NCBI GenBank assembly: GCA_963736875.1
Contig: CAVTQH010000002.1
Location: 5,294-69,293 of the forward strand
Reading direction: 5' to 3'
Source of the DNA: Candidatus Amesbacteria bacterium
GTDB taxonomy: Bacteria > Patescibacteriota > Microgenomatia > CAZETR01 > Amesbacteraceae
DNA length: 64,000 bases
Part shown: piece after piece, positions 1-64,000 of the stretch
How the letters are laid out: each line of letters opens with the position of its first letter
Numbering within the stretch: position 1 is the stretch's first letter
Translations under genes and position numbers: made by a program
Notes under the pieces: model-generated
Told to the model about the DNA's origin: nothing
Seen by the model: the letters and a program-made list of their open reading frames with translations, nothing else
The model's database searches: none

Positions 1-10081: not shown

Positions 10082-10615
10082 TTAAATCGAATTATTGTCT
10101 CCCTTGGCCAGCTCTTCTCTGATTTTTCTCACGCATTCTTCAGGTGACAAATTTACGGTATCCAGTTCTATGGCTCCCGGATAATATGTACTTTCCAGTT
10201 GCTCATAGATATTCTTTATAGCTTCATCCCCCATCGGCTTCCGGCATCCCTCTTTAATCCCCGGCCTGTTCCTGTCTCTCTCCTGCAGCACCTCCAACGG
10301 GCATTTAATCTGAAATACCTTGGCCTTGATTCCTCTTTTCCCTGCTTCCTCTGCGGCTAGCGGAATGATAAACGGGTCAAAAAATATCTTTTCCATTACT
10401 GCGGAGAACCCCCTGTCCAACAGATAAGTCAGTGTCGCCAGCGCTGCCTCATCAACATACTTTTGTTCAGCCAGGGTCGCCTCAGCCGCAAAAAATTCCT
10501 TGAAGTTGTCTACTTTAAGCCACACCGTCTTCTCATCAAAATTCCTTATTAGTTTGGCTATTGTTGTCTTGCCGCTCGCCGGTGCCCCTCTGATTATTAC
10601 CAAGAACTGTTCCAC
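10082..10615 (-). CDS. P-loop kinase (AAA_33 / zeta-toxin-like small kinase family)
   Basis: Walker A GAPASGKTT near the N-terminus; ~175-aa size typical of small nucleotide/metabolite kinases. Confidence 0.5.
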   Translation of the reverse strand: MEQFLVIIRGAPASGKTTIAKLIRNFDEKTVWLKVDNFKEFFAAEATLAEQKYVDEAALATLTYLLDRGFSAVMEKIFFDPFIIPLAAEEAGKRGIKAKVFQIKCPLEVLQERDRNRPGIKEGCRKPMGDEAIKNIYEQLESTYYPGAIELDTVNLSPEECVRKIREELAKGDNNSI

Positions 10616-10660
10616 AGTAAAATTCTACCATTTGCACAGTGTCTTAAATATTAACCGATT

Positions 10661-10966
10661 CTAAATCAGACCGGAAAAAAGTAGAATCAAGACCACTGCG
10701 GTAATAGCTGCGAAGATACCCACGGTTTTAACAAACAGGTTTACCGCGTCTTTTTTCTCTCCTTCGATAAAAAGCTGAAGCGGTTGATAAAAAAACAGAT
10801 ATGCCATGACTGCAACAGACAGGGTAAGGACAAATAAAACTGTGACCGGAGCGAAAAATGTATCGGGTTTGTTCTTTAAAGGTTGCGTCACAAAAGTCAT
10901 AACAGCAACAACAAGGATTATGTAAGCTGAAGCGCTAAAAGCATTAATAATAGGATTCCTGGACAT
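10661..10966 (-). CDS. small membrane protein (3 TM)
   Basis: 101-aa hydrophobic ORF downstream of arsM on the same strand. Confidence 0.35.
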   Translation of the reverse strand: MSRNPIINAFSASAYIILVVAVMTFVTQPLKNKPDTFFAPVTVLFVLTLSVAVMAYLFFYQPLQLFIEGEKKDAVNLFVKTVGIFAAITAVVLILLFSGLI

Positions 10967-11129
10967 ATGTTAATTATATCAATTGGCTCCCAAACCCAAG
11001 TTTCAATATATCTCCAACTTCATTGGTGATATATCCGTCTGAGACGGCTATAAACGAAAGTATTGAGAGATTAATCTTAATTATTAAGGATTTGGCCTCC
11101 TTCGGTCCCCTATCTCCCGTCGGCTTGAA

Positions 11130-11870
11130 TTATGAAACCGCTTTTATGGCAGAGTAAGTAATACTTTCTGAATACCCTTCCAGAAATCCGGGAGTTTCTT
11201 TATGAATATCCATATCCTTAAATCCGGCCTGTTTTATCAGACTTAGATACTCATCTTTCATAATTGCCCCGCTTACACAGGCAGACAGCATCTCTTCATT
11301 ATTTCTGATTTCCTCCGGCAGGGGTTTGGTTAATACTGTATCCGAAACCATCATCCTTCCCCCCGGCTTCAACACCCGGTAAATCTCTGCGAACACTTTT
11401 TTCTTATCCGGAGCCAAGTTAATCACGCAGTTGGAAATCACCACATCTGCTGAATTATCAGGAAGCGGCAAGTCTTCTATGTCTCCCTGCTTAAACTCCA
11501 CATTTGTAAATCCTGCCTTTTTGGCATTTTCGCGGGCTTTAGCGAGCATTTCATCAGTCATATCGATGCCGATTACCTTTCCTTTTTTGCCAACTCTCGG
11601 TGAAGCTAGGAAAGCATCAAATCCTGCCCCCGACCCCAAATCCACTACTACTTCCCCTTCTTTTAGTGAAGCGATGGCCACCGGATTTCCGCAGCCCAAT
11701 CCCATATTCGCCCCAACCGGAGCATTTTCTATTTCTTCCTGGCTGTAACCGATCTGTTTAGTCTGTCTTTGGATAGCTTGGTTTGAGCAACTGCAATTAC
11801 ATCCGCAGCCTCCCGCAGCTTTGGCTATTTCCGCATATGATTTCTTTACAACTTCTTTTATCTGTTTCAT
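11130..11870 (-). CDS. arsM: arsenite S-adenosylmethionine methyltransferase
   Basis: Cys-rich N-terminus ([10 protein letters not shown]), MGLGCGNP, class I SAM MTase motif [10 protein letters not shown], then [10 protein letters not shown]...GRMMVSD. Overall ArsM-like layout. Start re-chosen at MKQIKE (ATG at 11868-11870). Confidence 0.65.
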
Positions 11871-12036
11871 CTCTGGCGAAACTATTATACATACAACCCC
11901 CTTAACCCGAATCATCAATCAAGATATATTTTGGAGCTCCATGGGTATCAAAATTAGTCTCAGCTTGCGCTGGTTGATAAAGATCGTACGAATTTATATG
12001 GATAACTTTATAAGTTATACTTGATCTACAGCTGTT

Positions 12037-13938
12037 ATGAAAAGCCGTCTTCTGCGCAATATTTTTATAGTCATTGTATTAACTCTCTCGGTTTCCGCCG
12101 GTGTATTCCTGGTCGGCCAGAAGACAAATTGGTTTGGTCTGGCTGCGGGGATTAATTTGGCAGTTAACCCGGACCAATGCCGTCAGGGTAAGGTATCTAC
12201 CGCTCCCCAAATCTGGGTTCAATGCACCACCCAACCGGCAAATTTAGGCTGGGTAAATGGTAATGCCGGAAGCAGTAATTCCCATTATCTCGAAGGTGAA
12301 TCCATAAGTTACCGGATAAACGTAAATGGTACAGGTATGTCCGGCCACAAAATCAGGTTAATAATAGGTTATGAAACCACTAAAAGTTCCAGGCGGGCGA
12401 TAGACTATCTTACCTCAAATAACCGTTGGCAGACGCCGGAAACAAATTCCTCGGCTTTTCCTGATCTTCCCTGTAATGGTATTTCCGGTTGTTTCGACCC
12501 GCCTGTTTTAACAACGATACCTCCTCCACCGGGTAATATCAGTGTTGATCCCTCTAAAAGCACCACCAATTCAAACACTCTCGCTCCCTGTATTGGAGGG
12601 TCCGGAATTCTGCAACCGGCAACCAGCTTTAATACTCTGCCTCCGGATGAAAGGAAAATGGCTTTTTATGGCATTGGCGGAACTCCGTCTTTGTCCTATT
12701 ACGGTCCGTCTACAGACTGGTCAAAAACTTTCGACCAGACTCAAAAAATGCAGATTGAATTCTTAGCAAACACAGATGTGGTCGTACTTGCCTTTGGAGG
12801 ACATATTGCTAATCGTTTGGATTGGGGATGCGCTAACGGAGCACAGTCGGCAGGAGGTATTTCCGGTTCACCTTATCATTTACACACTTACGAACTGGCA
12901 ATAGATGCCAATAATAATGGTTCATTCGACGATGCCGGTGAGACCCAGTCCATCGGCAATCAGGATCTGCAGCTTTCCGCTGACGCGGTTGTGGTAATTC
13001 CGGAACCTACACCTGTACCGACTTTGCCCGCAGAACCAACTCCCACAGTAACCAATACCCCTGGCCCTACCCCGACACCCACAAGGACTCCTACACCAAC
13101 CCAAACTCCTTCCCCTACCCCCACTCCGACACCACTTCCGGGTTCCACTCCGGTACCCACCACCACTCCCGTCCCTACTTCCACCCCTACTTCTACTCCC
13201 ACACCAACCCGAACTCCTACTCCTACACCAACTCAGACTCCCACCCCGACACCAACCCCGACTCCTACCCCCAGTCCCCGTCCGCCCGATGCCGCCGCTC
13301 CGCCCAACCGGTGCAACGGTTCATGCACAACAGACACCAATTGTGATTATGGTGAAGACGGCACCAAACTGATTTGTGTAAACCGTCTCTGCCGTCATCC
13401 TTCATGCTCGGATCAGGAGTCCTGCCACTGTCCTCCGGGCTGGCCCGCCACCACCCCGCTCCCGACCCCGGTACCGGTTGCTTCTACCGTCACCGGCTGT
13501 ATCGGCGACCGTATATTAAACGACATTAATAGAAATGGAATACAGGATCAGGGCGAAACCGGCCTGGGCGGAATCAAAGTGGAATGCTATTCTGCCGACA
13601 ATAAACTGGTGTCTTCCGCCGTAACCGATAGCCGCGGTTACTACAAGATCTGCGGCTTAACCCCCGGGGATTACACCGTCAAATTCAATTTACCTGCCGG
13701 CTACACCTTTAGCCCTGCGCTTTCCGGAACTGACCGTACATTAGATTCCGACCCTTCCCCCTCTACCTCAATTACAACCCGCGTCCAGGTTTTAGGCGGC
13801 TCCACCGTCTTGGACATTGACGCTTTAGCTTACCGGGAAGCGGAAACCACTCTTCCCTCCTCCGGCACAGTCTGGCCGACTTTATTGGTAGTATTTTCAG
13901 GCTTGCTGCTTATCCTTTTAGGGCTTGTCCTTATCTAA
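12037..13938 (+). CDS. secreted/cell-surface protein with PT-rich linker, SdrD-B/Cna-B-like domain and C-terminal sorting-signal-like tail
   Basis: N-terminal signal/TM. Pro-Thr repeat linker ([15 protein letters not shown]...). [23 protein letters not shown]...[24 protein letters not shown] is SD-repeat B-like. Ends with TLPSSG plus a hydrophobic tail. Confidence 0.6.
13010..13290 (+). repeat. low-complexity codon repeat (Pro-Thr linker)
   Basis: Reiterated ccnac/acncc codons encoding the PTPT linker; antisense ORFs here (GVGV-rich) are artefacts. Confidence 0.8.
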
Positions 13939-13972
13939 CTATATACTTGATACAGTTATTCCAGGCTAATAG

Positions 13973-14002
13973 TTTGCTCGCCCAAATGGACAGATTTCGA
14001 AC
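13973..14002. repeat. 30-bp direct repeat copy 1 (tttgctcgcccaaatggacagatttcgaac)
   Basis: Repeated with one mismatch at 14601-14630. A partial third copy (cagatttcgaact...ccaccc.gacag) lies at ~14406-14437. Confidence 0.8.
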
Positions 14003-14036
14003 TGTAGCTCCACCCGACAGACAAAGACAAAACTTA

Positions 14037-14345
14037 CTACATACCCCGACGTTTATTTAGCATATGTTGCACGGAAGGGCTTATCGGCTTATCCGTGCGA
14101 TGAATACAGCCCAGCCAGCAACACGGCCGGCGTATCCCTTCCTTGAGTTCACTGGTCGTCCTTTCAACATGCTCCTTTCTCGTCTCATCTTTCTTGACGA
14201 AGGTAATCCAGCAAATCCACTCATTGCGTGCAAGAGGTGTAAGATCCTCCCACACTGCTAGTGCCTTGGGGTCAGAAGTCAATGCTTCCCGTAAATCCGC
14301 CGGAACTTTGTGTACTACACCACTGGAAATTGCCTTATTAACCAT
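14037..14345 (-). CDS. YdeI/OmdA (DUF1905-like) family protein
   Basis: VPADLREALTSDPKALAVWEDLTPLARNEWICWITFVKKDETRKEHVERT matches the YdeI/OmpD-associated family pattern. Confidence 0.55.
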   Translation of the reverse strand: MVNKAISSGVVHKVPADLREALTSDPKALAVWEDLTPLARNEWICWITFVKKDETRKEHVERTTSELKEGIRRPCCWLGCIHRTDKPISPSVQHMLNKRRGM

Positions 14346-14600
14346 AGGATTATTTTATCAAATGAGGCTAGAATGTAGCGTTCGCTGGATTCTCCAGATT
14401 TCGAACTTACCACCCCTGACAGAAAATACGAGAACCTGCTCTATTTCTTCTTTTGCGGGATAAAGTGAATAAACCAGAGGAACCAAAGTAACCAAAGTAG
14501 ATCTTTCCAATCTTGAGTAACAATACCTGGAATACCCAAGAAGCCAAGAAATCCCAAAAAACCCAGCATCCACTTATTTCTCATATTTTTATCATACCAC

Positions 14601-14630
14601 TTTGCTCGCTCAAATGGACAGATTTCGAAC
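14601..14630. repeat. 30-bp direct repeat copy 2
   Basis: tttgctcgctcaaatggacagatttcgaac; flanks the YdeI-like gene together with copy 1. Confidence 0.8.
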
Positions 14631-14843
14631 CTTTGACTTGTTACAGGTCTTTCAGGTTACTATTTCTGTCGTACTTAATTCTTCAAGTTTGGCAAGCAGT
14701 TCCTCTTTTGTATAGCTGGAGGTACCTATTTGCTTGTTTTCAAAAACTCTCAGACCCTCAATGATTCTCCTGGACATAAATTGCTTCACTAGTTCTCAAA
14801 TTTCTGATTTTTATTTCATTTTCCTCAAAGGTTTTTGATATTA

Positions 14844-15167
14844 TCACCAGCTGTGCATACAGAAGATGTCCGTGTTAATAAAGATGTTGGAAATATCTTT
14901 AATATCAACACTATGCACTTCAGATGAAAGCAGGTGTCGGTTTATTATAGTTATTCTTCCCTCTTCTACATTAATGATGTCAGGAAAAAAATCAAAAGGA
15001 AGTGCATGGGAGGATATACTCACCAGTATTCTGTTGGATCTTTTAACCAAACTGGCAACTGTTCTGTCGTCCTGCCTTTGTTGTTTATTAGCCGTTTGAG
15101 TCTCCTGTTCAATTTTACTTGCCAGGGAAGTGTGACTTTCCTCCTTTTTATCGAGTAAGTCATCCAC
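14844..15167 (-). CDS. hypothetical protein
   Basis: 107-aa ORF, no motif recognised. Confidence 0.25.
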   Translation of the reverse strand: MDDLLDKKEESHTSLASKIEQETQTANKQQRQDDRTVASLVKRSNRILVSISSHALPFDFFPDIINVEEGRITIINRHLLSSEVHSVDIKDISNIFINTDIFCMHSW

Positions 15168-15397
15168 TTCACTGCTGCGTATACAGCTTCTCCGGCCAAA
15201 CGTTAACGCTCCCCTTTTGGTCTTTCATTTTATTATGCCTAAACCCAGAATCCCGACAATAATCAGGTAAACAGCTATCAGATAGTTAAGAAATTTCGGG
15301 AATATCAGGATTAATATCCCGAAGATCAATGAAGCCAAAGGGCTTAAACTTGTAGTTGAAAAATTCATGTGTTATCACCTCCTTAAAAAACAGCGGC

Positions 15398-15544
15398 GTT
15401 ATATCCTGATACCCAAAAGACGGGCAATCAGGATAATAGCTGCAATAACCAGCAGTAAATGGATTAATCCCCCACCAATTTTGAGAGAAAATCCTCCCAA
15501 CCAGGCAATAATTAATACAACAATTATGATGTCTAATAAACTCA
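15398..15544 (-). CDS. small membrane protein, lmo0937-like family
   Basis: ATG at 15542-15544 preceded by AGAGGGTGA RBS. 48 aa MSLLDIIIVVLIIAWLGGFSLKIGGGLIHLLLVIAAIILIARLLGIRI, matching the G-G-G-LIHLLLVIA pattern of lmo0937-type small membrane proteins. Below the 60-aa cutoff of the ORF track. Confidence 0.5.
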
Positions 15545-15590
15545 TATTCTTCACCCTCTTTCTTTATACCCTCCGGCCAAACACGGCAAA

Positions 15591-15989
15591 CTAACCTGAT
15601 TGCTGCTTTTCACCGGAGAATATTCGTAATAGCTTAACAATCCCCCAACCCAATACTGCGTACACAATAATTGCTACCAGTGTTGACGGCTCAAGGACCG
15701 AAGTTGTTTCAATTCCCTGGGTAAATCCCCTCCGGAATATTCCTTCAAAAGGTAAGATAAAAACTCCTGTTAAGCCATAGATTAGCCCTACAAAGCTGCT
15801 GGCAACGCTCGCTCCCGTCAGCTTAAGTACCAGACGGAAAGCCAGAAGTATTTCCAGCACCCCAAGCAAAAAATAGACTAAATATTCAATCGTTTGGGTA
15901 CTGGTGGCCGGCCTTTCGGTTTTAGTGGTTACCGTGGCTTTCGGACCTTCGTTTTGAGTTGTTACAGCTTCTTTTACAATTTCTGCCAT
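15591..15989 (-). CDS. YggT-like small membrane protein
   Basis: Two TM segments with LTGVFILPFEGIFRRG resembling the YggT (PxRR) motif. Confidence 0.35.
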   Translation of the reverse strand: MAEIVKEAVTTQNEGPKATVTTKTERPATSTQTIEYLVYFLLGVLEILLAFRLVLKLTGASVASSFVGLIYGLTGVFILPFEGIFRRGFTQGIETTSVLEPSTLVAIIVYAVLGWGIVKLLRIFSGEKQQSG

Positions 15990-16293
15990 ATTTATTCACT
16001 TCCTCTCAAATTTCTACTTTCCTAATAATTGTTTCTTTGGGTAAATACTTAATTAAAGCCCTTTCTACCAAGGTGGTTAAACTGAGTCCCTCAACTACTG
16101 CTTGCGCTCTTTGCTTGTATGGAAATAGCCGGGTTGATAAAAAGCGTTAATCGTTGTTTACCAATGGTTGTCATACTACATATAGTATAACTAGTTATAG
16201 TATTTGTCAAGTTACAATTCTGAGCTGCTCCCCATAGAGCTAGGAGGGATTACCGAACATCCAAACTTGTCTTTAATGTAATATAATCAGACT

Positions 16294-16638
16294 GTGCTTG
16301 TTATCATTTTTCTGCTAATTTTTGGTTCCGGAGTGGCTTACCTGGCTCTTCAAAACACATCACACGTAACTTTTACCGTTTTCAGCTACACTTTCTCAGA
16401 TGTGCCATTGTTTTCTGTAATAATCGGCTCCGTATTGGTGGGAGCTCTGATGGTTTATATAATCCATTTGATAAATTCAATCTCCACGGCTTTTACAATT
16501 CATGGCAAGAATAAAAAAATTAAGGAATCGGAAAAAAATGTGACAGAACTGACAAAAAATGTCCACCAGTTGGAACTGGAAAATGAAGCCTTAAAAAAAG
16601 GCGATCCGTCAGCCGCTACTGACGACAAATCTTTGTGA
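16294..16638 (+). CDS. LapA/DUF1049-like membrane protein with C-terminal coiled coil
   Basis: Two N-terminal TM helices followed by a charged coiled-coil segment (VTELTKNVHQLELENEALKK). Confidence 0.4.
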   Translation: MLVIIFLLIFGSGVAYLALQNTSHVTFTVFSYTFSDVPLFSVIIGSVLVGALMVYIIHLINSISTAFTIHGKNKKIKESEKNVTELTKNVHQLELENEALKKGDPSAATDDKSL

Positions 16639-17186
16639 AACCAATCCTTGCCAAACTCTGGCGATTTCTGCGCCTTCCCAAGAACTTTCAGCTTCTGATT
16701 ATGCGCCTCATCCAAGATCAGTTTCTTATCGGCGTTACAGGAATAATTTTTAATGATAAACAGGAAATATTGGTGTTTAAACATTCCTATCGGCAAACTG
16801 TCTGGAGTCTGCCGGGAGGATATCTTAAATCCAAAGAGCACCCCCAAGAAGGTCTGGAAAGAGAGATCGATGAAGAATCGGGGTTAGTAGTGAGTGTAGA
16901 CCAACAGTTAAAAACCCGTACTGATAGAGATTCTGCCAGATTGGATATGTGCTACATTGGCAAATTTATCGGTGGCAAGTTTACTCCAAGTCACGAGGTC
17001 ACTGAACATGGGTTTTTCTCCTTTGACAACCTCCCTTTAATTCCGAAAAATCAACTTTACTTAATTGAGTTGGCTATTAACCAAAAAAACAACTTGGCGG
17101 AGAAAACCACTTATACGGTGGATAGACCAAATTCTTTTATTTCCAGACTAAAATTTCTAATTGGCACGGGGTCAAGTAAGAAATAA
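16635..17186 (+). CDS. NUDIX hydrolase
   Basis: Nudix box GGYLKSKEHPQEGLEREIDEESGL (GX5EX7REUXEEXGU). GTG start overlapping the preceding stop. Confidence 0.8.
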   Translation: MKPILAKLWRFLRLPKNFQLLIMRLIQDQFLIGVTGIIFNDKQEILVFKHSYRQTVWSLPGGYLKSKEHPQEGLEREIDEESGLVVSVDQQLKTRTDRDSARLDMCYIGKFIGGKFTPSHEVTEHGFFSFDNLPLIPKNQLYLIELAINQKNNLAEKTTYTVDRPNSFISRLKFLIGTGSSKK

Positions 17187-17332
17187 TAGGTCTCTGTGTT
17201 ATTGGCTCGCCGGATGGGACGATTACCGAAAAGCTGACTGGCTAACAATCATTGACCGCCCCGATTCCCTACTCCAACAAACCAGACCACTTCTATCCAT
17301 CTAGCCCCATCAATACTTCGAATGATTTATGT

Positions 17333-17797
17333 CTAGCTTCCTTTTCCCGATAATCGTCTGAAAAATTTCCCTATAGAACCATTACTTTTAAGTTTATTAT
17401 GTGAACCTTCAGGGTCAAAGCCCACACTCATAAGTTCCACCCCCGAATCTTCAAAACCTGACACATAAACTAAAATCTCCGTTTGCAGCTCCGAAATCCT
17501 GGCCAATATTGTACCTTCCATCTCTTCCCGTCTTCTTCCCCTAGCCTCATCTTGCACCACCCCCAACATACCCATAGGCAATAATACCCCAATACACTTA
17601 CTTAAAATTTCATTATCTTCTGGATCTATTCTTTGAGCAGAATCTTTTGTAATTAATCCTGGTAAGTCCGTCGCAGGTAAAGCGTATTTTATTCTTACCT
17701 GGTCAACAATACCTCTAATCTCCGCCAGTCGTTTATCTACCTCCCCTATACTTAATTCTTCCCCATATTCCAATGTTTTTGGTCCCTTTTCTGCCAT
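17333..17797 (-). CDS. hypothetical protein
   Basis: 154-aa soluble ORF directly downstream of the intron-containing tRNA on the same strand. Confidence 0.3.
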   Translation of the reverse strand: MAEKGPKTLEYGEELSIGEVDKRLAEIRGIVDQVRIKYALPATDLPGLITKDSAQRIDPEDNEILSKCIGVLLPMGMLGVVQDEARGRRREEMEGTILARISELQTEILVYVSGFEDSGVELMSVGFDPEGSHNKLKSNGSIGKFFRRLSGKGS

Positions 17798-17847
17798 GAC
17801 GGAATTATAAACTAAAAGTTCAAAAGTTTCAACTATAGGCCTATTTG

Positions 17848-18120
17848 CTCCCCCGCAGGGATTCGAACCCCGAACCTTGTCGTTACAGAAATCCTCTTGT
17901 TACCAAAAGGTCTGGACTATCTCATGTCCGACGCAAATCGGACCCAGGTATATAGTCTCTACACATTTAGCCCAATTCACATCGGACATTTAGCTCGGGA
18001 TTTTCCTTCGAAGTTTGAGTCAAGAAGGGGTTCCCCGAATTAGCCTGGTTTTTCAATCCCGATTGCTCGGGAAAGCTGCCTCTCCGACAGCGACCTGCTC
18101 TACCGTTGAGCTACAGGGGA
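17848..18120 (-). tRNA. tRNA-Asn(GUU) interrupted by a ~201-nt group I intron in the anticodon loop
   Basis: On the minus strand, 5' exon 18120-18087 = TCCCCTG TA GCTCAACGGTAGAGC A GGTCG CTGT. 3' exon 17885-17848 = TAA CGACA AGGTT CGGGG TTCGAAT CCCTG CGGGGGA G. The 7-bp acceptor stem is complementary across 273 nt. Spliced product is 72 nt with anticodon loop CUGUUAA. Confidence 0.75.
17886..18086 (-). ncRNA. group I intron (no ORF) within tRNA-Asn
   Basis: 5' exon ends in U that can pair with G of an intronic GCAGC guide (P1 gcugu/gcagc). Intron ends in G (...ttctg). P/Q/R/S-like core elements attcggggaa / aatcccgagc / gtagagactata / gagatagtccag, with GACTA:TAGTC pairing (P7). Confidence 0.65.
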
Positions 18121-18173
18121 ATGTTAATGAACCTACACATTATAAAACAGATGATCCTGAAACGGGAGTACTT

Positions 18174-18533
18174 CTACCTTCTCTCCAGCGATTCCAAAAA
18201 CCAATTCACGAGCCACAAAACCACCGAAAACAGAAAAGCTGACCAAAAAGACACTATGTCAAATCCCGGCACAATCGCAGCTGTCAGAAGCACCATTAAC
18301 GTATTTATCACCAGGGTAAACAATCCCAGGGTCAGAATATTAATGGGAATTGTTAATAAAAGTAATATCGGCCTCAAAACACTGTTCAGTATCCCCAAAA
18401 CTATGGCTACCGCCACCGCGCTCCATACCCCGGACATCTCCACCCCGGGCACTACATACGCAGCTATCCCTACCGCTACCACTCTGATAATTAACTTTGT
18501 CAGTCCGCCCATATACTGGAGGCTATTGTACAT
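18174..18533 (-). CDS. phage-holin-family-4-like membrane protein
   Basis: [42 protein letters not shown] matches the Phage_holin_4_2 consensus (RPIL..LT.P...LTLGLF.LVINALML.L.A..VPGF). Confidence 0.5.
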
Positions 18534-18739
18534 TTTACCTTCTCCATTGTAAATTTATCCTCATGCGCATCCTGGTTACCGGCGGTGCCGGTTATATCGG
18601 TTCCCACATGACCCGCCTGCTGGTAAAGACAGGCCACACCCCGGTTGTTTTGGATAGTCTGGAATTCGGTCACAGGCAGGCTCTCCTCTCCTTCTGTAAT
18701 ACTCTATGTCTGGTAATGTCGGCGACAAAAAAATATTAA
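18497..18739 (+). CDS. galE: UDP-glucose 4-epimerase, N-terminal Rossmann fragment (frameshifted)
   Basis: [41 protein letters not shown] is a GalE N-terminus; reading degenerates after ~aa 62 and the frame switches to the next ORF. Confidence 0.6.
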
Positions 18740-19545
18740 ACCGGGTGTTTCAAAATAAAATTGACGCTGTCATCCACTTTGCCGGGTATATTTCCGTTCC
18801 CGAATCGGTCGCGGATCCGGCCAAATATTTCACTAATAATTTGGTCAAACCCCTCTCCTTACTTGAATCCATGACCAGCCACAGCGTTAAATATTTGATT
18901 TTTTCCTCTACAGCCGCCGTTTACGGCCAGCCGGAAACTGTTCCCATTCCGGAAAATCACCCCAAAAATCCTACGAGCCCTTATGGCTTGTCGAAGCTTT
19001 GTTTCGAGCAGCTTCTTGGTTACTATGACCGTCAGTTTGGCCTTAAATCAATCTCCCTGCGCTATTTCAACGCCTGCGGGGCCAGCCCCGACGGCCGGTT
19101 TGGTGAAGACCATTCACCGGAAGGCCATATCATCCCCAATGCTATTAAAGCCGCAGTAAACAAAAATCCTTTCACTCTGTTTGGTACCGATTTTCCGACT
19201 CCCGACGGCACTTGTATCCGCGATTATATTCACATAGAAGATCTCTGTTCCGCCCACCAGCTTGCTATGGACGCTTTAAAAAACGGGCACAAAACCGACG
19301 TTTTTAATGCCGGTACCGGCACCGGCCATTCCAATAAAGAAATTGTCAAAGCGATTCAGAAGGTTGCCGGTGATTTCCCGGTCAAACTTGCCCCCCGCCG
19401 TCCCGGAGACTCGGCCGAGCTGATTGCCGATTCCGCCCGTCTTTCTAAAGAACTGGGTTGGAAACCCCAATCCTCTGATATCAATACCATCATCAAATCC
19501 GCTTACAAGTGGCACTCCTCTCACCCGAAAGGTTACTCCGGCTGA
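18706..19545 (+). CDS. galE: UDP-glucose 4-epimerase, main body (continues from 18497..18739 after a frameshift)
   Basis: [24 protein letters not shown] (YxxxK), [32 protein letters not shown]; collinear with GalE to the C-terminal HPKGY. Confidence 0.8.
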
Positions 19546-19739
19546 TCGTTCGCTTTGTTTATCTCTCCCTTTACTTTAACCAAAAACTTTTCATCATTCT
19601 TAATTACCCGTCCCGCCACTTCCTTCACTGAATCAGCTGCTTCAAGCATCTCCTCCGTAGTCGCTGCACTTTTCAAACTCAGAATATTCTGTCGATGTTC
19701 TTCGGCTCTTTTTTCACCGGGTGTCAGATTCTCAGCCAT
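19533..19739 (-). CDS. small hypothetical protein downstream of rpoD
   Basis: 68-aa charged ORF abutting the rpoD stop. Confidence 0.3.
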   Translation of the reverse strand: MAENLTPGEKRAEEHRQNILSLKSAATTEEMLEAADSVKEVAGRVIKNDEKFLVKVKGEINKANDQPE

Positions 19740-19740
19740 G

Positions 19741-20838
19741 TTAATCCAGATAATCTTGCAGTTTCTTTCTTCTAGACGGATGTTTCAGTTTTCGTAAGGC
19801 CTTGGCCTCAATCTGCCTGATTCTTTCCCGGGTTACTCCAAACTCTCTTCCCACTTCCTCAAGGGTCATCGGGTTTTTCCCGTCCAGTCCAAACCGCATC
19901 CTTAAAACCCTTGCTTCCCGGTCAGTCAGTGTCGCCAGTACTTCTTCAATATTCTCCTTTAAAAGTTCCCTTGAAGCCGCCTCTATCGGTGACGGTTGTG
20001 ACGTATCCGCAATAAAATCCCCCAGCATCGAATCTTCCTCATCCCCGACCGGTGTCTCCAGGCTCGTAGTGTCCTGGGCAATTTTAAGTATTTCCCGCAC
20101 CCGGTGAGCCGTCATTTCCCCCATGGTCTGGGCGATCTCTTCTGCTGTCGGTTCCCGTCCCAGACTCTGCATCAGCTGTCTTTGCGTCCGGATCAGCTTG
20201 TTTATCGTTTCCACCATATGTACCGGAATCCGGATGGTTCTGGCCTGATCGGCAATTGCCCGGGTGATTGCCTGCCTGATCCACCACGTCGCATATGTTG
20301 AAAATTTATATCCCTTTCTCCAGTCATATTTCTCCACCGCCCGGATGAGTCCCTGGTTTCCTTCCTGTATCAGATCCAGAAGCGACAGGCCCCGCATTAC
20401 ATACTTTTTTGCAATCGACACCACCAGCCTCAGATTACTTTCAGTCAGTTTCTTTTTGGCTCTCCTGTCACCTTTTTCAATTTTTTGGGCTAAACTAATC
20501 TCCTCCTCGGGTTTTAGAAGCGGAATTTTGCCAATCTCCCGCAAATACATCCTTACCGGATCGGTGGTTACCGCTCCTTCCACTTTGGTCAGTGCTTCAA
20601 TCTCCTTCTCCAGCTCAGCTACCGCTTTTTCATCTTCCTCCACCTCCTGCTCTGTAATTGTTTCAAAAACGTCTACTCCTGCCGTCAGCAGTTTTCCGAA
20701 CAACTGATCAAGCTCCTCCAGCCTGTCTTCGGCATCCGGAAATGTTTCCAAAATCTCATCCAGGGTCAGAAAGCCCTGATGTTTGCCCTTGTTTATAAGG
20801 GTTTCTGCCTCAGCTGATAATTTAACTTGTTTCGCCAT
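19741..20838 (-). CDS. rpoD: RNA polymerase sigma-70 factor
   Basis: Region 2 [54 protein letters not shown]; region 4 [29 protein letters not shown]. Confidence 0.92.
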
Positions 20839-20944
20839 ATATCAATGTGGCTCTGCCACATAAAAAAGGCCTGTGTCAAGACGGTGTGAGCCTAGCCGGA
20901 CTTACCGAAGCGTCATGCCTCAAATATGGAGCCAATATACCGTA

Positions 20945-22681
20945 TTACTTCTCCTTCGTCAACTCATTCAGCCTCCGGGTCAGCTGTAATAGTTCTTTTT
21001 CCCGGCCTGTATGAGTTCCTTTTGCCAGAAAAGCGGTAATTTTTTCCCTGATGGTAATCTCCTCCAGATCTTTAACGGCTTTTTCCCATTCTTTTTCCGC
21101 TCCCTCCTCGTCAACTTCATCGTCCAAAAGCATCAGTTCCGCCGTTTTTTCTTTCAGTTCCGCGGGCAGGGAAGCTATCAGGTCTTTGGTATTGGACAAT
21201 TTGGTTTCACTGCTTGCAAAGTGCTCCACCACCCGTACCCAAAATCCCGTTCCGAACAACCCCGCCACCGCCGGGCTGATCAACTGCTTTACTTTCTTGT
21301 TTCGCAAAGCCAGTCCCGTCACGTATTCTTCCACCATTTCCCGGCGGGGTAGTTTCTCCGTATCATCTGTTTTTTTGCTTTCAGAAGCCGTGTCCGGACT
21401 CTTTATTTTCCCCATCTGTTCCCTCAGCACATCCAAATCGATTTCCGTTTTCCCCGCCAGCTCCTTTAAATACTCATCCTTTCTTACCGGATCACTGATC
21501 ATGTCCAGAAACTGCAGCACGTCTTTGGCTGCTCTGGTCTTGCCCTCGGCTGAAAACCCGAATTTTTTAACTGCCGTATCAATATAAAAACTGTAAATTG
21601 ATATCACTTTTTGCGCCATCTGTCTCCACTTATCAGGTTCCGTTGTCGCTACATCCGCCACATCTTTTATCCCTTCTCCCGCCTCCGACCAGTCAATTGT
21701 CTCTACAAATAAACCGGCTTTCTCGGCAATTTCAATTCCCCTTCTGGCTGCCGATCCTCCCGCCAGATCCGCATCCATCCCCAAGACCACCCTGTCTCCC
21801 AGCCGTCTCAAAAGCTCCACCTGCTTTCCTGTCAAAGCCGATCCCTTAACCGCCACCACGTTCGGCACACCCGCCTGCCAGGAGGCTATGGCATCCAGCT
21901 CCCCCTCCACCACCACCGCCCATCCCAGTTTTTTAATCTCGGCTTTATTAATATCCAATCCGTACAGCAGGTCTCCCTTATGATATATTTCCGTCTCCGG
22001 CGTGTTTACATACTTGCCGGTTTGTTCATCCCCTCCCGGCATCACTCTGCCGGCAAATCCGACAGTCTGCCCCCGGTGATTGTTCAAAGGAAACATTACC
22101 CGGTTTCGAAACCTGTCATATCCTCCTTTCGGGCTGGGTACTACCAGTCCCGCCCTCTCCAGATCCTGAATTTGATAGTTTTTCTTCCCCGACAGGTACT
22201 TGATCAGAAAGTCCCACCCCTCGGGCGCAAAACCCAATTTAAACGTCTCCACCGCCTTCTCCTTTATTCCTCTCTTTCTTAAATACTCCAGAGCTTCTTT
22301 TCCCACCCTGTGCCTGGTCAGTAAATAATGGTAATACTCCCCCGCGAAATTATTGATCGTAAATAGCCTCTCCCTCTCCTCCTCCCCCTTGGTCGGAACA
22401 TAACTTTCCAGAGTTACCCCCGCTCTTTTGGCCAGAGTTTTAAGCGCTTCACCAAACTCTACCCCCTCAATCTTTTGTAAAAAAGCGTAGGCATCCCCTC
22501 CCGCTCCGCAGCCGAAACATTTAAATATCTGGAGCTCCGGATTAACCATAAACGAGGGCGTCTTCTCTCCGTGAAACGGGCACAAACCCTTGAAATTTCT
22601 CCCGGCCCTGGTCAGCTTCACATACTCCCCCACCAGCTGCGCCATGTCCACCTTGCTTTTAATCTCTTCAATCTGATCCAT
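20945..22681 (-). CDS. dnaG: DNA primase
   Basis: Zinc ribbon CPFHGEKTPSF...CFGCGAGGD; TOPRIM VVVEGELDAIASWQAGVPNVVAVKGSALT. Start re-chosen at MDQIEEIK; the track ORF extends to 22774. Classic dnaG-rpoD adjacency. Confidence 0.88.
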   Translation of the reverse strand: MDQIEEIKSKVDMAQLVGEYVKLTRAGRNFKGLCPFHGEKTPSFMVNPELQIFKCFGCGAGGDAYAFLQKIEGVEFGEALKTLAKRAGVTLESYVPTKGEEERERLFTINNFAGEYYHYLLTRHRVGKEALEYLRKRGIKEKAVETFKLGFAPEGWDFLIKYLSGKKNYQIQDLERAGLVVPSPKGGYDRFRNRVMFPLNNHRGQTVGFAGRVMPGGDEQTGKYVNTPETEIYHKGDLLYGLDINKAEIKKLGWAVVVEGELDAIASWQAGVPNVVAVKGSALTGKQVELLRRLGDRVVLGMDADLAGGSAARRGIEIAEKAGLFVETIDWSEAGEGIKDVADVATTEPDKWRQMAQKVISIYSFYIDTAVKKFGFSAEGKTRAAKDVLQFLDMISDPVRKDEYLKELAGKTEIDLDVLREQMGKIKSPDTASESKKTDDTEKLPRREMVEEYVTGLALRNKKVKQLISPAVAGLFGTGFWVRVVEHFASSETKLSNTKDLIASLPAELKEKTAELMLLDDEVDEEGAEKEWEKAVKDLEEITIREKITAFLAKGTHTGREKELLQLTRRLNELTKEK

Positions 22682-22724
22682 TGGCCCGATTATACTTCCT
22701 TCTCCACCAATCGCCCCAAACCCG

Positions 22725-23579
22725 CTACTGTTGGGGAATTTGTAGCAGAGCTGACGTACTCTCCCCACCCACATACGTCGGTAGTTTACCGTCCCATTTC
22801 TCGATCCATAGTTTTCTCAGAAGCGCATCTGAAATTGTTGTTCGTTGCAGTTCCTGCTCCCGGGCTTGTCCCTCTGCCGCGGTTATCCTCTGGGCTTTCT
22901 TAAACTCTTCCTGTGCTGCTTTGTTCTTCTCCACCTCAATCTTTACCAGCTCTACCTGTTTGGCTTTAATCGCCTCCACATAAGATTTATCAAACGCAAT
23001 CTCCCGTACCCCGATCATGTCCAGAATCAATCCGTTAGTCTCGAACACCGGTTTTAATTTATCAAATATCGCCTCCTGCACTTTAAGTGAGCCCTCACCT
23101 GTATACAAGTCCTCTGCGGAATATCCTCTGGGGACATTTCTCACCCACACCCGGGATTCAGTCTTTACAATCTTTTCTACCAGAGCTCCCTCAGGCCCGA
23201 TATTCTGAGCCACCCAGGTAGCCTTGGTCGGATCTACCGAAAACCTGATCGTATACGAAATATCCACCGGCTGCCCGTCCTTGGTATTTGTATCCACCGG
23301 AATATCCCGGTAATCGGCTGTAGACAACACTGATTTATCAGAAGGCGCTGTTTCATAATTTATCTTTTTGGTGTTGTAGTACAAAGTTTTTTCGACCAGC
23401 GGCACGATAAAATTTGCCCCCGGAGAAAGTACTCGTCCTGTCACCTGGCCAAACCTGGTTACTACGGCCACCTCGCCCGCTTCAACCGCCCTAAATCCTA
23501 AAAGCAGTACTACCACCACCACTACTACCACCCCCGCCGACTTGGTAAAAGCAGAAATCAATCTCAAAATATCCTTCAT
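22725..23579 (-). CDS. SPFH/band-7 (prohibitin/HflC-like) membrane protein
   Basis: N-terminal TM then GEVAVVTRFGQVTGRVLSPGANFIVPLVEK, the SPFH core pattern. Confidence 0.7.
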   Translation of the reverse strand: MKDILRLISAFTKSAGVVVVVVVVLLLGFRAVEAGEVAVVTRFGQVTGRVLSPGANFIVPLVEKTLYYNTKKINYETAPSDKSVLSTADYRDIPVDTNTKDGQPVDISYTIRFSVDPTKATWVAQNIGPEGALVEKIVKTESRVWVRNVPRGYSAEDLYTGEGSLKVQEAIFDKLKPVFETNGLILDMIGVREIAFDKSYVEAIKAKQVELVKIEVEKNKAAQEEFKKAQRITAAEGQAREQELQRTTISDALLRKLWIEKWDGKLPTYVGGESTSALLQIPQQ

Positions 23580-23594
23580 TCCGCCATTACTATA

Positions 23595-25145
23595 TCACAA
23601 TTTGTATACAGCCGATTCAGCATCCTCCCACACCTTTTCCTGACCCTTTAAAGTCTCCAACTCGGTCAGTTTTTCCAAATCCGTCTCCTTCTTGTGCACT
23701 ATCACAAAGTCCACTCCCGTTTCAGACAGTTTCCGGTTCAGTTCGGCACTGGGATAATCCCTCTGTATTTCCGTCAGCAATTTCTCCCTCGCTGGCGGCA
23801 TAAATCCCGCCGCCCCGTTTATCAAATTCTTACGGTGCAAAAGACTAAATACCATTCTGTTCATTTCCCTCCAGTGTTTCGTCCCGTCTGCCCATGTAAA
23901 CACCGGGTATTCCAAGATTACCTCGGCCGGCTGATCCTTAAGCCATGCATAAACCGCCGGGTATTCTTCCGGTCTGGGAAAATCCCCCCTCGGCGTCAAT
24001 CTTCCTCCCCCGGCTATTACCACTAGTAGTACCGCTCCCAAAGCCAAGGACTTTCTCCTGTTGTTGACCCCGAGAGCTATCAGGCCCGATGCCGCCAGGG
24101 CGGCTAGCCAGATATACCGGTGCACACTTCGAAGTACCGATACCCCCGGCACCAGATAATACAAGACGCCGTAAGGCAAGGGTATCCACCATTTATCCAG
24201 AATTTTTAAGGTTGTATCCTGCCACTTTAAAGCCGGTCCCAGTGCCATCACCACCCCGAATACCAGAAGTAACCATAGCCACTTTTCTCTCAACCAACCT
24301 TTTTTTATAATCGCTACCGCCAATAATATATACAATCCCGGACTTAAAAACTTCCCCCATAAATCATTCACACTCATTGCAAAGTGAGCCGCCTCCCGTA
24401 TCGAACCTGCGTACCCGAATTCTTGATACACCGATCCGTATGCATATGCTACCGGGGAAACCAGCAGTCCTACCCCCAAAAGGATCAGCAACAAATGCTT
24501 TTTTTGTTTAAGTAAACCGGCTATATTCGGCCAAAGGATTATTACTCCCGTAAATCCTATCCAGAAAGCCTGGTAAATACTCTCCCAGCACTGTACCGCC
24601 AAAAACAATCCCGCAACATACAATTGCCATATCTTCTTATTTTGACCATACCGCCACATCATCCAGCAAGCCAAAATAAGCCATTGCATAATCCACATAT
24701 GAATATGCACGTCAAAAGACATCCTGATTTGCGACAGGGAAAAAGCCAATGTCCCGACAGCCGCCGCCCGGGGATTTTTAGTCAATTCTTTAAGCCATAA
24801 ATAAAGGACCGTCACTGTCAGAAACTGGGCCACAATCAGGACGGTATTATAAGCAGCCACCGGATTACCGGAAAGCTTCACCGGCAGATAGCCGATTAGT
24901 GCCGAAGGCACTAAAAGCATATGCATTGCCGCCGTCTTTTGGTACGGATAAAAAATGTTTCCTTCAAATATGTGGTTCAACCCCCCGGGAATTTTTTGAA
25001 TCGTCTGATTCATCTGCCAGGTAATAATTCCGTCATCCCCTCCCCACGCCCAGGCAGTCAGTGGCCGTGACAAAACCGGCCAAATACTCCAGGCAGATAC
25101 GGCCAGCACGATCACAAAGGGAATCCAGCCGGACAATTTATTCAT
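23595..25145 (-). CDS. large polytopic membrane protein (putative GT-C-type glycosyltransferase)
   Basis: More than 10 predicted TM helices plus a C-terminal soluble domain, inside a glycosyltransferase cluster. Confidence 0.35.
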   Translation of the reverse strand: MNKLSGWIPFVIVLAVSAWSIWPVLSRPLTAWAWGGDDGIITWQMNQTIQKIPGGLNHIFEGNIFYPYQKTAAMHMLLVPSALIGYLPVKLSGNPVAAYNTVLIVAQFLTVTVLYLWLKELTKNPRAAAVGTLAFSLSQIRMSFDVHIHMWIMQWLILACWMMWRYGQNKKIWQLYVAGLFLAVQCWESIYQAFWIGFTGVIILWPNIAGLLKQKKHLLLILLGVGLLVSPVAYAYGSVYQEFGYAGSIREAAHFAMSVNDLWGKFLSPGLYILLAVAIIKKGWLREKWLWLLLVFGVVMALGPALKWQDTTLKILDKWWIPLPYGVLYYLVPGVSVLRSVHRYIWLAALAASGLIALGVNNRRKSLALGAVLLVVIAGGGRLTPRGDFPRPEEYPAVYAWLKDQPAEVILEYPVFTWADGTKHWREMNRMVFSLLHRKNLINGAAGFMPPAREKLLTEIQRDYPSAELNRKLSETGVDFVIVHKKETDLEKLTELETLKGQEKVWEDAESAVYKL

Positions 25146-26560
25146 ATCTTCACCACTATGCTTTCATCCCGATCGATATTTTTACGCACTCTTATCTGCC
25201 CATTAACTAATAACTCATAATTAAAAAGCTCAATCCCCGGCTGCCGCTTAACCCAGACCTTAAACTCCTCTGGAATGTTCCGCCCGTTTTCCAACTCGAT
25301 TTGGGCAGTCCCTTCTCGCTTGGCCGGCACCACCAGCCAAAAGCCAATTATCTGTAAATCTCCCCTTCTCTCCACCACAAACATATCTTCAGATCTGCTC
25401 TGTCTGGTTGAATTGGGTATCTTAAAATCTTCCTCTGTGGCCGATCTTAAAATCTTTCCGTTTACTCTTACACTTACAATCTTTACGGCCGCTTCCGGTA
25501 CTATCACCCGGACATAATTAATATAATCCCCGCCCCAAAACACCGGCGGTTTGGCTGCCGAAAACTCATTATTGTTTCTCAAAATCAGAGTGATTTTCTC
25601 CTTGTCCGGACTCCCTTTCTCAATTTCCTGCTTTACTTCTCTGTCTATGCAACAGTCGGCTTTATTTGCACCCAGATTACTGTCAACCACATATAAATAA
25701 TCTCCGCTCCCGTCCCAGCCGGTGGTAAGTTTTCCGGTCCATCTCATTCTTTCAAAATCACTCTGAATCTCCTCATCCTTTACCCAGGCCAGAATCTGTT
25801 TATTATTCAACTCGTCAACTGCCAAACCGGCCAGTCTGATTAACTGTCCCGGTTTCGCATTTTTGGTTCTCTCCCACAGCGCAGCTCCCACCGCCCCCAG
25901 AAACTCCCTCTTCTCGGTTTTGTTTCCTTCTACTCTCAGCTCCGCATATCTTTGAGCCAGTGTATATAGATTTTTTGAAGTAACCGTCTCGTTAAAAGTC
26001 ACCATATCTATCGGTCCCACCACCTCCAGCCACCCCTTCAAAAAATCCAGATTAACTGCCATTACTCCGTCCACCTTTTCCTCACCCCCCTGCTCCAAAA
26101 ACCAGGACACTGTTGCTGCGGCTGACGCAAAGTCCGGATCCCAATTCGCATCCCGCAGTTTCCACCAACCCTGCTTAAACGATTCCTGGACCGGATACGG
26201 CGGTTCCACATGACCGGGAAGCTGCCCGTCGGGCTGATATATATCTTTAATCGATATTTCCTTTAAGCCTTTCCGGTCAAAAGATATTTTTGCGAAACTT
26301 CCTGCAAATCCCCCCGTCGCCCTAAGTTCTGTATTGTTTTGTAAAAGCACAATATAAGTTTTGTTAAATATCCGCTCCAGTTTGTCCGTAAGCGGTAAAC
26401 CGTTTGTACACCACCCAAAAGTTTTTGCTGTTATATTGGATGACGAATATTGATTGTTAATCATCCTTCTAGCGGTGTCCAGCACCGAGAAAGAGCACCC
26501 CCCTGCCAATGCCAAACCCATCCCCAGCGCCACGACAAAAAATATTATATATCGTTTCAT
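25142..26560 (-). CDS. secreted/periplasmic hypothetical protein
   Basis: Signal-like N-terminus MKRYIIFFVVALGMGLALAGGCSF; ~470-aa soluble domain; 4-nt overlap with the upstream gene. Confidence 0.35.
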   Translation of the reverse strand: MKRYIIFFVVALGMGLALAGGCSFSVLDTARRMINNQYSSSNITAKTFGWCTNGLPLTDKLERIFNKTYIVLLQNNTELRATGGFAGSFAKISFDRKGLKEISIKDIYQPDGQLPGHVEPPYPVQESFKQGWWKLRDANWDPDFASAAATVSWFLEQGGEEKVDGVMAVNLDFLKGWLEVVGPIDMVTFNETVTSKNLYTLAQRYAELRVEGNKTEKREFLGAVGAALWERTKNAKPGQLIRLAGLAVDELNNKQILAWVKDEEIQSDFERMRWTGKLTTGWDGSGDYLYVVDSNLGANKADCCIDREVKQEIEKGSPDKEKITLILRNNNEFSAAKPPVFWGGDYINYVRVIVPEAAVKIVSVRVNGKILRSATEEDFKIPNSTRQSRSEDMFVVERRGDLQIIGFWLVVPAKREGTAQIELENGRNIPEEFKVWVKRQPGIELFNYELLVNGQIRVRKNIDRDESIVVKI

Positions 26561-26668
26561 ATACGCTCAACGTATCTTAAATCATACAGGGATAATAATT
26601 CACATATGAACAATGGATATACCCGCCGGTTTTTCATCTTCTCCAACCCGAAAGAAACCCATATATTT

Positions 26669-27790
26669 TCAGTCATATTTTTTCTTACTCATAAAAACAA
26701 CTGCTGCTGCCAAAAATATCATTATCACAAACAGTTTCGGCCGGTAATCCAACTGCGTCAATTCTGCCGCCATACATAAGACCGCCGCCACGGCCATCTT
26801 CTCCTCTCTCCCCTGCCCTCTCATCCACCGCCACCCGGCCAGAAGAAGCGGTAAAAACGCTACAAATGTATACCTCAGACACGACACGATATTCACCGGC
26901 CAGGACGGAAGAAAAAATAAATATATTCCCAGATTTAGAAACCCCAAAACCACCCACCGGTTTCTTACAACCAGAGGCAGCAGTAACAGTAAATTCCATA
27001 TCAAATACTCCGATATAAAAACACTGATCACAAGTCCCGGATATTTCAAAAATACCATCCACGGCTTCCAGATCATCAGGTTAAAATCCGGGTCCCCCTG
27101 CCATAAAAGCATCGTCTCGGGATACACCGGATTCCCGGTCAATATCCAATTTCTTACATACCACCAGCCTCCGATTACCCCGGCCGGAATAATCCAGTAC
27201 AGGTTTCTCTTCCACCCCAAGCTCCGCCAGTCCCTCCAAAATACCAACAGTAATCCTCCGGCAAACAACAGTCCCGAATATTTTGTCCCCGCCATCATCC
27301 CCAGATATACTCCCAGCCATATCCAATCGTCATACTTCTTGGTTTTTTTAGTCAGTTTAAGTACGACTGCCCCCCACCACACCGCCAGCCAGATATCCAC
27401 TGTCTGGTTATTAATCAGCCGGACTACCGTCGGCCACATCGCCGCCGCCACGGCCAAAATTACGGCGGAATTTTTGGGCAATCCGCTTCTTCTTGCCAGC
27501 ATATACGCCACCCCCGTCCACAATACCCATCCCAGTAAGTTATACAGGTTTAAAGGCAATCCCAGCCGCATCATTACCGCCATCAGGGTTTCCCCCATGG
27601 CCGGGTAATAGAATATCGAGGTGACAAACTCCTTTTTATCAAGCCATTTCCCTTCGGCCACTATCCTGGCTATCGGCAGATGATAGGCCAGACTGTCCCC
27701 CTCCGAAGGGGTGGTTGTTACTCCCAGAAACGCAAAATACCCCGCCGTCAGAAGCCAGATTCCCAAAGCAATTTTAGCTAAACTTGTCAT
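26669..27790 (-). CDS. GT-C family (ArnT/PMT-like) membrane glycosyltransferase candidate
   Basis: Polytopic, ~11 TM; co-located with a GT2 gene (overlapping ends). Confidence 0.4.
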   Translation of the reverse strand: MTSLAKIALGIWLLTAGYFAFLGVTTTPSEGDSLAYHLPIARIVAEGKWLDKKEFVTSIFYYPAMGETLMAVMMRLGLPLNLYNLLGWVLWTGVAYMLARRSGLPKNSAVILAVAAAMWPTVVRLINNQTVDIWLAVWWGAVVLKLTKKTKKYDDWIWLGVYLGMMAGTKYSGLLFAGGLLLVFWRDWRSLGWKRNLYWIIPAGVIGGWWYVRNWILTGNPVYPETMLLWQGDPDFNLMIWKPWMVFLKYPGLVISVFISEYLIWNLLLLLPLVVRNRWVVLGFLNLGIYLFFLPSWPVNIVSCLRYTFVAFLPLLLAGWRWMRGQGREEKMAVAAVLCMAAELTQLDYRPKLFVIMIFLAAAVVFMSKKKYD

Positions 27791-28490
27791 ACCACCAGTA
27801 TTTCCCGATAAGAAATATAGCCCTCAGGCCATCCTTTGCCCTGATCTTTTTCCCCTCGGAAAAACTCCTGGGTTTATAGGTAATGGGAACTTCCCCGAAC
27901 GGCACTTTCTTTACGGATATTTTAGCTACAATTTCCATTTCAATGCCAAATCCGTTTTCTTCCAGATTCATCTCCCTGAGTAAATCTGTTTTAATTAGTT
28001 TATAACAGGTTTCAGGATCCGTAAATTTCACTCCGAAAGCCGTATTTATTATCCGGCACAACGCTCTCGATCCCCAATAATAATGCGGGTAAATATACTG
28101 GCGTTTATCCCCGCTGTCTCTTGATCCGAACACCGCCGGTAAATTGTCTTTTTCGGCCTTTATTAACAATTTTCTGATCTCTGCCGGCTCATACTCCAAA
28201 TCCGCGTCCTGAATAATTACATAGTCCCCCGTCGCCCGGATAAGTCCCGTCTGAATCGCCCTCCCTTTTCCCTGATTTTTTGTATGGAAAATATATTTAA
28301 AATTCCTAAATCCGGTCTTGGACAGTTTTCTCAGACTTTGAGCCGTCCCGTCGGTCGATCCGTCATCTACCACTATTATCTCCTTTTTAGTCTTTCCCAA
28401 ATTTAATTTACCAAGTCTCTTAATCACCTTCTCCACTGTAATAATTTCGTTATACACCGGCACAATAATCGTCAGTTTCTTAACTCTCAT
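27774..28490 (-). CDS. family 2 glycosyltransferase (dolichol/polyprenol-phosphate sugar transferase-like)
   Basis: IVPVYNE, VVDDGSTDGT, GKGRAIQTGL, IIQDADLEYEP: the DPM1-like GT2 signature. Confidence 0.85.
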   Translation of the reverse strand: MRVKKLTIIVPVYNEIITVEKVIKRLGKLNLGKTKKEIIVVDDGSTDGTAQSLRKLSKTGFRNFKYIFHTKNQGKGRAIQTGLIRATGDYVIIQDADLEYEPAEIRKLLIKAEKDNLPAVFGSRDSGDKRQYIYPHYYWGSRALCRIINTAFGVKFTDPETCYKLIKTDLLREMNLEENGFGIEMEIVAKISVKKVPFGEVPITYKPRSFSEGKKIRAKDGLRAIFLIGKYWWYDKFS

Positions 28491-28676
28491 CTTCCCCGCA
28501 TTTTAACCGGTCTCACTCCAAAACGTAATCCCGTGCTTAATAGGGTTTTTGCGGGCGCCGAACCATTGACGCTGTTAGAACCTATTTTTCAATTCCTACC
28601 AGGTCACATTCACATTTCTGATTTAAGCCATCAACAGCCAACCTATTGTTTAAGTAAAAAAAATTAAATAAAGGTC

Positions 28677-28931
28677 TTATTTGAGCAGAAGGGGTTTAAT
28701 AATTTCAGAAAAGATTATGGCCATGATCATGAAAATTGAAAACAAATTTAATATAATTGCCATGTAGGGTATATAGATATTGTTTTTAGGCAAAGACCTT
28801 TCACTTACAGGAATTTTTAAAGATTTTATTCCCAAAACAAGACCTGGGACACCAAAAATAAAACCGAACCCTACCCACGAAAACAAGAATGCTAAAACAC
28901 CGAGTATTAAAGCAATTATTCTTTTATTCAT
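28677..28931 (-). CDS. small membrane protein
   Basis: 84 aa, 2-3 TM. Confidence 0.3.
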   Translation of the reverse strand: MNKRIIALILGVLAFLFSWVGFGFIFGVPGLVLGIKSLKIPVSERSLPKNNIYIPYMAIILNLFSIFMIMAIIFSEIIKPLLLK

Positions 28932-28957
28932 ATACTTCTATACTACAATTCAAGAGA

Positions 28958-29050
<93 letters not shown>

Positions 29051-29077
29051 AGGTCTTTTTAGCTATATAATTTTATC

Positions 29078-30268
29078 ATGTTACGGGAACTTTCCGGCCA
29101 TCGCTTCCTCACCCATCTTGCCTTGTTTTGCATCCTCAATATCTTCTTTTATCTTTTCATTGCTACCCAATATCACCGGATTCCTTTCAATCGGCTCACT
29201 TATACTCTCGGCTACCATCACTTCCTCCCCGATCCCCGGGCTTCCGGTGGTAAATTCAGTCTTCTTTCCGCCATGGCTCAGAGTGACTCCCAGTGGTACT
29301 TTAAAATCGCTTCCCAGGGATATTCTTATTCCCCCCGTCCCCAGACCATCCGGGACAAATCCGTGATGCAAAATCTCACTTTTGCCTACTTTCCCCTCTT
29401 CCCTCTTCTCCTTAAACTCACTGATTTCTTCTTCTCCCGCATCGAACTCTCTGCTTTCGTTCTTACTAATCTTCTCCTTGTCTCCACTTTCTCCAGCTTG
29501 TATCTGGTCATCTCCCGCCTTTATTCTCCCTCTCTGGCCGCCAAAACCACCTGGCTGGTCTTCCTTTTTCCCTTCTCCGTTTACTTCAGAAGCTATTACG
29601 CCGATTGTCTCCAGCTATTACTGATTATCTGGTTTACATATTTCCTCATACAGAAAAAGTTCCTTCCCTCGGCCGTTTTTCTGGGTCTTCTCAACATCAC
29701 TAAAGGTATCACTCTTCCCCTAAATCTTCTTCTCTTTATTCCCTTGGCCGTGCAATTTCTCAGGCACCGTCTCCGCCCGGTTAAAGCGTTTTTGTATATC
29801 CTGATTGCCGCATTCCCGTTAGGTATATGGATAGCGTATAACTTCTTTCAAACAGGTAGTCCCTTCTTTTTCCTTACCGTCCAATCGTCCTGGTTTCACT
29901 TCCATTCCCAGCTTCCTCCCGCGGCTTACAACCTGCTTGTAGTTTTTTCCCTTCCCCGCCTTCCTTTTCACTCCGACCACTACTCACAAATTGATGTCCT
30001 CATCGCAATTACCACTCTCTTTCTCATCATCAGAAGCCGTAAGTTCCTTTTCCCGCCTTTCTGGTGGACCAGCCTGATTATCTGGGCCGTCCCTTTTACC
30101 ACCAGTGATCTTATGTCCTTTGGCCGGTATCAGGCTGTTTCCTTCCCCGTCTTCCTCTACCTCTCTTCCCGCCTGAAATCCTTTCCCCACTTCATCCTTC
30201 TCTTTCTTTTTACTGTTGTTTTTTTCATCACCTCCCTCTTTTATGTAAATTGGTATTGGGTCGGCTAA
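29078..30268 (+). CDS. polytopic membrane protein (GT-C-like)
   Basis: ~12 TM helices; Phe/Leu-rich. Confidence 0.35.
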   Translation: MLRELSGHRFLTHLALFCILNIFFYLFIATQYHRIPFNRLTYTLGYHHFLPDPRASGGKFSLLSAMAQSDSQWYFKIASQGYSYSPRPQTIRDKSVMQNLTFAYFPLFPLLLKLTDFFFSRIELSAFVLTNLLLVSTFSSLYLVISRLYSPSLAAKTTWLVFLFPFSVYFRSYYADCLQLLLIIWFTYFLIQKKFLPSAVFLGLLNITKGITLPLNLLLFIPLAVQFLRHRLRPVKAFLYILIAAFPLGIWIAYNFFQTGSPFFFLTVQSSWFHFHSQLPPAAYNLLVVFSLPRLPFHSDHYSQIDVLIAITTLFLIIRSRKFLFPPFWWTSLIIWAVPFTTSDLMSFGRYQAVSFPVFLYLSSRLKSFPHFILLFLFTVVFFITSLFYVNWYWVG

Positions 30269-31746
30269 TTCCACCCGCTGGTATAAACTACCGCCGTGTC
30301 ATCTTCGTAAACTTTTTTCCAGCCTTCCTTTTCCAGCTCATCTGTCAGCTTCTTTTGCTCACCACCCCCGACAAATCTCTTAAGCCATGGTATTTCTGAC
30401 AGGTCTATTATGGGTTTGGCAATTTTTCCGTCCCCTCTTGGCCACAACACCACCCCTATCCCGTATTTCTTAAACAATTCTTTAAACTCGCCCTCATCCT
30501 CAATCTTTATATAATCCTTAAATGCCCAATCACTCTCACCAACAGGTGCTTTCCACCTCCAGCTCGGCATCCGCCCGTCGACAAATACTTTTTCCCCGGA
30601 TAATTTCCATATCAGATACCCTCCCCACCCGTAGTTGGAAAAAAGTCTTCCCTCAAAATTATTCTGCCTCAAAAACTCAACTGCCTTTACCGGATAACTT
30701 ATCCCTTTTCCTGCCGCTGTCTGCCAAAACACCACCCCGGTCTCTTGAACAAATACCACTGCCGCCACCAGAGCCAGCACCAGATAAAACTGTTTGGCCC
30801 TTTTTAAAGCCAGTTTATCCCTTTTGATCTTCTCATATCCGATCCTAATATTTTCAGCGGCTATGGGTATTCCGACTATCATAAGAAGCGGAGCATTTCT
30901 CAGACTGGATAATGCCGCCGCAAACAGGATTGCCGCCACCGCCAGTCTCCATTTTTCCCTCCCCCACCCGTAGATCTTTATTAAAGCGAAAGCCAAAGCC
31001 ACCACCATCCAAAATCCCAGTTCTGCCCTGACATAAAAAGGCTGCCATTCGGCAATATTGCTCCTCAATCCGGTGTCTGAAATCTGCATCCATACCTCAT
31101 GCCATAATCCGATTCCATACGGATTTACCAAAGTCGCTAAAAGTCCCAAACCCCACACCATCATATCTGAAGTTTCAATTTTCCTTTGTTCCCAAAATTT
31201 CACTCCCAAAATTATTGCCAAGATTACCGGCCCCAGCATAAATCCTCCGTGCAAATTCGCCCAAACCGTAAATAAAATCGGTGTTATCCACCTCCATCTC
31301 TTCCATGTTTTTTCCTCCGTTACACGCATCAGTATGGCCACAAACAGCCAGTCCTCCACTTGCGGTCTTATTCCAAACCGCACCAGCAACACCCCCGTTC
31401 CCATTAATATCGGTGTCAATCCCCAACTCCAATTCGAAACCGGAATAATCACCATAATCGCCAGAATCGCCATTGCCGAAAATATCGCCGCCAGCCCTGC
31501 TATCCCAATTTCAGGGTACAATTTAGCAATAATCATATTCGTCAACCATTCGTGGTCCACAAACGGATAACTGGGCATGGTATAGGAAAAAGGGTCCGTC
31601 TTGGGAATTCCCCGGGTTATTAGAATTTCCCCCATCCGTAAATGCCACCCGAAATCCGGATCCAGTGTTTTCCATCCGATAAAAGTAAATATTGCCCACA
31701 ATATCAACATTCCCGATATAAATAACCACCGGCTTTTGTTTCTCAT
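30265..31746 (-). CDS. polytopic membrane protein with C-terminal extracytoplasmic domain (paralog 1)
   Basis: N-terminal DPDFGWHLRMGE...SYTMPSYPFVDHEW motif region, ~9 TM, then a ~150-aa soluble C-terminal domain (YGWGGYL.WK...FVDGRM). Confidence 0.5.
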   Translation of the reverse strand: MRNKSRWLFISGMLILWAIFTFIGWKTLDPDFGWHLRMGEILITRGIPKTDPFSYTMPSYPFVDHEWLTNMIIAKLYPEIGIAGLAAIFSAMAILAIMVIIPVSNWSWGLTPILMGTGVLLVRFGIRPQVEDWLFVAILMRVTEEKTWKRWRWITPILFTVWANLHGGFMLGPVILAIILGVKFWEQRKIETSDMMVWGLGLLATLVNPYGIGLWHEVWMQISDTGLRSNIAEWQPFYVRAELGFWMVVALAFALIKIYGWGREKWRLAVAAILFAAALSSLRNAPLLMIVGIPIAAENIRIGYEKIKRDKLALKRAKQFYLVLALVAAVVFVQETGVVFWQTAAGKGISYPVKAVEFLRQNNFEGRLFSNYGWGGYLIWKLSGEKVFVDGRMPSWRWKAPVGESDWAFKDYIKIEDEGEFKELFKKYGIGVVLWPRGDGKIAKPIIDLSEIPWLKRFVGGGEQKKLTDELEKEGWKKVYEDDTAVVYTSGWN

Positions 31747-32519
31747 ATCTTCTCCAAAATTACCGCCACATTATCCTCATACACTTTGGTCCATCCCCGG
31801 GCAAGCAGTTCCTCCGCCAGATCAAAACCTTCTTCCGGCCTTCCTCCCTGCCTTGACCATTTCAAAAGAAACTTGGTCTCCGAAAATCCCTTCCGGCTTT
31901 CTAATATTACAGTCCTGATTCCGTACTTATTCCAGATTTCCTCAGCCGGAATCTCTCCTTTTAATACCCCGAGGTAATCCTTAAAAACCCTGTTACTCTC
32001 CCCCGAAGGAGTGTCATCCGCCACCCAATAGTCCATTCTTCCGTCAATAAACCACTTTTCATCAGGCATTTTCCATTCCAGATACCCGCCCCAGCCGTAT
32101 TTATTAAAAGCTCTTCCCGGATAATCGTGAGTCTTTAAATATTCCACCGCTCCTACCGGAAAATTTCTCCTTTCATAAAAAACCGCCCGGGTCATTGTGA
32201 TTACCGCCTCCCCCGCAAAAATCACCCCGCTGACAATCAGCAACAATTTTTCAAATCCCCTCCACCTGTTCCCGGCTTCCTTGTTTTTCTTTATTCCGGC
32301 TTTTAATAAAATCCAGCTGTCGGCAGCAGCCAAAGCCAGCGCTATCGCTCCCAATGGCCCATGCCGTAAATTCCAAAGTGCCGCCAGCCATAATCCCGCT
32401 ATTACACTCATTCGCGCAAAATCCGCCTTTTTGCCCGCATACCACCCCACCGCAACCATCGCCACCAGTGCCCACAATCCCAGGTCCAGTCTGTCATAAA
32501 AAGGTCGCCCATTCGGCAA
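31743..32519 (-). CDS. C-terminal half of paralog 2 of the 30265..31746 family
   Basis: AVEYLKTHDYPGRAFNKYGWGGYLEWKMPDEKWFIDGRM aligns with the C-terminal domain of paralog 1. Confidence 0.45.
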   Translation of the reverse strand: MPNGRPFYDRLDLGLWALVAMVAVGWYAGKKADFARMSVIAGLWLAALWNLRHGPLGAIALALAAADSWILLKAGIKKNKEAGNRWRGFEKLLLIVSGVIFAGEAVITMTRAVFYERRNFPVGAVEYLKTHDYPGRAFNKYGWGGYLEWKMPDEKWFIDGRMDYWVADDTPSGESNRVFKDYLGVLKGEIPAEEIWNKYGIRTVILESRKGFSETKFLLKWSRQGGRPEEGFDLAEELLARGWTKVYEDNVAVILEKI

Positions 32520-32636
32520 TTGTCCCCCGGTTAATTCCCGTGCTGGCTGTTTGTCTGATTACCTCCGCCCAGGTACGTATCCCGTAAGGGTTAATAAAAG
32601 TCGCGATTATTCCCGACCCCCACCAGAACCAGTTTT

Positions 32637-33212
32637 TTATATCCGTTTTTCGTCTCCGTAATGGCCTTTATCCCCAGCCACACCCCGGCAATACCTATTC
32701 CCAAGCGGAAAACTGCCGTGTAAATTAACCCAAAAAAGCATTAATACCGGATACCATTTCCTCAGCTTTCTCCACCCGGCTTCATTCCATAGCCAACGCA
32801 CTAAAATCGCCAGCAAAAGCCATGATACTACCTGCACCCTCACCCCGAACCGGGACAGCATCACCGACCAGGTTAATAATGCCGCCGTCCAGCCAATTTT
32901 CCCTTCTTTTAAGGGTACCGCTATTAACACTGCTCCAACCGCTATCACGGCGTAGATTGCGGCCAGCCCCGTCATCCCCAACCAGGGAAACAGTTTGTAC
33001 CAAAGTACCTCTGTCCCCCACCCATAATCTACAAACGGATAACTGGGCATTGTGTAGGAAAACAGGTCCCTTGCAGGAATCCCCGTCTTGGCAATTACTT
33101 CTCCCATCCGCAAATGCCACCCGAAATCCGCGTCCAGAATCATGGCCCCGTTTGCCGCAAACACCAGCCACACTCCCGCCAAAACCACCCACCCCCGCTT
33201 CCCGATTTTACT
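32637..33212 (-). CDS. N-terminal half of paralog 2 (disrupted copy)
   Basis: MSKIGKRGWVVLAGVWLV...DADFGWHLRMGEVIAKTGIPARDLFSYTMPSYPFVDYGW aligns with the paralog 1 N-terminus. Ends in junk (GNRYCRGVAGDKGHYGDEKRI). Start re-chosen so as not to overlap the tRNA at 33247. Confidence 0.4.
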   Translation of the reverse strand, partial: SKIGKRGWVVLAGVWLVFAANGAMILDADFGWHLRMGEVIAKTGIPARDLFSYTMPSYPFVDYGWGTEVLWYKLFPWLGMTGLAAIYAVIAVGAVLIAVPLKEGKIGWTAALLTWSVMLSRFGVRVQVVSWLLLAILVRWLWNEAGWRKLRKWYPVLMLFWVNLHGSFPLGNRYCRGVAGDKGHYGDEKRI

Positions 33213-33246
33213 CATGACAACAATTTTACCAGCGAATATCTCCACC

Positions 33247-33321
33247 CGAATGCTAAAATTAGCTTTGAGCACCCATAGTTCAACGGATAGAATAAGGGCT
33301 TGCGGAGCCTTTGATGACCGT
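33247..33321 (+). tRNA. tRNA-Arg (anticodon reads GCG)
   Basis: GCACCCA TA GTTC-AACGGATA-GAAT A AGGGC TTGCGGA GCCTT TGAT GACCG TTCGATT CGGTC TGGGTGC G CCA. Confidence 0.6.
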
Positions 33322-33361
33322 TCGATTCGGTCTGGGTGCGCCATATTCCAACATAAATGAA

Positions 33362-33450
33362 GGTGGGGTGCAGGAGTGGCTTAACTGCCAGGTCTCGAAA
33401 ACCTTGGGTCCGTTTACACGGGCACGCGAGTTCGAATCTCGCCCCCACCG
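33362..33450 (+). tRNA. tRNA-Ser(CGA)
   Basis: GGTGGGG...anticodon loop CTCGAAA, long variable arm, GCGAG-TTCGAAT-CTCGC, CCCCACC-G. Confidence 0.75.
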
Positions 33451-33525
33451 CACCAGAAAGCTCCCTTAGCTCAATGGAAGCGGCTTCGCCTAATCCATTT
33501 TGCTTTCGGTCGCTCATTTACATTC

Positions 33526-33597
33526 GCTCCCTTAGCTCAATGGATAGAGTAGCAGTTTCCGGAACTGCTGATGTGAGTCCGATTCTCACAGGGAGCG
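33526..33597 (+). tRNA. tRNA-Arg(CCG)
   Basis: GCTCCCT TA GCTCAATGGATAGAGT A GCAGT TTCCGGA ACTGC TGAT GTGAG TCCGATT CTCAC AGGGAGC G. Confidence 0.8.
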
Positions 33598-33601
33598 CCG
33601 A

Positions 33602-33865
33602 TTAAATCTTATTCTCCAGAGGAAATTTCTCCTGTACCCACTTGGCTGTCTTATCCATCCAGGTAGCCTGCGGTTTCTCAAACAATAAGTACTTTTCCAT
33701 CACCTTTTCCACTTCATTATCTTTACTCCCCTCCACCGGCAGATAAAATCTCCCCATTACCCCTGTTTTTAACTCCAGTGCCAATAACTTGGTCCCCAGC
33801 TTTTCCTCCCACCACCACCTTGACAACTCCCACCACATATACAACCGGCCGAATGCTCTTATCAC
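33602..33865 (-). CDS. bPH (bacterial PH-like) domain membrane protein, C-terminal part (frameshifted)
   Basis: LELKTGVMGRFYLPVEGSKDNEVEKVMEKYLLFEK is clean coding sequence; the preceding 15-20 residues look out-of-frame. Confidence 0.4.
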   Translation of the reverse strand: MIRAFGRLYMWWELSRWWWEEKLGTKLLALELKTGVMGRFYLPVEGSKDNEVEKVMEKYLLFEKPQATWMDKTAKWVQEKFPLENKI

Positions 33866-34115
33866 CCTTGTTAGTAATCGAATATTCCACCTGCTCCGGA
33901 GGGGTTCTGGTTATTGCATAATAGTAAAAAGCCCCGGCAATAATTACCAATAAAAGCATGAATTCACGGGCAAAAATCAACACCAGTCCGACTAAAATAC
34001 CCAATACCACCAATACCGACCGTGTTTGTTCCTCTGCCGGTTTATAAGGCCTGCTCTTGGCCTTCCAGGAAAGCAGCACTTTCTCCTGCTCCACCCGGGG
34101 TAGTTCATCTGCCAT
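33723..34115 (-). CDS. bPH-domain membrane protein, N-terminal part (frameshifted)
   Basis: Charged N-terminus, two TM helices, EYSITNKGDKSIR bPH-like start. After ~aa 90 it degenerates into VVYVVGVVKVVVGGKAG. Overlaps 33602..33865 by 143 nt in another frame. Confidence 0.4.
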   Translation of the reverse strand: MADELPRVEQEKVLLSWKAKSRPYKPAEEQTRSVLVVLGILVGLVLIFAREFMLLLVIIAGAFYYYAITRTPPEQVEYSITNKGDKSIRPVVYVVGVVKVVVGGKAGDQVIGTGVKNRGNGEILSAGGGE

Positions 34116-34179
34116 GTTTTAAATATAGCACAAATACTCCGCTCTCTTAAATGTTATAATTTTGAAGCTAAATCCATCA

Positions 34180-34270
34180 GGAAGGGTCGCATAGTGGCCT
34201 AGTGCGGAGGTCTTGAAAACCTCTACCCGATGCTCACGTCGGGTCGCGAGTTCGAATCTCGCCCCTTCCG
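34180..34270 (+). tRNA. tRNA-Ser(UGA)
   Basis: GGAAGGG...GAGGT-CTTGAAA-ACCTC, long variable arm, GCGAG-TTCGAAT-CTCGC, CCCTTCC-G. Confidence 0.85.
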
Positions 34271-34391
34271 CACCAACTTTCAGTTGCGAAGAAAGAGACC
34301 GGATAACAAAGTATTGCTAGCCAACGCACACCATCCCGCCCCTTTCACACACAACCCCACAGGTCAACTTCTTTCTTTCTGGTATCAACAG

Positions 34392-34479
34392 CGGAGGAGG
34401 TGGGATTCGAACCCACGTGAGCCTTGCAGCTCAGGAGTTTAGCAAACTCCCCGAATGGACCAGACTATCGGACTCCTCC
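34392..34479 (-). tRNA. tRNA-Ser(GCU)
   Basis: Minus strand GGAGGAG...GGAGT-TTGCTAA-ACTCC, long variable arm, GTGGG-TTCGAAT-CCCAC, CTCCTCC-G. Confidence 0.85.
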
Positions 34480-35466
34480 CTGACCTCTCAAAAGTCTGGG
34501 GTTGTGGGTACCAATAACTCGAAGGTACCTCTCTACCTCACTCTGATTATACAACCATACCTGCTTATTCTTCGTGTTTGAAATCACTTTCGGAGTCATA
34601 TCTAGATTCTCCAGAACCCTAGTCACAAATTCCAGTAGTGGAACCGACCTATTACTAAAACAAATCTTTAAATATCTGTATTCCTTATTGTTAACCTTGT
34701 ATTTGTGCACAAAAACTCCCCCATCAGTATCCATTAACCCCCTCACACAAGCCATTTTATATTCATGTCTTTCTTCAATCCAACTCGGAACTCCAACCTG
34801 CTGTTTGACTTTATTTCCCACTTTTAAGCCCAGTTCAACCAAATATTCAACCAGCTTCTTACCGCTACAAAAAATGACATTGGCCTTACAGTCTTTCCTT
34901 TTAGAAAACGGGGGTACAAAATTAAAAAGCCTACTTATCAACCCCACAACAAAACCCAAATACTCCTTATCGGCCTCACTATTCAAAGTTATACATACCT
35001 GACTCTGTGTAATCCCACCATCGCCCAATAAAATCCCCACAAACTCAGCCAATTCTGCACTTCTAACCCTCAAAAAGTTAAACTCCCTAGCCCGAGGGAT
35101 TATCCCTCTCTCGCGCAGAATCGCCAAAGTCTTCGCTCCACCCGCCCTTCTCCCTTCTAAAGTAGCAAAACTCCCATGCTTTCTATAGCAAGCCCATCCC
35201 CCCAACTTCCCCTTAAAACTCTTGTCCTCCATCCACCTCCTCCTTAAAACCCCAAGCTCTTCAGGTAACACTACCCCAAATCTCTCACTCAAAAGCACCG
35301 CCGCACCCAAACTCATATTCAACTGACCCCTTCTCCAGTCTCGATAACTCCTCCCTACAACGCCGGCCATCGCTGCCAACTCTTCACACTTCAGTCCACT
35401 TTTTAGCTCAATGTCTAACAAAAACTTCCTCTGTTTCCCCTCTCCAAACTTCACTCTTGCTTGCAT
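34465..35466 (-). CDS. free-standing double-motif LAGLIDADG homing-endonuclease-like protein with N-terminal HTH
   Basis: Two LAGLIDADG-type motifs, ILLGDGGIT and LMDTDGGVF, about 100 aa apart; N-terminal helix-turn-helix-like segment. The 3' end overlaps the tRNA-Ser(GCU) 5' end by ~15 nt. Confidence 0.6.
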   Translation of the reverse strand: MQARVKFGEGKQRKFLLDIELKSGLKCEELAAMAGVVGRSYRDWRRGQLNMSLGAAVLLSERFGVVLPEELGVLRRRWMEDKSFKGKLGGWACYRKHGSFATLEGRRAGGAKTLAILRERGIIPRAREFNFLRVRSAELAEFVGILLGDGGITQSQVCITLNSEADKEYLGFVVGLISRLFNFVPPFSKRKDCKANVIFCSGKKLVEYLVELGLKVGNKVKQQVGVPSWIEERHEYKMACVRGLMDTDGGVFVHKYKVNNKEYRYLKICFSNRSVPLLEFVTRVLENLDMTPKVISNTKNKQVWLYNQSEVERYLRVIGTHNPRLLRGQGGVR

Positions 35467-35514
35467 ACCTATTCCATACCCATCCTAACAAAACCCGAAC
35501 ATTAAATCAACTGT

Positions 35515-36198
35515 TCACCGCGCCAGTACCAATCCCCAGACAGATTTTACCCCGCCCTTTTTCAATACCCTGGCACACTCGTTCATTGTCGCTCCGGTAG
35601 TCCACACGTCATCCACCAGTAAAACAGTCTTTGGTAATTGATTTTTAGTCTTTAGTTTGAAAGCATCCTTCATTGCATCCAATCTTTGTGCCCTGTCTCT
35701 TCCCACCTGTCTTCCTGTATCTCTGACTCTTAATAGTAAATTTTTCATCTCCAGCGACCAGTGACTGGCGACCAATCGGCCGATTACTTCTGCCTGATTA
35801 AATCCCCTTTCTTTTTCCCTTTTCGGATACAGGGGTACCGGTACAACTACCGGTTTTCTTTCCACAAAACCATTCAGACCGGCATATTCCGGTATTTCAC
35901 TCACCCGATCATTTACATCCCTTAAAAGCTCTCCCAGGTAATCGTAATAAAACCGGTGTTTCGCCTGCTTGATAAGTTTTCTGGCTATCCCCTCGTATGC
36001 CCAAAAACAGGTCAATCCTTCCATCCCGTACGGCTCCCGGCAATATTTATGTCTCAGCCCATACCTGCTGCCCCGCCGGCACTGGGGACAAATCTGCTCT
36101 TCTTCCCACAATCCCACCTCACATTTCTCACACACATAGCCTCCGATTTTCCCGCATCCCACGCATTTTTTTGGATATAAAACATCCAATAAGTTCAT
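35515..36198 (-). CDS. comF: ComF/GntX-family phosphoribosyltransferase (competence protein ComFC-like)
   Basis: N-terminal zinc-finger cysteines CVGCG...CEKC...CPQCRR; C-terminal PRTase motif VLLVDDVWTTGATMNE. Confidence 0.75.
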   Translation of the reverse strand: MNLLDVLYPKKCVGCGKIGGYVCEKCEVGLWEEEQICPQCRRGSRYGLRHKYCREPYGMEGLTCFWAYEGIARKLIKQAKHRFYYDYLGELLRDVNDRVSEIPEYAGLNGFVERKPVVVPVPLYPKREKERGFNQAEVIGRLVASHWSLEMKNLLLRVRDTGRQVGRDRAQRLDAMKDAFKLKTKNQLPKTVLLVDDVWTTGATMNECARVLKKGGVKSVWGLVLAR

Positions 36199-36264
36199 GT
36201 GTCAACTTTACTCCCTCCAAACCTTCTGCTCCAGGCTGGATTATGATATAATACAGGCTATATT

Positions 36265-36650
36265 GGGGATGACGGGTATCGCCAGATAAGCACCTTGAAA
36301 TTTCGGCAAGCCGAGCTTGAATCACGCTCGTAAAACAGATTCAAACCAAAGTGCTGATTTAAAAGCACAAGTGAAAGGTTTTTTAGCTAGTCTAAATCCT
36401 TTTACCCAGACTCGCCCCGCGTACGTTTTTAACGCTTAAGCTGGGGTGATCCGGCACCTTAAATTTGCGTCCTTAATCGCAGTTTAAAGTGAAAACCTAA
36501 TTAAGGTGCTCTCCAAAAGATTATGGTTAGTCTCATTGGGGAAAAGATAATTAACCGCCAGCCGTTAGGAGCTTTATCCTAAACAAGCTTGTAACAAACC
36601 GAAATCCGAGACTTATTTGCACGAGGGTTCAACTCCCTCCATCTCCACCA
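36265..36650 (+). ncRNA. ssrA: tmRNA (transfer-messenger RNA)
   Basis: 5' GGGGATGACGGG... and 3' ...GAGGGTTCAACTCCCTCCATCTCC-A-CCA form a tRNA-Ala-like acceptor/T-arm. smpB is encoded immediately downstream. Candidate tag frame begins at a GCA codon ~100 nt in and ends at TAA 36436-36438. Confidence 0.75.
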
Positions 36651-36746
36651 AACGCTCTTTTTGACCTTCTGAGCTTCTGATTAGATTGATAACATGAGCT
36701 AAATTTGTTGACTTTTCGCAATTAAATGGAATAATAAAAACAGATT

Positions 36747-37199
36747 ATGAACGAACAAGACCAAATTGTAGAAAGAAAAAGCAATCTCCCAACCCCAGAA
36801 CGATTTCAAATGGCTGGCAAACTCTCAGATTTAATGGCAAAGACAACTGATTTAGATGAGCCAGAGCACCAAGAAGCTATGGAATTAGGCCTGTCCTTAG
36901 GAACTACAGTAGATGATATGTCGAAAGCAAGAAGAGAACTTTCATCCCTAGCAATCCAGGCAATATCTAAGCCCGAATTATTAGGACAAGTAAGTGTATC
37001 CATGCCTCCCATAAACGACCGGGAGGTTTCAAAAAGACTTACCCAAGTTGCCTCATTGCCAGTCGACTTAAATCTCGCACAAGCCAAAGAACTTTATACA
37101 TACGGCTTTACATTGGGAGTCAGTTCTGATGAACTAAGTAAAATAAGAGGAGAGTTGTCCTCTGGGTCAAGAAAAGCAATAAAAGGAACCGGGATATAA
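36747..37199 (+). CDS. hypothetical protein with internal duplication
   Basis: Two similar segments, LGLSLGTTVDDMSKARRELSS and GFTLGVSSDELSKIRGELSS. Confidence 0.35.
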   Translation: MNEQDQIVERKSNLPTPERFQMAGKLSDLMAKTTDLDEPEHQEAMELGLSLGTTVDDMSKARRELSSLAIQAISKPELLGQVSVSMPPINDREVSKRLTQVASLPVDLNLAQAKELYTYGFTLGVSSDELSKIRGELSSGSRKAIKGTGI

Positions 37200-37360
37200 C
37201 AACAATTTAAGGTTCAGAGTCTCCCATGTGGTCTGTTTGTTTGACCTAGTTGGAAGTTTAGATTCAAATCCCGCCTCTGAAACAGCTTAGCCAGCACCGG
37301 ATACCATCGCCATTTGTATTCCTCAATCTGGTTCCAATTATTCTTCACCATCTCCACTAA

Positions 37361-37798
37361 TTATTTCTCTTCCCTCTCCAGATCTCTCTTTTTTATCTTC
37401 TCCCTTTTCTCATACTTTCTTTTCCCCCGGGCCAGCGCCAGTTCAATCTTTACATAATTACTTTTGGTATACATCGCCGTCGGCACCAACATTCGCCCTG
37501 ATTGCTTCATTTTAGACTGTAAGGCAATTATTTCTTTTTGATGCAGTAAAAGTTTTCTGATTCTTTTCGGATCATAGTTTGTATTATCCGCGTGTTTGTA
37601 AGGATAAATATGCAAATTTATCACAAACATTTCATTCTGACCTTTAAACCTGGCACTCTGTGTCTTCACGTGGGCATTTTCCATATCCACCTGACCCAGC
37701 TTCGCCGACTTGACTTCCGCTCCGGTTAATTCAATCCCCGCTTCAATCCGCTCTCCCAGTTCATAATCAAACCTGGCTTTTTTGTTTATCACCTTCAT
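37361..37798 (-). CDS. smpB: SsrA-binding protein
   Basis: MKVINKKARFDYELGERIEAGIELTGAEVKS is a SmpB N-terminus; ATGA overlap with the upstream gene stop; adjacent to ssrA. Confidence 0.85.
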   Translation of the reverse strand: MKVINKKARFDYELGERIEAGIELTGAEVKSAKLGQVDMENAHVKTQSARFKGQNEMFVINLHIYPYKHADNTNYDPKRIRKLLLHQKEIIALQSKMKQSGRMLVPTAMYTKSNYVKIELALARGKRKYEKREKIKKRDLEREEK

Positions 37799-39690
37799 AT
37801 TTTTATTTTCCAGATTTTTCCTTCTCCCAATCCGTACATCCACCCCCCTTTCTCGTCCGCCGCCAGGTCTGCCATTTTTTCCAGACCGTCATTTACCCAT
37901 TGCTTCTCATACTTACCGTCTTTGCCAAGAATTACTATTCTCTTATTTTGCGGGTCCAGTATATACACTTTTTCACTCTCGTCGGTGGTAAAAACCACCG
38001 CTTTCTCCCCCCATGGCTTATCCATTCCCTCAATCGCCAAACCGTCATTTACCCCCCGGGTAAATTTAATAAGTTCTCCGGGTTTTACCATCCAGATGCT
38101 TCCGTCTATTGCCATACTCATAACCCCCTTTAATTTTTCTCCTCCTTCACCGTCAGCCAGCCAGGGTTGTCTTAAACCGTATCCTCCGGTTTTGGCTGCG
38201 TACCTCCATATTTGGCCCGATCCTTCGTCTAAAAGGTATATATTCCCGGCAAATACTTTCATATCGGCAATATTTCCCCAGCCCTCATCCGCTTCTACTT
38301 TAACTTTTGCATCCCCCACCTCGGATATCCCTTTTTCAGCCAAAACAAATATTTTATCCGGATATGTAGCGACAAGCACCGCCCCTTTCCATCCCTCTCC
38401 TCCGGCAATTACTTTCCCCGATCCCGACTTTTGATCCACCTCCACCAACCTCCCCCCCGTTTTATCCAACACCACCAGTTTCCCCTCTTCCAATGCTATC
38501 TTTTCCCCCTTCATCCCTTCCCGCACCAAACTTAAATCCACCAGTTCATTCAATTCCGCTGTTATTATCCCCGCCGCTTCCTGCCACACCTGATCCCATT
38601 CCGCGTTAATTCCCGCAATCCTGGAGTCTTTTACTCCCTCCGGTTTTAGCTGCCCCAGTCCGTTTTTAATTTCCCCCAGAAGCTGCCTGCTCCGGGAAGG
38701 ATTTAAGGCAATCATCGCTTTAGCCTCATTAAAATCAAATACCAGTTTCTCAATCTGAGTTTCCTGCAGGCTTTCCTTTTGCGTTTTCTGCCGCAGCCAC
38801 AACTGACCCATTCCCGCCATCAAAAGCAAGACCGCTAAAAAAAACACCCCCAAATACATCATTCTTTTCCGTTGCTCCTGTTTATCCCCGTGCCGGATAT
38901 AAATCCTTCCTCTTACTCCCTCCAGTTTTCTTTTCAGAAAAACCCATCTCGCCTCTTTCTTTTCCTCTATCCTGCTTTCTTCCGGCGCTTTTTCTTCCTC
39001 CGCCTCTTTTTCCTCTTCTTTTTCAGTTACAGACAATTTGTCATTAATTTTCTGAATTTTTACTATTACTCCCGCCTCTCCCCCTTTTCTTTCGCTTCCC
39101 CGCTGTACGGCAGCCAGCATATCGACAGCCGCCTCCATCTCCTCTCCCGCGGTAGCCACTGCCGCCCGTAAAAGCCCGTCCGGCACTCCTGAAAAAAAGC
39201 TTTTATTCCCCAATACCACCATTTCACTCTCTTCCCCTCTTCCGCTGAAAGCCGCTTCTTTCTCTCTTTCTTCCTCTGCTCTAACCAGCCACCCCTGCTT
39301 TTCTGCTTGATTCTCCCCTTCCGCAGGCCGGCTTACCCATACCCCCACTCCCCCGCCCGCCACGATGTAAACAAACTCTCCCGCCAAAACCACCCCTCCG
39401 ATTTCTACCCCCTCAAATTCTCTTCTTACGCTCCCTATGGCATTTTTTAACACTATAAAAGCCTCTCCCGTCTCCTCTCCGTAATACAGCTCATGCAGCC
39501 GGGCCAATACTTCCCGGCCCGCCTGTACCATCTCTACCTGTTCAGTTCCCTCGGAAGCTTCCATCCCCACCACCGCCACCAGCCGGCCTCTTTTAGAAAG
39601 TTTCTCTTCTCCCTCCGGGGTAAAATCATAGACCTGAGCCCAAGCATTTTGTCCCAATTTCCCCACTAGTTTTCCCGCCACGGCATCCAT
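37795..39690 (-). CDS. hypothetical membrane protein with Glu/Lys-rich low-complexity region and C-terminal beta-propeller-like repeats
   Basis: Central EKEEEKEAEEEKAPEE tract, one TM helix, and a C-terminal region with repeated (V/I)xxLDxxGxxxxxxD blades. Confidence 0.4.
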   Translation of the reverse strand: MDAVAGKLVGKLGQNAWAQVYDFTPEGEEKLSKRGRLVAVVGMEASEGTEQVEMVQAGREVLARLHELYYGEETGEAFIVLKNAIGSVRREFEGVEIGGVVLAGEFVYIVAGGGVGVWVSRPAEGENQAEKQGWLVRAEEEREKEAAFSGRGEESEMVVLGNKSFFSGVPDGLLRAAVATAGEEMEAAVDMLAAVQRGSERKGGEAGVIVKIQKINDKLSVTEKEEEKEAEEEKAPEESRIEEKKEARWVFLKRKLEGVRGRIYIRHGDKQEQRKRMMYLGVFFLAVLLLMAGMGQLWLRQKTQKESLQETQIEKLVFDFNEAKAMIALNPSRSRQLLGEIKNGLGQLKPEGVKDSRIAGINAEWDQVWQEAAGIITAELNELVDLSLVREGMKGEKIALEEGKLVVLDKTGGRLVEVDQKSGSGKVIAGGEGWKGAVLVATYPDKIFVLAEKGISEVGDAKVKVEADEGWGNIADMKVFAGNIYLLDEGSGQIWRYAAKTGGYGLRQPWLADGEGGEKLKGVMSMAIDGSIWMVKPGELIKFTRGVNDGLAIEGMDKPWGEKAVVFTTDESEKVYILDPQNKRIVILGKDGKYEKQWVNDGLEKMADLAADEKGGWMYGLGEGKIWKIKI

Positions 39691-39742
39691 ACCTCCTCAA
39701 GAATACCCCAAACATCCGCCCCTCACAATATGACCGCGGAAA

Positions 39743-39973
39743 TTACCAGTCAGTATTACGGAAAGAAACAGGTGTATCCAGGCACATTGGTCTGACTGTC
39801 GGATTCGCTTCAGATTCAAAAGTTTCCGTCATCACTCCCACTTGTTTTAACATTACCACCGCAAACAAAACATACATCAAAAATCCTATTATCATAAATG
39901 CCTTGATTACCGGCCACACCCCGCCGGCCGCAAAATTGTTCAGCCATATCATCCCGACCGGTTGGTTATTCAC
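39743..39973 (-). CDS. small membrane protein
   Basis: 76 aa with one strong TM segment. Confidence 0.3.
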   Translation of the reverse strand: MNNQPVGMIWLNNFAAGGVWPVIKAFMIIGFLMYVLFAVVMLKQVGVMTETFESEANPTVRPMCLDTPVSFRNTDW

Positions 39974-40541
39974 CTCTTTCCCTCCTTTTTTCCAGCTCTT
40001 CGGATAACTCGGAAATAATTTTAATCACTTTATCCGGATAAGGTATCCCCCGTCCTTCCACCGTGGCCGTTTCCGCTGCCGTTGCCACATAAATATCTCC
40101 GTACCTGAAAAGCGACCTGATAAACCCTCCCGCCACCATCCTCGGTTCCTCAATGTGATTCAGTGTTGCATAAGACACCACCCTGTACAGCAAATTTACA
40201 AAGTCTATATCCACCACCCGCTCATTGGTCACAATTAGTACCGAATACCACCAGTTTAAAAACTTTTCAAAACAAAACCCAAAAATTACCAGGTACCAGA
40301 ATAGTCTCCCCACCCATATAAACCTCAGGGGTATTCCGGCAAACATTCCCGTCAGGCTGAGAAGTTCCGGAAACACTGCCATCAGGATTGCCATCAAAAT
40401 CCACCTTAAATTGGTAATCGGATGGGCCCGGAGAAGCAGCACCACTTCTTCATCTTCCTGCTCATTAATAAATCGCCCCTCCGGCCATACACTATATGCC
40501 CCGCCCGCATCTTTTCTGGGTTTTTCTCCCACCCGTCCCAA
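39966..40541 (-). CDS. bPH_2 (YdbS/YdbT-like) membrane PH-domain protein
   Basis: Two TM helices then VLIVTNERVVDIDFVNLLYRVVSYATLNHIEE...YGDIYV, typical bPH_2. Confidence 0.55.
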   Translation of the reverse strand: MGRVGEKPRKDAGGAYSVWPEGRFINEQEDEEVVLLLRAHPITNLRWILMAILMAVFPELLSLTGMFAGIPLRFIWVGRLFWYLVIFGFCFEKFLNWWYSVLIVTNERVVDIDFVNLLYRVVSYATLNHIEEPRMVAGGFIRSLFRYGDIYVATAAETATVEGRGIPYPDKVIKIISELSEELEKRRERGE

Positions 40542-40695
40542 TACTTCCGTTCACCAGCTCGCGGGTTTGATCTCTTAATCTGATCTTTTTTTCATCGCCG
40601 GTTTCCTCCGGAAGCAGTACCCGCCTCTTTTACCTCACTTCTGTGAATGACTGGCTCGCCTTGTACACTTCCTGCATACCCAAATTTTACCACTC

Positions 40696-42477
40696 CTATT
40701 TTTTCTCGATATTAAACAGTCCGGATTTTAATGCTAATGCTCCGGGTGCCCGCAAATTAAACCCTTTTTTAAAATTCGCTCCCGAAATTGCCACTTCCCC
40801 TCTGTTGGTAGTCAGTATCACCCGGCCGGTCACCCCGCTCCTGTCATGCTCCACCCGGACTGCGGAAACACTGGTTACCCGGCCTCCGTATTTGTCCGCC
40901 TCCTCTGCCATCCGGGATTTCGACCAGGGATTATCGCTTCCTCCCCAACAACTCCGGACATCCTCCGGAAAAACTCCGCTGATATCCCCGCCCGCCGCAA
41001 CCACTATCGCCGCATTCACCATATCCGCAAATTCCGCTTCGGACAGCCACGGGTGGCTTCTTCCGCAGGTCTTCCCGCTTCTTGATTTGTACCATCCTTT
41101 ATAAAACCAGGGGCTTCCGCCCTTTACTTCCCAGGCTCCGTCCGCCCACCTCGTCCAGTCCGAAGTTGTATCCCAAAATCCCCCGGCTGTATGTCCCAGA
41201 CTGGAAGAACTTTGCTGGTAACCTCCCGAAGTACTGGCATACCAGGCATTCACCACTTCATTTGAGTCATTGCCTACCAATATTTTCCCGCGGGTTTCAG
41301 ACACCGCCTGGGCCCACAGCCCGGGATTGTCCGCTTTACTCGATTTCCACACCTGGCAAGCCTCGGTCACGCAGATCGAGCTTTTCACCGACTGGCTCCC
41401 CATCCGCCACCCGGTATAAGCCAGGGCATAGCTTCTGGCCGCAATTGCCTGGGCTTTTAATGCTTCCATTCCTCCCTCACTTCCCCAGACTGTCGGCATT
41501 TCCGCAATCCCCTTCATATATCTGTCCTCAAATGCCATATTTCCCGCAGTGGTTCTCATGGTTATTCCCGTATTTACTTCCGCAATTCTCACATTCCCGT
41601 AATAATCTTTCAGAATCTGTTCATAGTTTTGGCCCGCCTTTGCCCGGCCGAATGCTCCGTACTGGCTCATCCCTTTAAAGTGCGGAGCCCCGAAAGAAAA
41701 CATCGCAAATGCCGGTGAAAATCCCGGATTGTAGCCGGGTCTGGCTGCCGGATCATCGGCCAGTGGCACATCCCCTACCGAAGTCGTAAATGTCCCCGTT
41801 TTCTCTGCCAAAAGTTCCTGTTGCCTGGCGGTTAATGCCGAAATCTTTCCCCCCAGGTCCGCTTCATAACGACTCGCTTTCGCTACTTCCCCGGCCAGCC
41901 ACTTTTCCTGCTTATCTGTTTTTTCCTTCAACAAAGCCAGGCTGGTTTTCTGTGCCGTCAGTGTCCGGGTCTGTTCATCCAGTTCTTTGATTTCCCCGGC
42001 CAAAGCTTCAATCAGTCCCTGGTCCATCAAAGTTAATCTTTTCCGGTATTCCATTTCCCTGAAAAATCCGGCCGCGGAATCTGCCGAAAACAGCAGTTTC
42101 AAAATCGGCTGCTCCCTTCTCCTGACATAATCCTGTCTGATTTTGGCCGAGAGAAGTTCCTGTTTCACCCCCACTTTCACTTCTCTTTCAAAAATTCCCT
42201 TTTCCAGTTTCACCACCTGCCCCTCCAGTGATTTAATCTGTGTCTGCAGCCTTCCGATTTGTGCCTGCAGGGACTGCAGTGTCTGTTTATTGGCAGTGTT
42301 TGCTTTGGCTATCGCATCCAGTATCCCGCCGTATTTGCTGATACACCCGGATATTACCTGCGGATCCGTCAAACCCCCCGGATTATCACACTCTTCCGCT
42401 TTTACTATGCCGGTAAACATCACCAAACACCCCATCATAATCAACGTCACCGCTGACAAAACACCCCTCTTGGTCAT
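40696..42477 (-). CDS. secreted coiled-coil protein with C-terminal SpoIID/LytB domain
   Basis: Signal peptide; ~200-aa coiled coil (LQTQIKSLEGQVVKLEKG...); C-terminal FKGMSQYGAFGRAKAGQNYEQIL matches the SpoIID GMSQ.GA signature. Divergently transcribed from the pilin array. Confidence 0.65.
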   Translation of the reverse strand: MTKRGVLSAVTLIMMGCLVMFTGIVKAEECDNPGGLTDPQVISGCISKYGGILDAIAKANTANKQTLQSLQAQIGRLQTQIKSLEGQVVKLEKGIFEREVKVGVKQELLSAKIRQDYVRRREQPILKLLFSADSAAGFFREMEYRKRLTLMDQGLIEALAGEIKELDEQTRTLTAQKTSLALLKEKTDKQEKWLAGEVAKASRYEADLGGKISALTARQQELLAEKTGTFTTSVGDVPLADDPAARPGYNPGFSPAFAMFSFGAPHFKGMSQYGAFGRAKAGQNYEQILKDYYGNVRIAEVNTGITMRTTAGNMAFEDRYMKGIAEMPTVWGSEGGMEALKAQAIAARSYALAYTGWRMGSQSVKSSICVTEACQVWKSSKADNPGLWAQAVSETRGKILVGNDSNEVVNAWYASTSGGYQQSSSSLGHTAGGFWDTTSDWTRWADGAWEVKGGSPWFYKGWYKSRSGKTCGRSHPWLSEAEFADMVNAAIVVAAGGDISGVFPEDVRSCWGGSDNPWSKSRMAEEADKYGGRVTSVSAVRVEHDRSGVTGRVILTTNRGEVAISGANFKKGFNLRAPGALALKSGLFNIEKK

Positions 42478-42513
42478 TTAGTCATTATATCCGTAATCTG
42501 CTATAGTAATCTT

Positions 42514-42909
42514 ATGCGTCGTAAGCTGACTTTTTTATCTCTCAATATTCTCCTTTTTTGCCTGTCGTTTTTATACCCCCTCCCGGTATCTGCTGAATGG
42601 TGCACCCCCGGAAATCCCACCTCCGGAGTAAGAACCGCCTTGGGTTGTCTCCAAATTATTACTCCCACCGCTTTTATCTCCCAACTTCTTCCTTGGTTAA
42701 TGGGAATGGCAGGTCTGATTGCTCTTTTAACAATAGTCTATGCTGGTTTCCTTATAATTACCGCTGGTGGTGATCCTAAAAAAATTACCGCCGGAAAAGA
42801 AATTATCTTCACTTCGATAACCGGTCTCGTTTTTATTGCTTTAACTGTTCTGTTACTTAATTTTATCGGGGTGAGAATCCTTCAGTTGGGTCCTGAAGGA
42901 TTCCATTAA
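42514..42909 (+). CDS. VirB2/TrbC-like pilin paralog 1
   Basis: Signal/TM1, loop ITAGGDPKKITAGKEII, TM2; the same architecture recurs in the next nine genes. Confidence 0.6.
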   Translation: MRRKLTFLSLNILLFCLSFLYPLPVSAEWCTPGNPTSGVRTALGCLQIITPTAFISQLLPWLMGMAGLIALLTIVYAGFLIITAGGDPKKITAGKEIIFTSITGLVFIALTVLLLNFIGVRILQLGPEGFH

Positions 42910-42924
42910 CTAAAAAACAATATT

Positions 42925-43221
42925 ATGCACCTGGCTCAGCTTTCCCTCCCGTCCCCATCATCAGTCTTCACTGATTGGTATACTTTGCCATCCGTGCTGG
43001 CCGGCCGTATCCTCATGTACGCCATCCCGCTTGCCGGCATTTATTTCTTCGTCAGACTGCTGACCGCCGGTTTTTCAATGATGTCCAGCCAGGGTGATCC
43101 GGCCAAAATTCAGACAGCTCAAAGCGTCATCACTAATTCACTATTAGGCCTATTAATAGTTATCACCGTTTATTTTATTGTCCAGATTGTTCAATATATT
43201 ACCGGCATTAATCTTATATGA
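42925..43221 (+). CDS. VirB2/TrbC-like pilin paralog 2
   Basis: TM1 - SSQGDPAKIQTAQSVITNSLLGLLIV - TM2. Confidence 0.55.
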   Translation: MHLAQLSLPSPSSVFTDWYTLPSVLAGRILMYAIPLAGIYFFVRLLTAGFSMMSSQGDPAKIQTAQSVITNSLLGLLIVITVYFIVQIVQYITGINLI

Positions 43222-43284
43222 AAAGTTGGCGTATCACCACATATTATTTTCTTTTATCTATTTCTTTTACACCCCCCCCACATT

Positions 43285-43605
43285 ATGCCGTTTAATATCG
43301 ACGGAATTTTCATCGACCATCCCAATGCCAGAAGCTTCTCGGGTAATGATATTGGTCAGGTCATTTCAGCGCTTCTACCCAATGCCATAATTATTGCCGG
43401 TGTCTTTTTCTTTCTGTTGATTATCTATGGTGGTTTCCAGTTAATCGTCTACGGAGGCCAGAATAACAGCCCGCAACGGGTTTCCCAGTCAAGAAACATG
43501 ATTACTTACGGACTCATCGGCTTCTTGCTAGTTGTCTCTGCCTATTTTATACTACAAATAATCCAGTACGTTACCGGAATTAACTTTATTAACACTCCCA
43601 TATAA
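43285..43605 (+). CDS. VirB2/TrbC-like pilin paralog 3
   Basis: TM1 - VYGGQNNSPQRVSQSRNMITYGLIGFLLV - TM2. Confidence 0.55.
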   Translation: MPFNIDGIFIDHPNARSFSGNDIGQVISALLPNAIIIAGVFFFLLIIYGGFQLIVYGGQNNSPQRVSQSRNMITYGLIGFLLVVSAYFILQIIQYVTGINFINTPI

Positions 43606-43611
43606 AATAGA

Positions 43612-43971
43612 ATGCTTGGCATCTTCGGCGACATCCTCAACCCATACCGTCCGGCTGGAATTAATGTTCCCACATACAGTGGTAGTACCCAAGGTCAGGG
43701 CTTAATTATTATCCTTACCAACCTTGTCCGTCTGGCTATGGTTCTAGCCGGTATCTACACCTTAATCAATATTATTCTGGCCGGTTACGGATTCTTAAGC
43801 GCCGGCGGAGACCCCAAAGCAATTCAAAAATCCCAGGAAAGAATTTGGCGCTCTGTTTTGGGTTTGGTTATCGTTGTCGGTTCAATAGTTCTTGCCAGTG
43901 TCATAGGTTATATTCTCTATGGAAGCTCCGGATGGAACTTACTGATTAGTCCCCGATTATATTCTCCCTGA
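43612..43971 (+). CDS. VirB2/TrbC-like pilin paralog 4
   Basis: TM1 - LSAGGDPKAIQKSQERIWRSVLGLVIV - TM2. Confidence 0.55.
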   Translation: MLGIFGDILNPYRPAGINVPTYSGSTQGQGLIIILTNLVRLAMVLAGIYTLINIILAGYGFLSAGGDPKAIQKSQERIWRSVLGLVIVVGSIVLASVIGYILYGSSGWNLLISPRLYSP

Positions 43972-43979
43972 TCAAAATT

Positions 43980-44345
43980 ATGTCTCCCCTTCTTGCCGCC
44001 CAAACTACCATCGGAAACATCACCGGTATCGGACCATACGGTACCCCTCCTGGACCTGCTTCTGCTATTCAGTATTTCACGGGGATTATTTCAACTATCA
44101 TCGGGCTTTTAACCATCATTGCCGGTTTGTGGTTCATGATTCAGATAATACTCGGCGGTCTTCGTTGGATTTCTTCGGGTGGCGACAAACAAGCTAACCA
44201 GGATGCTCAAAAGCGCATTACCAACGCCCTGATTGGTATCGTCATTGTTATTTTTGCCTACGCCTTCAATGGCCTTGTGGGTCAGATTTTCGGATTGGAA
44301 ACAATAGACGTTGGCGGTTTAATTTTTAACAACATTCGTCCTTAA
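43980..44345 (+). CDS. VirB2/TrbC-like pilin paralog 5
   Basis: TM1 - ISSGGDKQANQDAQKRITNALIGIVIV - TM2. Confidence 0.55.
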   Translation: MSPLLAAQTTIGNITGIGPYGTPPGPASAIQYFTGIISTIIGLLTIIAGLWFMIQIILGGLRWISSGGDKQANQDAQKRITNALIGIVIVIFAYAFNGLVGQIFGLETIDVGGLIFNNIRP

Positions 44346-44348
44346 AAC

Positions 44349-44702
44349 ATGTATTCACGTCTTTTAGCTCAGGGTATTCCCATTATTAATCCCGCCATAA
44401 ATACGCGTATTGGTATTTTTGCCAACGTTTCCAACAGTGGTGGAGCCATTCAATCCCTGCTTCGGATACTCATAAACCTCGCCTTGGGTGTTTCCGGTCT
44501 CTATTTTTTCTTCACTCTCATCCTCGGAGGATATGCCTTTATTACAGCCGGCGGAGACAAAGAAGCCGTCCAAAAGGCTACCGCTCGAATCCGTAACGCT
44601 TTTATCGGTATAATTGTCGTCTTTTCTACTTATGTTATCGTCTATGTCGTCGAAACTCTCTTTGGCATCAATATCAGGTTGATTAATCTCCCCAATGTCT
44701 AG
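44349..44702 (+). CDS. VirB2/TrbC-like pilin paralog 6
   Basis: TM1 - ITAGGDKEAVQKATARIRNAFIGIIVV - TM2. Confidence 0.55.
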   Translation: MYSRLLAQGIPIINPAINTRIGIFANVSNSGGAIQSLLRILINLALGVSGLYFFFTLILGGYAFITAGGDKEAVQKATARIRNAFIGIIVVFSTYVIVYVVETLFGINIRLINLPNV

Positions 44703-45048
44703 AATTATGTTAAAACTGATAGCGCAAGCCGATACTGTCACCGTCCTGAGCAACAATCCCAATTACGCCGCCATTGAGTTGCTTAGACCATCTTGGTATA
44801 TCAGAACAGCTCTGAATCTCCTCCTGGGTGCAGCCGGTGTGGCCGCTTTTATATTCCTTCTTATGGGCGGAATTCAATGGATCATGGCAGGCGGAGATAA
44901 AGATGCTTTGGACAAAGCCAGAAAGAAAGTCACCCAGGCCTTAATTGGTTTGGTAATCGTCTTTTCCTCCTATGTCATCCTCTATATCATCCGCGCTTTG
45001 TTCAATGTTAACCTCATTCAGTTTACCATAAGAAATCTGGGTGGATAA
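44695..45048 (+). CDS. VirB2/TrbC-like pilin paralog 7
   Basis: TM1 - IMAGGDKDALDKARKKVTQALIGLVIVFSSYVILYII - TM2; near-identical to paralogs 8 and 9. Confidence 0.6.
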   Translation: MSRIMLKLIAQADTVTVLSNNPNYAAIELLRPSWYIRTALNLLLGAAGVAAFIFLLMGGIQWIMAGGDKDALDKARKKVTQALIGLVIVFSSYVILYIIRALFNVNLIQFTIRNLGG

Positions 45049-45124
45049 TCCGGATAACACTGTCCCATTTAACGCTCCTGTCTTGTTGCTTGGTTCAAAT
45101 TGTTATAAACTGGTTTTTACCTGC

Positions 45125-45517
45125 ATGAAACGTTTTTCGATATCATACTTTGCCGCACTCATCCTGCTTTCACTGATTGTCCCCTCTTCGGTTTTTGCCG
45201 GTGTTATTATTAATCTCCAGGATCCAAGCAGTCCTTACAGAAACATCTACAATCTTCGTCCGTCGGCATACGCCAGAACCGCTATCAACCTGCTTTTGGG
45301 TTTTGCTGGTGTTCTGGCTTTTCTCTACCTCCTCTGGGGTGGAATTCAATGGATTACGGCAGGCGGTGACAAAGATGCTTTGGACAAAGCCCGCAAACGG
45401 ATTACCCAGGCTCTTATCGGTTTGGCCATCGTCTTCTCCGTTTATGCTCTCCTCTATATCATCCGCGTTCTCTTCGGTATCAATCTCATTCAGGTGGTCA
45501 TCAATAACATCAGTTAA
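45125..45517 (+). CDS. VirB2/TrbC-like pilin paralog 8
   Basis: Start re-chosen at MKRFSISYFAALILLSL (ATG 45125). ITAGGDKDALDKARKRITQALIGLAIVFSVYALLYII. Confidence 0.6.
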   Translation: MKRFSISYFAALILLSLIVPSSVFAGVIINLQDPSSPYRNIYNLRPSAYARTAINLLLGFAGVLAFLYLLWGGIQWITAGGDKDALDKARKRITQALIGLAIVFSVYALLYIIRVLFGINLIQVVINNIS

Positions 45518-45555
45518 TCTGTGCTATACTTTCCTCGAAAGGTGGTGAGTTTATA

Positions 45556-45975
45556 GTGAAAATTCAAAAACTTCTCTCTTATGGAGGGGCTTTGGCCACA
45601 GTTTTGGCCCTCAACCCCTCTTCCGTTTTGGCTCAGGGGGCCCCGTTGGCTCCTGACACGGCCTCGATTTTCAACGTCGACTCCACCCGTTTCGGTATGC
45701 TGATGGGCTATACCCCGTCAATGTTTTTAAGAACTCTCTTAAATGTTCTTTTGGGTGTAGCTGGTGTTGCTTCATTCATCATCCTTTTATGGGGTGGTCT
45801 GCAATGGATTCTGGCTGGTGGAGATAAAGAAGGCACTGAAAAAGCCCGCAAAAAGATTACTGCGGCTCTTATCGGTTTGGCCATCGTCTTCTCCGCATAC
45901 GCTTTGCTGTATATCCTCAGGGCTCTGTTTAACGTCGACCTTATTCAGGTTGAACTTCGTCAGATCGGTACCTGA
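45556..45975 (+). CDS. VirB2/TrbC-like pilin paralog 9
   Basis: ILAGGDKEGTEKARKKITAALIGLAIVFSAYALLYIL; signal peptide MKIQKLLSYGGALATVLALNPSSVLA. Confidence 0.6.
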   Translation: MKIQKLLSYGGALATVLALNPSSVLAQGAPLAPDTASIFNVDSTRFGMLMGYTPSMFLRTLLNVLLGVAGVASFIILLWGGLQWILAGGDKEGTEKARKKITAALIGLAIVFSAYALLYILRALFNVDLIQVELRQIGT

Positions 45976-46035
45976 TGATAAAAGGCAAATTGCCAAAATT
46001 ACTACCCCGGTTCTTGCCGGGGTAGTTTTTTTGTC

Positions 46036-46359
46036 TTGTTTGGCTTATATTTATACTCAAGCATGACCCCTCCTTCAATTCTTAGTAATCTTTCCTATGT
46101 CTTAGCCGCTGGCATCTTACGCTCGGCTATCGGTTTGGTCGGTGTTGCTTTTATTATTATGTTGGTGTTCAGTGGTTATAACTACATCAGCGCCGGCGGT
46201 AACAAGGAAGCCCTGATCAAAGCTCAGCACTCCTTCACATATGCTTTTATCGGACTGATTATCGCTTTATCAGCATGGATTATTGTCAGCATGGTCGGTC
46301 GTTTCGTTGGTGTTAACTTCCGTGTTTTCTCAGTCTGTATTACCCCGGGTTGTATATAG
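46036..46359 (+). CDS. VirB2/TrbC-like pilin paralog 10
   Basis: TM1 - ISAGGNKEALIKAQHSFTYAFIGLIIA - TM2. Confidence 0.55.
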   Translation: MFGLYLYSSMTPPSILSNLSYVLAAGILRSAIGLVGVAFIIMLVFSGYNYISAGGNKEALIKAQHSFTYAFIGLIIALSAWIIVSMVGRFVGVNFRVFSVCITPGCI

Positions 46360-46401
46360 CTTTTTGTTTGATATTGCCAATCTTCTGCTACAATATATTT
46401 A

Positions 46402-56131: not shown

Positions 56132-56799
56132 ATCCCCAAATCCATACCCGGACTCAGGACCATCTCGACATCGACGACATTATTAACGATATTATTATTT
56201 TAAAAGACGGGTCAGCCGCTCTGGTTCTCCAAGTCAGTGCCGTCAATTTCGGCCTGCTTTCGGAAAAAGAGCAGGATGCCACCATCTATGCTTATGCCCA
56301 GCTTTTAAACTCCCTCACTTTCTCCATCCAGATTGTGATTATCAGCAAACGCAAGGATATTTCAGTCTACCTGGATAAACTTGATGCTTATCTGGCTCAA
56401 ATCACTACCCCCAAACTAAAGGACGAGCTCTCAAAATACCGCGATTTCGTCAAAGCCATCGTCAATCAGGGAAATGTCCTTGATAAAAAATTCTATATCG
56501 TTATTCCCTTCAGCTCCATGGAGTTGGGTTTGGGTTCTTCCCTCAAGTCTCTCGGTAACCCCAATGCAAAATCCACCGTTCCCAAAGAATATCTTGTCGA
56601 CCGAGCAGCCACCAACCTCGCTCCCAAACGGGATCATCTTTTCAGGCTTCTGGCGCGTATCGGTCTGAAAGGCCATCAGTTAACCTCGTCCGAGCTTCTT
56701 CAGTTGTTCTTCGATATCTATAATCCGAACTGGATCGGTACCCGGGTTACTCTTCCCCATTCATCTGAAATTTTACCTAAAGCCGAAGAAAAAATATGA
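56128..56799 (+). CDS. VirB4/TraC-like N-terminal domain protein (separate ORF)
   Basis: IIILKDGSAALVLQVSAVNFGLLSEKEQDATIYAYAQLLNSL resembles the VirB4 N-terminal domain; ATGA overlap with the following ATPase ORF. Confidence 0.45.
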   Translation: MNPQIHTRTQDHLDIDDIINDIIILKDGSAALVLQVSAVNFGLLSEKEQDATIYAYAQLLNSLTFSIQIVIISKRKDISVYLDKLDAYLAQITTPKLKDELSKYRDFVKAIVNQGNVLDKKFYIVIPFSSMELGLGSSLKSLGNPNAKSTVPKEYLVDRAATNLAPKRDHLFRLLARIGLKGHQLTSSELLQLFFDIYNPNWIGTRVTLPHSSEILPKAEEKI

Positions 56800-58649
56800 G
56801 TCTTCTTTCCCCCAAAAAATCCGCATCTCCCAAAACAGCGCCGGTTCAGCCTGAAAATAAAGAATCACCCCCCACTAAAGATTTAGCCCTGGCCAAAACC
56901 GTCAGGGACATCATTGCTCCCCAATCTCTGACTATTGATTTCAATACACTTAAAATTAACGAGTCATACTTTCGCAGTTTTTTTACCACCATCAACCGCC
57001 GCTTTGTTTCCAGTAACTGGCTTAGCTCCATCATTAACTTCGATCACTCCTTAAATATCTCCATGTTTATCTATCCGGTCGAAAGCAAATCCACTCTTGA
57101 TGACCTGCGCCGAAAAATAGCTGAAATGGAAGCCGAAATTAGTACCGATATGCAGCGCGGCCATGTGGTCGATCCGTCCACCCAGGCCAAGCTTGAAGAC
57201 GCCCTGTCTCTTCAGGATACATTAGTCAAAGGCATTGAACGTTTCTTCCAATTCTCGCTATATCTGACCATTCCCGCCGATTCTGCCTCGGAGCTGGAAA
57301 CTGTCAGTAAACAGGTATCAAGTAATCTTTCCTCTCTTCTGGTTTCCTCCATTCCCACTCTCCTGCAGCAGGCTGAGGGTTTCAAAAATACTCTCCCCAC
57401 CTGTATCGACCACCTCATGGTCACCCGCAACATGGATACTACTTCACTGGCAACCACTTTTCCTTTTACTTCATCCGAACTGACCAGCAATGAAGGTATT
57501 TTATACGGCATCAACCAGCACAACGGCAGCCTGGTTATTTTTGACCGGTTTACTCTTGAGAACGCCAACACTGTGGTTTTTGCCAAAGCGGGCGCCGGAA
57601 AATCTTATACCATCAAACTGGAAATTCTCCGTTCCCTGATGTTCGGAACTGAAATTATTGTCATCGATCCTGAAAATGAATATAAAACATTATGTGACGC
57701 CGTGGGTGGCGACTACATCAACTTTTCCTATAACTCCCAAAACCGGATCAATCCTTTTGATTTGTCTCTCCTTACTCAATACTCCGAAGAAAACGAGCTC
57801 AACCTTAAAATTCAGTCTCTTTTTTCCATGTTTAAGGTGATTATGGGTACCCTTTCTCCCACTGAAGAAGCTCTCCTTGACCGGGCAATAAATCAGGCTT
57901 ACAGAATGAAAGGTATTACCGCCGACCCTACTACTCAAAAACGCCCTCCTCCCCTCATGGAAGACCTGTACAAGTCCTTTATCGGTATGGAGGAGCCACT
58001 GGCCATCTCTCTGGCTGACCGCATTGAACGGTTCGTCAAAGGCAGCTTTACTGGCATCATAGACCAACCCAGTAATATTCAGATCAAAAACCAGTTTACG
58101 GTATTTTCAGTCCGTGATCTGGAAGACTCTTTAAAACCCATCGCCATTTTTCTTATTCTTGACTACATCTGGACCAAAATGCGCCGTGATCTCAAAAAGC
58201 GCATTCTGGTGGTTGATGAAGCCTGGTATCTCATGCGTTATCCGGATTCCGCTAATTTTCTTTACGGTGTGGCCAAAAGAGCCCGGAAATATTTCCTGGG
58301 ACTGACTACTATTACCCAGGATGTGGAAGACTTTTTAAATACCGATTTCGGCAAGGCTATTGTCACCAACTCTTCCATCCAGATTCTGATGAAGCAATCC
58401 CCTGCAGGAGTCGATAAAATCGCCCAGGTTTTCTATCTTTCCGAAGGAGAAAAACATCTTCTTTTAAGTGCCGGTGTGGGTGAAGGTCTCTTCTTTGCCG
58501 GCAATAACCACGTAGCCGTCCGCTTTGTTGCTTCACCGGATGAACATAAGTTGATTACCACCAAACCCTCGGAAATTCTTGCAAGGCAGCAAGCCCAAGC
58601 ATCCGCCAAAAATCCTCCCCGTCTAATTACCGAAACCGAAAAAGCATGA
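56796..58649 (+). CDS. VirB4/TrbE-like (DUF87) secretion ATPase, C-terminal ATPase domain
   Basis: Walker A VVFAKAGAGKSYT; VIDPENEY; Walker B RILVVDEAWYLM; GLTTITQDVEDF. Confidence 0.75.
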   Translation: MSLLSPKKSASPKTAPVQPENKESPPTKDLALAKTVRDIIAPQSLTIDFNTLKINESYFRSFFTTINRRFVSSNWLSSIINFDHSLNISMFIYPVESKSTLDDLRRKIAEMEAEISTDMQRGHVVDPSTQAKLEDALSLQDTLVKGIERFFQFSLYLTIPADSASELETVSKQVSSNLSSLLVSSIPTLLQQAEGFKNTLPTCIDHLMVTRNMDTTSLATTFPFTSSELTSNEGILYGINQHNGSLVIFDRFTLENANTVVFAKAGAGKSYTIKLEILRSLMFGTEIIVIDPENEYKTLCDAVGGDYINFSYNSQNRINPFDLSLLTQYSEENELNLKIQSLFSMFKVIMGTLSPTEEALLDRAINQAYRMKGITADPTTQKRPPPLMEDLYKSFIGMEEPLAISLADRIERFVKGSFTGIIDQPSNIQIKNQFTVFSVRDLEDSLKPIAIFLILDYIWTKMRRDLKKRILVVDEAWYLMRYPDSANFLYGVAKRARKYFLGLTTITQDVEDFLNTDFGKAIVTNSSIQILMKQSPAGVDKIAQVFYLSEGEKHLLLSAGVGEGLFFAGNNHVAVRFVASPDEHKLITTKPSEILARQQAQASAKNPPRLITETEKA

Positions 58650-58927
58650 TTTTTTCCTTTCCTGCCCACCTGGACCACTCTGTTGTCAGTGAGCTGGAAA
58701 ACTATATTATCAATATCTGCAACTCCTGCCCCACCCTGGAAAACATTACCGCCGGTTCTGCCCCCATATGGGATTGGGCCAGCCAAATTCTTAAAAAAAG
58801 CCCCGCCGAGCTTCATCATGAAATCGAAACCCATGAAGCAGGTGAGCATTTTTCCGATCCTTATCTTGAAGAAAAAGATGATTTATTAAAACTGCCGTTA
58901 ATTTTATTAGAAAAACTCAACACTTAG
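58646..58927 (+). CDS. small hypothetical protein (translationally coupled to the ATPase)
   Basis: 93 aa, ATGA overlap, contains a CNSC pair. Confidence 0.3.
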   Translation: MIFSFPAHLDHSVVSELENYIINICNSCPTLENITAGSAPIWDWASQILKKSPAELHHEIETHEAGEHFSDPYLEEKDDLLKLPLILLEKLNT

Positions 58928-58942
58928 TTTTATAGTTAAGTT

Positions 58943-61240
58943 ATGATCCCGACATCCGCCACTTCCACAACTGATCTTCTCCGAAATTACCAGCAGCCGG
59001 GACTGAAAGCCTTCAGCGCTATTCTTTCTCAAACATCACTCCCCCCCACCCAGGCAGCTAAATTATTAGAGCATTTGGATCAGAAAAACATTCTTTTTGT
59101 AGCCTATGCCATAGCTAAAAATTCTCTTGCCCCGGGTCAGGAAAAAGACCTGGATCGTGTAGCTCAAAACTTAATCCCTATCCTCCAGTCTGCTGTTGAT
59201 TTGTCCCAAAGAGAACTTAATCTCAGTCCTGAACAGGTGGTAAGTGTTCAGCAAAACTTGGGTGATCTTTCTCAAAAACCCGAAGAAACTAAAGAATTTT
59301 ATCAGCAGTTTGAAAAGGAATATCCAGAAGAGCAGACAAAGCGCCCGGAAAACTATGAATCTTCTCATGGAGGTTCAAACCCCTTATTGGATCACGTAAA
59401 AAATCAGGCAGATAAAGCTGTCAAAAAAAAGGTCAAGGAAATCTGGGAAAATTTTAAAAAATCTCCCACCGGTAAAACCGTTAAAACACCCCCAACCCCC
59501 GCACCTGCTCAGGGAGTTTCTACAACAGTGTTACCAACCACCGGAACTACGGTCACAATTTCAACCGGTGAAGACGCTGTTTTAGGCACCGCCGCTGCCG
59601 CGAAAGCTTTAACCGGGGTCCCACAAACAATTACCCGTATATCCCCGCTAAACATCAGCCTTCGTCCCACTCCCCCAATTCCAGTTTCAGGAGCTCCACC
59701 TCCTCCTGTAGGTGCAATTTCGGGAAAAATTGTTGGTTTTTCCGTAAACCCTCAAACCTCTTTATCAGGAATAATTCCTCGGGAATATATGTCCTTCGGA
59801 ATTCTCAAACAAATACCCGCAACTGAAGCAGTTAAAAACTTCGGACTGAACATGGCTTCGGAAGGAACTAAATTCTTTCAAATTACCGAAAAAGGGGCCA
59901 TGTTGGCTTCAAAAATACCCTCAATTGGGTCCTCTCTTGGTTCATATATTCCCGGCTCCGCCGGTATTACAACCCTAGTATCCACACCCACCAGCACCAT
60001 TGCTGTTTCTGGAATCAGTACTTCAGGAGGGGTTACTATTGGTACAGCAACCACAATAGGTACCACCGGACTGACCACTATTGGGACTACTGGACTCACC
60101 GCTGTAGGTACTACCACTGCCACAGCAGTAGGGACTACTGCTGTTACCACCACCGCCACAGCTGTAGGTACTACCGCTGTCACAACAGTGGGTACTGCCG
60201 CCGTTACCACAGCCGCCACAACCACAGCAGCTGCAACCACCGGTGTTGCTACAGGCGCAACTGTAGGAGCCGCCGCCGGTGGCCCGACTCCTGTAGCAAT
60301 TGTCACTGCAATAATCGGAGCCATTATTGGCTTGATCGCCGGTTTAATCCCAAGTATTTATAAAAAATTTAAGGATTATTTTGATGCTATAGTGGGTGCG
60401 ACTTTGGTTATAATCTTCGGTTCATTCGCTGGTTTGGGTTTTTTACCGGCACTGGCCCTTGGTGGTATGACAGGTGGTTTTATGGCTTTAACCAATACCT
60501 CAATTGTGGGTGCCATCTCCGGTCTTGGTAATTCTCTTGTTGATATTGCTAAGGGTGTCAGTGTCACCACGGCGGTTGCCTTTTTTTTAGCAGCAATTAT
60601 CCTTCCTGCTGTAGTCGCAATAATTATTTTCTTCATCAACACTGGGGGTTACGTCACCCCACAAGCTCCTGTTTCTTTCTTTGACCCTGGTGGAGGTTTT
60701 GCTGATCCCACAAGCTGCCCTATTTTGGGTGGTTATGTCACCTGGGGATCATATGACCCCACCAATGAAAATAGTGGTTCCGCCGGAGGACATGGTAGTA
60801 ATTCTTACTGGAGTGGATTAGCTGCTTGCTCATATGCTCTTCCCCAAAGCACTGGTTGTATGGGTCCAAACAGCAATCCCGCTAACATTTGTTATGGCGC
60901 TGGTAATCAATGTACTGAATATGGATACGCCGCGGATATTCACGCTGTCTCAGGCACCCCTGTCTATCTTCCACTCGTTGATGGTCAACCAGCAAACTGG
61001 AGTTGTCACCGTGCTTTTCAAAACCCTGGTGGAGCCGGTTTTACAATTTACTGCGATACAAGCGATGGCAATGTTCACCTGGTCCTTACCCACGTTAACG
61101 ACGCTTCTCCCCTGACCAACGTTCCGTCTGGAACTCAAGTGTCCACAATTGATTGGGATGCAAATCCCCATTTACATATGGAGGCTCAGGTGGGTGGTGT
61201 TTGGGTTAGACCTGAAAATTATTTTTGTGGTGGAACCTAA
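58943..61240 (+). CDS. membrane-associated M23 peptidase (cell-wall hydrolase candidate of the secretion locus)
   Basis: C-terminus YAADIHAVSGTPVYLP...NPHLHMEAQV = M23 HxxxD and HxH motifs. Central Thr-rich low-complexity tract (TTGLTTIGTTGLTAVGTTTATAVGTT...) followed by 2-3 TM helices; soluble N-terminal domain. Confidence 0.6.
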   Translation: MIPTSATSTTDLLRNYQQPGLKAFSAILSQTSLPPTQAAKLLEHLDQKNILFVAYAIAKNSLAPGQEKDLDRVAQNLIPILQSAVDLSQRELNLSPEQVVSVQQNLGDLSQKPEETKEFYQQFEKEYPEEQTKRPENYESSHGGSNPLLDHVKNQADKAVKKKVKEIWENFKKSPTGKTVKTPPTPAPAQGVSTTVLPTTGTTVTISTGEDAVLGTAAAAKALTGVPQTITRISPLNISLRPTPPIPVSGAPPPPVGAISGKIVGFSVNPQTSLSGIIPREYMSFGILKQIPATEAVKNFGLNMASEGTKFFQITEKGAMLASKIPSIGSSLGSYIPGSAGITTLVSTPTSTIAVSGISTSGGVTIGTATTIGTTGLTTIGTTGLTAVGTTTATAVGTTAVTTTATAVGTTAVTTVGTAAVTTAATTTAAATTGVATGATVGAAAGGPTPVAIVTAIIGAIIGLIAGLIPSIYKKFKDYFDAIVGATLVIIFGSFAGLGFLPALALGGMTGGFMALTNTSIVGAISGLGNSLVDIAKGVSVTTAVAFFLAAIILPAVVAIIIFFINTGGYVTPQAPVSFFDPGGGFADPTSCPILGGYVTWGSYDPTNENSGSAGGHGSNSYWSGLAACSYALPQSTGCMGPNSNPANICYGAGNQCTEYGYAADIHAVSGTPVYLPLVDGQPANWSCHRAFQNPGGAGFTIYCDTSDGNVHLVLTHVNDASPLTNVPSGTQVSTIDWDANPHLHMEAQVGGVWVRPENYFCGGT

Positions 61241-61257
61241 AGTGTAAAATATCAAGT

Positions 61258-61788
61258 ATGACTCAATTAAATATTCGTCTTCCTGAGAAGCTTCACAGAA
61301 ATTTCAGTCTTGTCATTGTGGGTTTGATAATTATTATAGCTACTTCTCTCCTTACTCTCCCCCAAAGAAACACACCACCCACATCATCGCCACCATCCTT
61401 ACCCAACAATGTCCCATCAGTTTCTGTCACCGAAATTTCTCCCTTTAAAATTATTGGCTATTCTCCACGGAATTTAAATCCTTCCATTGCCAACACCCAC
61501 TCTGCGGTTTACTTTGAATTTAATAAGCCTCTGACTGATATAGAAATTGCTAACCTACAGCTAATTACAAAACCGGCAGTAATTTTTAAAAAAATTGCCC
61601 ATACCAACAGAAAAATCATATATTTTACCCCAATTTCTTTCTGGAAGGATCAAACCCTCTACACTATAACCATCAGCTCACCATCTGACCCCGATCTTAA
61701 AACTTTCTTTTTCTCCCCTACCTCATATGTCTCACCGGAGGGTGGGGTAAGTGACCAAGTCCCTAATATGTGGCCTTCTAAACCCTGA
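61258..61788 (+). CDS. bitopic membrane protein (VirB8-like position; unassigned)
   Basis: Start re-chosen at MTQLNIRL (ATG 61258); one TM helix then ~140-aa extracytoplasmic domain. Confidence 0.3.
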   Translation: MTQLNIRLPEKLHRNFSLVIVGLIIIIATSLLTLPQRNTPPTSSPPSLPNNVPSVSVTEISPFKIIGYSPRNLNPSIANTHSAVYFEFNKPLTDIEIANLQLITKPAVIFKKIAHTNRKIIYFTPISFWKDQTLYTITISSPSDPDLKTFFFSPTSYVSPEGGVSDQVPNMWPSKP

Positions 61789-62899
61789 CCGGCATTATCA
61801 GGTGTACCAGACTTCCGTCTTTTTCCAGCTCAAAAACCCCGGGCGACAAACTATCATTCATTCGAAATTTTATCCGTTCTGCGGACACACTGCTCAGAAA
61901 ATCCTGTACATACCGGTAATTAAAAGCAATCTGTCCGTCATCTCCCTTTTTCTCTGTCTCCATATCTACCCGACTCTCCCCTGTTTGCGCGGAACTTGCT
62001 TCAACTTTTAGAACCTCTCCTTCAATTCCGAATCTGATTACATTGGAACTGTCCCTGGCAAATATTCCCACTGCCTTAACTGCCCGGGTCAGTTCCTCCC
62101 TGTCAATCACAATTTCGGTCTTCCCCCCGGTTGGAATTATTTTATCCACGTCCGGAAAATTACCCTCCAGCACCCGTGAAGTCAAATATATGCCGTCATA
62201 TCCGATTATTATCTGATTACTATCCTCCGCCATTCCCATTACCACTTCCTCTTTCTTACCCTCTGAAACTACTCTGGCAATTTCCATTATTGTTCTGGCC
62301 GGTAATATTAACCCCTTTTCCAGCCCTTTTAATTCGGTTTCAATGTCTAATGATTTTTGGCTTAGCCTGAAACCGTCCGTGGCCGTAACTTTAAGTTTCT
62401 TTCCGTCGGTTTCAAACATTACTCCGGTCAAAACCGGCCTGCTCTCATCACCCGCTGCCGCAAACGCCACTTGTGTCGCAATTTCTTCAATTGTCTTTTT
62501 ATTCAACCTAAACCCTTTCTTTCCCGTTTGGTCGCTGTCCGGTTTTGAGATTACCGGAAATTCGGCAGCGGAGATTCCCGTAAAGGTGGCTGTTAATTTT
62601 CCCCCTTCCACTTTCAGTTTTTCCCCATCAGTCTCCAGGCTTACGTTACCTGAAGGAAGCGACCCCACAAATTCACCTAAACTTCTTGCCGGAATTGTAA
62701 CCGCCCCGTTTTCCATAGCTTTTCCTCCAGCCACAGCTCTTATTCCTATTTCCAAATTGGTGGCAGACAGCACCACGCCTTCTTTTCCCGACTCGATTAA
62801 AACATTAGAAAGAATCGGCAGCTGGCTTCTGTTGGGAACAATTCTTCCCACTACGGTAAGCCACTTATTCAGGTCGCCTTGTAAAATTATAGCCTTCAT
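61778..62899 (-). CDS. dnaN: DNA polymerase III beta sliding clamp
   Basis: 373 aa; MKAIILQGDLNKWLTVVGRIVPNRSQLPILSNVLIE is a typical DnaN N-terminus; three-domain length; downstream of dnaA. Confidence 0.88.
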   Translation of the reverse strand: MKAIILQGDLNKWLTVVGRIVPNRSQLPILSNVLIESGKEGVVLSATNLEIGIRAVAGGKAMENGAVTIPARSLGEFVGSLPSGNVSLETDGEKLKVEGGKLTATFTGISAAEFPVISKPDSDQTGKKGFRLNKKTIEEIATQVAFAAAGDESRPVLTGVMFETDGKKLKVTATDGFRLSQKSLDIETELKGLEKGLILPARTIMEIARVVSEGKKEEVVMGMAEDSNQIIIGYDGIYLTSRVLEGNFPDVDKIIPTGGKTEIVIDREELTRAVKAVGIFARDSSNVIRFGIEGEVLKVEASSAQTGESRVDMETEKKGDDGQIAFNYRYVQDFLSSVSAERIKFRMNDSLSPGVFELEKDGSLVHLIMPVRV

Positions 62900-62936
62900 A
62901 TTCTAAATTTAAATAGTCGTCTTAGTAGTAATCTTT

Positions 62937-63112
62937 GTGGATAAGTTGATATTTTCTGTTTTTTAATCCCGGCTTTCGGGTTTAATTTTTGTTAACAGCG
63001 TAGCGGCCTGATTGTGTATAATTTTGTGGATATTTAATATCATCCACAAAAACTCGCTCTTCCTTCGCAAAGTTTATACACCCTACCGTAAATATATTCA
63101 AGTTATCCACTT
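62937..63112. promoter_or_regulatory. DnaA-box cluster in the dnaA-dnaN intergenic region (oriC candidate / dnaN regulatory region)
   Basis: tgtggataa (62937-62945, perfect TTATCCACA on minus), tgtggatat (63026-63034), tcatccaca (63041-63049), ttatccact (63104-63112); AT-rich flanks. Confidence 0.6.
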
Positions 63113-63124
63113 TTATCCCCGAAA

Positions 63125-64000
63125 TTAATCAGCTCCGGGAGAGAAAATGGTTTTTCTTACTTCCGAAAGTTCCGACTGAAATTTGTGGTTTTGTTCAATT
63201 TCCCCCCTGACCTTGTCCGCGGCATGCAGGACCGTGGTGTGATCCCTTCCCCCAATAAGTCTTCCCACCTCTTCCAGGGGTAGCCGCAAATCCTGCCTTA
63301 AAAGATACATCAGGATCTGCCGCGGCCAGGCTATAGCCTTCGTTCTTCTCTCCCCTTTTAATTGCTGTACTCCCACCCCGTAAAAACTTCCCACAGCGTT
63401 TATTACTTCTGCCGGTGTGATTACCTGCGACCTCCTGCTTTCATTCTCTTTGATTTTTAATATTTGTTCCAGTTCCTCCCTGGAAATTTTTTTACCTCTC
63501 AATTTTTCCTCGGTTTCCACCTTGCTTAAAAAGCCCTGAAGCTCTCTCACCCCTTCTACATTCTCAGCGATCAATTGAGCCAGTTCCATTGGTAAATCAA
63601 AATCCCGCTGCTTGGCTTTTATCAGAAGAATTGCGGTTCTCAGTTCAAAGTCGGCTGCTCCGATATCCACAATCAGTCCCGCGCCGAAACGGCTTCTCAG
63701 TCTCTCTTCCAGTTTGGAAATTTCTTCCGGCGGCTTGTCGCTGGTCATTACCACTTGTCCGCCTTCCCGCAGCAAGGTATTAAAAGTGTGGAAAAATTCC
63801 TCCTGGACGGACGGTTTGCCGGCAATAAACTGCACATCATCCAGCATTAGCAGTTTTAATTTCCGGTATTTGGATCTGACTTTATCCGTGGATTTGAATC
63901 TGATTGCTTCTACTAAATCATTGGTAAATTCTTCACCGGAACAAAATAAAACCTGTGTCGTTCCCGCCCTGATTACCTCATGCCCGATGGCCTGCATCAA
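63125..64000 (-). CDS. dnaA: chromosomal replication initiator DnaA (3' portion; N-terminus beyond window end)
   Basis: AAA+ sensor and domain IV sequences: LLMLDDVQFIAGKPSVQEEFFHTFNTL, GGQVVMTSDKPP, and C-terminal DNA-binding helix region RTKAIAWPRQILMYLLRQ...GGRDHTTVLHAADKV. Confidence 0.9.
   Translation of the reverse strand: MMQAIGHEVIRAGTTQVLFCSGEEFTNDLVEAIRFKSTDKVRSKYRKLKLLMLDDVQFIAGKPSVQEEFFHTFNTLLREGGQVVMTSDKPPEEISKLEERLRSRFGAGLIVDIGAADFELRTAILLIKAKQRDFDLPMELAQLIAENVEGVRELQGFLSKVETEEKLRGKKISREELEQILKIKENESRRSQVITPAEVINAVGSFYGVGVQQLKGERRTKAIAWPRQILMYLLRQDLRLPLEEVGRLIGGRDHTTVLHAADKVRGEIEQNHKFQSELSEVRKTIFSPGAD

Follow-up and report, generated by a model that had tools for sequence, protein, structure and literature searches.

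What kind of element splits the tRNA-Asn(GUU) gene of Candidatus Amesbacteria in the middle of its anticodon, and can a gene so interrupted still give rise to a normal tRNA? These questions are raised by a locus on the minus strand of a 64-kb stretch of DNA (positions 1–64000; hereafter the window), whose features are collected in Table 1. Our data lead us to conclude, with high confidence, that the gene is split at U35/U36 by a 201-nt group I intron devoid of an endonuclease gene, and that this intron would splice out.

A tRNA-Asn gene split within its anticodon

Evidence that the two halves belong to one gene came from the sequence itself and from ARAGORN. When the exons are joined, ARAGORN recognises a 72-nt tRNA-Asn(GTT); when introns are allowed, the unspliced DNA is called tRNA-Asn(gtt) i(35,201). 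The split gene, its 201-nt insert and the 72-nt joined product are thus as the original prediction had described them. The tRNA has U1-A72 and G73, as do the intron-less tRNA-Asn genes of relatives, and its 3′ end is followed by CAA in place of an encoded CCA. ARAGORN finds no second tRNA-Asn gene in the 64-kb window.

Table 1. Features of the split tRNA-Asn gene and its intron (positions in the window; helices written on the minus strand).
Feature	Position	Strand	Description	Basis or support
Candidate promoter element	18135..18140	-	TATAAT box; the tRNA 5′ end lies about 15 nt downstream	Sequence reading
tRNA-Asn exon 1	18087..18120	-	34 nt, ends ...GCUGU; tRNA positions 1-35: acceptor 5′ strand, D arm, anticodon stem 5′ strand, C32 U33 G34 U35	ARAGORN, spliced and unspliced; identical to the 5′ part of the L249 gene
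Group I intron	17886..18086	-	201 nt, no ORF; between U35 and U36; starts CGGAGAGGCAGC, ends UUUCUG	
tRNA-Asn exon 2	17848..17885	-	38 nt, starts UAACGAC; U36 A37 A38, anticodon stem 3′ strand, variable loop, T arm, acceptor 3′ strand, discriminator G73 at the end	
P1	18075..18091	-	G31-C32-U33-G34-U35 and intron C1 (18091-18086) with guide G-GCAGC (18080-18075)	
P2 hairpin	18057..18072	-	6 bp, GCAA cap	Compensatory changes in 6/6 pairs; in single-sequence fold
P3 5′ strand	18044..18048	-	CCAGG; partner 17944-17948	Compensatory changes in 3/5 pairs; 99.5% of cells paired
P3 3′ strand	17944..17948	-	CCUGG	Covariation alignment
P4 and P5	17995..18038	-	P4, 18038-18033 with 18000-17995, enclosing J4/5 AA and P5	P4 and P5 in the MFE fold
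P5 hairpin	18029-18024 with 18009-18004	-		6/6 pairs covary; 80% of cells paired
P6 hairpin	17970..17987	-	7 bp, GUGA loop	Compensatory changes in 7/7 pairs; 92.9% of cells paired
P7 5′ strand	17953..17957	-	GACUA; partner UAGUC 17915-17919	Invariant in the family
P7 3′ strand	17915..17919	-	UAGUC, directly preceded by the conserved J8/7 AUGAGA	Invariant, though outside the search pattern
P8 hairpin	17926..17943	-	6 bp	Compensatory changes in 5/6 pairs
P9.0, P9 and omega-G	17886..17913	-	P9.0, AG 17913-17912 with CU 17888-17887; omega-G 17886	
P9 hairpin	17910-17904 with 17899-17893	-	GUAA loop	Compensatory changes in 7/7 pairs

The gene is easily overlooked. Neither ARAGORN at its default settings nor Rfam at its gathering thresholds reports the split tRNA-Asn gene, and the genome would therefore seem to have no tRNA-Asn and would be scored too low for completeness. 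Gene callers, for their part, may place false ORFs across the intron. The only ORFs over the tRNA and intron region are implausible ones on the plus strand: 18015-18242 (75 aa) and 18106-18552 (148 aa) might be annotated as genes in error. Nothing supports reading them as protein-coding, and we rejected that reading; both lie on the strand opposite to the tRNA, its intron and the neighbouring holin-like gene.

Two routes to a precursor transcript can be read from the upstream sequence. Transcription may start at the TATAAT box, for which there is no matching -35 element; a TTATAAT likewise lies upstream of the tRNA-Asn gene of a related Amesbacteria locus (L241). Alternatively, the gene may be co-transcribed with the holin-like gene from a promoter-like site at 18553-18525, which is the sole upstream site in a promoter scan that returned no consensus promoter directly upstream of the tRNA.

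Identity and structure of the intron

The insert matches the Rfam group I model (RF00028, Intron_gpI) over its full extent, model positions 1-253, with 38.8 bits and an E value of 2e-8 for a local search and 2.3e-6 for the whole window; at permissive thresholds this is the only such match in the 64 kb. The Intron_gpI search that had been put forward as a check on the locus thus returned the full-length match it called for, at a score below the curated gathering score of 50 bits, which is an operational cut-off and no biological criterion. A leave-one-out nhmmer profile, built from 76 relatives with the window excluded, gives a far stronger result: an end-to-end match of 163 bits (E 1.4e-49). 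The same profile also recovers the Amesbacteria intron of L241, which had been missed by our core-motif pattern.

All of the elements P1, P2, P3, P4, P5, P6, P7, P8, P9.0 and P9 can be written on the window sequence, with only one non-standard pair, the outermost C.A of P5, and no family-invariant base has been lost. Folded as a single sequence the intron is more stable than its shuffles (z-score -5.15), with P2, P4, P5 and P9 recovered. The anatomical features that define group I introns are in place. U35 forms a U.G wobble with the guide in P1 at the 5′ splice site; the terminal nucleotide is a G (17886); and the P3–P8 core contains a P3/P7 pseudoknot, which makes up the catalytic core and, we presume, the guanosine-binding site. 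P9.0 pairs the two bases that follow P7 with the two that precede omega-G, and the loops of P2 and P9 are of a GNAA type conserved across the family. On each of these counts – the exon U opposite a G of the GCAGC guide, the terminal G, and the GACUA:UAGUC pairing of P7 within a group I core – the reading first made from the letters holds. Readings of the insert as a group II intron or an IStron were rejected.

The structure has two peculiarities. No convincing or consistent P10, in which the 3′ exon would pair with the guide region or loop, was found, and the 3′ exon is thus presumably held by the anticodon stem of the tRNA. Moreover, in the window copy P6 and P8 have one and the same 5′ strand (GUCCGAU), such that AUGUCCGA (17989-17982) can pair with UCGGACAU (17931-17924) across 17924-17989 of the minus strand. 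Because both hairpins begin with GUCCGAU, the minimum free energy fold favours a long non-native helix between P6 and P8; the predicted pairing could act as a folding trap, and it lacks conservation among relatives.

The intron is also free of coding sequence, as had been claimed: no homologue of a homing endonuclease is found anywhere in the 64-kb window.

The intron family and its covariation

A pattern of core motifs, which forces P4 and the 5′ strand of P7, matched at least 120 contigs of a metagenome collection, and a scan of a genome collection contributed two further loci (L014 and L025). Among the 120 metagenome matches listed, these two loci and the window are at least 72 tRNA-Asn(GUU) genes split as CTGT|TAA and at least 12 tRNA-Asp(GUC) genes split as CTGT|CAC. 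At least 83 further genes of the compact family were in this way recovered, at least 71 of them metagenomic tRNA-Asn genes. Splice registers were set by the rule of a U at -1 and a G at omega, and the terminal G is thus required by the choice of register; after splicing, each of the 84 products is recognised as a tRNA-Asn or a tRNA-Asp. Intron lengths among the 84 genes run from 173 to 242 nt. Since relatives of 173-176 nt exist, the suggestion of a length close to the lower size limit holds only approximately for the window intron, the published range being 184-894 nt.

Covariation was analysed in an alignment of 77 distinct sequences, the window included; the profile alignment holds the 76 other members. 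Standard pairs occupy 93.9% of cells, as against 33-47% when the 3′ partners are slid by one to three columns, and changes on both sides are seen in 36 of the 55 pairs. The covariation score is 0.486 (below 0.1 in controls). On four of five measures none of 500 shuffles came up to the observed value; for the fifth, the number of pairs changed on both sides, five did. Each of the ten helices is paired in 80-100% of cells across the 77 sequences, and covariation is present in P2, P3, P5, P6, P8 and P9, in one pair of P9.0 (GC 22, AU 21, CG 21) and in the P1 pair just inside the intron, between intron nucleotides 1 and 7 (CG 48, GC 17, AU 9, UG 3). P4 and P7 are invariant and hence uninformative in this respect. 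Invariance carries weight of its own where the search pattern did not impose it: the exon CUGU, the guide GCAGC, the stretch from J8/7 into the 3′ strand of P7 and the A that follows P7 all lie outside the pattern, are invariant in the 76 other sequences and are kept in the window. In a neighbour-joining tree, drawn without support values, the Asp introns are not monophyletic.

Several members of the collection deserve mention in their own right. Two metagenomic contigs each carry two intron-containing tRNA-Asn genes: L127 at 7455-7653 (+) and 10419-10632 (-), and L155 at 11483-11694 (+) and 12926-13137 (-), the latter pair about 1.2 kb apart and in opposite orientation. The same intron core occurs on two IMG/VR contigs classified as viral (L252, 6042-6142; L253, 975-1056). 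In L253 it falls within a tRNA called as split by a 768-nt insert, which probably bears an endonuclease gene; a tRNA-Asp gene adjoins this call.

The syntenic locus in Amesbacteria

The RpoD encoded in the window (19741-20838, minus strand) is 88-94% identical to proteins of Candidatus Amesbacteria and Microgenomates, which places the window in Candidatus Amesbacteria (Microgenomatia, Patescibacteria). The gene order around the tRNA – dnaG, rpoD, galE on the opposite strand, the holin-like gene, tRNA-Asn – recurs in relatives, and the synteny from dnaG and rpoD to tRNA-Asn is common to the window and the Amesbacteria MAG GCA_001773775.1. In GCA_001773775.1 and GCA_036826875.1 (L241-L243) the syntenic tRNA-Asn contains a 202-nt intron at 35/36; relative to the window the exons are identical at 71 of 72 positions and the intron is 72% identical. 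Five further lineages (L244, L245/246, L247/248, L249 and L250/251) have an uninterrupted tRNA-Asn(GUU) at this place. The intron is therefore held by some Amesbacteria and missing at the same locus in others.

The intron-less gene of L249, which scores 63.5 bits with the Rfam tRNA model, is identical at 72 of 72 positions to the joined exons of the window, and so fixes the junction CUGU|UAA to the nucleotide.

A number of other features of the window and its relatives may be recorded here. The galE-like gene for an NAD-dependent epimerase (18497-19545, plus strand) is broken across two frames, an 80-aa ORF (18497-18739) holding the N-terminal Rossmann motif and a 279-aa ORF (18706-19545) holding the remainder; in relatives it is a single ORF of 307-336 aa. 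A frameshift pseudogene and a sequencing error would each account for the split. The window dnaG (20945-22774) is uninterrupted. At L207, L142 and L191 the DnaG match consists of two parts separated by over 1 kb, with the break between about residues 93 and 84 of the window protein, which suggests interruption by an intein or intron. A cluster of six tRNA genes at 28961-34479 comprises Ser and Arg isoacceptors only (Ser-GGA, Arg-GCG, Ser-CGA, Arg-CCG, Ser-UGA, Ser-GCU), and a tmRNA gene at 36265-36650 of the plus strand (Rfam, 90 bits) encodes a long tag peptide, AQVKGFLASLNPFTQTRPAYVFNA. All 2-kb bins of the window have negative GC skew (cumulative -7.3) and long ORFs lie mostly on the minus strand, consistent with a position inside one replichore.

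Proposed splicing of the precursor and alternative readings

How the precursor would be processed follows the group I scheme. Transcribed with the intron included, C32-U35 together with G31 and the first intron base would pair with the guide G-GCAGC to form P1, placing the U35.G wobble at the 5′ splice site. The P3–P8 core would fold, P3/P7 pseudoknot included, probably with the help of the GNRA loops of P2 and P9, docked onto other parts of the ribozyme. The next step would be attack after U35 by a free guanosine occupying P7; P9.0 would then put omega-G (17886) into the same site, and the freed 3′ hydroxyl of U35 would attack after omega-G. Ligation of U35 to U36 would restore the GUU anticodon in a normal 72-nt tRNA still in need of CCA addition. 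We infer both transesterifications in the window copy from its anatomy and from experiments on relatives.

The point at which the exons join bears on the identity of the tRNA, given that a register two bases upstream would yield a tRNA-Thr(UGU) with an intron at 33/34. ARAGORN and tFind often pick that register – ARAGORN returns tRNA-Thr(tgt) for 44 of the 72 homologous genes – and the same ambiguity is documented by Nakagawa et al. (PMC13011429). Yet the intron would then end in C instead of G and lose its invariant U.G wobble with GCAGC; U1-A72 and G73, along with intron-less tRNA-Asn(GTT) matches at the same locus, one of them the 72/72 L249 gene, speak for asparagine; ARAGORN calls Asn for the window itself; and spliced products sequenced in relatives join at 35/36 (PMC13011429). 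With the L249 empty site excluding the 33/34 register, and the Thr calls in relatives with it, we give a tRNA-Thr practically no credence. It is likewise very unlikely that the gene is a pseudogene, its intron a decaying relic and the tRNA-Asn copy non-functional, with an intact second copy elsewhere in the genome. The intron is missing from the syntenic tRNA-Asn in five of the six related Amesbacteria lineages sampled and is thus dispensable for the lineage; the window copy has the strong alternative P6/P8 pairing, neither an encoded CCA nor a clear dedicated promoter is present, and the visible genome amounts to 64 kb. Decay, however, is not what the locus displays: the helices are intact but for the one C.A at the end of P5, all family-invariant bases are retained, the identity of the exons to the intron-less gene of a relative means that they have not decayed, and the 64-kb window holds no other tRNA-Asn.

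A somewhat less remote alternative, though still an improbable one, accepts the group I intron and supposes that in the cell it needs a chaperone or maturase, folding poorly by reason of its minimal scaffold and alternative pairing. The scaffold does lack the P3′–P8 insert found in the larger tRNA-Asn introns that have been published, the misfold specific to the window is predicted to be more stable than native P6 and P8, and no P10 was found. Against this, an equally compact Microgenomatia tRNA-Asp intron of 196 nt, a member of the same family, self-splices in vitro free of protein (PMC13011429), and there is neither an ORF in the window intron nor a maturase-like gene nearby.

Possible mobility and free-standing HNH genes

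A further issue is whether an intron without an endonuclease gene can still move. A gene for an HNH protein of about 100 aa, 53% identical (E 6e-41) to the HNH encoded inside published tRNA-Asn introns, stands free 29-200 nt upstream of tRNA-Asn in L241-L243 (9363-9671 in L241) and at 8 of the roughly 74 family loci whose upstream sequence is long enough (about 10%), among the loci with an HNH gene upstream of tRNA-Asn being L134, L161, L165, L177, L192 and L209. It also occurs beside intron-less tRNA-Asn genes (L244, 7531-7752; L245/L246, 6723-7019); the window has no copy. The 88-aa 'gene' called in L244 at 7519-7785, upstream of the tRNA, is what remains of a truncated HNH gene.

The free-standing HNH protein may function as a homing endonuclease from a position outside the intron. 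Possibly, although we consider this doubtful, the intron is still mobile in a manner that fits 'collaborative homing': an endonuclease encoded by a neighbouring gene would cut the uninterrupted tRNA-Asn, and the intron would spread with it and protect against it. The suggestion stems from the patchy presence of the intron at one Amesbacteria locus (the window and one lineage against five without), from the occurrence of the compact family in both tRNA-Asn and tRNA-Asp with their common CUGU target, and from the intron-type HNH genes standing free by tRNA-Asn, intron-less genes included. In the published view these introns undergo only limited horizontal transfer, as most are without endonuclease genes (PMC13011429); if collaborative homing were to prove true, the introns would be more mobile than that conclusion allows.

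Relation to known tRNA introns

Small introns in the anticodon loop are known from several systems. The Azoarcus tRNA-Ile intron and the cyanobacterial tRNA-Leu(UAA) introns (IC3) have in common with the window intron a length of about 200-250 nt, the lack of an ORF, a position in the anticodon loop, a P1–P9 core with a P3/P7 pseudoknot and a P1 formed with anticodon-loop bases; the GNRA loops on P2 and P9 are, we presume, as in Azoarcus. They differ in their sites, which range from 33/34 to 36/37 and are not at 35/36, and in their host tRNAs and phyla. A broad pattern scan of the genome collection gave, among the matches listed, mostly tRNA-Leu introns together with Arg and Ser introns of other phyla, and none of the listed tRNA-Leu introns resembles the window intron outside the core.

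The bulge-helix-bulge introns of archaea and eukaryotes also lie in the anticodon loop, mostly at 37/38; they are short, contain no ribozyme core and need protein enzymes for their removal. The window intron shares with them only the anticodon loop: the site at 35/36, the 201-nt insert and the complete group I core led us to reject a reading as an endonuclease-spliced intron.

The closest correspondence is with the introns described by Nakagawa et al. (bioRxiv July 2025; mSystems January 2026, PMC13011429), who surveyed 95 complete Patescibacteria genomes and found group I introns at position 35/36 of 15 tRNA-Asn and 3 tRNA-Asp genes, with others in Bipolaricaulota, Cyanobacteriota and Nitrospirota. 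The introns they report measure 184-894 nt and are mostly without endonuclease genes; 25 of the 28 introns at 35/36 are assigned to subgroup IA and none of the Patescibacteria tRNA introns is placed in IC. For two of them, one in tRNA-Asn (GCA_016700035.1) and one in tRNA-Asp (GCA_001029755.1), sequencing of the ligated exons established precise self-splicing in vitro at 35/36, and changing omega-G to C blocks exon ligation (PMC13011429). Earlier, Williams (2020; bioRxiv 10.1101/2020.01.27.920355) had raised the number of bacterial tRNA intron classes from 4 to 21, and it is to this survey that Nakagawa et al. credit the class 'Asn.4Ug' (PMC13011429). The two surveys used thresholds of E below 1e-4 (Nakagawa et al., PMC13011429) and of 18-20 bits and above (Williams, 10.1101/2020.01.27.920355), the Rfam cut-off having been lowered because, in their account, the Rfam seed has no bacterial introns.

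The original prediction had supposed that the Asn anticodon loop was not among the known intron sites. In light of the 15 published tRNA-Asn genes (PMC13011429) and the 'Asn.4Ug' class, that supposition is outdated; with the class on record since 2020 and self-splicing since 2025-26, the window intron is a new example of a known thing. Its likeness to the set of Nakagawa et al. extends to the phylum and class (Microgenomatia), the host tRNA, the CUGU|UAA site, the U-1/omega-G rule, the GCAGC guide and the core motifs GGCUAAUUCGGGGAA, AAUCCCGAGCUAA, GUAGAGACUAUA and GAGAUAGUCC; it is likewise without an endonuclease gene, and likewise missed by default tRNA finders. With 'Asn.4Ug', a class that rests on a computational survey without experiments (10.1101/2020.01.27.920355), it shares its group I type, its place behind the fourth nucleotide of the tRNA-Asn anticodon loop, the U at -1 and the G at omega.

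The nearest published relative is the tested 196-nt Microgenomatia tRNA-Asp intron of GCA_001029755.1, which has the same compact architecture and 66% global identity, whereas identity to the two published tRNA-Asn introns compared is 53-55% (55% to the tested one). Most of the 15 tRNA-Asn introns are larger (205-606 nt), with a P3′–P8 insert or an HNH gene in the P1 loop, and the window intron lacks the P3′–P8 insert of the larger ones labelled IA1/IA2. The window genome itself is outside the 95 complete genomes of Nakagawa et al., and exact-match searches with three window proteins gave no counterpart in the public collection.

Insertion site, host phylum and homology to published members thus all identify the window intron as belonging to the Patescibacteria 35/36 group: it is a further example, from the same phylum and class, of an intron type already described. 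Our data change nothing in what is known of the working of such introns. What they add to the 2026 paper is strong evidence of covariation throughout the secondary structure, an intron-less allele that matches the joined exons exactly, and variation in presence and absence at one syntenic locus – and with these an Amesbacteria example of the small introns that are kept in essential tRNA genes by bacteria with very reduced genomes.

Follow-up and report, generated by a model that had tools for sequence, protein, structure and literature searches.

A free-standing HTH-LAGLIDADG endonuclease gene overlapping tRNA-Ser(GCU) in a Candidatus Amesbacteria genome: a tRNA-Ser-linked family and a possible homing cassette

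Introduction

Textbooks place homing endonucleases in introns and inteins; free-standing ones are known chiefly from phages and organelles. The question addressed here is what such a gene is doing on the chromosome of a Candidatus Amesbacteria bacterium, where its 3' end runs into a tRNA gene. We analyzed a stretch of 64,000 nt (the window) of contig CAVTQH010000002.1, for which a preliminary description had pointed out a 333-aa ORF with two LAGLIDADG motifs and an N-terminal helix-turn-helix (HTH), lying outside any visible intron or intein and abutting tRNA-Ser(GCU), and had proposed a mobilised or domesticated homing endonuclease.

Results

The ORF occupies positions 34465..35466 of the minus strand, begins with ATG and ends with TAG (34465-34467); it is intact and present in one copy in the genome. 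Both motifs are as the preliminary description read them: the first, FVGILLGDGGIT, carries the catalytic Asp D149 (codon 35020-35022) and the second, RGLMDTDGGVF, carries D248 (codon 34723-34725). The HMM search that had been proposed as a check gave an above-cut-off match to Pfam LAGLIDADG_3 (PF14528; residues 235-319, E=2.8e-10) and two weak matches below cut-off, LAGLIDADG_2 on the first domain and LAGLIDADG_WhiA (E=0.0039). From PF14528, the invariant residues and the fold, we placed a monomeric double LAGLIDADG core at residues ~130-326 (34489..35079, minus strand). The AF2 model of the ORF (pLDDT 93.5), a predicted and not a solved structure, has two domains, each alpha-beta-beta-alpha-beta-beta-alpha, in the pseudo-dimeric LAGLIDADG arrangement; its best Foldseek match is I-Tsp061I (E=3.5e-12, TM 0.74 on the target), intein endonucleases (PI-SceI-type) and I-DmoI come next, and the WhiA structures 8dy9_I and 3hyi are also among the matches (E ~2e-6).

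The HTH claim was likewise borne out. When residues 1-132 were modelled alone (pLDDT 92.2), residues ~10-65 (35272..35439, minus strand) matched XRE/Cro-type HTH domains, namely those of DdrO, HipB, C.Esp1396I, SinR and P22 c2, with probability 1.0, TM 0.6-0.8 and rmsd ~2 Å over ~57 residues, at E values of only ~1e-2. Two long helices (71-97 and 103-119) and a conserved GG..G..T.EGRRKGG motif follow C-terminally. As read from its sequence and the models, the ORF product is a monomeric two-motif LAGLIDADG protein with an N-terminal XRE-type HTH. Over 62 sequences, down to 28% identity, G148-D149-G150, D246-T247-D248-G249 and W44 of the HTH domain are invariant, and dN/dS values of 0.09-0.26 point to purifying selection over the whole length of the ORF, including the N-terminal domain. 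Because D149 and D248 are invariant and dN/dS is this low, the endonuclease is likely to be catalytically active. The nearest of its relatives in 5.8 billion proteins shares 68% identity with it. Searches of PADLOC and PHROGs with the ORF yielded only generic homing endonuclease or endonuclease models, and membership of a defence or phage family was rejected on this basis.

The tRNA-Ser(GCU) gene lies at 34391..34479 of the minus strand and, according to ARAGORN, is the sole AGY-decoding tRNA gene in the genome; its allele, designated type A, reads GGAGGAGTCCGATAG...CTCCTCC. It is complete in itself, and RF00005 was not listed for it because, in clan competition, a 20.3-bit tmRNA match took its place. 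The overlap with the ORF that had been noted before amounts to 15 nt (34465..34479, minus strand): tRNA nucleotides 1-15, GGA GGA GTC CGA TAG, double as the final four sense codons of the ORF and its stop codon, the TAG falling within the D-loop. The same 15-nt overlap is found in related loci (L136, L020-L023, L025, L029 and L003). Concerning the setting of the ORF, an intron or intein was rejected: no Rfam intron family matched within 33000-37000 at the gathering threshold, nor even at E<=1, and the NCBIfam models of intein-containing proteins touch the endonuclease part alone, scoring at most 25 bits where the cut-offs exceed 1000. The ORF, which starts at an ATG of its own behind a promoter-like leader directly after the comF stop codon, is free-standing, as had been described. 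The same genome does have an intron-bearing tRNA gene, tRNA-Asn(GUU) at 17847-18120 of the window, to which the preliminary description had linked the ORF; its group I intron (38.8 bits, E=2.8e-8, below the Rfam gathering score of 50) contains no ORF, and the link lacks support.

The promoter-like element in the leader (35482..35510, minus strand), which was read from the sequence, consists of TTGATT (35510-35505), a 17-nt spacer containing TTCGGGTTTT, and TAGGAT (35487-35482). It begins 4 nt past the comF stop codon (35517-35515) and leaves ~15 nt to the ATG; its score, 8/12, is under the scan threshold. A leader of the form TTGACA-n4-TTCGGGTTTT-n2-TAG(T/G)AT recurs in L136, in a deletion remnant of the gene in genome G022, and in L026, L031, L033, L036, L037 and L087, and over 73 loci the promoter-like matches peak immediately 5' of the ORF start. 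We also considered TTCGGGTTTT as a repeated operator and rejected this, since it occurs exactly once in the window and its 230 genome matches at one mismatch have no evident pattern; one of these, at C4 (minus strand, index 82895), is similarly leader-like. A second element, TATAAT at 34546..34551 (minus strand), lies 67 nt 5' of the tRNA within the W-L-Y-N codons (TGG TTG TAT AAT) and is a candidate internal -10 box for tRNA-Ser(GCU). The hexamer is kept in 16/17 members of the window's clade and in the G022 remnant; 12/18 use CTG, a rare Leu codon. As codon-level proof of an internal promoter this was rejected, because TAT and AAT are no more conserved than TTT at other columns and the rare CTG alone stands out; since TTT codons are conserved equally strongly, the codon evidence that TATAAT is a candidate internal promoter of tRNA-Ser(GCU) is just suggestive.

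The preliminary description regarded the ORF as a solitary copy beside a tRNA cluster. It is indeed single in the genome, but its placement is not peculiar to this locus. A homolog stands directly 5' of a same-strand tRNA-Ser gene in 75 of 80 related loci (70 found by ARAGORN and 5 more recognized by eye, at contig ends or overlaps); the tRNA is inverted in four of the other five and lacking in one. Ten of ten further full-length matches, from a 401-genome sample of the phylum (Patescibacteria), have the same layout. Because of these counts, the placement of ORF and tRNA-Ser is not due to chance and is the conserved, defining architecture of a large family, which comprises ~886 clusters (50% identity, E<=1e-30) and has loci in Patescibacteria as well as in records titled Omnitrophota or Nitrospirota. 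The family unit consists of a promoter, often a tRNA 5'-like stub, the nuclease ORF, and a complete tRNA-Ser lying within ~-100 to +80 nt of the ORF stop codon. Shorter relatives adjoin tRNA-Tyr, tRNA-Gln and tRNA-Leu genes. The endonuclease clades track the anticodon (16 label changes versus a shuffled mean of 33.4, with none of 200 shuffles as low) and largely match host groups. The order comF-ORF-tRNA-Ser(GCU) is common to Microgenomates-type and Parcubacteria-type loci, and the position of the ORF-tRNA module relative to tRNA-Ser(UGA) differs among L136, G024 and the window. We found no description of a tRNA-Ser-linked HTH-LAGLIDADG family in the searchable literature.

Distribution within the phylum is sparse: a full-length copy occurs in ~11 of the 401 sampled genomes (~3%), and within the host family the gene is present in about one third of genomes, at differing tRNA-Ser genes. 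The comparison with related genomes that had been proposed shows that tRNA-Ser sites occur filled, empty, deleted and with pseudogenes. In the host family, G000 and G024 have the gene at the GCU site, and G023, G042, G019 and others have an empty site there; G022 has a 47-codon in-frame deletion remnant that retains exactly the promoter-bearing ends; and the homologs of L028 and L022 are pseudogenes with premature stops. In G012 and G021 the 362-nt slot showed no endonuclease remnants; two small membrane-peptide ORFs occupy it instead. Endonuclease identity correlates with the identity of the neighboring comF (Spearman 0.63, p=0.003, the points not being independent), and between G024 and the window both genes are 61% identical; this co-divergence fits long vertical descent. 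The tRNA-Ser(GCU) allele of the window is 88-93% identical to endonuclease-linked tRNAs of records titled Gottesmanbacteria versus 76-81% to alleles without the endonuclease in its own family, and the endonuclease-linked tRNA-Ser alleles have a common GGAGGAG...CTCCTCC frame at odds with family relationships. G021, which lacks the endonuclease gene, and G024, which has it, carry almost the same allele.

In many relatives the ORF starts inside a tRNA 5'-like stub. A position weight matrix (PWM) of tRNA-Ser nucleotides 1-16 exceeded the 95th percentile of controls in 27 of 73 leaders, where 3.7 were expected, and the matches fall at a fixed position. Cognate stubs were found in Gln lineages (L125, z 5.4; L129, z 5.8), and also in L117 (z 3.5) and L073 (17/19 identical). 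That the stub is a copy of the locus's own tRNA was rejected, because local alignments overall resembled those of shuffles (mean 6.3 vs 5.8); the signal comes from the PWM of generic tRNA-Ser 5' ends alone, and sorting the stubs into tRNA allele types A, B and C gave no discrimination. Judged by these alignments, the stub appears to be a generic class II tRNA 5' end and not a fresh copy of each resident tRNA. The 15-nt leader of the window agrees with the L013 stub at 10/14 positions by eye and is at best weakly tRNA-like, and that of L136 is not tRNA-like at all.

Discussion

The earlier proposal of a mobilised or domesticated homing endonuclease brackets both of the readings that remain. We lean, with modest confidence, toward the first, according to which the family is a free-standing homing endonuclease plus tRNA cassette, by analogy with two known systems. 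The first comprises the free-standing seg/mob endonucleases, among them phage T4 SegB, a GIY-YIG nuclease gene in a tRNA gene cluster, for which cleavage of the allele without the nuclease gene is followed by repair that co-converts flanking tRNA markers (PMC2330249). The common points are a free-standing nuclease gene beside tRNA genes and a similar presence/absence polymorphism. The resemblance is one of mechanism and not of family membership: SegB is a GIY-YIG phage enzyme acting in co-infections, whereas the family studied here is HTH-LAGLIDADG and resides on cellular chromosomes, and the GIY-YIG domain is absent from our ORF, whose catalytic domain is LAGLIDADG. Unlike SegB, moreover, this family is fused to one tRNA identity, conserved across phyla and mostly vertical. 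The second system is the mobile endonuclease ORFs (mORFs) of fungal mitochondria (atp6, atp9, cox2 and nad3 of Allomyces and Glomus), where the mORF brings along a substitute for part of the gene it invades, the native part remaining as a stub (PMC3630166). The mORFs invade protein genes and duplicate the 3' end, whereas the host gene here is a tRNA gene; in many relatives a 5' stub lies upstream and a whole tRNA follows the ORF, and in the window an mORF-like stub is not clearly recognizable.

The nuclease activity, target site, homing, co-transcription and RNase P effect that we infer for the cassette would combine as follows. The enzyme would cut tRNA-Ser loci lacking the cassette, and repair of the break, by intronless homing with co-conversion, would copy the nuclease gene and the tRNA allele linked to it. 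An established cassette would be hard to lose, transcription of the single tRNA-Ser(GCU) gene running through the nuclease gene or starting at a promoter inside it, and it would afterwards persist mostly vertically, with occasional decay. As the stop codon lies within the tRNA, a read-through transcript processed by RNase P would give a nuclease mRNA without a stop codon, and endonuclease expression would thereby be held low. Judged from the sequences, the cassette is probably selfish, riding on an essential tRNA gene. The linkage to tRNA-Ser, sparse presence, empty sites, the G022 remnant, the pseudogenes, the signs of an active enzyme and the stubs in relatives count for this reading, as do the shifts of the ORF-tRNA module relative to tRNA-Ser(UGA) and the tRNA alleles, which suggest that the allele may travel with the endonuclease gene. 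Counting against it are the missing near-identical copies in different hosts, the co-divergence with comF, the near-identical allele of G021 and G024, the generic stub together with the poorly tRNA-like leaders of the window and L136, and the merely suggestive signal of an internal promoter. Furthermore, the downstream tRNA is complete, and the cassette's own allele would have to escape cutting.

More tentatively, and as a possibility we rate well short of even, the family may be a tRNA-gene replacement drive, in which every HTH-LAGLIDADG lineage specializes in a single tRNA identity, Ser isoacceptors in this family and Tyr, Gln and Leu in the shorter relatives. A cut in the 5' half of the resident tRNA gene would be followed by its overwriting with the linked, cut-resistant allele, and the old tRNA 5' end would remain, serving the nuclease as promoter and start region. 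If this is true, nuclease cassettes would exchange essential tRNA genes horizontally in ultra-small bacteria and some other phyla, which would account for tRNA-Ser alleles at odds with the species tree.

The strongest competitor of the homing cassette, which we nevertheless consider rather unlikely, is a domesticated or addicted resident, a nuclease gene that has lost its mobility and is retained for its use to the host. It might serve as an XRE-HTH regulator of the tRNA-Ser promoter, as a guardian cutting incoming or rearranged tRNA-Ser alleles, or as a factor in recombination of the Ser/Arg tRNA cluster; alternatively, the gene may be retained because the promoter of an essential tRNA lies within it, and the G022 remnant, which preserves just the promoter-bearing ends, speaks for such a resident. 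So do the strong purifying selection over the full length, the divergence that follows comF, the clades that mostly parallel host groups, the synteny between Microgenomates-type and Parcubacteria-type loci, the spacer TTCGGGTTTT, a possible operator that even distant members have conserved, and the lack of recent transfers among the protein matches. Against domestication, the gene is found in so small a fraction of the phylum and of its host family, at varying tRNA-Ser genes, and it is dispensable, having been deleted or disrupted in some genomes and being missing from the corresponding sites of many close relatives. It has no evident host function, and its catalytic Asp residues are invariant, unlike those of WhiA.

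WhiA, a transcription factor of Gram-positive bacteria, is a domesticated protein that combines LAGLIDADG with a C-terminal HTH; it has lost the catalytic residues and is present almost throughout its lineages. That our ORF is likewise a non-cutting transcription factor, whose LAGLIDADG scaffold and HTH just bind DNA near tRNA-Ser, is suggested by the common architecture of scaffold plus HTH in a free-standing bacterial gene, by the WhiA matches in fold and Pfam searches and by the repressor type of the HTH. We consider it improbable: the metal-binding Asp pair in its GDG and DTDG contexts is invariant, the HTH is N-terminal and of XRE type, the top fold matches are active homing enzymes, and the gene is sparsely distributed. 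The nearest relatives of residues 130-326 in structure and sequence are I-Tsp061I, I-DmoI, PI-PfuI and the Tli VMA intein endonuclease, archaeal monomeric LAGLIDADG enzymes that, like the ORF, have two motifs per chain and both acidic residues; they sit in rRNA introns or inteins and are without the 130-residue XRE-HTH N-terminal extension. In CPR bacteria, LAGLIDADG genes have been reported in group I introns or insertions of 16S/23S genes, and homing into highly conserved RNA genes was proposed for them (PMC11270868); they belong to the same phylum and nuclease superfamily as our ORF but lie inside introns or insertions, and the main text of that paper does not mention "tRNA", "free-standing" or "HTH". 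It is very improbable that our ORF is, after all, encoded by an intron or intein or lies within the intervening sequence of a split or interrupted tRNA. The stubs in relatives, the intein-type NCBIfam matches and the tRNA-Asn intron speak for this; against it are the complete downstream tRNA, the lack of an Rfam intron match in 33000-37000, the ORF's own start and leader, and NCBIfam scores that are far under cut-off and limited to the endonuclease part.

The family described here is chromosomal, spans several phyla, is tied to one class of essential RNA genes and brings its own DNA-binding extension. If it homes, tRNA genes are open to selfish overwriting and to swapping between lineages, and the cassette would be an example of a parasite hiding behind the promoter of an essential gene; the family would also be a natural source of hundreds of monomeric LAGLIDADG enzymes whose targets are related and can be inferred. 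Domestication would make it a second bacterial co-option of the LAGLIDADG fold after WhiA.

The ORF and its product

We examined the 333-aa ORF at 34465..35466 on the minus strand, which the preliminary description took for a two-motif LAGLIDADG protein with an N-terminal HTH, and the ORF scan, Pfam, AlphaFold2 and Foldseek all bear this out. Residues 235-319 matched Pfam LAGLIDADG_3 (E=2.8e-10) in the HMM search and the first domain gave a weak match to LAGLIDADG_2; NCBIfam and PDB sequence searches returned, at low scores, intein proteins (through their endonuclease parts only), I-Tsp061I and I-DmoI. An AlphaFold2 model built from 62 relatives (pLDDT 93.5) predicts a helical N-terminal region followed by two alpha-beta-beta-alpha-beta-beta-alpha domains, and with this predicted structure as the query Foldseek placed I-Tsp061I first (E=3.5e-12, TM 0.74 on the target), ahead of VMA intein endonucleases, I-AniI, I-DmoI and PI-PfuI, with WhiA lower down the list. 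When residues 1-132 were modelled separately (pLDDT 92.2), an XRE/Cro-type HTH was found at about residues 10-65, which superposes at about 2 Å rmsd on restriction-modification controller proteins, HipB, SinR, DdrO and P22 c2 and is followed by two long helices. GDG and DTDG are invariant across the 62 sequences, whose identities go down to 28%, and the protein is conserved over its entire length. We refer to the gene as a homing endonuclease gene (HEG).

Its 3' end overlaps the 5' end of tRNA-Ser(GCU) (34391..34479, minus strand, ARAGORN), as had been claimed: the final 15 bases, GGA GGA GTC CGA TAG, are nucleotides 1-15 of the tRNA, and the stop codon therefore lies within the D-loop. Because each serine isoacceptor has one gene in this genome (an assembly of about 1 Mb in five contigs, with 43 tRNA genes), the overlapped tRNA is the sole decoder of AGY codons. 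The gene directly upstream is comF, whose stop codon at 35515-35517 is followed by 4 bases, TTGATT, a 17-nt spacer, TAGGAT, 15 nt and the ATG of the HEG. Over 33000-37000, the Rfam models of intron families gave no match, even with the threshold relaxed to E<=1, in keeping with the earlier placement of the ORF outside any intron or intein. The suggested tie to an intron-bearing tRNA was not supported: the group I intron of tRNA-Asn(GUU) (17847-18120, minus strand; Rfam Intron_gpI, 38.8 bits against a gathering threshold of 50, E=2.8e-8), about 200 nt long and located in the anticodon loop, is ORF-less and has no visible connection to the HEG. Between the tRNA groups, two overlapping minus-strand ORFs (33602-33865 and 33723-34115) resemble one frameshift-split gene.

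Linkage to tRNA-Ser genes

A search of 5.8 billion proteins yielded 472 relatives of even length (about 330 aa), the best with 68% identity, and 1.84 billion cluster representatives, searched with a profile, yielded 886 matches with E<=1e-30 and 2637 with E<=1e-10. From species-representative genomes we took 80 loci, which by record title belong to Patescibacteria (many classes), Omnitrophota, Nitrospira (one closed chromosome) and a few others, these titles being unreliable as host labels and in several cases apparently mis-assigned. Among loci L012-L091, many contigs whose tRNA and comF surroundings are typical of Patescibacteria bear the titles "uncultured Gammaproteobacteria", "Pseudomonadales", "Nevskiaceae" or "Bathyarchaeia".

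For 70 of the 80 loci, ARAGORN located a tRNA-Ser on the same strand right behind the ORF, with a gap from stop codon to tRNA of -102 to +82 nt in the loci so called. Among the ten exceptions, five do have the tRNA, either truncated by a contig end or overlapped; in four the tRNA is inverted, and the last is without one. Of 401 evenly sampled genomes of the phylum, 11 (about 3%, the window's own included) have a full-length member, and all ten new members sit before a tRNA-Ser with anticodon GCU, UGA, GGA or CGA. A position directly before tRNA-Ser is the rule for the family. The HEG had been described as a solitary copy beside a tRNA cluster; it is indeed single in its genome, but its placement follows this rule. 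Anticodon labels are strongly clustered on the maximum-likelihood tree, with 16 changes where shuffled labels average 33.4, and the clades follow host groups: Microgenomates-type GCU, which includes the window, Parcubacteria-type GCU, Omnitrophota CGA and Nitrospirota UGA.

Shorter relatives having the LAGLIDADG core lie before tRNA-Ser(GGA), tRNA-Tyr(GUA) or tRNA-Gln(CUG), or directly behind tRNA-Leu(CAA). In five loci of the Patescibacteria sample (L127, L130, L131, L132 and L134), HTH-less LAGLIDADG ORFs of about 200 aa adjoin tRNA-Leu(CAA); they start about 5 nt past it in L132 and L134, a mirror image of the Ser layout, and overlap it in L127 and L131. In two loci of the GGA clade (L047 and L062), the ORF continues into a 29-nt 5' fragment of tRNA-Ser in inverted orientation (complement of GGAGAGGTCGCATAGTGGCCTAGTGCAAT) and no co-oriented tRNA is present, which suggests a local inversion at the unit of HEG and tRNA.

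Several Microgenomates-type relatives carry, besides GCU and UGA genes, a well-formed tRNA-Ser(ACU) with the loop TTACTAA (L010:3859-3946, L096:1337-1429, L104:2229-2317, L102:1914-2000, L033:3994-4082 and others), and one clade has this tRNA behind its endonuclease gene. A serine tRNA with A34 is unusual among bacteria. In the close relative L010, a large serine recombinase gene (2369-3889; Resolvase, Recombinase, Zn_ribbon_recom) adjoins the tRNA-Ser(ACU)/endonuclease/tRNA-Ser(GCU) unit and overlaps tRNA-Ser(ACU).

Presence, decay and selection

Comparison of related genomes, proposed earlier as a check, revealed filled, empty, remnant and pseudogene states. A family member of any kind occurs in 9 of 41 relatives. 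In the window's family, genomes G000 and G024 have a filled GCU site, and it is empty in G023, G042 and G019, where 44-47 nt separate the tRNA from the neighbouring tRNA; a TATAAT precedes the tRNA by about 11 nt in G023 and G042 and by about 10 nt in G002. Upstream of the tRNA, G002, G006 and G011 showed no family remnants. G022 retains an in-frame remnant of 47 codons, in which the same promoter and start region is joined to the last 40 or so codons, including a WLYN motif, and premature stop codons interrupt the ORFs of L028 and L022. In G012 and G021, two small membrane-peptide ORFs fill the slot of the HEG; the slot (L093 and L095) is a 362-nt spacer between divergent tRNA-Ser(GCU) and tRNA-Ser(UGA), and its hydrophobic peptides of about 67 and 35 aa are conserved, the same-genus G024 having the HEG there. 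Paralogous members stand elsewhere in the window's family, at Ser(CGA) in G012 and G009 and at Ser(GGA) in G005 and G041, and the Arg(GCG)|Ser(CGA) junction of the window is an empty site of 18 nt.

For pairs with unsaturated dS, dN/dS was 0.09-0.26. Protein identity to the window's HEG tracks that of comF (Spearman 0.63, p=0.003, the points being non-independent): 61% and 61% for G024, 46-47% vs 35-39% for records titled Gottesmanbacteria, and 36-39% vs 26-34% for Parcubacteria-type loci. The search of 5.8 billion proteins revealed no near-identical copies shared by different hosts. The sparse pattern, the decay states, dN/dS, the tracking of comF and the lack of near-identical copies jointly indicate an old element that is inherited mainly vertically, is frequently lost and stays functional in the genomes that retain it.

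Leader sequences and tRNA stubs

Promoter-like matches in 73 loci form two peaks, one just 5' of the ORF start and the other within the last 125 nt or so before the tRNA. In the Parcubacteria-type clade, conserved His-Leu-Lys codons form a -35 TTGAAA, with a -10 box past the stop codon, 8-15 nt short of the tRNA. The ORF of the window's clade is fused to the tRNA; the window keeps TTGAGA-16-GATAGT, the -10 of which now lies within the tRNA, and the clade keeps TGG CTG/TTG TAT AAT (WLYN) 67 nt upstream of the tRNA, with the rare CTG codon in 12 of 18 members and codon evidence otherwise unexceptional.

In most clades the 5'-end -10 box is immediately followed by GGAG(R)TATGGCTGAGTCG..., a fragment resembling a tRNA 5' end, which we call a stub; the start codon occupies "tRNA positions 7-9" of the stub in Parcubacteria and Omnitrophota types, and Microgenomates types have GGAGGTGTGGCATAGCAGAT and then ATG. 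With a weight matrix from nucleotides 1-16 of true tRNA-Ser and windows within ORFs as controls, 27 of 73 leaders exceeded the control 95th percentile (3.7 expected), at a constant position. Cognate tRNA-Gln fragments precede Gln-linked ORFs (L125, z=5.4; L129, z=5.8), cognate tRNA-Ser fragments occur in L117 (z=3.5) and L119, and the stub of L073 is identical to its own tRNA at 17 of 19 positions. Cognate stubs are clear in independent lineages, and the stub as such is generic and family-inherited, without renewal at each site. A second leader type, TTGACA-n4-TTCGGGTTTT-n2-TAG(G/T)AT, takes its place in the window, in L136 (the closest relative of the window) and in the G022 remnant, and a stub in the window cannot therefore be shown. 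The first 19 nt of the window's tRNA-Arg(CCG), GCTCCCTTAGCTCAATGGA, occur a second time 47 nt ahead of the complete gene (33460-33478 and 33526-33599); this site shares the layout of stub and then full tRNA with the endonuclease loci but has no ORF, and the repeat may be the scar of a lost unit.

The linked tRNA allele and the nature of the element

The tRNA-Ser(GCU) of the window shares 88-93% identity with the HEG-linked tRNAs of five loci (L021-L024 and L029), three of whose records are titled Gottesmanbacteria and whose comF is 35-39% identical to the window's where comparable. With the HEG-less tRNA-Ser(GCU) genes of its own family (G019, G002 and G011), where comF identity is 52-64%, it shares no more than 76-81%. 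Those HEG-less genes differ from the window's in the acceptor stem, D-arm and T-loop. Likewise, HEG-linked Ser(CGA) and Ser(GGA) in the family have a common GGAGGAG...CTCCTCC acceptor frame and similar T-arms, and this frame is missing from the Ser(CGA) and Ser(GGA) genes of the window, neither of which has a HEG. The module of ORF and tRNA is displaced as a block relative to tRNA-Ser(UGA) when L136 or G024 is compared with the window. The allele pattern and this shift fit co-conversion or a joint movement of nuclease and tRNA; an allele of the HEG-linked type can also exist without the nuclease (G021 vs G024).

The preliminary description had left open whether the gene was mobilised or domesticated. 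The vertical pattern and the selection on the HEG speak for the main rival reading, a domesticated resident, but the distribution is sparse, the HEG is dispensable and the catalytic residues are intact. These latter points count against it, and the best-supported reading of the sequence data is a free-standing homing endonuclease that forms, with the complete tRNA-Ser gene, a cassette. The LAGLIDADG genes of CPR described to date are in rRNA gene insertions (PMC11270868), unlike the present family at tRNA-Ser genes, and we found no description of tRNA-linked LAGLIDADG genes of CPR in the searchable literature. The closest known mechanisms are those of phage T4 SegB, whose gene lies in a tRNA cluster and which performs intronless homing with preferential inheritance of the tRNA region (PMC2330249), and of the fungal mitochondrial mORF elements, which import a gene segment as a replacement, a stub remaining behind (PMC3630166). 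In the manner of intronless homing, the nuclease and its linked tRNA-Ser would home as one cassette.

Follow-up and report, generated by a model that had tools for sequence, protein, structure and literature searches.

Whether a type IV secretion system (T4SS)-like gene cluster located beside the replication genes of an ultra-small bacterium is a conjugative element, a new kind of system, or a representative of the reduced systems known from Patescibacteria is the question raised by a locus of Candidatus Amesbacteria (Microgenomatia). The window, that is, the whole stretch of DNA analyzed here, comprises 64 kb of chromosome from a contig at least 441 kb long, and carries the housekeeping genes dnaG, rpoD, smpB, tmRNA, tRNAs, dnaN, and dnaA. 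The T4SS-like block (40696-61788) directly adjoins dnaN (61778-62899, minus strand) and the 3' part of dnaA (63125-64000, minus strand), both recognized from their translations; they form the origin-region context and lie outside the machine. The first-pass annotation of this DNA had read the block as a reduced VirB4/VirB6/pilin system of ultra-small bacteria rather than a canonical conjugative element, and the nearest named VirB4 proteins, the housekeeping context, and synteny all agree with that reading. The locus is an origin-proximal, relaxase-free, Patescibacteria-type T4SS-like cluster and not a new kind of system, its architecture having already been published for this group (PMC12102498; PMC10633639).

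A close comparison is offered by the Patescibacteria-clade T4SS survey (Quinonero-Coronel et al., 2025, PMC12102498), which describes VirB4, TrsD, PrgI, VirB6, and VirB2-like arrays, without a relaxase and close to dnaA. It counts 441 VirB2 arrays, each with 2-11 genes, especially in Microgenomatia, with pilin arrays most abundant in Microgenomatia and Saccharimonadia. A pilus conduit has been proposed (PMC12857230), and the Saccharibacteria counterpart, pilin array included, is essential for epibiotic growth (PMC10633639).

The gene content proposed in the first pass was found in place by ORF translations and HMM searches, or, for the VirB6- and M23-like proteins, by predicted structures. At one end of the cluster, as had been proposed, a minus-strand gene (40696-42477) encodes a SpoIID/LytB-domain protein (Pfam SpoIID, E 2.8e-13; TIGR02669, 2.6e-28, 99.7 bits against a curated cut-off of 83.3) with an N-terminal signal or transmembrane (TM) segment and a coiled-coil region. 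It is transcribed divergently from the pilin array, beside which a SpoIID gene also lies in two related loci (L043 and L045), and its product is a candidate cell-wall remodeling enzyme that may play a VirB1-like role.

Ten tandem plus-strand genes (42514-46359) encode small two-TM proteins, previously described as VirB2/TrbC-like pilins. All ten match PF18895 (T4SS_pilin), eight of them above the gathering score, whereas PF04956 (TrbC/VirB2) matches only three, all below threshold (E 9e-4 to 0.016). Pilin 1 (131 aa, 42514-42909; PF18895 3.1e-10) is VirB2-like in its alignment and TM segments and has a signal-peptide-like N-terminus. Pilins 2 (98 aa, 42925-43221; 17.7 bits) and 4 (119 aa, 43612-43971; 18.9 bits) are the two under the gathering score, and both align with the family, pilin 2 including the GD loop. 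The remaining members are pilins 3 (106 aa, 43285-43605; 1.7e-6), 5 (121 aa, 43980-44345; 6e-9), 6 (117 aa, 44349-44702; 1.2e-8), 7 (117 aa, 44695-45048; 4.6e-7, TrbC 0.0038), 8 (130 aa from the ATG at 45125, 45125-45517, the listed ORF beginning at GTG 45041; 1.4e-7, TrbC 0.016), 9 (139 aa, 45556-45975; 2.1e-8, TrbC 9e-4), and 10 (107 aa, 46036-46359; 2.7e-8). The alignment revealed a shared topology of two hydrophobic helices with a conserved AGGD loop and a mean pairwise identity of 31% (range 17-64%); a search of the pilin profile against PDB sequences returned no match. Pilin 7 diverged recently from its paralogues, pilins 8 and 9: it is 64% identical to pilin 8 and contains a 220-nt direct repeat with 67-75% identity to pilins 8 and 9. 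Between pilins 9 and 10, a terminator-like hairpin (46001-46026, plus strand; 11-bp stem followed by a T run, a consensus match only) was the only strong one in the terminator scan, and neither promoter nor terminator scans gave enrichment over shuffled sequences here.

The array is followed by a gene for a giant, secreted, Cys-rich protein (46402-49846, plus strand). The protein itself, claimed in the first pass, exists, its first ORF encoding a signal-peptide-like N-terminus and 28 Cys, but its gene is disrupted in the window and read as three ORFs (46402-48621, 48539-48883, and 48896-49846): the frame changes within 48539-48621, and a TAG stop lies in frame at 48881-48883. Four relatives have the gene as one uninterrupted ORF, namely L029 (at least 1120 aa), L002 (1491 aa), L004, and L005. 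Reading the stop by genetic code 25 was considered and rejected, the codon being TAG and not TGA; Microgenomatia are not known to use any code but 11. No Pfam family matched the protein, and its C-terminal module found nothing useful among PDB sequences. Relatives share the core of the protein; the C-terminal module varies and is swapped between close relatives, being a GDSL lipase domain in L002 and L004 and an unrelated 170-aa domain in the window and L029.

The next plus-strand gene (49910-51446) encodes a polytopic membrane protein whose N-terminal domain is secreted; its predicted structure identifies it as VirB6-like. Of the earlier claim of a VirB6/TrbL-like channel protein, the fold stands: the predicted polytopic helical structure resembles solved VirB6, at fold level only (7% identity, Foldseek E 0.045). 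No Pfam or NCBIfam model matched, the profile was negative against PDB sequences, and all 86 homologues are unannotated; 40 of 80 related loci have a detectable C-terminal part. A frameshift near 50386-50392 divides the gene into ORFs 49910-50407 and 50328-51446; it is a single ORF in the five relatives examined.

Beyond a large antisense gene discussed below, a plus-strand gene (55163-56131) encodes a PrgI/VirB3-like membrane protein (PF12666, E 7e-9, 36.6 bits against a cut-off of 27) joined through a Pro-rich linker to a beta-sandwich. The fusion suggested by the first-pass annotation is thus real, but the partner is of the CarboxypepD_reg type (3.7e-11) and not Cna_B; 67 of 80 loci retain the C-terminal domain, and the fusion is the norm across Microgenomatia. 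The VirB4-like ATPase is, as proposed, encoded by two ORFs on the plus strand. The upstream ORF (56128-56799) is TrsD-like and corresponds to a free-standing VirB4 N-terminal domain (NF045975 positions 108-277, 1.5e-8; TrsD 1e-4, below cut-off), and overlaps virB4 by ATGA. The downstream ORF (56796-58649) encodes the C-terminal two thirds, with NF045971 conju_CD1110 as the best model (3.1e-110, 369.6 bits against a cut-off of 325) and a P-loop_TraG match (2.3e-29). On these sequence matches, we assign VirB4 to the Gram-positive (CD1110/MPF-FATA-like) type; its division between a TrsD-like N-domain ORF and an ATPase ORF is found in 70 of 75 loci and a fusion in the other five. VirB4 has more than 8000 homologues, and the nearest named ones among the matches listed belong to Candidatus Amesbacteria and the Microgenomates group, with 75-98% identity in about the first hundred of the 120 matches listed, including every Amesbacteria-named one.

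Three further plus-strand genes precede dnaN, which lies 3.1 kb from virB4. A small acidic protein (93 aa, 58646-58927) with no Pfam match is encoded in a gene coupled to virB4, which it directly follows also in L001, L029, L007, and L003. Next to it, a 765-aa membrane protein (58943-61240) with Thr/Ala/Val/Gly-rich repeats and TM helices has an extracellular Cys-containing C-terminal domain with a LytM/M23 beta-fold in the predicted structure. An M23 cell-wall hydrolase had been claimed here; the fold is borne out, but no M23 family HMM matched at E up to 0.1, and phmmer with the domain was negative against PDB sequences. A sequence-profile link was sought by hhalign against the Pfam-positive M23 domains of L006 and L003 and rejected, the alignment covering only a common TM helix (FIINssAyVvP), so that the M23 link stands on fold and not on sequence profile. 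The Zn ligands of M23/LytM enzymes lie in HxxxD and HxH motifs, the His of HxxxD standing four residues before the Asp. In this domain H204-x-H206 and D126 are invariant, a Gly occupies the position four residues before D126, and an invariant H78 lies 48 residues upstream of it; because Gly replaces the HxxxD His, this LytM domain may lack catalytic activity. In relatives, M23, VanY, or NAGPA domains occur at this position. The last gene (61225-61788) encodes a single-TM protein with a weak Ig-like domain (Big_5, 0.0015, below cut-off), conserved in L001 and L029. Family searches across the cluster therefore recovered SpoIID, T4SS_pilin, PrgI, and VirB4, and left VirB6/TrbL and M23 without a match; the components initially listed are real, with the antisense gene and the genes at 58646-58927 and 61225-61788 to be added.

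Synteny places the cluster among related ones: across 80 loci, VirB4 was found in all 80, PrgI and TrsD in 75 each, dnaN in 61, and dnaA in 60, with prgI adjacent to trsD-virB4 in 75, so that the order prgI-trsD-virB4...dnaN-dnaA holds in 60-75 of the 80. VirB4 is 85-87% identical to its counterparts in L001 and L029, more than DnaA (73-75%) or DnaN (59-71%); the VirB6-like, giant, and M23-like proteins share only 31-49% identity with those of relatives.

This organization resembles the systems described in PMC12102498 in the probably MPF-FATA-related VirB4, the adjacent TrsD and PrgI/VirB3, the tandem PF18895 pilins (ten here, within the range of 2-11), the lack of a nearby relaxase and coupling protein (T4CP), and the adjoining dnaA/dnaN. 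It differs in that the survey finds few VirB6 homologues in Microgenomatia and places only 22.6% of VirB3 homologues of this class near virB4, whereas here a VirB6 fold is recognized through structure and PrgI is adjacent in 75 of 80 loci. The combination of parts is consequently not unusual, contrary to the first-pass annotation, since the pilin arrays, TrsD, PrgI, relaxase absence, and dnaA proximity are already reported there, and the beta-sandwich fusion is widespread. The T4SS of Candidatus Southlakia epibionticum ML1 (SEML1_0006-0019; Wang et al., 2023, PMC10633639) is likewise chromosomal, with Gram-positive-like subunits, a pilin array, no recognizable coupling protein or relaxase, and a peptidase and lysozyme encoded downstream of virB4, which we count as a likeness; it belongs to the class Saccharimonadia and has six pilins instead of ten, and its essentiality was shown by experiment. 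Gram-positive conjugative T4SSs (pCF10 Prg/Pcf; CTn2 CD1110 family; pGO1 Trs) have a T4CP and relaxase, neither of which was found here, rely on surface adhesins in place of VirB2 pilins, and reside on plasmids or ICEs, in contrast to a ten-pilin locus fixed at the chromosomal origin region. Compared with the R388/Agrobacterium VirB-type (MPF-T) systems, no scanned ORF matched VirB7, VirB9, or VirB10, which form the outer-membrane core, or VirB11, VirB5, or VirD4, and the envelope context here is monoderm. The virB2 arrays of Bartonella and Anaplasma also comprise several divergent tandem pilin paralogues, read as host-range or antigenic variation, but serve effector-translocating MPF-T systems of intracellular animal pathogens.

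Taken together, the cluster is very probably a chromosomal, origin-proximal, Patescibacteria-type T4SS-like system for contact and macromolecule exchange with a host cell and not for plasmid conjugation. In such a machine, PrgI would hold VirB4 at the membrane and VirB4 would pull pilins out of it; VirB6 would be the platform on which these polymerize to a pilus or tube of conjugative type through the cell wall, while the SpoIID-like and M23-like proteins, as candidate enzymes, might open the cell's own wall or that of the host. The giant Cys-rich protein could serve as an adhesin, or carry enzymes, at the surface or tip, and the many pilin paralogues and fast-evolving surface parts might reflect host or strain adaptation.

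An ICE or its remnant, that is, a DNA-transferring conjugation module of the Gram-positive type whose relaxase and coupling protein lie outside the window, would account for VirB4 scoring best against conjugative CD1110-family and mycoplasma ICE models and for PrgI and TrsD, which belong to Gram-positive conjugative T4SSs. We nevertheless regard it as extremely improbable and largely refuted already. The domain scans took ORFs judged likely genes, from about 75 aa up to 1652 aa, leaving out nested or overlapping ORFs taken as spurious and a minus-strand ORF (32637-33344) overlapping a tRNA; among these ORFs of the 64-kb window, as the first reading had maintained, no VirD4-type T4CP, VirB11, or relaxase domain was detected, VirB4 being the sole T4SS-type (VirB4/TraG-like) P-loop ATPase. 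A T4CP may still be encoded elsewhere in the genome, T4CP homologues distant from virB4 being reported for many genomes (PMC12102498). No integrase appeared in the scans either, a search for repeats detected none of att type at the flanks, and base composition shows no break at the borders. VirB4 is more conserved than DnaA, and the site between housekeeping genes and dnaN/dnaA is kept in 60 of 80 loci of different Microgenomatia lineages, which is not expected of a mobile element. A further alternative is that the same machine works inwards, taking up DNA or nucleotide polymers, as ComB of Helicobacter and archaeal Ced do, to feed a cell unable to make nucleotides. Import is the hypothesis favored in PMC12102498, the T4CP and relaxase are absent from ComB and Ced as well, and a ComFC-like gene (35515-36198) lies 5 kb upstream of the locus. 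VirB4 shows a weak similarity to CedB (1.8e-12), yet its 46.7 bits fall far under the cut-off of 700 and the CD1110 score; CedD gave a sub-threshold match (E 1.9e-4, cut-off 600) only on the VirB4 ATPase itself, and no Ced- or ComB-type partners emerged from the NCBIfam scan of ten locus ORFs. In Southlakia, deletion of comEC ends competence and not viability while the T4SS is essential, which indicates that essentiality does not act via the known uptake channel, and an enzyme-bearing giant secreted protein (GDSL lipase in relatives) fits an outward, host-attacking role at least as well. We consider uptake unlikely on balance.

With the VirB6-like and giant genes disrupted, the machine may have lost its function in this genome. 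Three disruptions fall within 3.5 kb, none of them present in the five relatives compared for the VirB6-like gene or the four compared for the giant gene, and the public protein record of the same contig also has a truncated 360-aa product (P0121). However, at least two unrelated window genes are frameshifted too, encoding a GalE-like epimerase (about 18.6-18.7 kb) and a Wzy_C-like protein (about 8.1 kb), which speaks for assembly indel errors rather than selective decay of the T4SS locus; no other T4SS gene is disrupted, and among the matches listed the nearest relatives of VirB4 share 97-98% identity with it. That these are true mutations in a decaying locus thus seems improbable.

The one possibly new lead of the locus is the slot between virB6 and prgI, which here holds an antisense gene (52014-55016, minus strand) for a 1000-aa soluble protein with 35% charged residues. 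It matched no Pfam or NCBIfam model and had 44 related cluster representatives (its own included) among 1.84 billion; Pfam gave no meaningful domain on those 44 (one marginal Csm6_6H match, E 6.5e-4, in one of them) and none on five positional homologues. A large minus-strand ORF occupies the slot in 33 of 35 related loci, encoding highly charged, mostly TM-less proteins of 580-1380 aa; the 38 proteins examined fell into 20 clusters without detectable mutual similarity, and hhalign of 37 pairs gave probabilities of at most 1.5%. The available part of PMC12102498 makes no mention of the slot or of the modular giant protein. It is conceivable, if rather doubtful, that the slot and the giant-protein C-terminus are two diversification hot-spots coding for lineage-specific effectors or adhesins that the machine handles.

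The window is a textbook Microgenomatia case of a published architecture, to which the structure-level identification of VirB6, a component mostly missed by HMM surveys in this class, the PrgI fusion as a rule, the LytM-fold protein, the antisense slot, and the modular giant protein are modest additions. In the one species tested, epibiotic growth requires the Patescibacteria T4SS, which is also unusually well conserved in tiny genomes. The hypervariable slot and the modular giant protein could direct the search for its substrates, and if their proteins are indeed substrates or host-range determinants, they would provide a first handle on the cargo of this essential system.

[quoted passage not shown] With each species represented by a single genome, a scan yielded at least 588 loci with a VirB4 relative, 80 of which were kept (VirB4 identity 60-87%), originating from Amesbacteria, Curtiss-, Gottesman-, Shapiro-, Woese-, and Beckwithbacteria, among others. 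Local tblastn against these 80 loci detected PrgI in 75, TrsD in 75, DnaN in 61, DnaA in 60, and the C-terminal part of the VirB6-like protein in 40, and a synteny comparison showed a conserved gene order: pilins, giant protein, VirB6-like protein, large antisense ORF, prgI, trsD, virB4, a variable hydrolase-bearing membrane protein, dnaN, and dnaA. Identity to two of the related loci, L001 and L029, is higher for VirB4 (85-87%) than for DnaA (73-75%) or DnaN (59-71%), and reaches just 31-49% for envelope-exposed proteins.

A survey of 2,474 patescibacterial virB4 genes (Quinonero-Coronel et al., 2025; PMC12102498) describes a VirB4 clade allied to MPF-FATA, together with TrsD, PrgI/VirB3, VirB6, and VirB2-like pilins. 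The same survey reports 441 pilin arrays of 2-11 genes each (mean identity ~25%), most common in Microgenomatia and Saccharimonadia, frequent adjacency to dnaA/dnaN in Paceibacteria and Microgenomatia, and loci in which relaxases are nearly absent and coupling protein (T4CP) genes are seldom close by. Wang et al. (2023; PMC10633639) demonstrated by Tn-seq that epibiotic growth of Southlakia requires its counterpart of this T4SS, pilin array included; that counterpart comprises neither coupling protein nor relaxase. The first-pass annotation, made from sequence alone, was thus correct in proposing a stripped-down VirB4/VirB6/pilin system of ultra-small bacteria rather than a canonical conjugative element, since the survey describes the same system; its view that the combination is unusual does not hold, the ten-gene array lying within the published range (PMC12102498).

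All components listed in the first-pass annotation were confirmed to be present. All ten small ORFs proposed as tandem VirB2/TrbC-like pilins (42514-46359) match Pfam PF18895 (T4SS_pilin), eight of them above the gathering score, and three show sub-threshold TrbC/VirB2 matches. The pilins have in common two hydrophobic helices and an AGGD loop, with a mean pairwise identity of 31% (range 17-64%), and DNA comparison identified pilins 7-9 as recent duplicates. Between pilins 9 and 10 lies a strong terminator-like hairpin (46001-46026, +; 11-bp stem with 7 GC pairs, followed by a T run), predicted as an element that could separate or attenuate transcription of pilins 1-9 versus pilin 10 and downstream genes. 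Some related loci carry, besides the upstream array, a second pilin gene pair immediately 3' of virB4 (L038:12257-12956 and L045:12235-12950). The SpoIID-like protein (40696-42477, −) is likewise present, scoring above the TIGR02669 cut-off, and its gene adjoins the pilin array in L043 and L045, the two more compact loci showing that region.

The proposed two-ORF VirB4-like ATPase was borne out, both ORFs matching VirB4 models: 56128-56799 corresponds to the N-terminal part and also to TrsD, and 56796-58649 to positions 185-734 of the CD1110-family VirB4 model (3e-110, above the curated cut-off). Because trsD and virB4 are separate in 70 of 75 related loci and fused in five, the split is natural. 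For the 617-aa ATPase, homologs at E <1e-20 number more than 8000, the closest named among the matches listed belonging to Candidatus Amesbacteria and to the Microgenomates group; the database cluster P0001, encoded on a public 441,639-bp contig, is 100% identical to it. PrgI/VirB3 (7e-9) is encoded by ORF 55163-56131, where it is joined through a Pro-rich linker to a beta-sandwich; this partner, initially taken for Cna_B, matches CarboxypepD_reg instead (3.7e-11). Both families belong to the transthyretin-like superfamily.

Assignment of the VirB6/TrbL-like protein (49910-51446, +) relies on structure. The protein has no match in Pfam or NCBIfam, and its 86 database homologs are all unannotated, but an AlphaFold2 model of its 372-aa membrane part, built with 62 sequences, is confident (pLDDT 82.6, pTM 0.77), and Foldseek ranks TrwI chains on top, although with a weak E-value (0.045). 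The gene is frameshifted near 50386-50392, which had been overlooked; five relatives have it as one continuous reading frame (520-632 codons), and the joined translation aligns with them directly over the junction ('...ATPVHAQ' before it and 'TGYGYNNLTGIRGLW' after it). For the putative M23 cell-wall hydrolase (58943-61240, +), HMM scans and a PDB sequence search gave no match. Genes at the same position in L006 and L003 contain Pfam Peptidase_M23 (1.5e-22 and 3.5e-17), and those in L002 and L005 show a sub-threshold VanY match and NAGPA, respectively. In the M23-like domain, an HxH motif and one Asp are invariant; since Gly replaces the canonical His of HxxxD, the domain may or may not be catalytically active. 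Two small conserved genes, 58646-58927 after virB4 and 61225-61788 after the M23-like gene, were missed at first pass.

The giant Cys-rich secreted protein is present, but its gene really spans ~1150 codons (46402-49846, +) and is interrupted twice, by a change of frame inside 48539-48621 and by an in-frame TAG codon (48881-48883). The gene forms one uninterrupted ORF in L029, L002, L004, and L005 (L002:195-4667, L004:1-3084, and L029:3-3362). Its core is conserved, and its C-terminal module is exchanged between relatives: L002 and L004 have a GDSL lipase there, and its place is taken in both L029 and the window by an unrelated, unannotated 170-aa domain with the motif WLNESDASNY. Frameshifts also affect two genes beyond the locus: a GalE-like epimerase gene (18560-19545, +; frameshift at about 18.65-18.71 kb), whose Rossmann N-terminus lies in another frame than ORF 18706-19545, and a Wzy_C/O-antigen-ligase-like gene (6670-8911, −; frameshift at about 8.10-8.17 kb), split into 8099-8911 and 6670-8169. 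These suggest either assembly indels or that pseudogenes are widespread, and because of them assembly errors seem a likelier cause of the disruptions within the locus than selective decay.

The window belongs to the chromosome of a Patescibacterium and comprises dnaG, rpoD, smpB, six tRNAs, one tmRNA, and a ComFC-like gene, with dnaN (61778-62899, −) and the 3' part of dnaA (63125-64000, −) at its right end. GC skew is negative over the entire window (1-64000), lowest across minus-strand genes, and cumulative skew drops monotonically toward dnaA, which fits a single replichore beside the origin. A LAGLIDADG_3 homing-endonuclease-like ORF (34465-35466, −) lies inside the tRNA cluster, its 5' end overlapping tRNA-Ser (34391-34479). 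About 1.6 kb (13938-15591) inside a low-GC stretch (0.40-0.41 over 14-18 kb) contains no ORF ≥110 aa. Large ORFs of 1652, 549, 631, 396, and 493 aa (41-4999, +; 4996-6645, −; 37795-39690, −; and 29078-31746) have no Pfam family; in L043 the 631-aa protein shows synteny with SpoIID and the pilin array.

As expected from the first-pass annotation, no VirD4-type coupling protein, VirB11, or relaxase domain was found in a Pfam scan of window ORFs judged likely genes (from ~75 aa upward, minus nested or overlapping ORFs taken as spurious; 32637-33344, −, overlapping a tRNA, fell outside the scan). A repeat search found no att-like repeats flanking the locus, and its borders show no compositional break. 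Conjugation is unlikely, given the lack of T4CP and relaxase in the scanned ORFs.

In the R388 structure, VirB6 forms the base for VirB2 assembly and VirB4 powers pilin extraction. From such established T4SS biology we infer a working mechanism for the observed, conserved set of parts. PrgI would anchor the TrsD/VirB4 ATPase at the membrane; VirB4 would dislocate pilins, and these, with VirB6 as their platform, would polymerize into a wall-crossing pilus or tube; peptidoglycan, the cell's own or the host's, may be remodeled by the SpoIID-like protein and the LytM-fold protein; and the giant secreted protein would act at the surface. The system could thereby make contact with a host and export proteins, or bring in macromolecules from the host. 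A 2025 review speculates about a conduit, formed by the T4SS and a pilus, for signals or for taking up material from the host (PMC12857230).

Between the VirB6-like gene and prgI lies an overlooked antisense gene encoding a 1000-aa protein (52014-55016, −). This slot is filled by a large minus-strand ORF (580-1380 aa) in 33 of the 35 loci with both flanks detectable. The 38 slot proteins average 30% charged residues, 33 lacking a TM-like segment, and fall into 20 BLAST/phmmer clusters with no similarity detected between clusters and no known domain; hhalign of the window's cluster or the L029 protein against all other slot clusters gave probabilities ≤1.5%. The window protein has 44 related cluster representatives (its own included) among 1.84 billion, in which a Pfam scan found no meaningful domain, and L067 and L017 have slot ORFs in which its C-terminal third reappears. 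The variable slot may be a new side observation, and slot proteins and giant-protein C-terminal modules look like candidate lineage-specific cargo or host-range modules. The leads that go beyond the literature are confined to the assignment of a Microgenomatia VirB6 by structure and these two variable modules, the slot and the giant-protein C-terminus.

Follow-up and report, generated by a model that had tools for sequence, protein, structure and literature searches.

A run of ten small genes from an ultrasmall Patescibacterium (Microgenomatia, Amesbacteria-like) encodes at least 7–8 ancient paralogue types, not recent copies of one another, each of which is found at its own place in the run. 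Sequence profiles confirm that their products, here W1 to W10, are VirB2-like type IV secretion system (T4SS) pilin paralogues of the Pfam family PF18895. We regard the family assignment and the ordered orthologous groups as very probably correct. That the array as a whole is a T4SS pilin array supplying major and minor pilins as a heteromeric set appears rather probable, and for its mechanistic part, the assembly of a heteromeric pilus, we would give slightly less than even chances. The locus is chromosomal and origin-proximal, and all positions below refer to the 64,000-nucleotide stretch of DNA that was analysed (the window).

The ten genes and their homology

The ten consecutive same-strand ORFs described in an earlier note are present on the plus strand at 42514–46359 and code for proteins of 98–139 aa. 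Their spacing had been put at 4–70 nt, which is close, but the actual range extends from −8 nt (an overlap of W6 and W7) up to about 76–87 nt. In an alignment of the ten proteins (A1), each has two hydrophobic helices joined by a short basic loop, in agreement with the architecture first proposed, and five columns are invariant, one holding the start Met and the other four Gly. The loop motif [AS]GGD[KP], previously taken to be conserved throughout, is exact in seven of the ten and degenerate in W2 (SQGDP), W3 (YGGQNNSP) and W10 (AGGNK). Pairwise local identities are 23–47% for most copies and 55–64% within W7–W9, and no long near-identical DNA repeats were found in the array.

Resemblance by chance or composition among unrelated small hydrophobic ORFs might be suspected here, given that hydrophobic composition does produce many weak matches to unrelated membrane families (DUF898, Cyt_bd_oxida_II). 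However, an HMM built from A1 and run against every stop-to-stop ORF of ≥40 aa in the window (808 in total) matched exactly the ten ORFs, with E-values from 5.6e-30 to 1.3e-43, and nothing further up to E = 10. Moreover, the invariant Gly residues stay in register, and a database search recovered 293 homologues, with PF18895 present in 118 of 120 among the matches listed. These observations refute a compositional origin of the similarity, whose probability we consider negligible; the ten copies are homologous.

The individual members, all on the plus strand, differ mainly at their N-termini; comparisons below are with L001, a related locus used as reference for the array and its flanking genes. 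W1 (42514..42909; 131 aa; PF18895 at 40.4 bits) has a signal-peptide-like N-terminus (..PVSA↓EW, the arrow marking the cleavage site) with a two-Cys N-terminal segment, and TM-like segments at 5–27, 53–87 and 95–126. W2 (42925..43221; 98 aa) and W4 (43612..43971; 119 aa) score below the PF18895 cut-off (17.7 and 18.9 bits), with array-HMM E-values of 3e-33 and 1e-32, respectively. The short leader of W2 is MHLAQ, and its orthologues in 18 loci begin M-x(0-3)-LAQ; W4 carries the N-terminal motif FGxIxNP[FY], which reads MLGIFGDILNPY in W4 itself. W3 (43285..43605; 106 aa; 28.5 bits) has no signal peptide when read from its ATG, whereas its 75% identical L001 orthologue has one. Short leaders are also seen in W5 (43980..44345; 121 aa; 36.3 bits; MSPLLAAQ), W6 (44349..44702; 117 aa; 35.3 bits; MYSRLLAQ, with the motif NPA[IL]N) and W7 (44695..45048; 117 aa; 30.3 bits, and 17.8 bits for TrbC; ..LIAQ). 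W5 orthologues have the motif G[IV]GPLG (GIGPYG in W5), and W6 starts 3 nt past the W5 stop, so that a longer W6 leader is impossible. The first 8 nt of the W7 gene lie within the end of W6, and W7 shares 64% identity with W8 and 57% with W9. W8 (45125..45517; 130 aa; 31.3 bits), in an ORF open from a GTG at 45041, has a signal-peptide-like N-terminus (MKRFS...SSVFA↓G) with a TM-like segment there, and W9 (45556..45975; 139 aa, GTG start; 34.6 bits, TrbC PF04956 E 9e-4) a similar one (..SSVLA↓QG). The last gene, W10 (46036..46359; 107 aa; 34.2 bits), starts at either TTG 46036 or ATG 46063, and its C-tail contains two Cys. By TM-like segment prediction and inspection, a signal peptide is recognisable in only three of the ten copies.

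Ancient types in a fixed order

W1–W10 and the L001 genes are one-to-one positional orthologues, each finding its best match in the gene at the corresponding position (40–100% identity), and the order of types is collinear in 21/21 Amesbacteria-like loci: the W1-type comes first, followed by W2/W3, W4, W5, W6, a variable number of W7–9-type genes and finally the W10-type. Louvain clustering of 451 pilins from 63 loci produced position-specific clusters, each containing roughly one member per locus and narrowly confined in relative rank. The mean relative rank is 0.06 for the W1-type (40 loci), 0.30 for the W4-type (45 loci), about 0.5 for W5 and 1.00 with an sd of 0 for the W10-type (26 loci). 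Different types also possess distinct conserved N-terminal motifs. This positional orthology is ancient, and the dN/dS values of 0.10–0.27, where dS is estimable, indicate purifying selection.

The earlier note had singled out the ten-fold array as exceptional and advised comparing copy number in related genomes. Exceptional it is beside classical T4SSs, but not among Patescibacteria, where published arrays have 2–11 genes and our comparison gave 5–13 copies per array in 61 related loci (at least 13 in the related locus L003). The variation in copy number is confined to the W7–W9 type, which has 1 to 5 or more members per locus.

Proposed major and minor subunits

The strongest candidate for the major subunit is W9, as suggested by indirect signals: its signal peptide; the only strong Shine-Dalgarno in the array, AAAGGTGGTGA, in a genome where Shine-Dalgarno use is weak throughout; an intrinsic-terminator-like hairpin between W9 and W10 (46001..46036, plus strand; an 11-bp stem with 7 GC pairs, then a T7 run); the highest conservation in the array (identity to L001 of 100% in aa and 98% in nt sequence); and the variable copy number of its group, in which it is alone among the types. 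The hairpin is kept in L001 within a tract of 96–100% identity. An AF2 model of W9 predicts a long hairpin (H54-87/H91-125) preceded by a signal helix and a short helix, an arrangement that Costa and colleagues reportedly described in 2016 for TraA/VirB2; over residues 61–120 the block-mean pLDDT is about 89–96.

In the proposed mechanism, the subunits would enter the cytoplasmic membrane so that both termini lie outside and the basic GGD(K/P) loop in the cytoplasm, and would be extracted and polymerised by the VirB4-like ATPase together with PrgI/VirB3-like and VirB6-like components to yield a heteromeric pilus, or a conduit, directed at the host cell. The W9-type would provide the bulk of this structure, and the other types may serve as low-abundance specialised subunits at minor, tip or base positions. 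Among these the W1-type, in whose orthologues long Cys-rich N-terminal extensions are frequent, would be the best candidate for a distal or adhesive subunit.

The virB2 paralogues of Bartonella and Anaplasma have been proposed to be functionally equivalent alternatives. The ten proteins might likewise be interchangeable major pilins serving antigenic or host-range variation, as has been suggested for Patescibacteria arrays (PMC12102498). Consistent with this, two close relatives differ far more in most of the copies than in the flanking T4SS gene (dS is saturated for W1–W8 and W10, and 0.29 for PrgI); identity is mosaic along the array and rises abruptly to 98% over a tract at W9, which suggests allele exchange; W7–9-type copy number differs between genomes; and the variable N-terminal tails, by analogy with TraA/VirB2, would lie on the pilus surface. 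Against it stand the same-position orthologue of each type in all 21 loci, the clusters of about one member per locus, the type-specific motifs and the purifying selection. Further, there are no repeats in the array to support gene conversion or cassette switching, and we found a single internal terminator and no sign of alternative promoters. The Bartonella and Anaplasma phagocytophilum sets do resemble the present array in that an obligately host-associated bacterium carries several consecutive virB2-like genes, but they have been interpreted as lineage-specific amplifications that serve antigenic or host-interaction variation, unlike the types seen here, which are ancient and hold their positions across many genera. 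The fixed order, the presence of about one member per cluster in each locus and the W9 signals favour a heteromeric major/minor set over antigenic variants, which we consider unlikely. Of the two explanations offered earlier, mixed major and minor pilins thus fits much better.

Relationship to canonical VirB2

The pilin-like identity first proposed from inspection of the DNA is upheld by PF18895 ('Type IV secretion system pilin'), which matches all ten copies, eight of them above the curated cut-off, and W7–W9 additionally match PF04956 (TrbC/VirB2), all below its curated cut-off. Among 83 homologues, PF18895 was detected in every one and PF04956 at E<0.1 in 36, with a best E of 1.7e-5. The canonical VirB2/TrbC/TraA proteins (PF04956; A. 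tumefaciens VirB2, RP4 TrbC, F TraA), conjugative pilins of diderm T4SSs, are similar in size, likewise have two hydrophobic helices and a short loop, and are encoded alongside VirB3/VirB4 homologues; some array copies share their signal peptide ending in A-x-A↓Q. In contrast, they are usually encoded by one gene per system, operate in a diderm envelope with VirB1, VirB5 and VirB7–10, and lack the GGD(K/P) loop motif. An hhalign comparison of the family profile with seven bona fide MPF_T VirB2/TrbC proteins was not significant (E 0.08–0.21), a profile search of PDB sequences found no VirB2 or TraA chain, and fold searches with the predicted helical hairpin returned thousands of unrelated structures, generic helical hairpins only. 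Homology to canonical VirB2 appears weak and is not demonstrable from these comparisons.

The proteins might instead be small two-TM components that never leave the membrane and serve the T4SS, or some other envelope machine, as structural or channel elements; in that case the Pfam name would be a guess drawn from analogy. The non-significant profile comparison, the seven copies without a clear signal peptide and the normal absence of a pilus from monoderm T4SSs (PMC12102498, PMC12857230) would agree with this; a pilus of these proteins has not been seen in any Patescibacterium (PMC12857230). However, the sub-threshold TrbC/VirB2 matches among homologues are consistent, and VirB2 and the array family share a layout around the cleavage site (alignments A3 and A4), namely A-x-A↓Q, about 8–25 residues, P-x-x-[MF]..., a helix and G-x-x-G, with A45, A47 and Q48 invariant in the VirB2 alignment A4. 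The family also co-occurs with VirB4 in 1948 assemblies (PMC12102498), and a ten-subunit set with one well-expressed member has the look of a filament system. On balance, we view a purely membrane-resident role as rather unlikely and prefer the assignment as pilins.

The T4SS neighbourhood

The T4SS locus recognised earlier was recovered: PrgI/VirB3-like and VirB4-like genes, a monoderm-type core, lie 9–12 kb downstream of the array, separated from it by about 9 kb with genes of unassigned function and one opposite-strand gene. The first of these encode a secreted Cys-rich protein (739 aa, 28 Cys) with a signal-peptide-like N-terminus and a downstream 316-aa ORF (46402..49846, plus strand), which correspond to one 1105-aa ORF in L001 (tblastn, 50–51% identity). 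They are followed by a polytopic membrane protein with several TM-like segments (49910..51446, plus strand), a candidate for a VirB6/PrgH-like component on the grounds of topology and position alone. Two overlapping ORFs (165 + 372 aa) make up this split gene here, as against a single 598-aa ORF in L001, where tblastn places the match at 13976-15136. The opposite-strand gene (52014..55016, minus strand) encodes a highly charged, E/K-rich protein of 1000 aa, at whose place L001 has a syntenic 1092-aa gene with undetectable similarity.

Within the core, the PrgI/VirB3-like membrane protein (55163..56131, plus strand; PF12666 36.6 bits) bears a C-terminal CarboxypepD_reg/Ig-like domain (PF13620 43.7 bits) and is 93% identical in aa sequence to its L001 counterpart. 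A 223-aa protein (56128..56799, plus strand) is translationally coupled through overlapping start/stop codons to this gene and to the VirB4-like ATPase gene (56796..58649, plus strand; PF19044 P-loop_TraG 102.7 bits, PF12846 AAA_10 45.2 bits). Directly 3' of the latter, a 765-aa protein (58943..61240, plus strand) with TM-like segments at about 443–572 is, by position only, probably a T4SS membrane component. No Pfam match was obtained for the Cys-rich protein and 316-aa ORF, the VirB6/PrgH-like candidate or the 223-aa protein. The window ORFs scanned included none recognisable as a relaxase or coupling protein, a further point of agreement with the known Patescibacteria arrays. The genes dnaN and dnaA adjoin the locus, a proximity reported earlier for Patescibacterial T4SSs (PMC12102498).

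Comparison with known systems

VirB2-like arrays are already known in Patescibacteria, with 441 arrays of 2–11 genes each described from 383 assemblies and a reported identity between copies of 25% on average and 54% at most (PMC12102498); the pilin array of Southlakia is essential (PMC10633639). The closest known systems are the PF18895 arrays of this group, including the SEML1_0006-0019 region of Southlakia epibionticum ML1, the 'Sec secreted array' of Nanosynbacter lyticus TM7x and those of PMC12102498. They share with the present locus the Pfam family, tandem divergent copies (23–64% identity here), monoderm-type T4SS neighbours (PrgI/VirB3, VirB4) and proximity to dnaA/dnaN, and Microgenomatia is a class named as array-rich. 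There is no difference in kind, ten copies being near the top of the published range.

An analogy in logic only may be drawn with type IV pili and type II secretion systems (PilA with FimU/PilVWXE; GspG with GspHIJK), in which one abundant subunit is encoded together with conserved, ordered, divergent paralogues of low abundance. These belong to an unrelated family, and the array proteins have neither the prepilin G↓F leader nor the T4P-type N-terminal hydrophobic helix. The Patescibacteria array literature compared mentions neither the fixed order of types nor the short LAQ leaders nor the W9 expression signals. What is new here is the recognition that the ten genes represent ancient, distinct subunit types maintained in a fixed gene order.

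Homology and architecture of the ten tandem ORFs

The ten same-strand ORFs reported in the earlier note are present at 42514-46359 on the plus strand and encode proteins of 98-139 aa (W1-W10, in gene order), a size span that assumes an internal ATG at 45125 as the start of the eighth gene, W8. Their spacing, originally put at 4-70 nt, was found to range from an 8-nt overlap (W6/W7) up to about 76-87 nt. A MAFFT alignment of the ten proteins recovered the common architecture claimed for them, in which a short basic loop joins two hydrophobic helices, with an N-terminal tail that varies between copies ahead of the first helix and a G[IV]N[LF]I-like tail after the second. Of the motif described as conserved in the loop, 7 of the 10 copies have an exact [AS]GGD[KP], whereas W2, W3 and W10 have degenerate forms.

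A profile made from this alignment, when searched against the 808 stop-to-stop ORFs of the window, retrieved exactly W1-W10 (E = 5.6e-30 to 1.3e-43), with no further match up to E = 10. Because the profile singles out these ten ORFs, their resemblance reflects homology rather than the purely compositional similarity considered in the earlier note, and a chance resemblance is very improbable. Pairwise local identity among the proteins is 23-47%, reaching 55-64% among W7, W8 and W9. Similarity at the DNA level is limited to these three genes (a 220-nt stretch of 67-75% identity), and a search for substrates of recent duplication or gene conversion found no long near-identical repeats within the array.

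Relationship to T4SS pilins, VirB2/TrbC and type IV pilins

All ten paralogues match the Pfam family PF18895 (T4SS_pilin), eight of them at 28.5-40.4 bits, above the curated gathering score of 26.6 bits. W2 (17.7 bits) and W4 (18.9 bits) lie under this cut-off, and the array profile ties both of them (E = 3e-33 and 1e-32, respectively) to the other copies. A database search with W9 yielded 293 homologues, and 118 of 120 among the matches listed were already annotated with PF18895; when 73 of these homologues were combined with the ten window paralogues, all 83 sequences matched this family. Two hydrophobic helices separated by a short polar/basic loop are evident in the alignment of the ten proteins, in their hydropathy segments and in an AF2 model of W9 built with the 83-sequence alignment (mean pLDDT 76). 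In the model, a signal-like helix at the N-terminus is followed, after a linker of low confidence, by a short helix at residues 43-50 and a long hairpin (54-87/91-125), with block-mean pLDDT values of about 89-96 across residues 61-120. The membership of W1-W10 in PF18895 is thus established, and the original interpretation of these proteins as VirB2- or pilin-like components of a T4SS is supported by the PF18895 matches of all ten together with the T4SS genes nearby.

The connection to the canonical VirB2/TrbC family is more distant. Matches to PF04956 (TrbC/VirB2) are confined to W7-W9 and are all sub-threshold (best W9, 19.8 bits, E = 9e-4), none of W1-W10 attaining the gathering score of 27.9 bits; within the 83-sequence set, 36 sequences match at E<0.1 (best E = 1.7e-5). 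On the canonical side, an A. tumefaciens VirB2 query gave a 99% match to annotated 'pilin major subunit VirB2' genes, and seven diverse annotated MPF_T VirB2/TrbC genes were aligned for comparison by hhalign. With these shallow profiles (Neff about 3), neither the 83-sequence alignment (E = 0.081) nor that of the ten paralogues (E = 0.21) gave a significant match to the seven. The helices are nevertheless placed in register, and the cleavage-site layout A-x-A↓Q (↓ marking the known or expected cleavage point), which is invariant in the canonical alignment, is common to both families. Sequence-profile searches of PDB chains with both alignments returned only weak membrane-protein noise, with no VirB2, TraA or TrbC match. 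The W9 model is like the arrangement of a short helix plus a hairpin that is familiar for VirB2 and TraA from the T-pilin and F-pilin structures. Judged from these sequence comparisons, membership of W1-W10 in the canonical VirB2/TrbC family is plausible.

Canonical VirB2 pilins polymerize into an extracellular pilus, and some members are cyclized. As the present family is tied firmly to VirB2 by neither fold nor sequence, and no pilus has been seen, the ten proteins might instead be membrane-resident, non-pilus components. We regard this as unlikely.

An affinity with type IV pilins or T2SS (pseudo)pilins was also considered and rejected. A prepilin peptidase processes the precursors of these systems, in which a short basic leader with a terminal Gly directly precedes the N-terminal hydrophobic helix (motif [KR]G↓[FM]T[LI][IV]E). 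The prepilin motif is absent in all ten sequences of the array, and their first hydrophobic helix starts only 20-55 residues into the protein.

Genomic setting

Upstream of the array are found the tmRNA (36265-36650), SmpB (37361-37843) and a SpoIID-domain protein (40696-42477, minus strand), along with tRNAs, DnaG and a sigma-70 gene. Downstream, on the plus strand, the array is followed by a secreted 739-aa protein with 28 Cys (46402-48621), a split polytopic membrane protein that is a candidate VirB6-like component (49910-51446), a PrgI/VirB3-like protein with a C-terminal Ig-like domain, recognized with Pfam (55163-56131), and a VirB4-like ATPase (56796-58649; P-loop_TraG 102.7 bits, AAA_10). 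A 223-aa protein is encoded between the PrgI-like and VirB4-like genes, and a 765-aa membrane protein with TM-like segments after the latter, both on the same strand. Within the T4SS region, the opposite strand carries the gene for a highly charged, E/K-rich protein of 1000 aa (52014-55016). At its right end the window contains the minus-strand genes dnaN (61778-62899) and dnaA (from 63125, truncated by the window end). Among the window ORFs scanned, neither a relaxase nor a coupling protein was recognized. In a scan of one genome per species, the nearest relatives were Candidatus Amesbacteria MAGs of the Microgenomates group.

The surrounding genes, including dnaN and dnaA, indicate that the locus is chromosomal and origin-proximal. 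GC skew is negative along all 64 kb without a switch; therefore the replication origin probably lies just beyond the window, in which case the plus-strand pilin and T4SS genes would be oriented head-on to replication.

Several further features of the region were recorded. 1) The segment 46402-49846, a single 1105-aa ORF in the related contig L001, is split in the window into ORFs of 739, 114 and 316 aa, and the candidate VirB6-like gene, a 598-aa ORF in L001, is represented by overlapping ORFs of 165 and 372 aa; both splits may reflect assembly errors or else frameshifts, whether programmed or those of pseudogenes. 2) The E/K-rich protein has a syntenic counterpart of 1092 aa in L001, with which tblastn detected no similarity at E = 1e-5; it is extremely fast-evolving or of low complexity. 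3) The SpoIID-domain protein (AEECDNPGG...GC), the 739-aa protein (CCTNPGGRACG) and W1 (WCTPGNPTSG...GC) have in common, at their mature N-termini, a small Cys/NPGG-like motif, which may be a common N-terminal module of the secreted proteins of this locus. 4) A cluster of Ser and Arg tRNAs plus the tmRNA spans 33269-36650, and here a LAGLIDADG endonuclease-like ORF (34465-35466, minus strand) shares 15 nt with the 5' end of tRNA-Ser(gct).

Tandem pilin arrays as such are already known. Quinonero-Coronel et al. (2025), in a search of 3,035 Patescibacteria genomes with a set of profiles that included PF18895 and PF04956, reported 441 VirB2 arrays of 2-11 genes each in 383 assemblies, most commonly in Microgenomatia and Saccharimonadia, with a mean identity inside arrays of 25% (PMC12102498). 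The T4SSs concerned were described as monoderm (MPF_FATA-like), usually without a relaxase and often near dnaA/dnaN (PMC12102498). Wang et al. (2023) showed that the pilin series of the Southlakia T4SS cluster is essential for epibiotic growth (PMC10633639), and a 2025 review treats the array as the possible pilus of a monoderm T4SS (PMC12857230). The present array, with ten tandem divergent copies, is typical of these and ranks among the larger ones by published size.

Conserved order and orthology of the paralogues

Copy number in related genomes, which the earlier note had suggested comparing, was surveyed in loci found by searching with the W7-W9 group. The array profile detected tandem pilins in 61 loci of other species, numbering 5-13 wherever the contig is long enough. 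On the Amesbacteria contig MEXR01000012.1 (L003, 2-4976), 13 or more pilin ORFs stand in tandem in an array that is cut off by the start of the contig; it exceeds the published maximum of 11, and its surplus lies in the W7-type group. L001, a contig of a close relative, was found because one of its proteins is identical to W9. It also has ten pilin genes, and every window gene finds its best match at the corresponding position there, with identities from W1 to W10 of 48, 49, 75, 73, 52, 53, 87, 78, 100 and 40%. When each pilin was assigned to its best-matching window paralogue, the order W1, W2, W3, W4, W5, W6, one to five or more members of the W7/8/9 group, and W10 was recovered in all 21 Amesbacteria-like loci.

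An assignment-free test, using Louvain clustering of 451 pilins from 63 loci on normalized BLAST scores, produced communities to which each locus contributes about one member, and whose relative positions are narrowly defined. The W1 type (47 members in 40 loci) has a mean relative rank of 0.06, followed by the W4 type (49 in 45; 0.30), the W5 type (32 in 31; 0.51), the W6 type (20 in 20; 0.63), the W7-9 type (36 in 14; 0.79) and the W10 type (26 in 26; 1.00, sd 0). N-terminal signatures distinguish several of them: Cys-rich extensions with G[IV][KR]TA[LI]GC in the W1 type, FGxIxNPF in the W4 type, G[IV]GPLG in the W5 type, NPA[IL]N in the W6 type and MPAK[IL]SxLE in the W10 type. Between the window and L001, dN/dS is 0.10-0.27 where dS is unsaturated, indicating purifying selection. 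Positional orthology, order, clustering, N-terminal signatures and dN/dS together lead us to conclude that the ten paralogues represent ancient subunit types, each conserved in its own right and all kept in a fixed order, with copy-number change confined to the W7-9 type. This part of our explanation, along with the family assignment, we hold with high confidence. The virB2 arrays of Bartonella and Anaplasma are read as products of lineage-specific recent amplification, under which paralogues would resemble one another more than they do copies in other genera, whereas the window paralogues group by position across genomes, not by genome. The accounts of the Patescibacterial arrays cited here (PMC12102498, PMC10633639, PMC12857230) make no mention of ordered paralogue types.

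Many of the array-bearing public MAG records (L004-L007, L010, L013, L016, L022, L023, L039 and others) are titled 'uncultured Gammaproteobacteria', 'Pseudomonadales', 'Clostridia', 'Nevskiaceae' or 'Nanoarchaeia'; these non-Patescibacterial titles are evidently wrong taxonomic labels.

Short leaders in place of signal peptides

Canonical VirB2/TrbC pilins have a long Sec signal peptide that signal peptidase I removes. Inspection of the ten N-termini of the array identified n-h-c type signal peptides in W1, W8 and W9 only, and none in W3, W4 and W10. The remaining four copies, whose N-termini fall within 42925-44730, have leaders of 4-11 residues ending in LAQ or LAAQ (W2 MHLAQ, W5 MSPLLAAQ, W6 MYSRLLAQ; W7 has the variant ..KLIAQ), and in these, as in pilins of the related loci (L001-L062), a consensus M-x(0-4)-[LI]-[LI]-A-Q replaces the signal peptide. 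In W9-type proteins, this LAQ is found at the end of a full signal peptide (..P.S.LA↓Q). By a crude count, an LAQ-like tripeptide starts in the first 10 residues of 91 of the 435 pilins of the loci, as against an occurrence in the first 12 residues of 8 of the 756 other ORFs from these loci. Start-codon misassignment was rejected as the source of the short leaders for W5, W6 and many W2-type orthologues, which have a stop codon a few codons upstream; in W5 and W6 it lies within 10 codons, and no ATG, GTG or TTG precedes the annotated start.

A separate peculiarity concerns W3, where a relic signal-peptide-like stretch (..SPHIIFFYLFLLHPPHI) lies in frame upstream of the ATG (43222-43284), lacks an ATG, GTG or TTG start, and terminates with a run of eight C (43270-43277). 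In the orthologue from L001 the signal peptide is intact. The relic could represent start-codon loss, a non-canonical start or a slippage-prone tract.

W9, a candidate major subunit in a mosaic array

W9 is the most conserved copy of the array and the only one with a strong Shine-Dalgarno sequence (AAAGGTGGTGA), such sites being generally weak in this genome. Its signal peptide ends in VLA↓Q, and directly 3' of the gene is the region's best terminator-like hairpin (46001-46026), an 11-bp stem followed by T7. From about 45490 to 46035, a tract spanning the W9 Shine-Dalgarno sequence, coding sequence and terminator, the window is 96-100% identical at the nucleotide level to L001 (9330-9880). Identity drops sharply to below 50% at 46035, and the sequence flanking the tract is below 50-60% identical; the N-terminal half of W8 is about 46-65% identical and W7 80-88%. 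Against L001, W9 has a dS of 0.09 and the flanking PrgI gene one of 0.29; in the remaining pilins dS is near 1 or saturated. This reflects either a recent exchange of W9 between the window and L001 lineages or the presence of old divergent alleles in the other genes; since it follows under both alternatives, the array is a recombination mosaic, and the W9 tract points to recombination or allele exchange inside it.

Hyper-divergence and mosaicism of this kind support a reading of the paralogues as interchangeable variants serving antigenic or host-range variation. The one-to-one positional orthology contradicts this reading, and we consider it improbable. Of the alternatives raised in the earlier note, specialized major and minor subunits are accordingly favored over antigenic variation by the presence of ancient, ordered, single-copy types.

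Functional implications

The subunits would reside in the membrane as hairpins, with the basic loop placed inside by the positive-inside rule; W9 carries five basic residues in its loop, GGDKEGTEKARKK, and has tails that are both close to neutral. Extraction and polymerization of the subunits may then be driven by the VirB4-like ATPase, an action of VirB4 on VirB2 that is established in Agrobacterium. The product could be a heteromeric filament or conduit, in which the W9 type would supply the bulk subunit and the other types specialized minor subunits, with the W1 type, bearing Cys-rich N-domains, as a candidate distal subunit. We give such a heteromeric pilus somewhat less than an even chance. 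More tentative still is the fuller proposal that a monoderm epibiont might build a single heteropolymeric T4SS filament or conduit in which each of the ten proteins is obligate and non-redundant; the composition of this structure, and perhaps its assembly order, would be written in a gene order conserved across Microgenomatia and beyond. Under this proposal the very short, conserved M-x(0-4)-L-L-A-Q leader of some subunits would be the sign of a route of processing or insertion that has not been described for pilins of the VirB2 type. Cleavage ahead of Gln in a protein that lacks a full signal peptide would be one example, and export of the N-tail independently of Sec another.

A large part of bacterial diversity belongs to the Patescibacteria, which appear to lead a life of attachment to host cells, and in the one genetically tractable member the T4SS with its pilin series is essential. 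The window locus is one more example, which leaves the general picture of Patescibacterial T4SSs unchanged; the ordered orthogroups, short LAQ leaders and W9 mosaic are modest additions to it, of use to those working on these systems. The comparative result narrows the hypotheses: ancient, single-copy, ordered types, with one well-expressed type alone varying in copy number, argue against simple antigenic variation and for a multi-subunit structure, and offer experimenters working on Saccharibacteria a guide to which subunits are the putative major and minor components.
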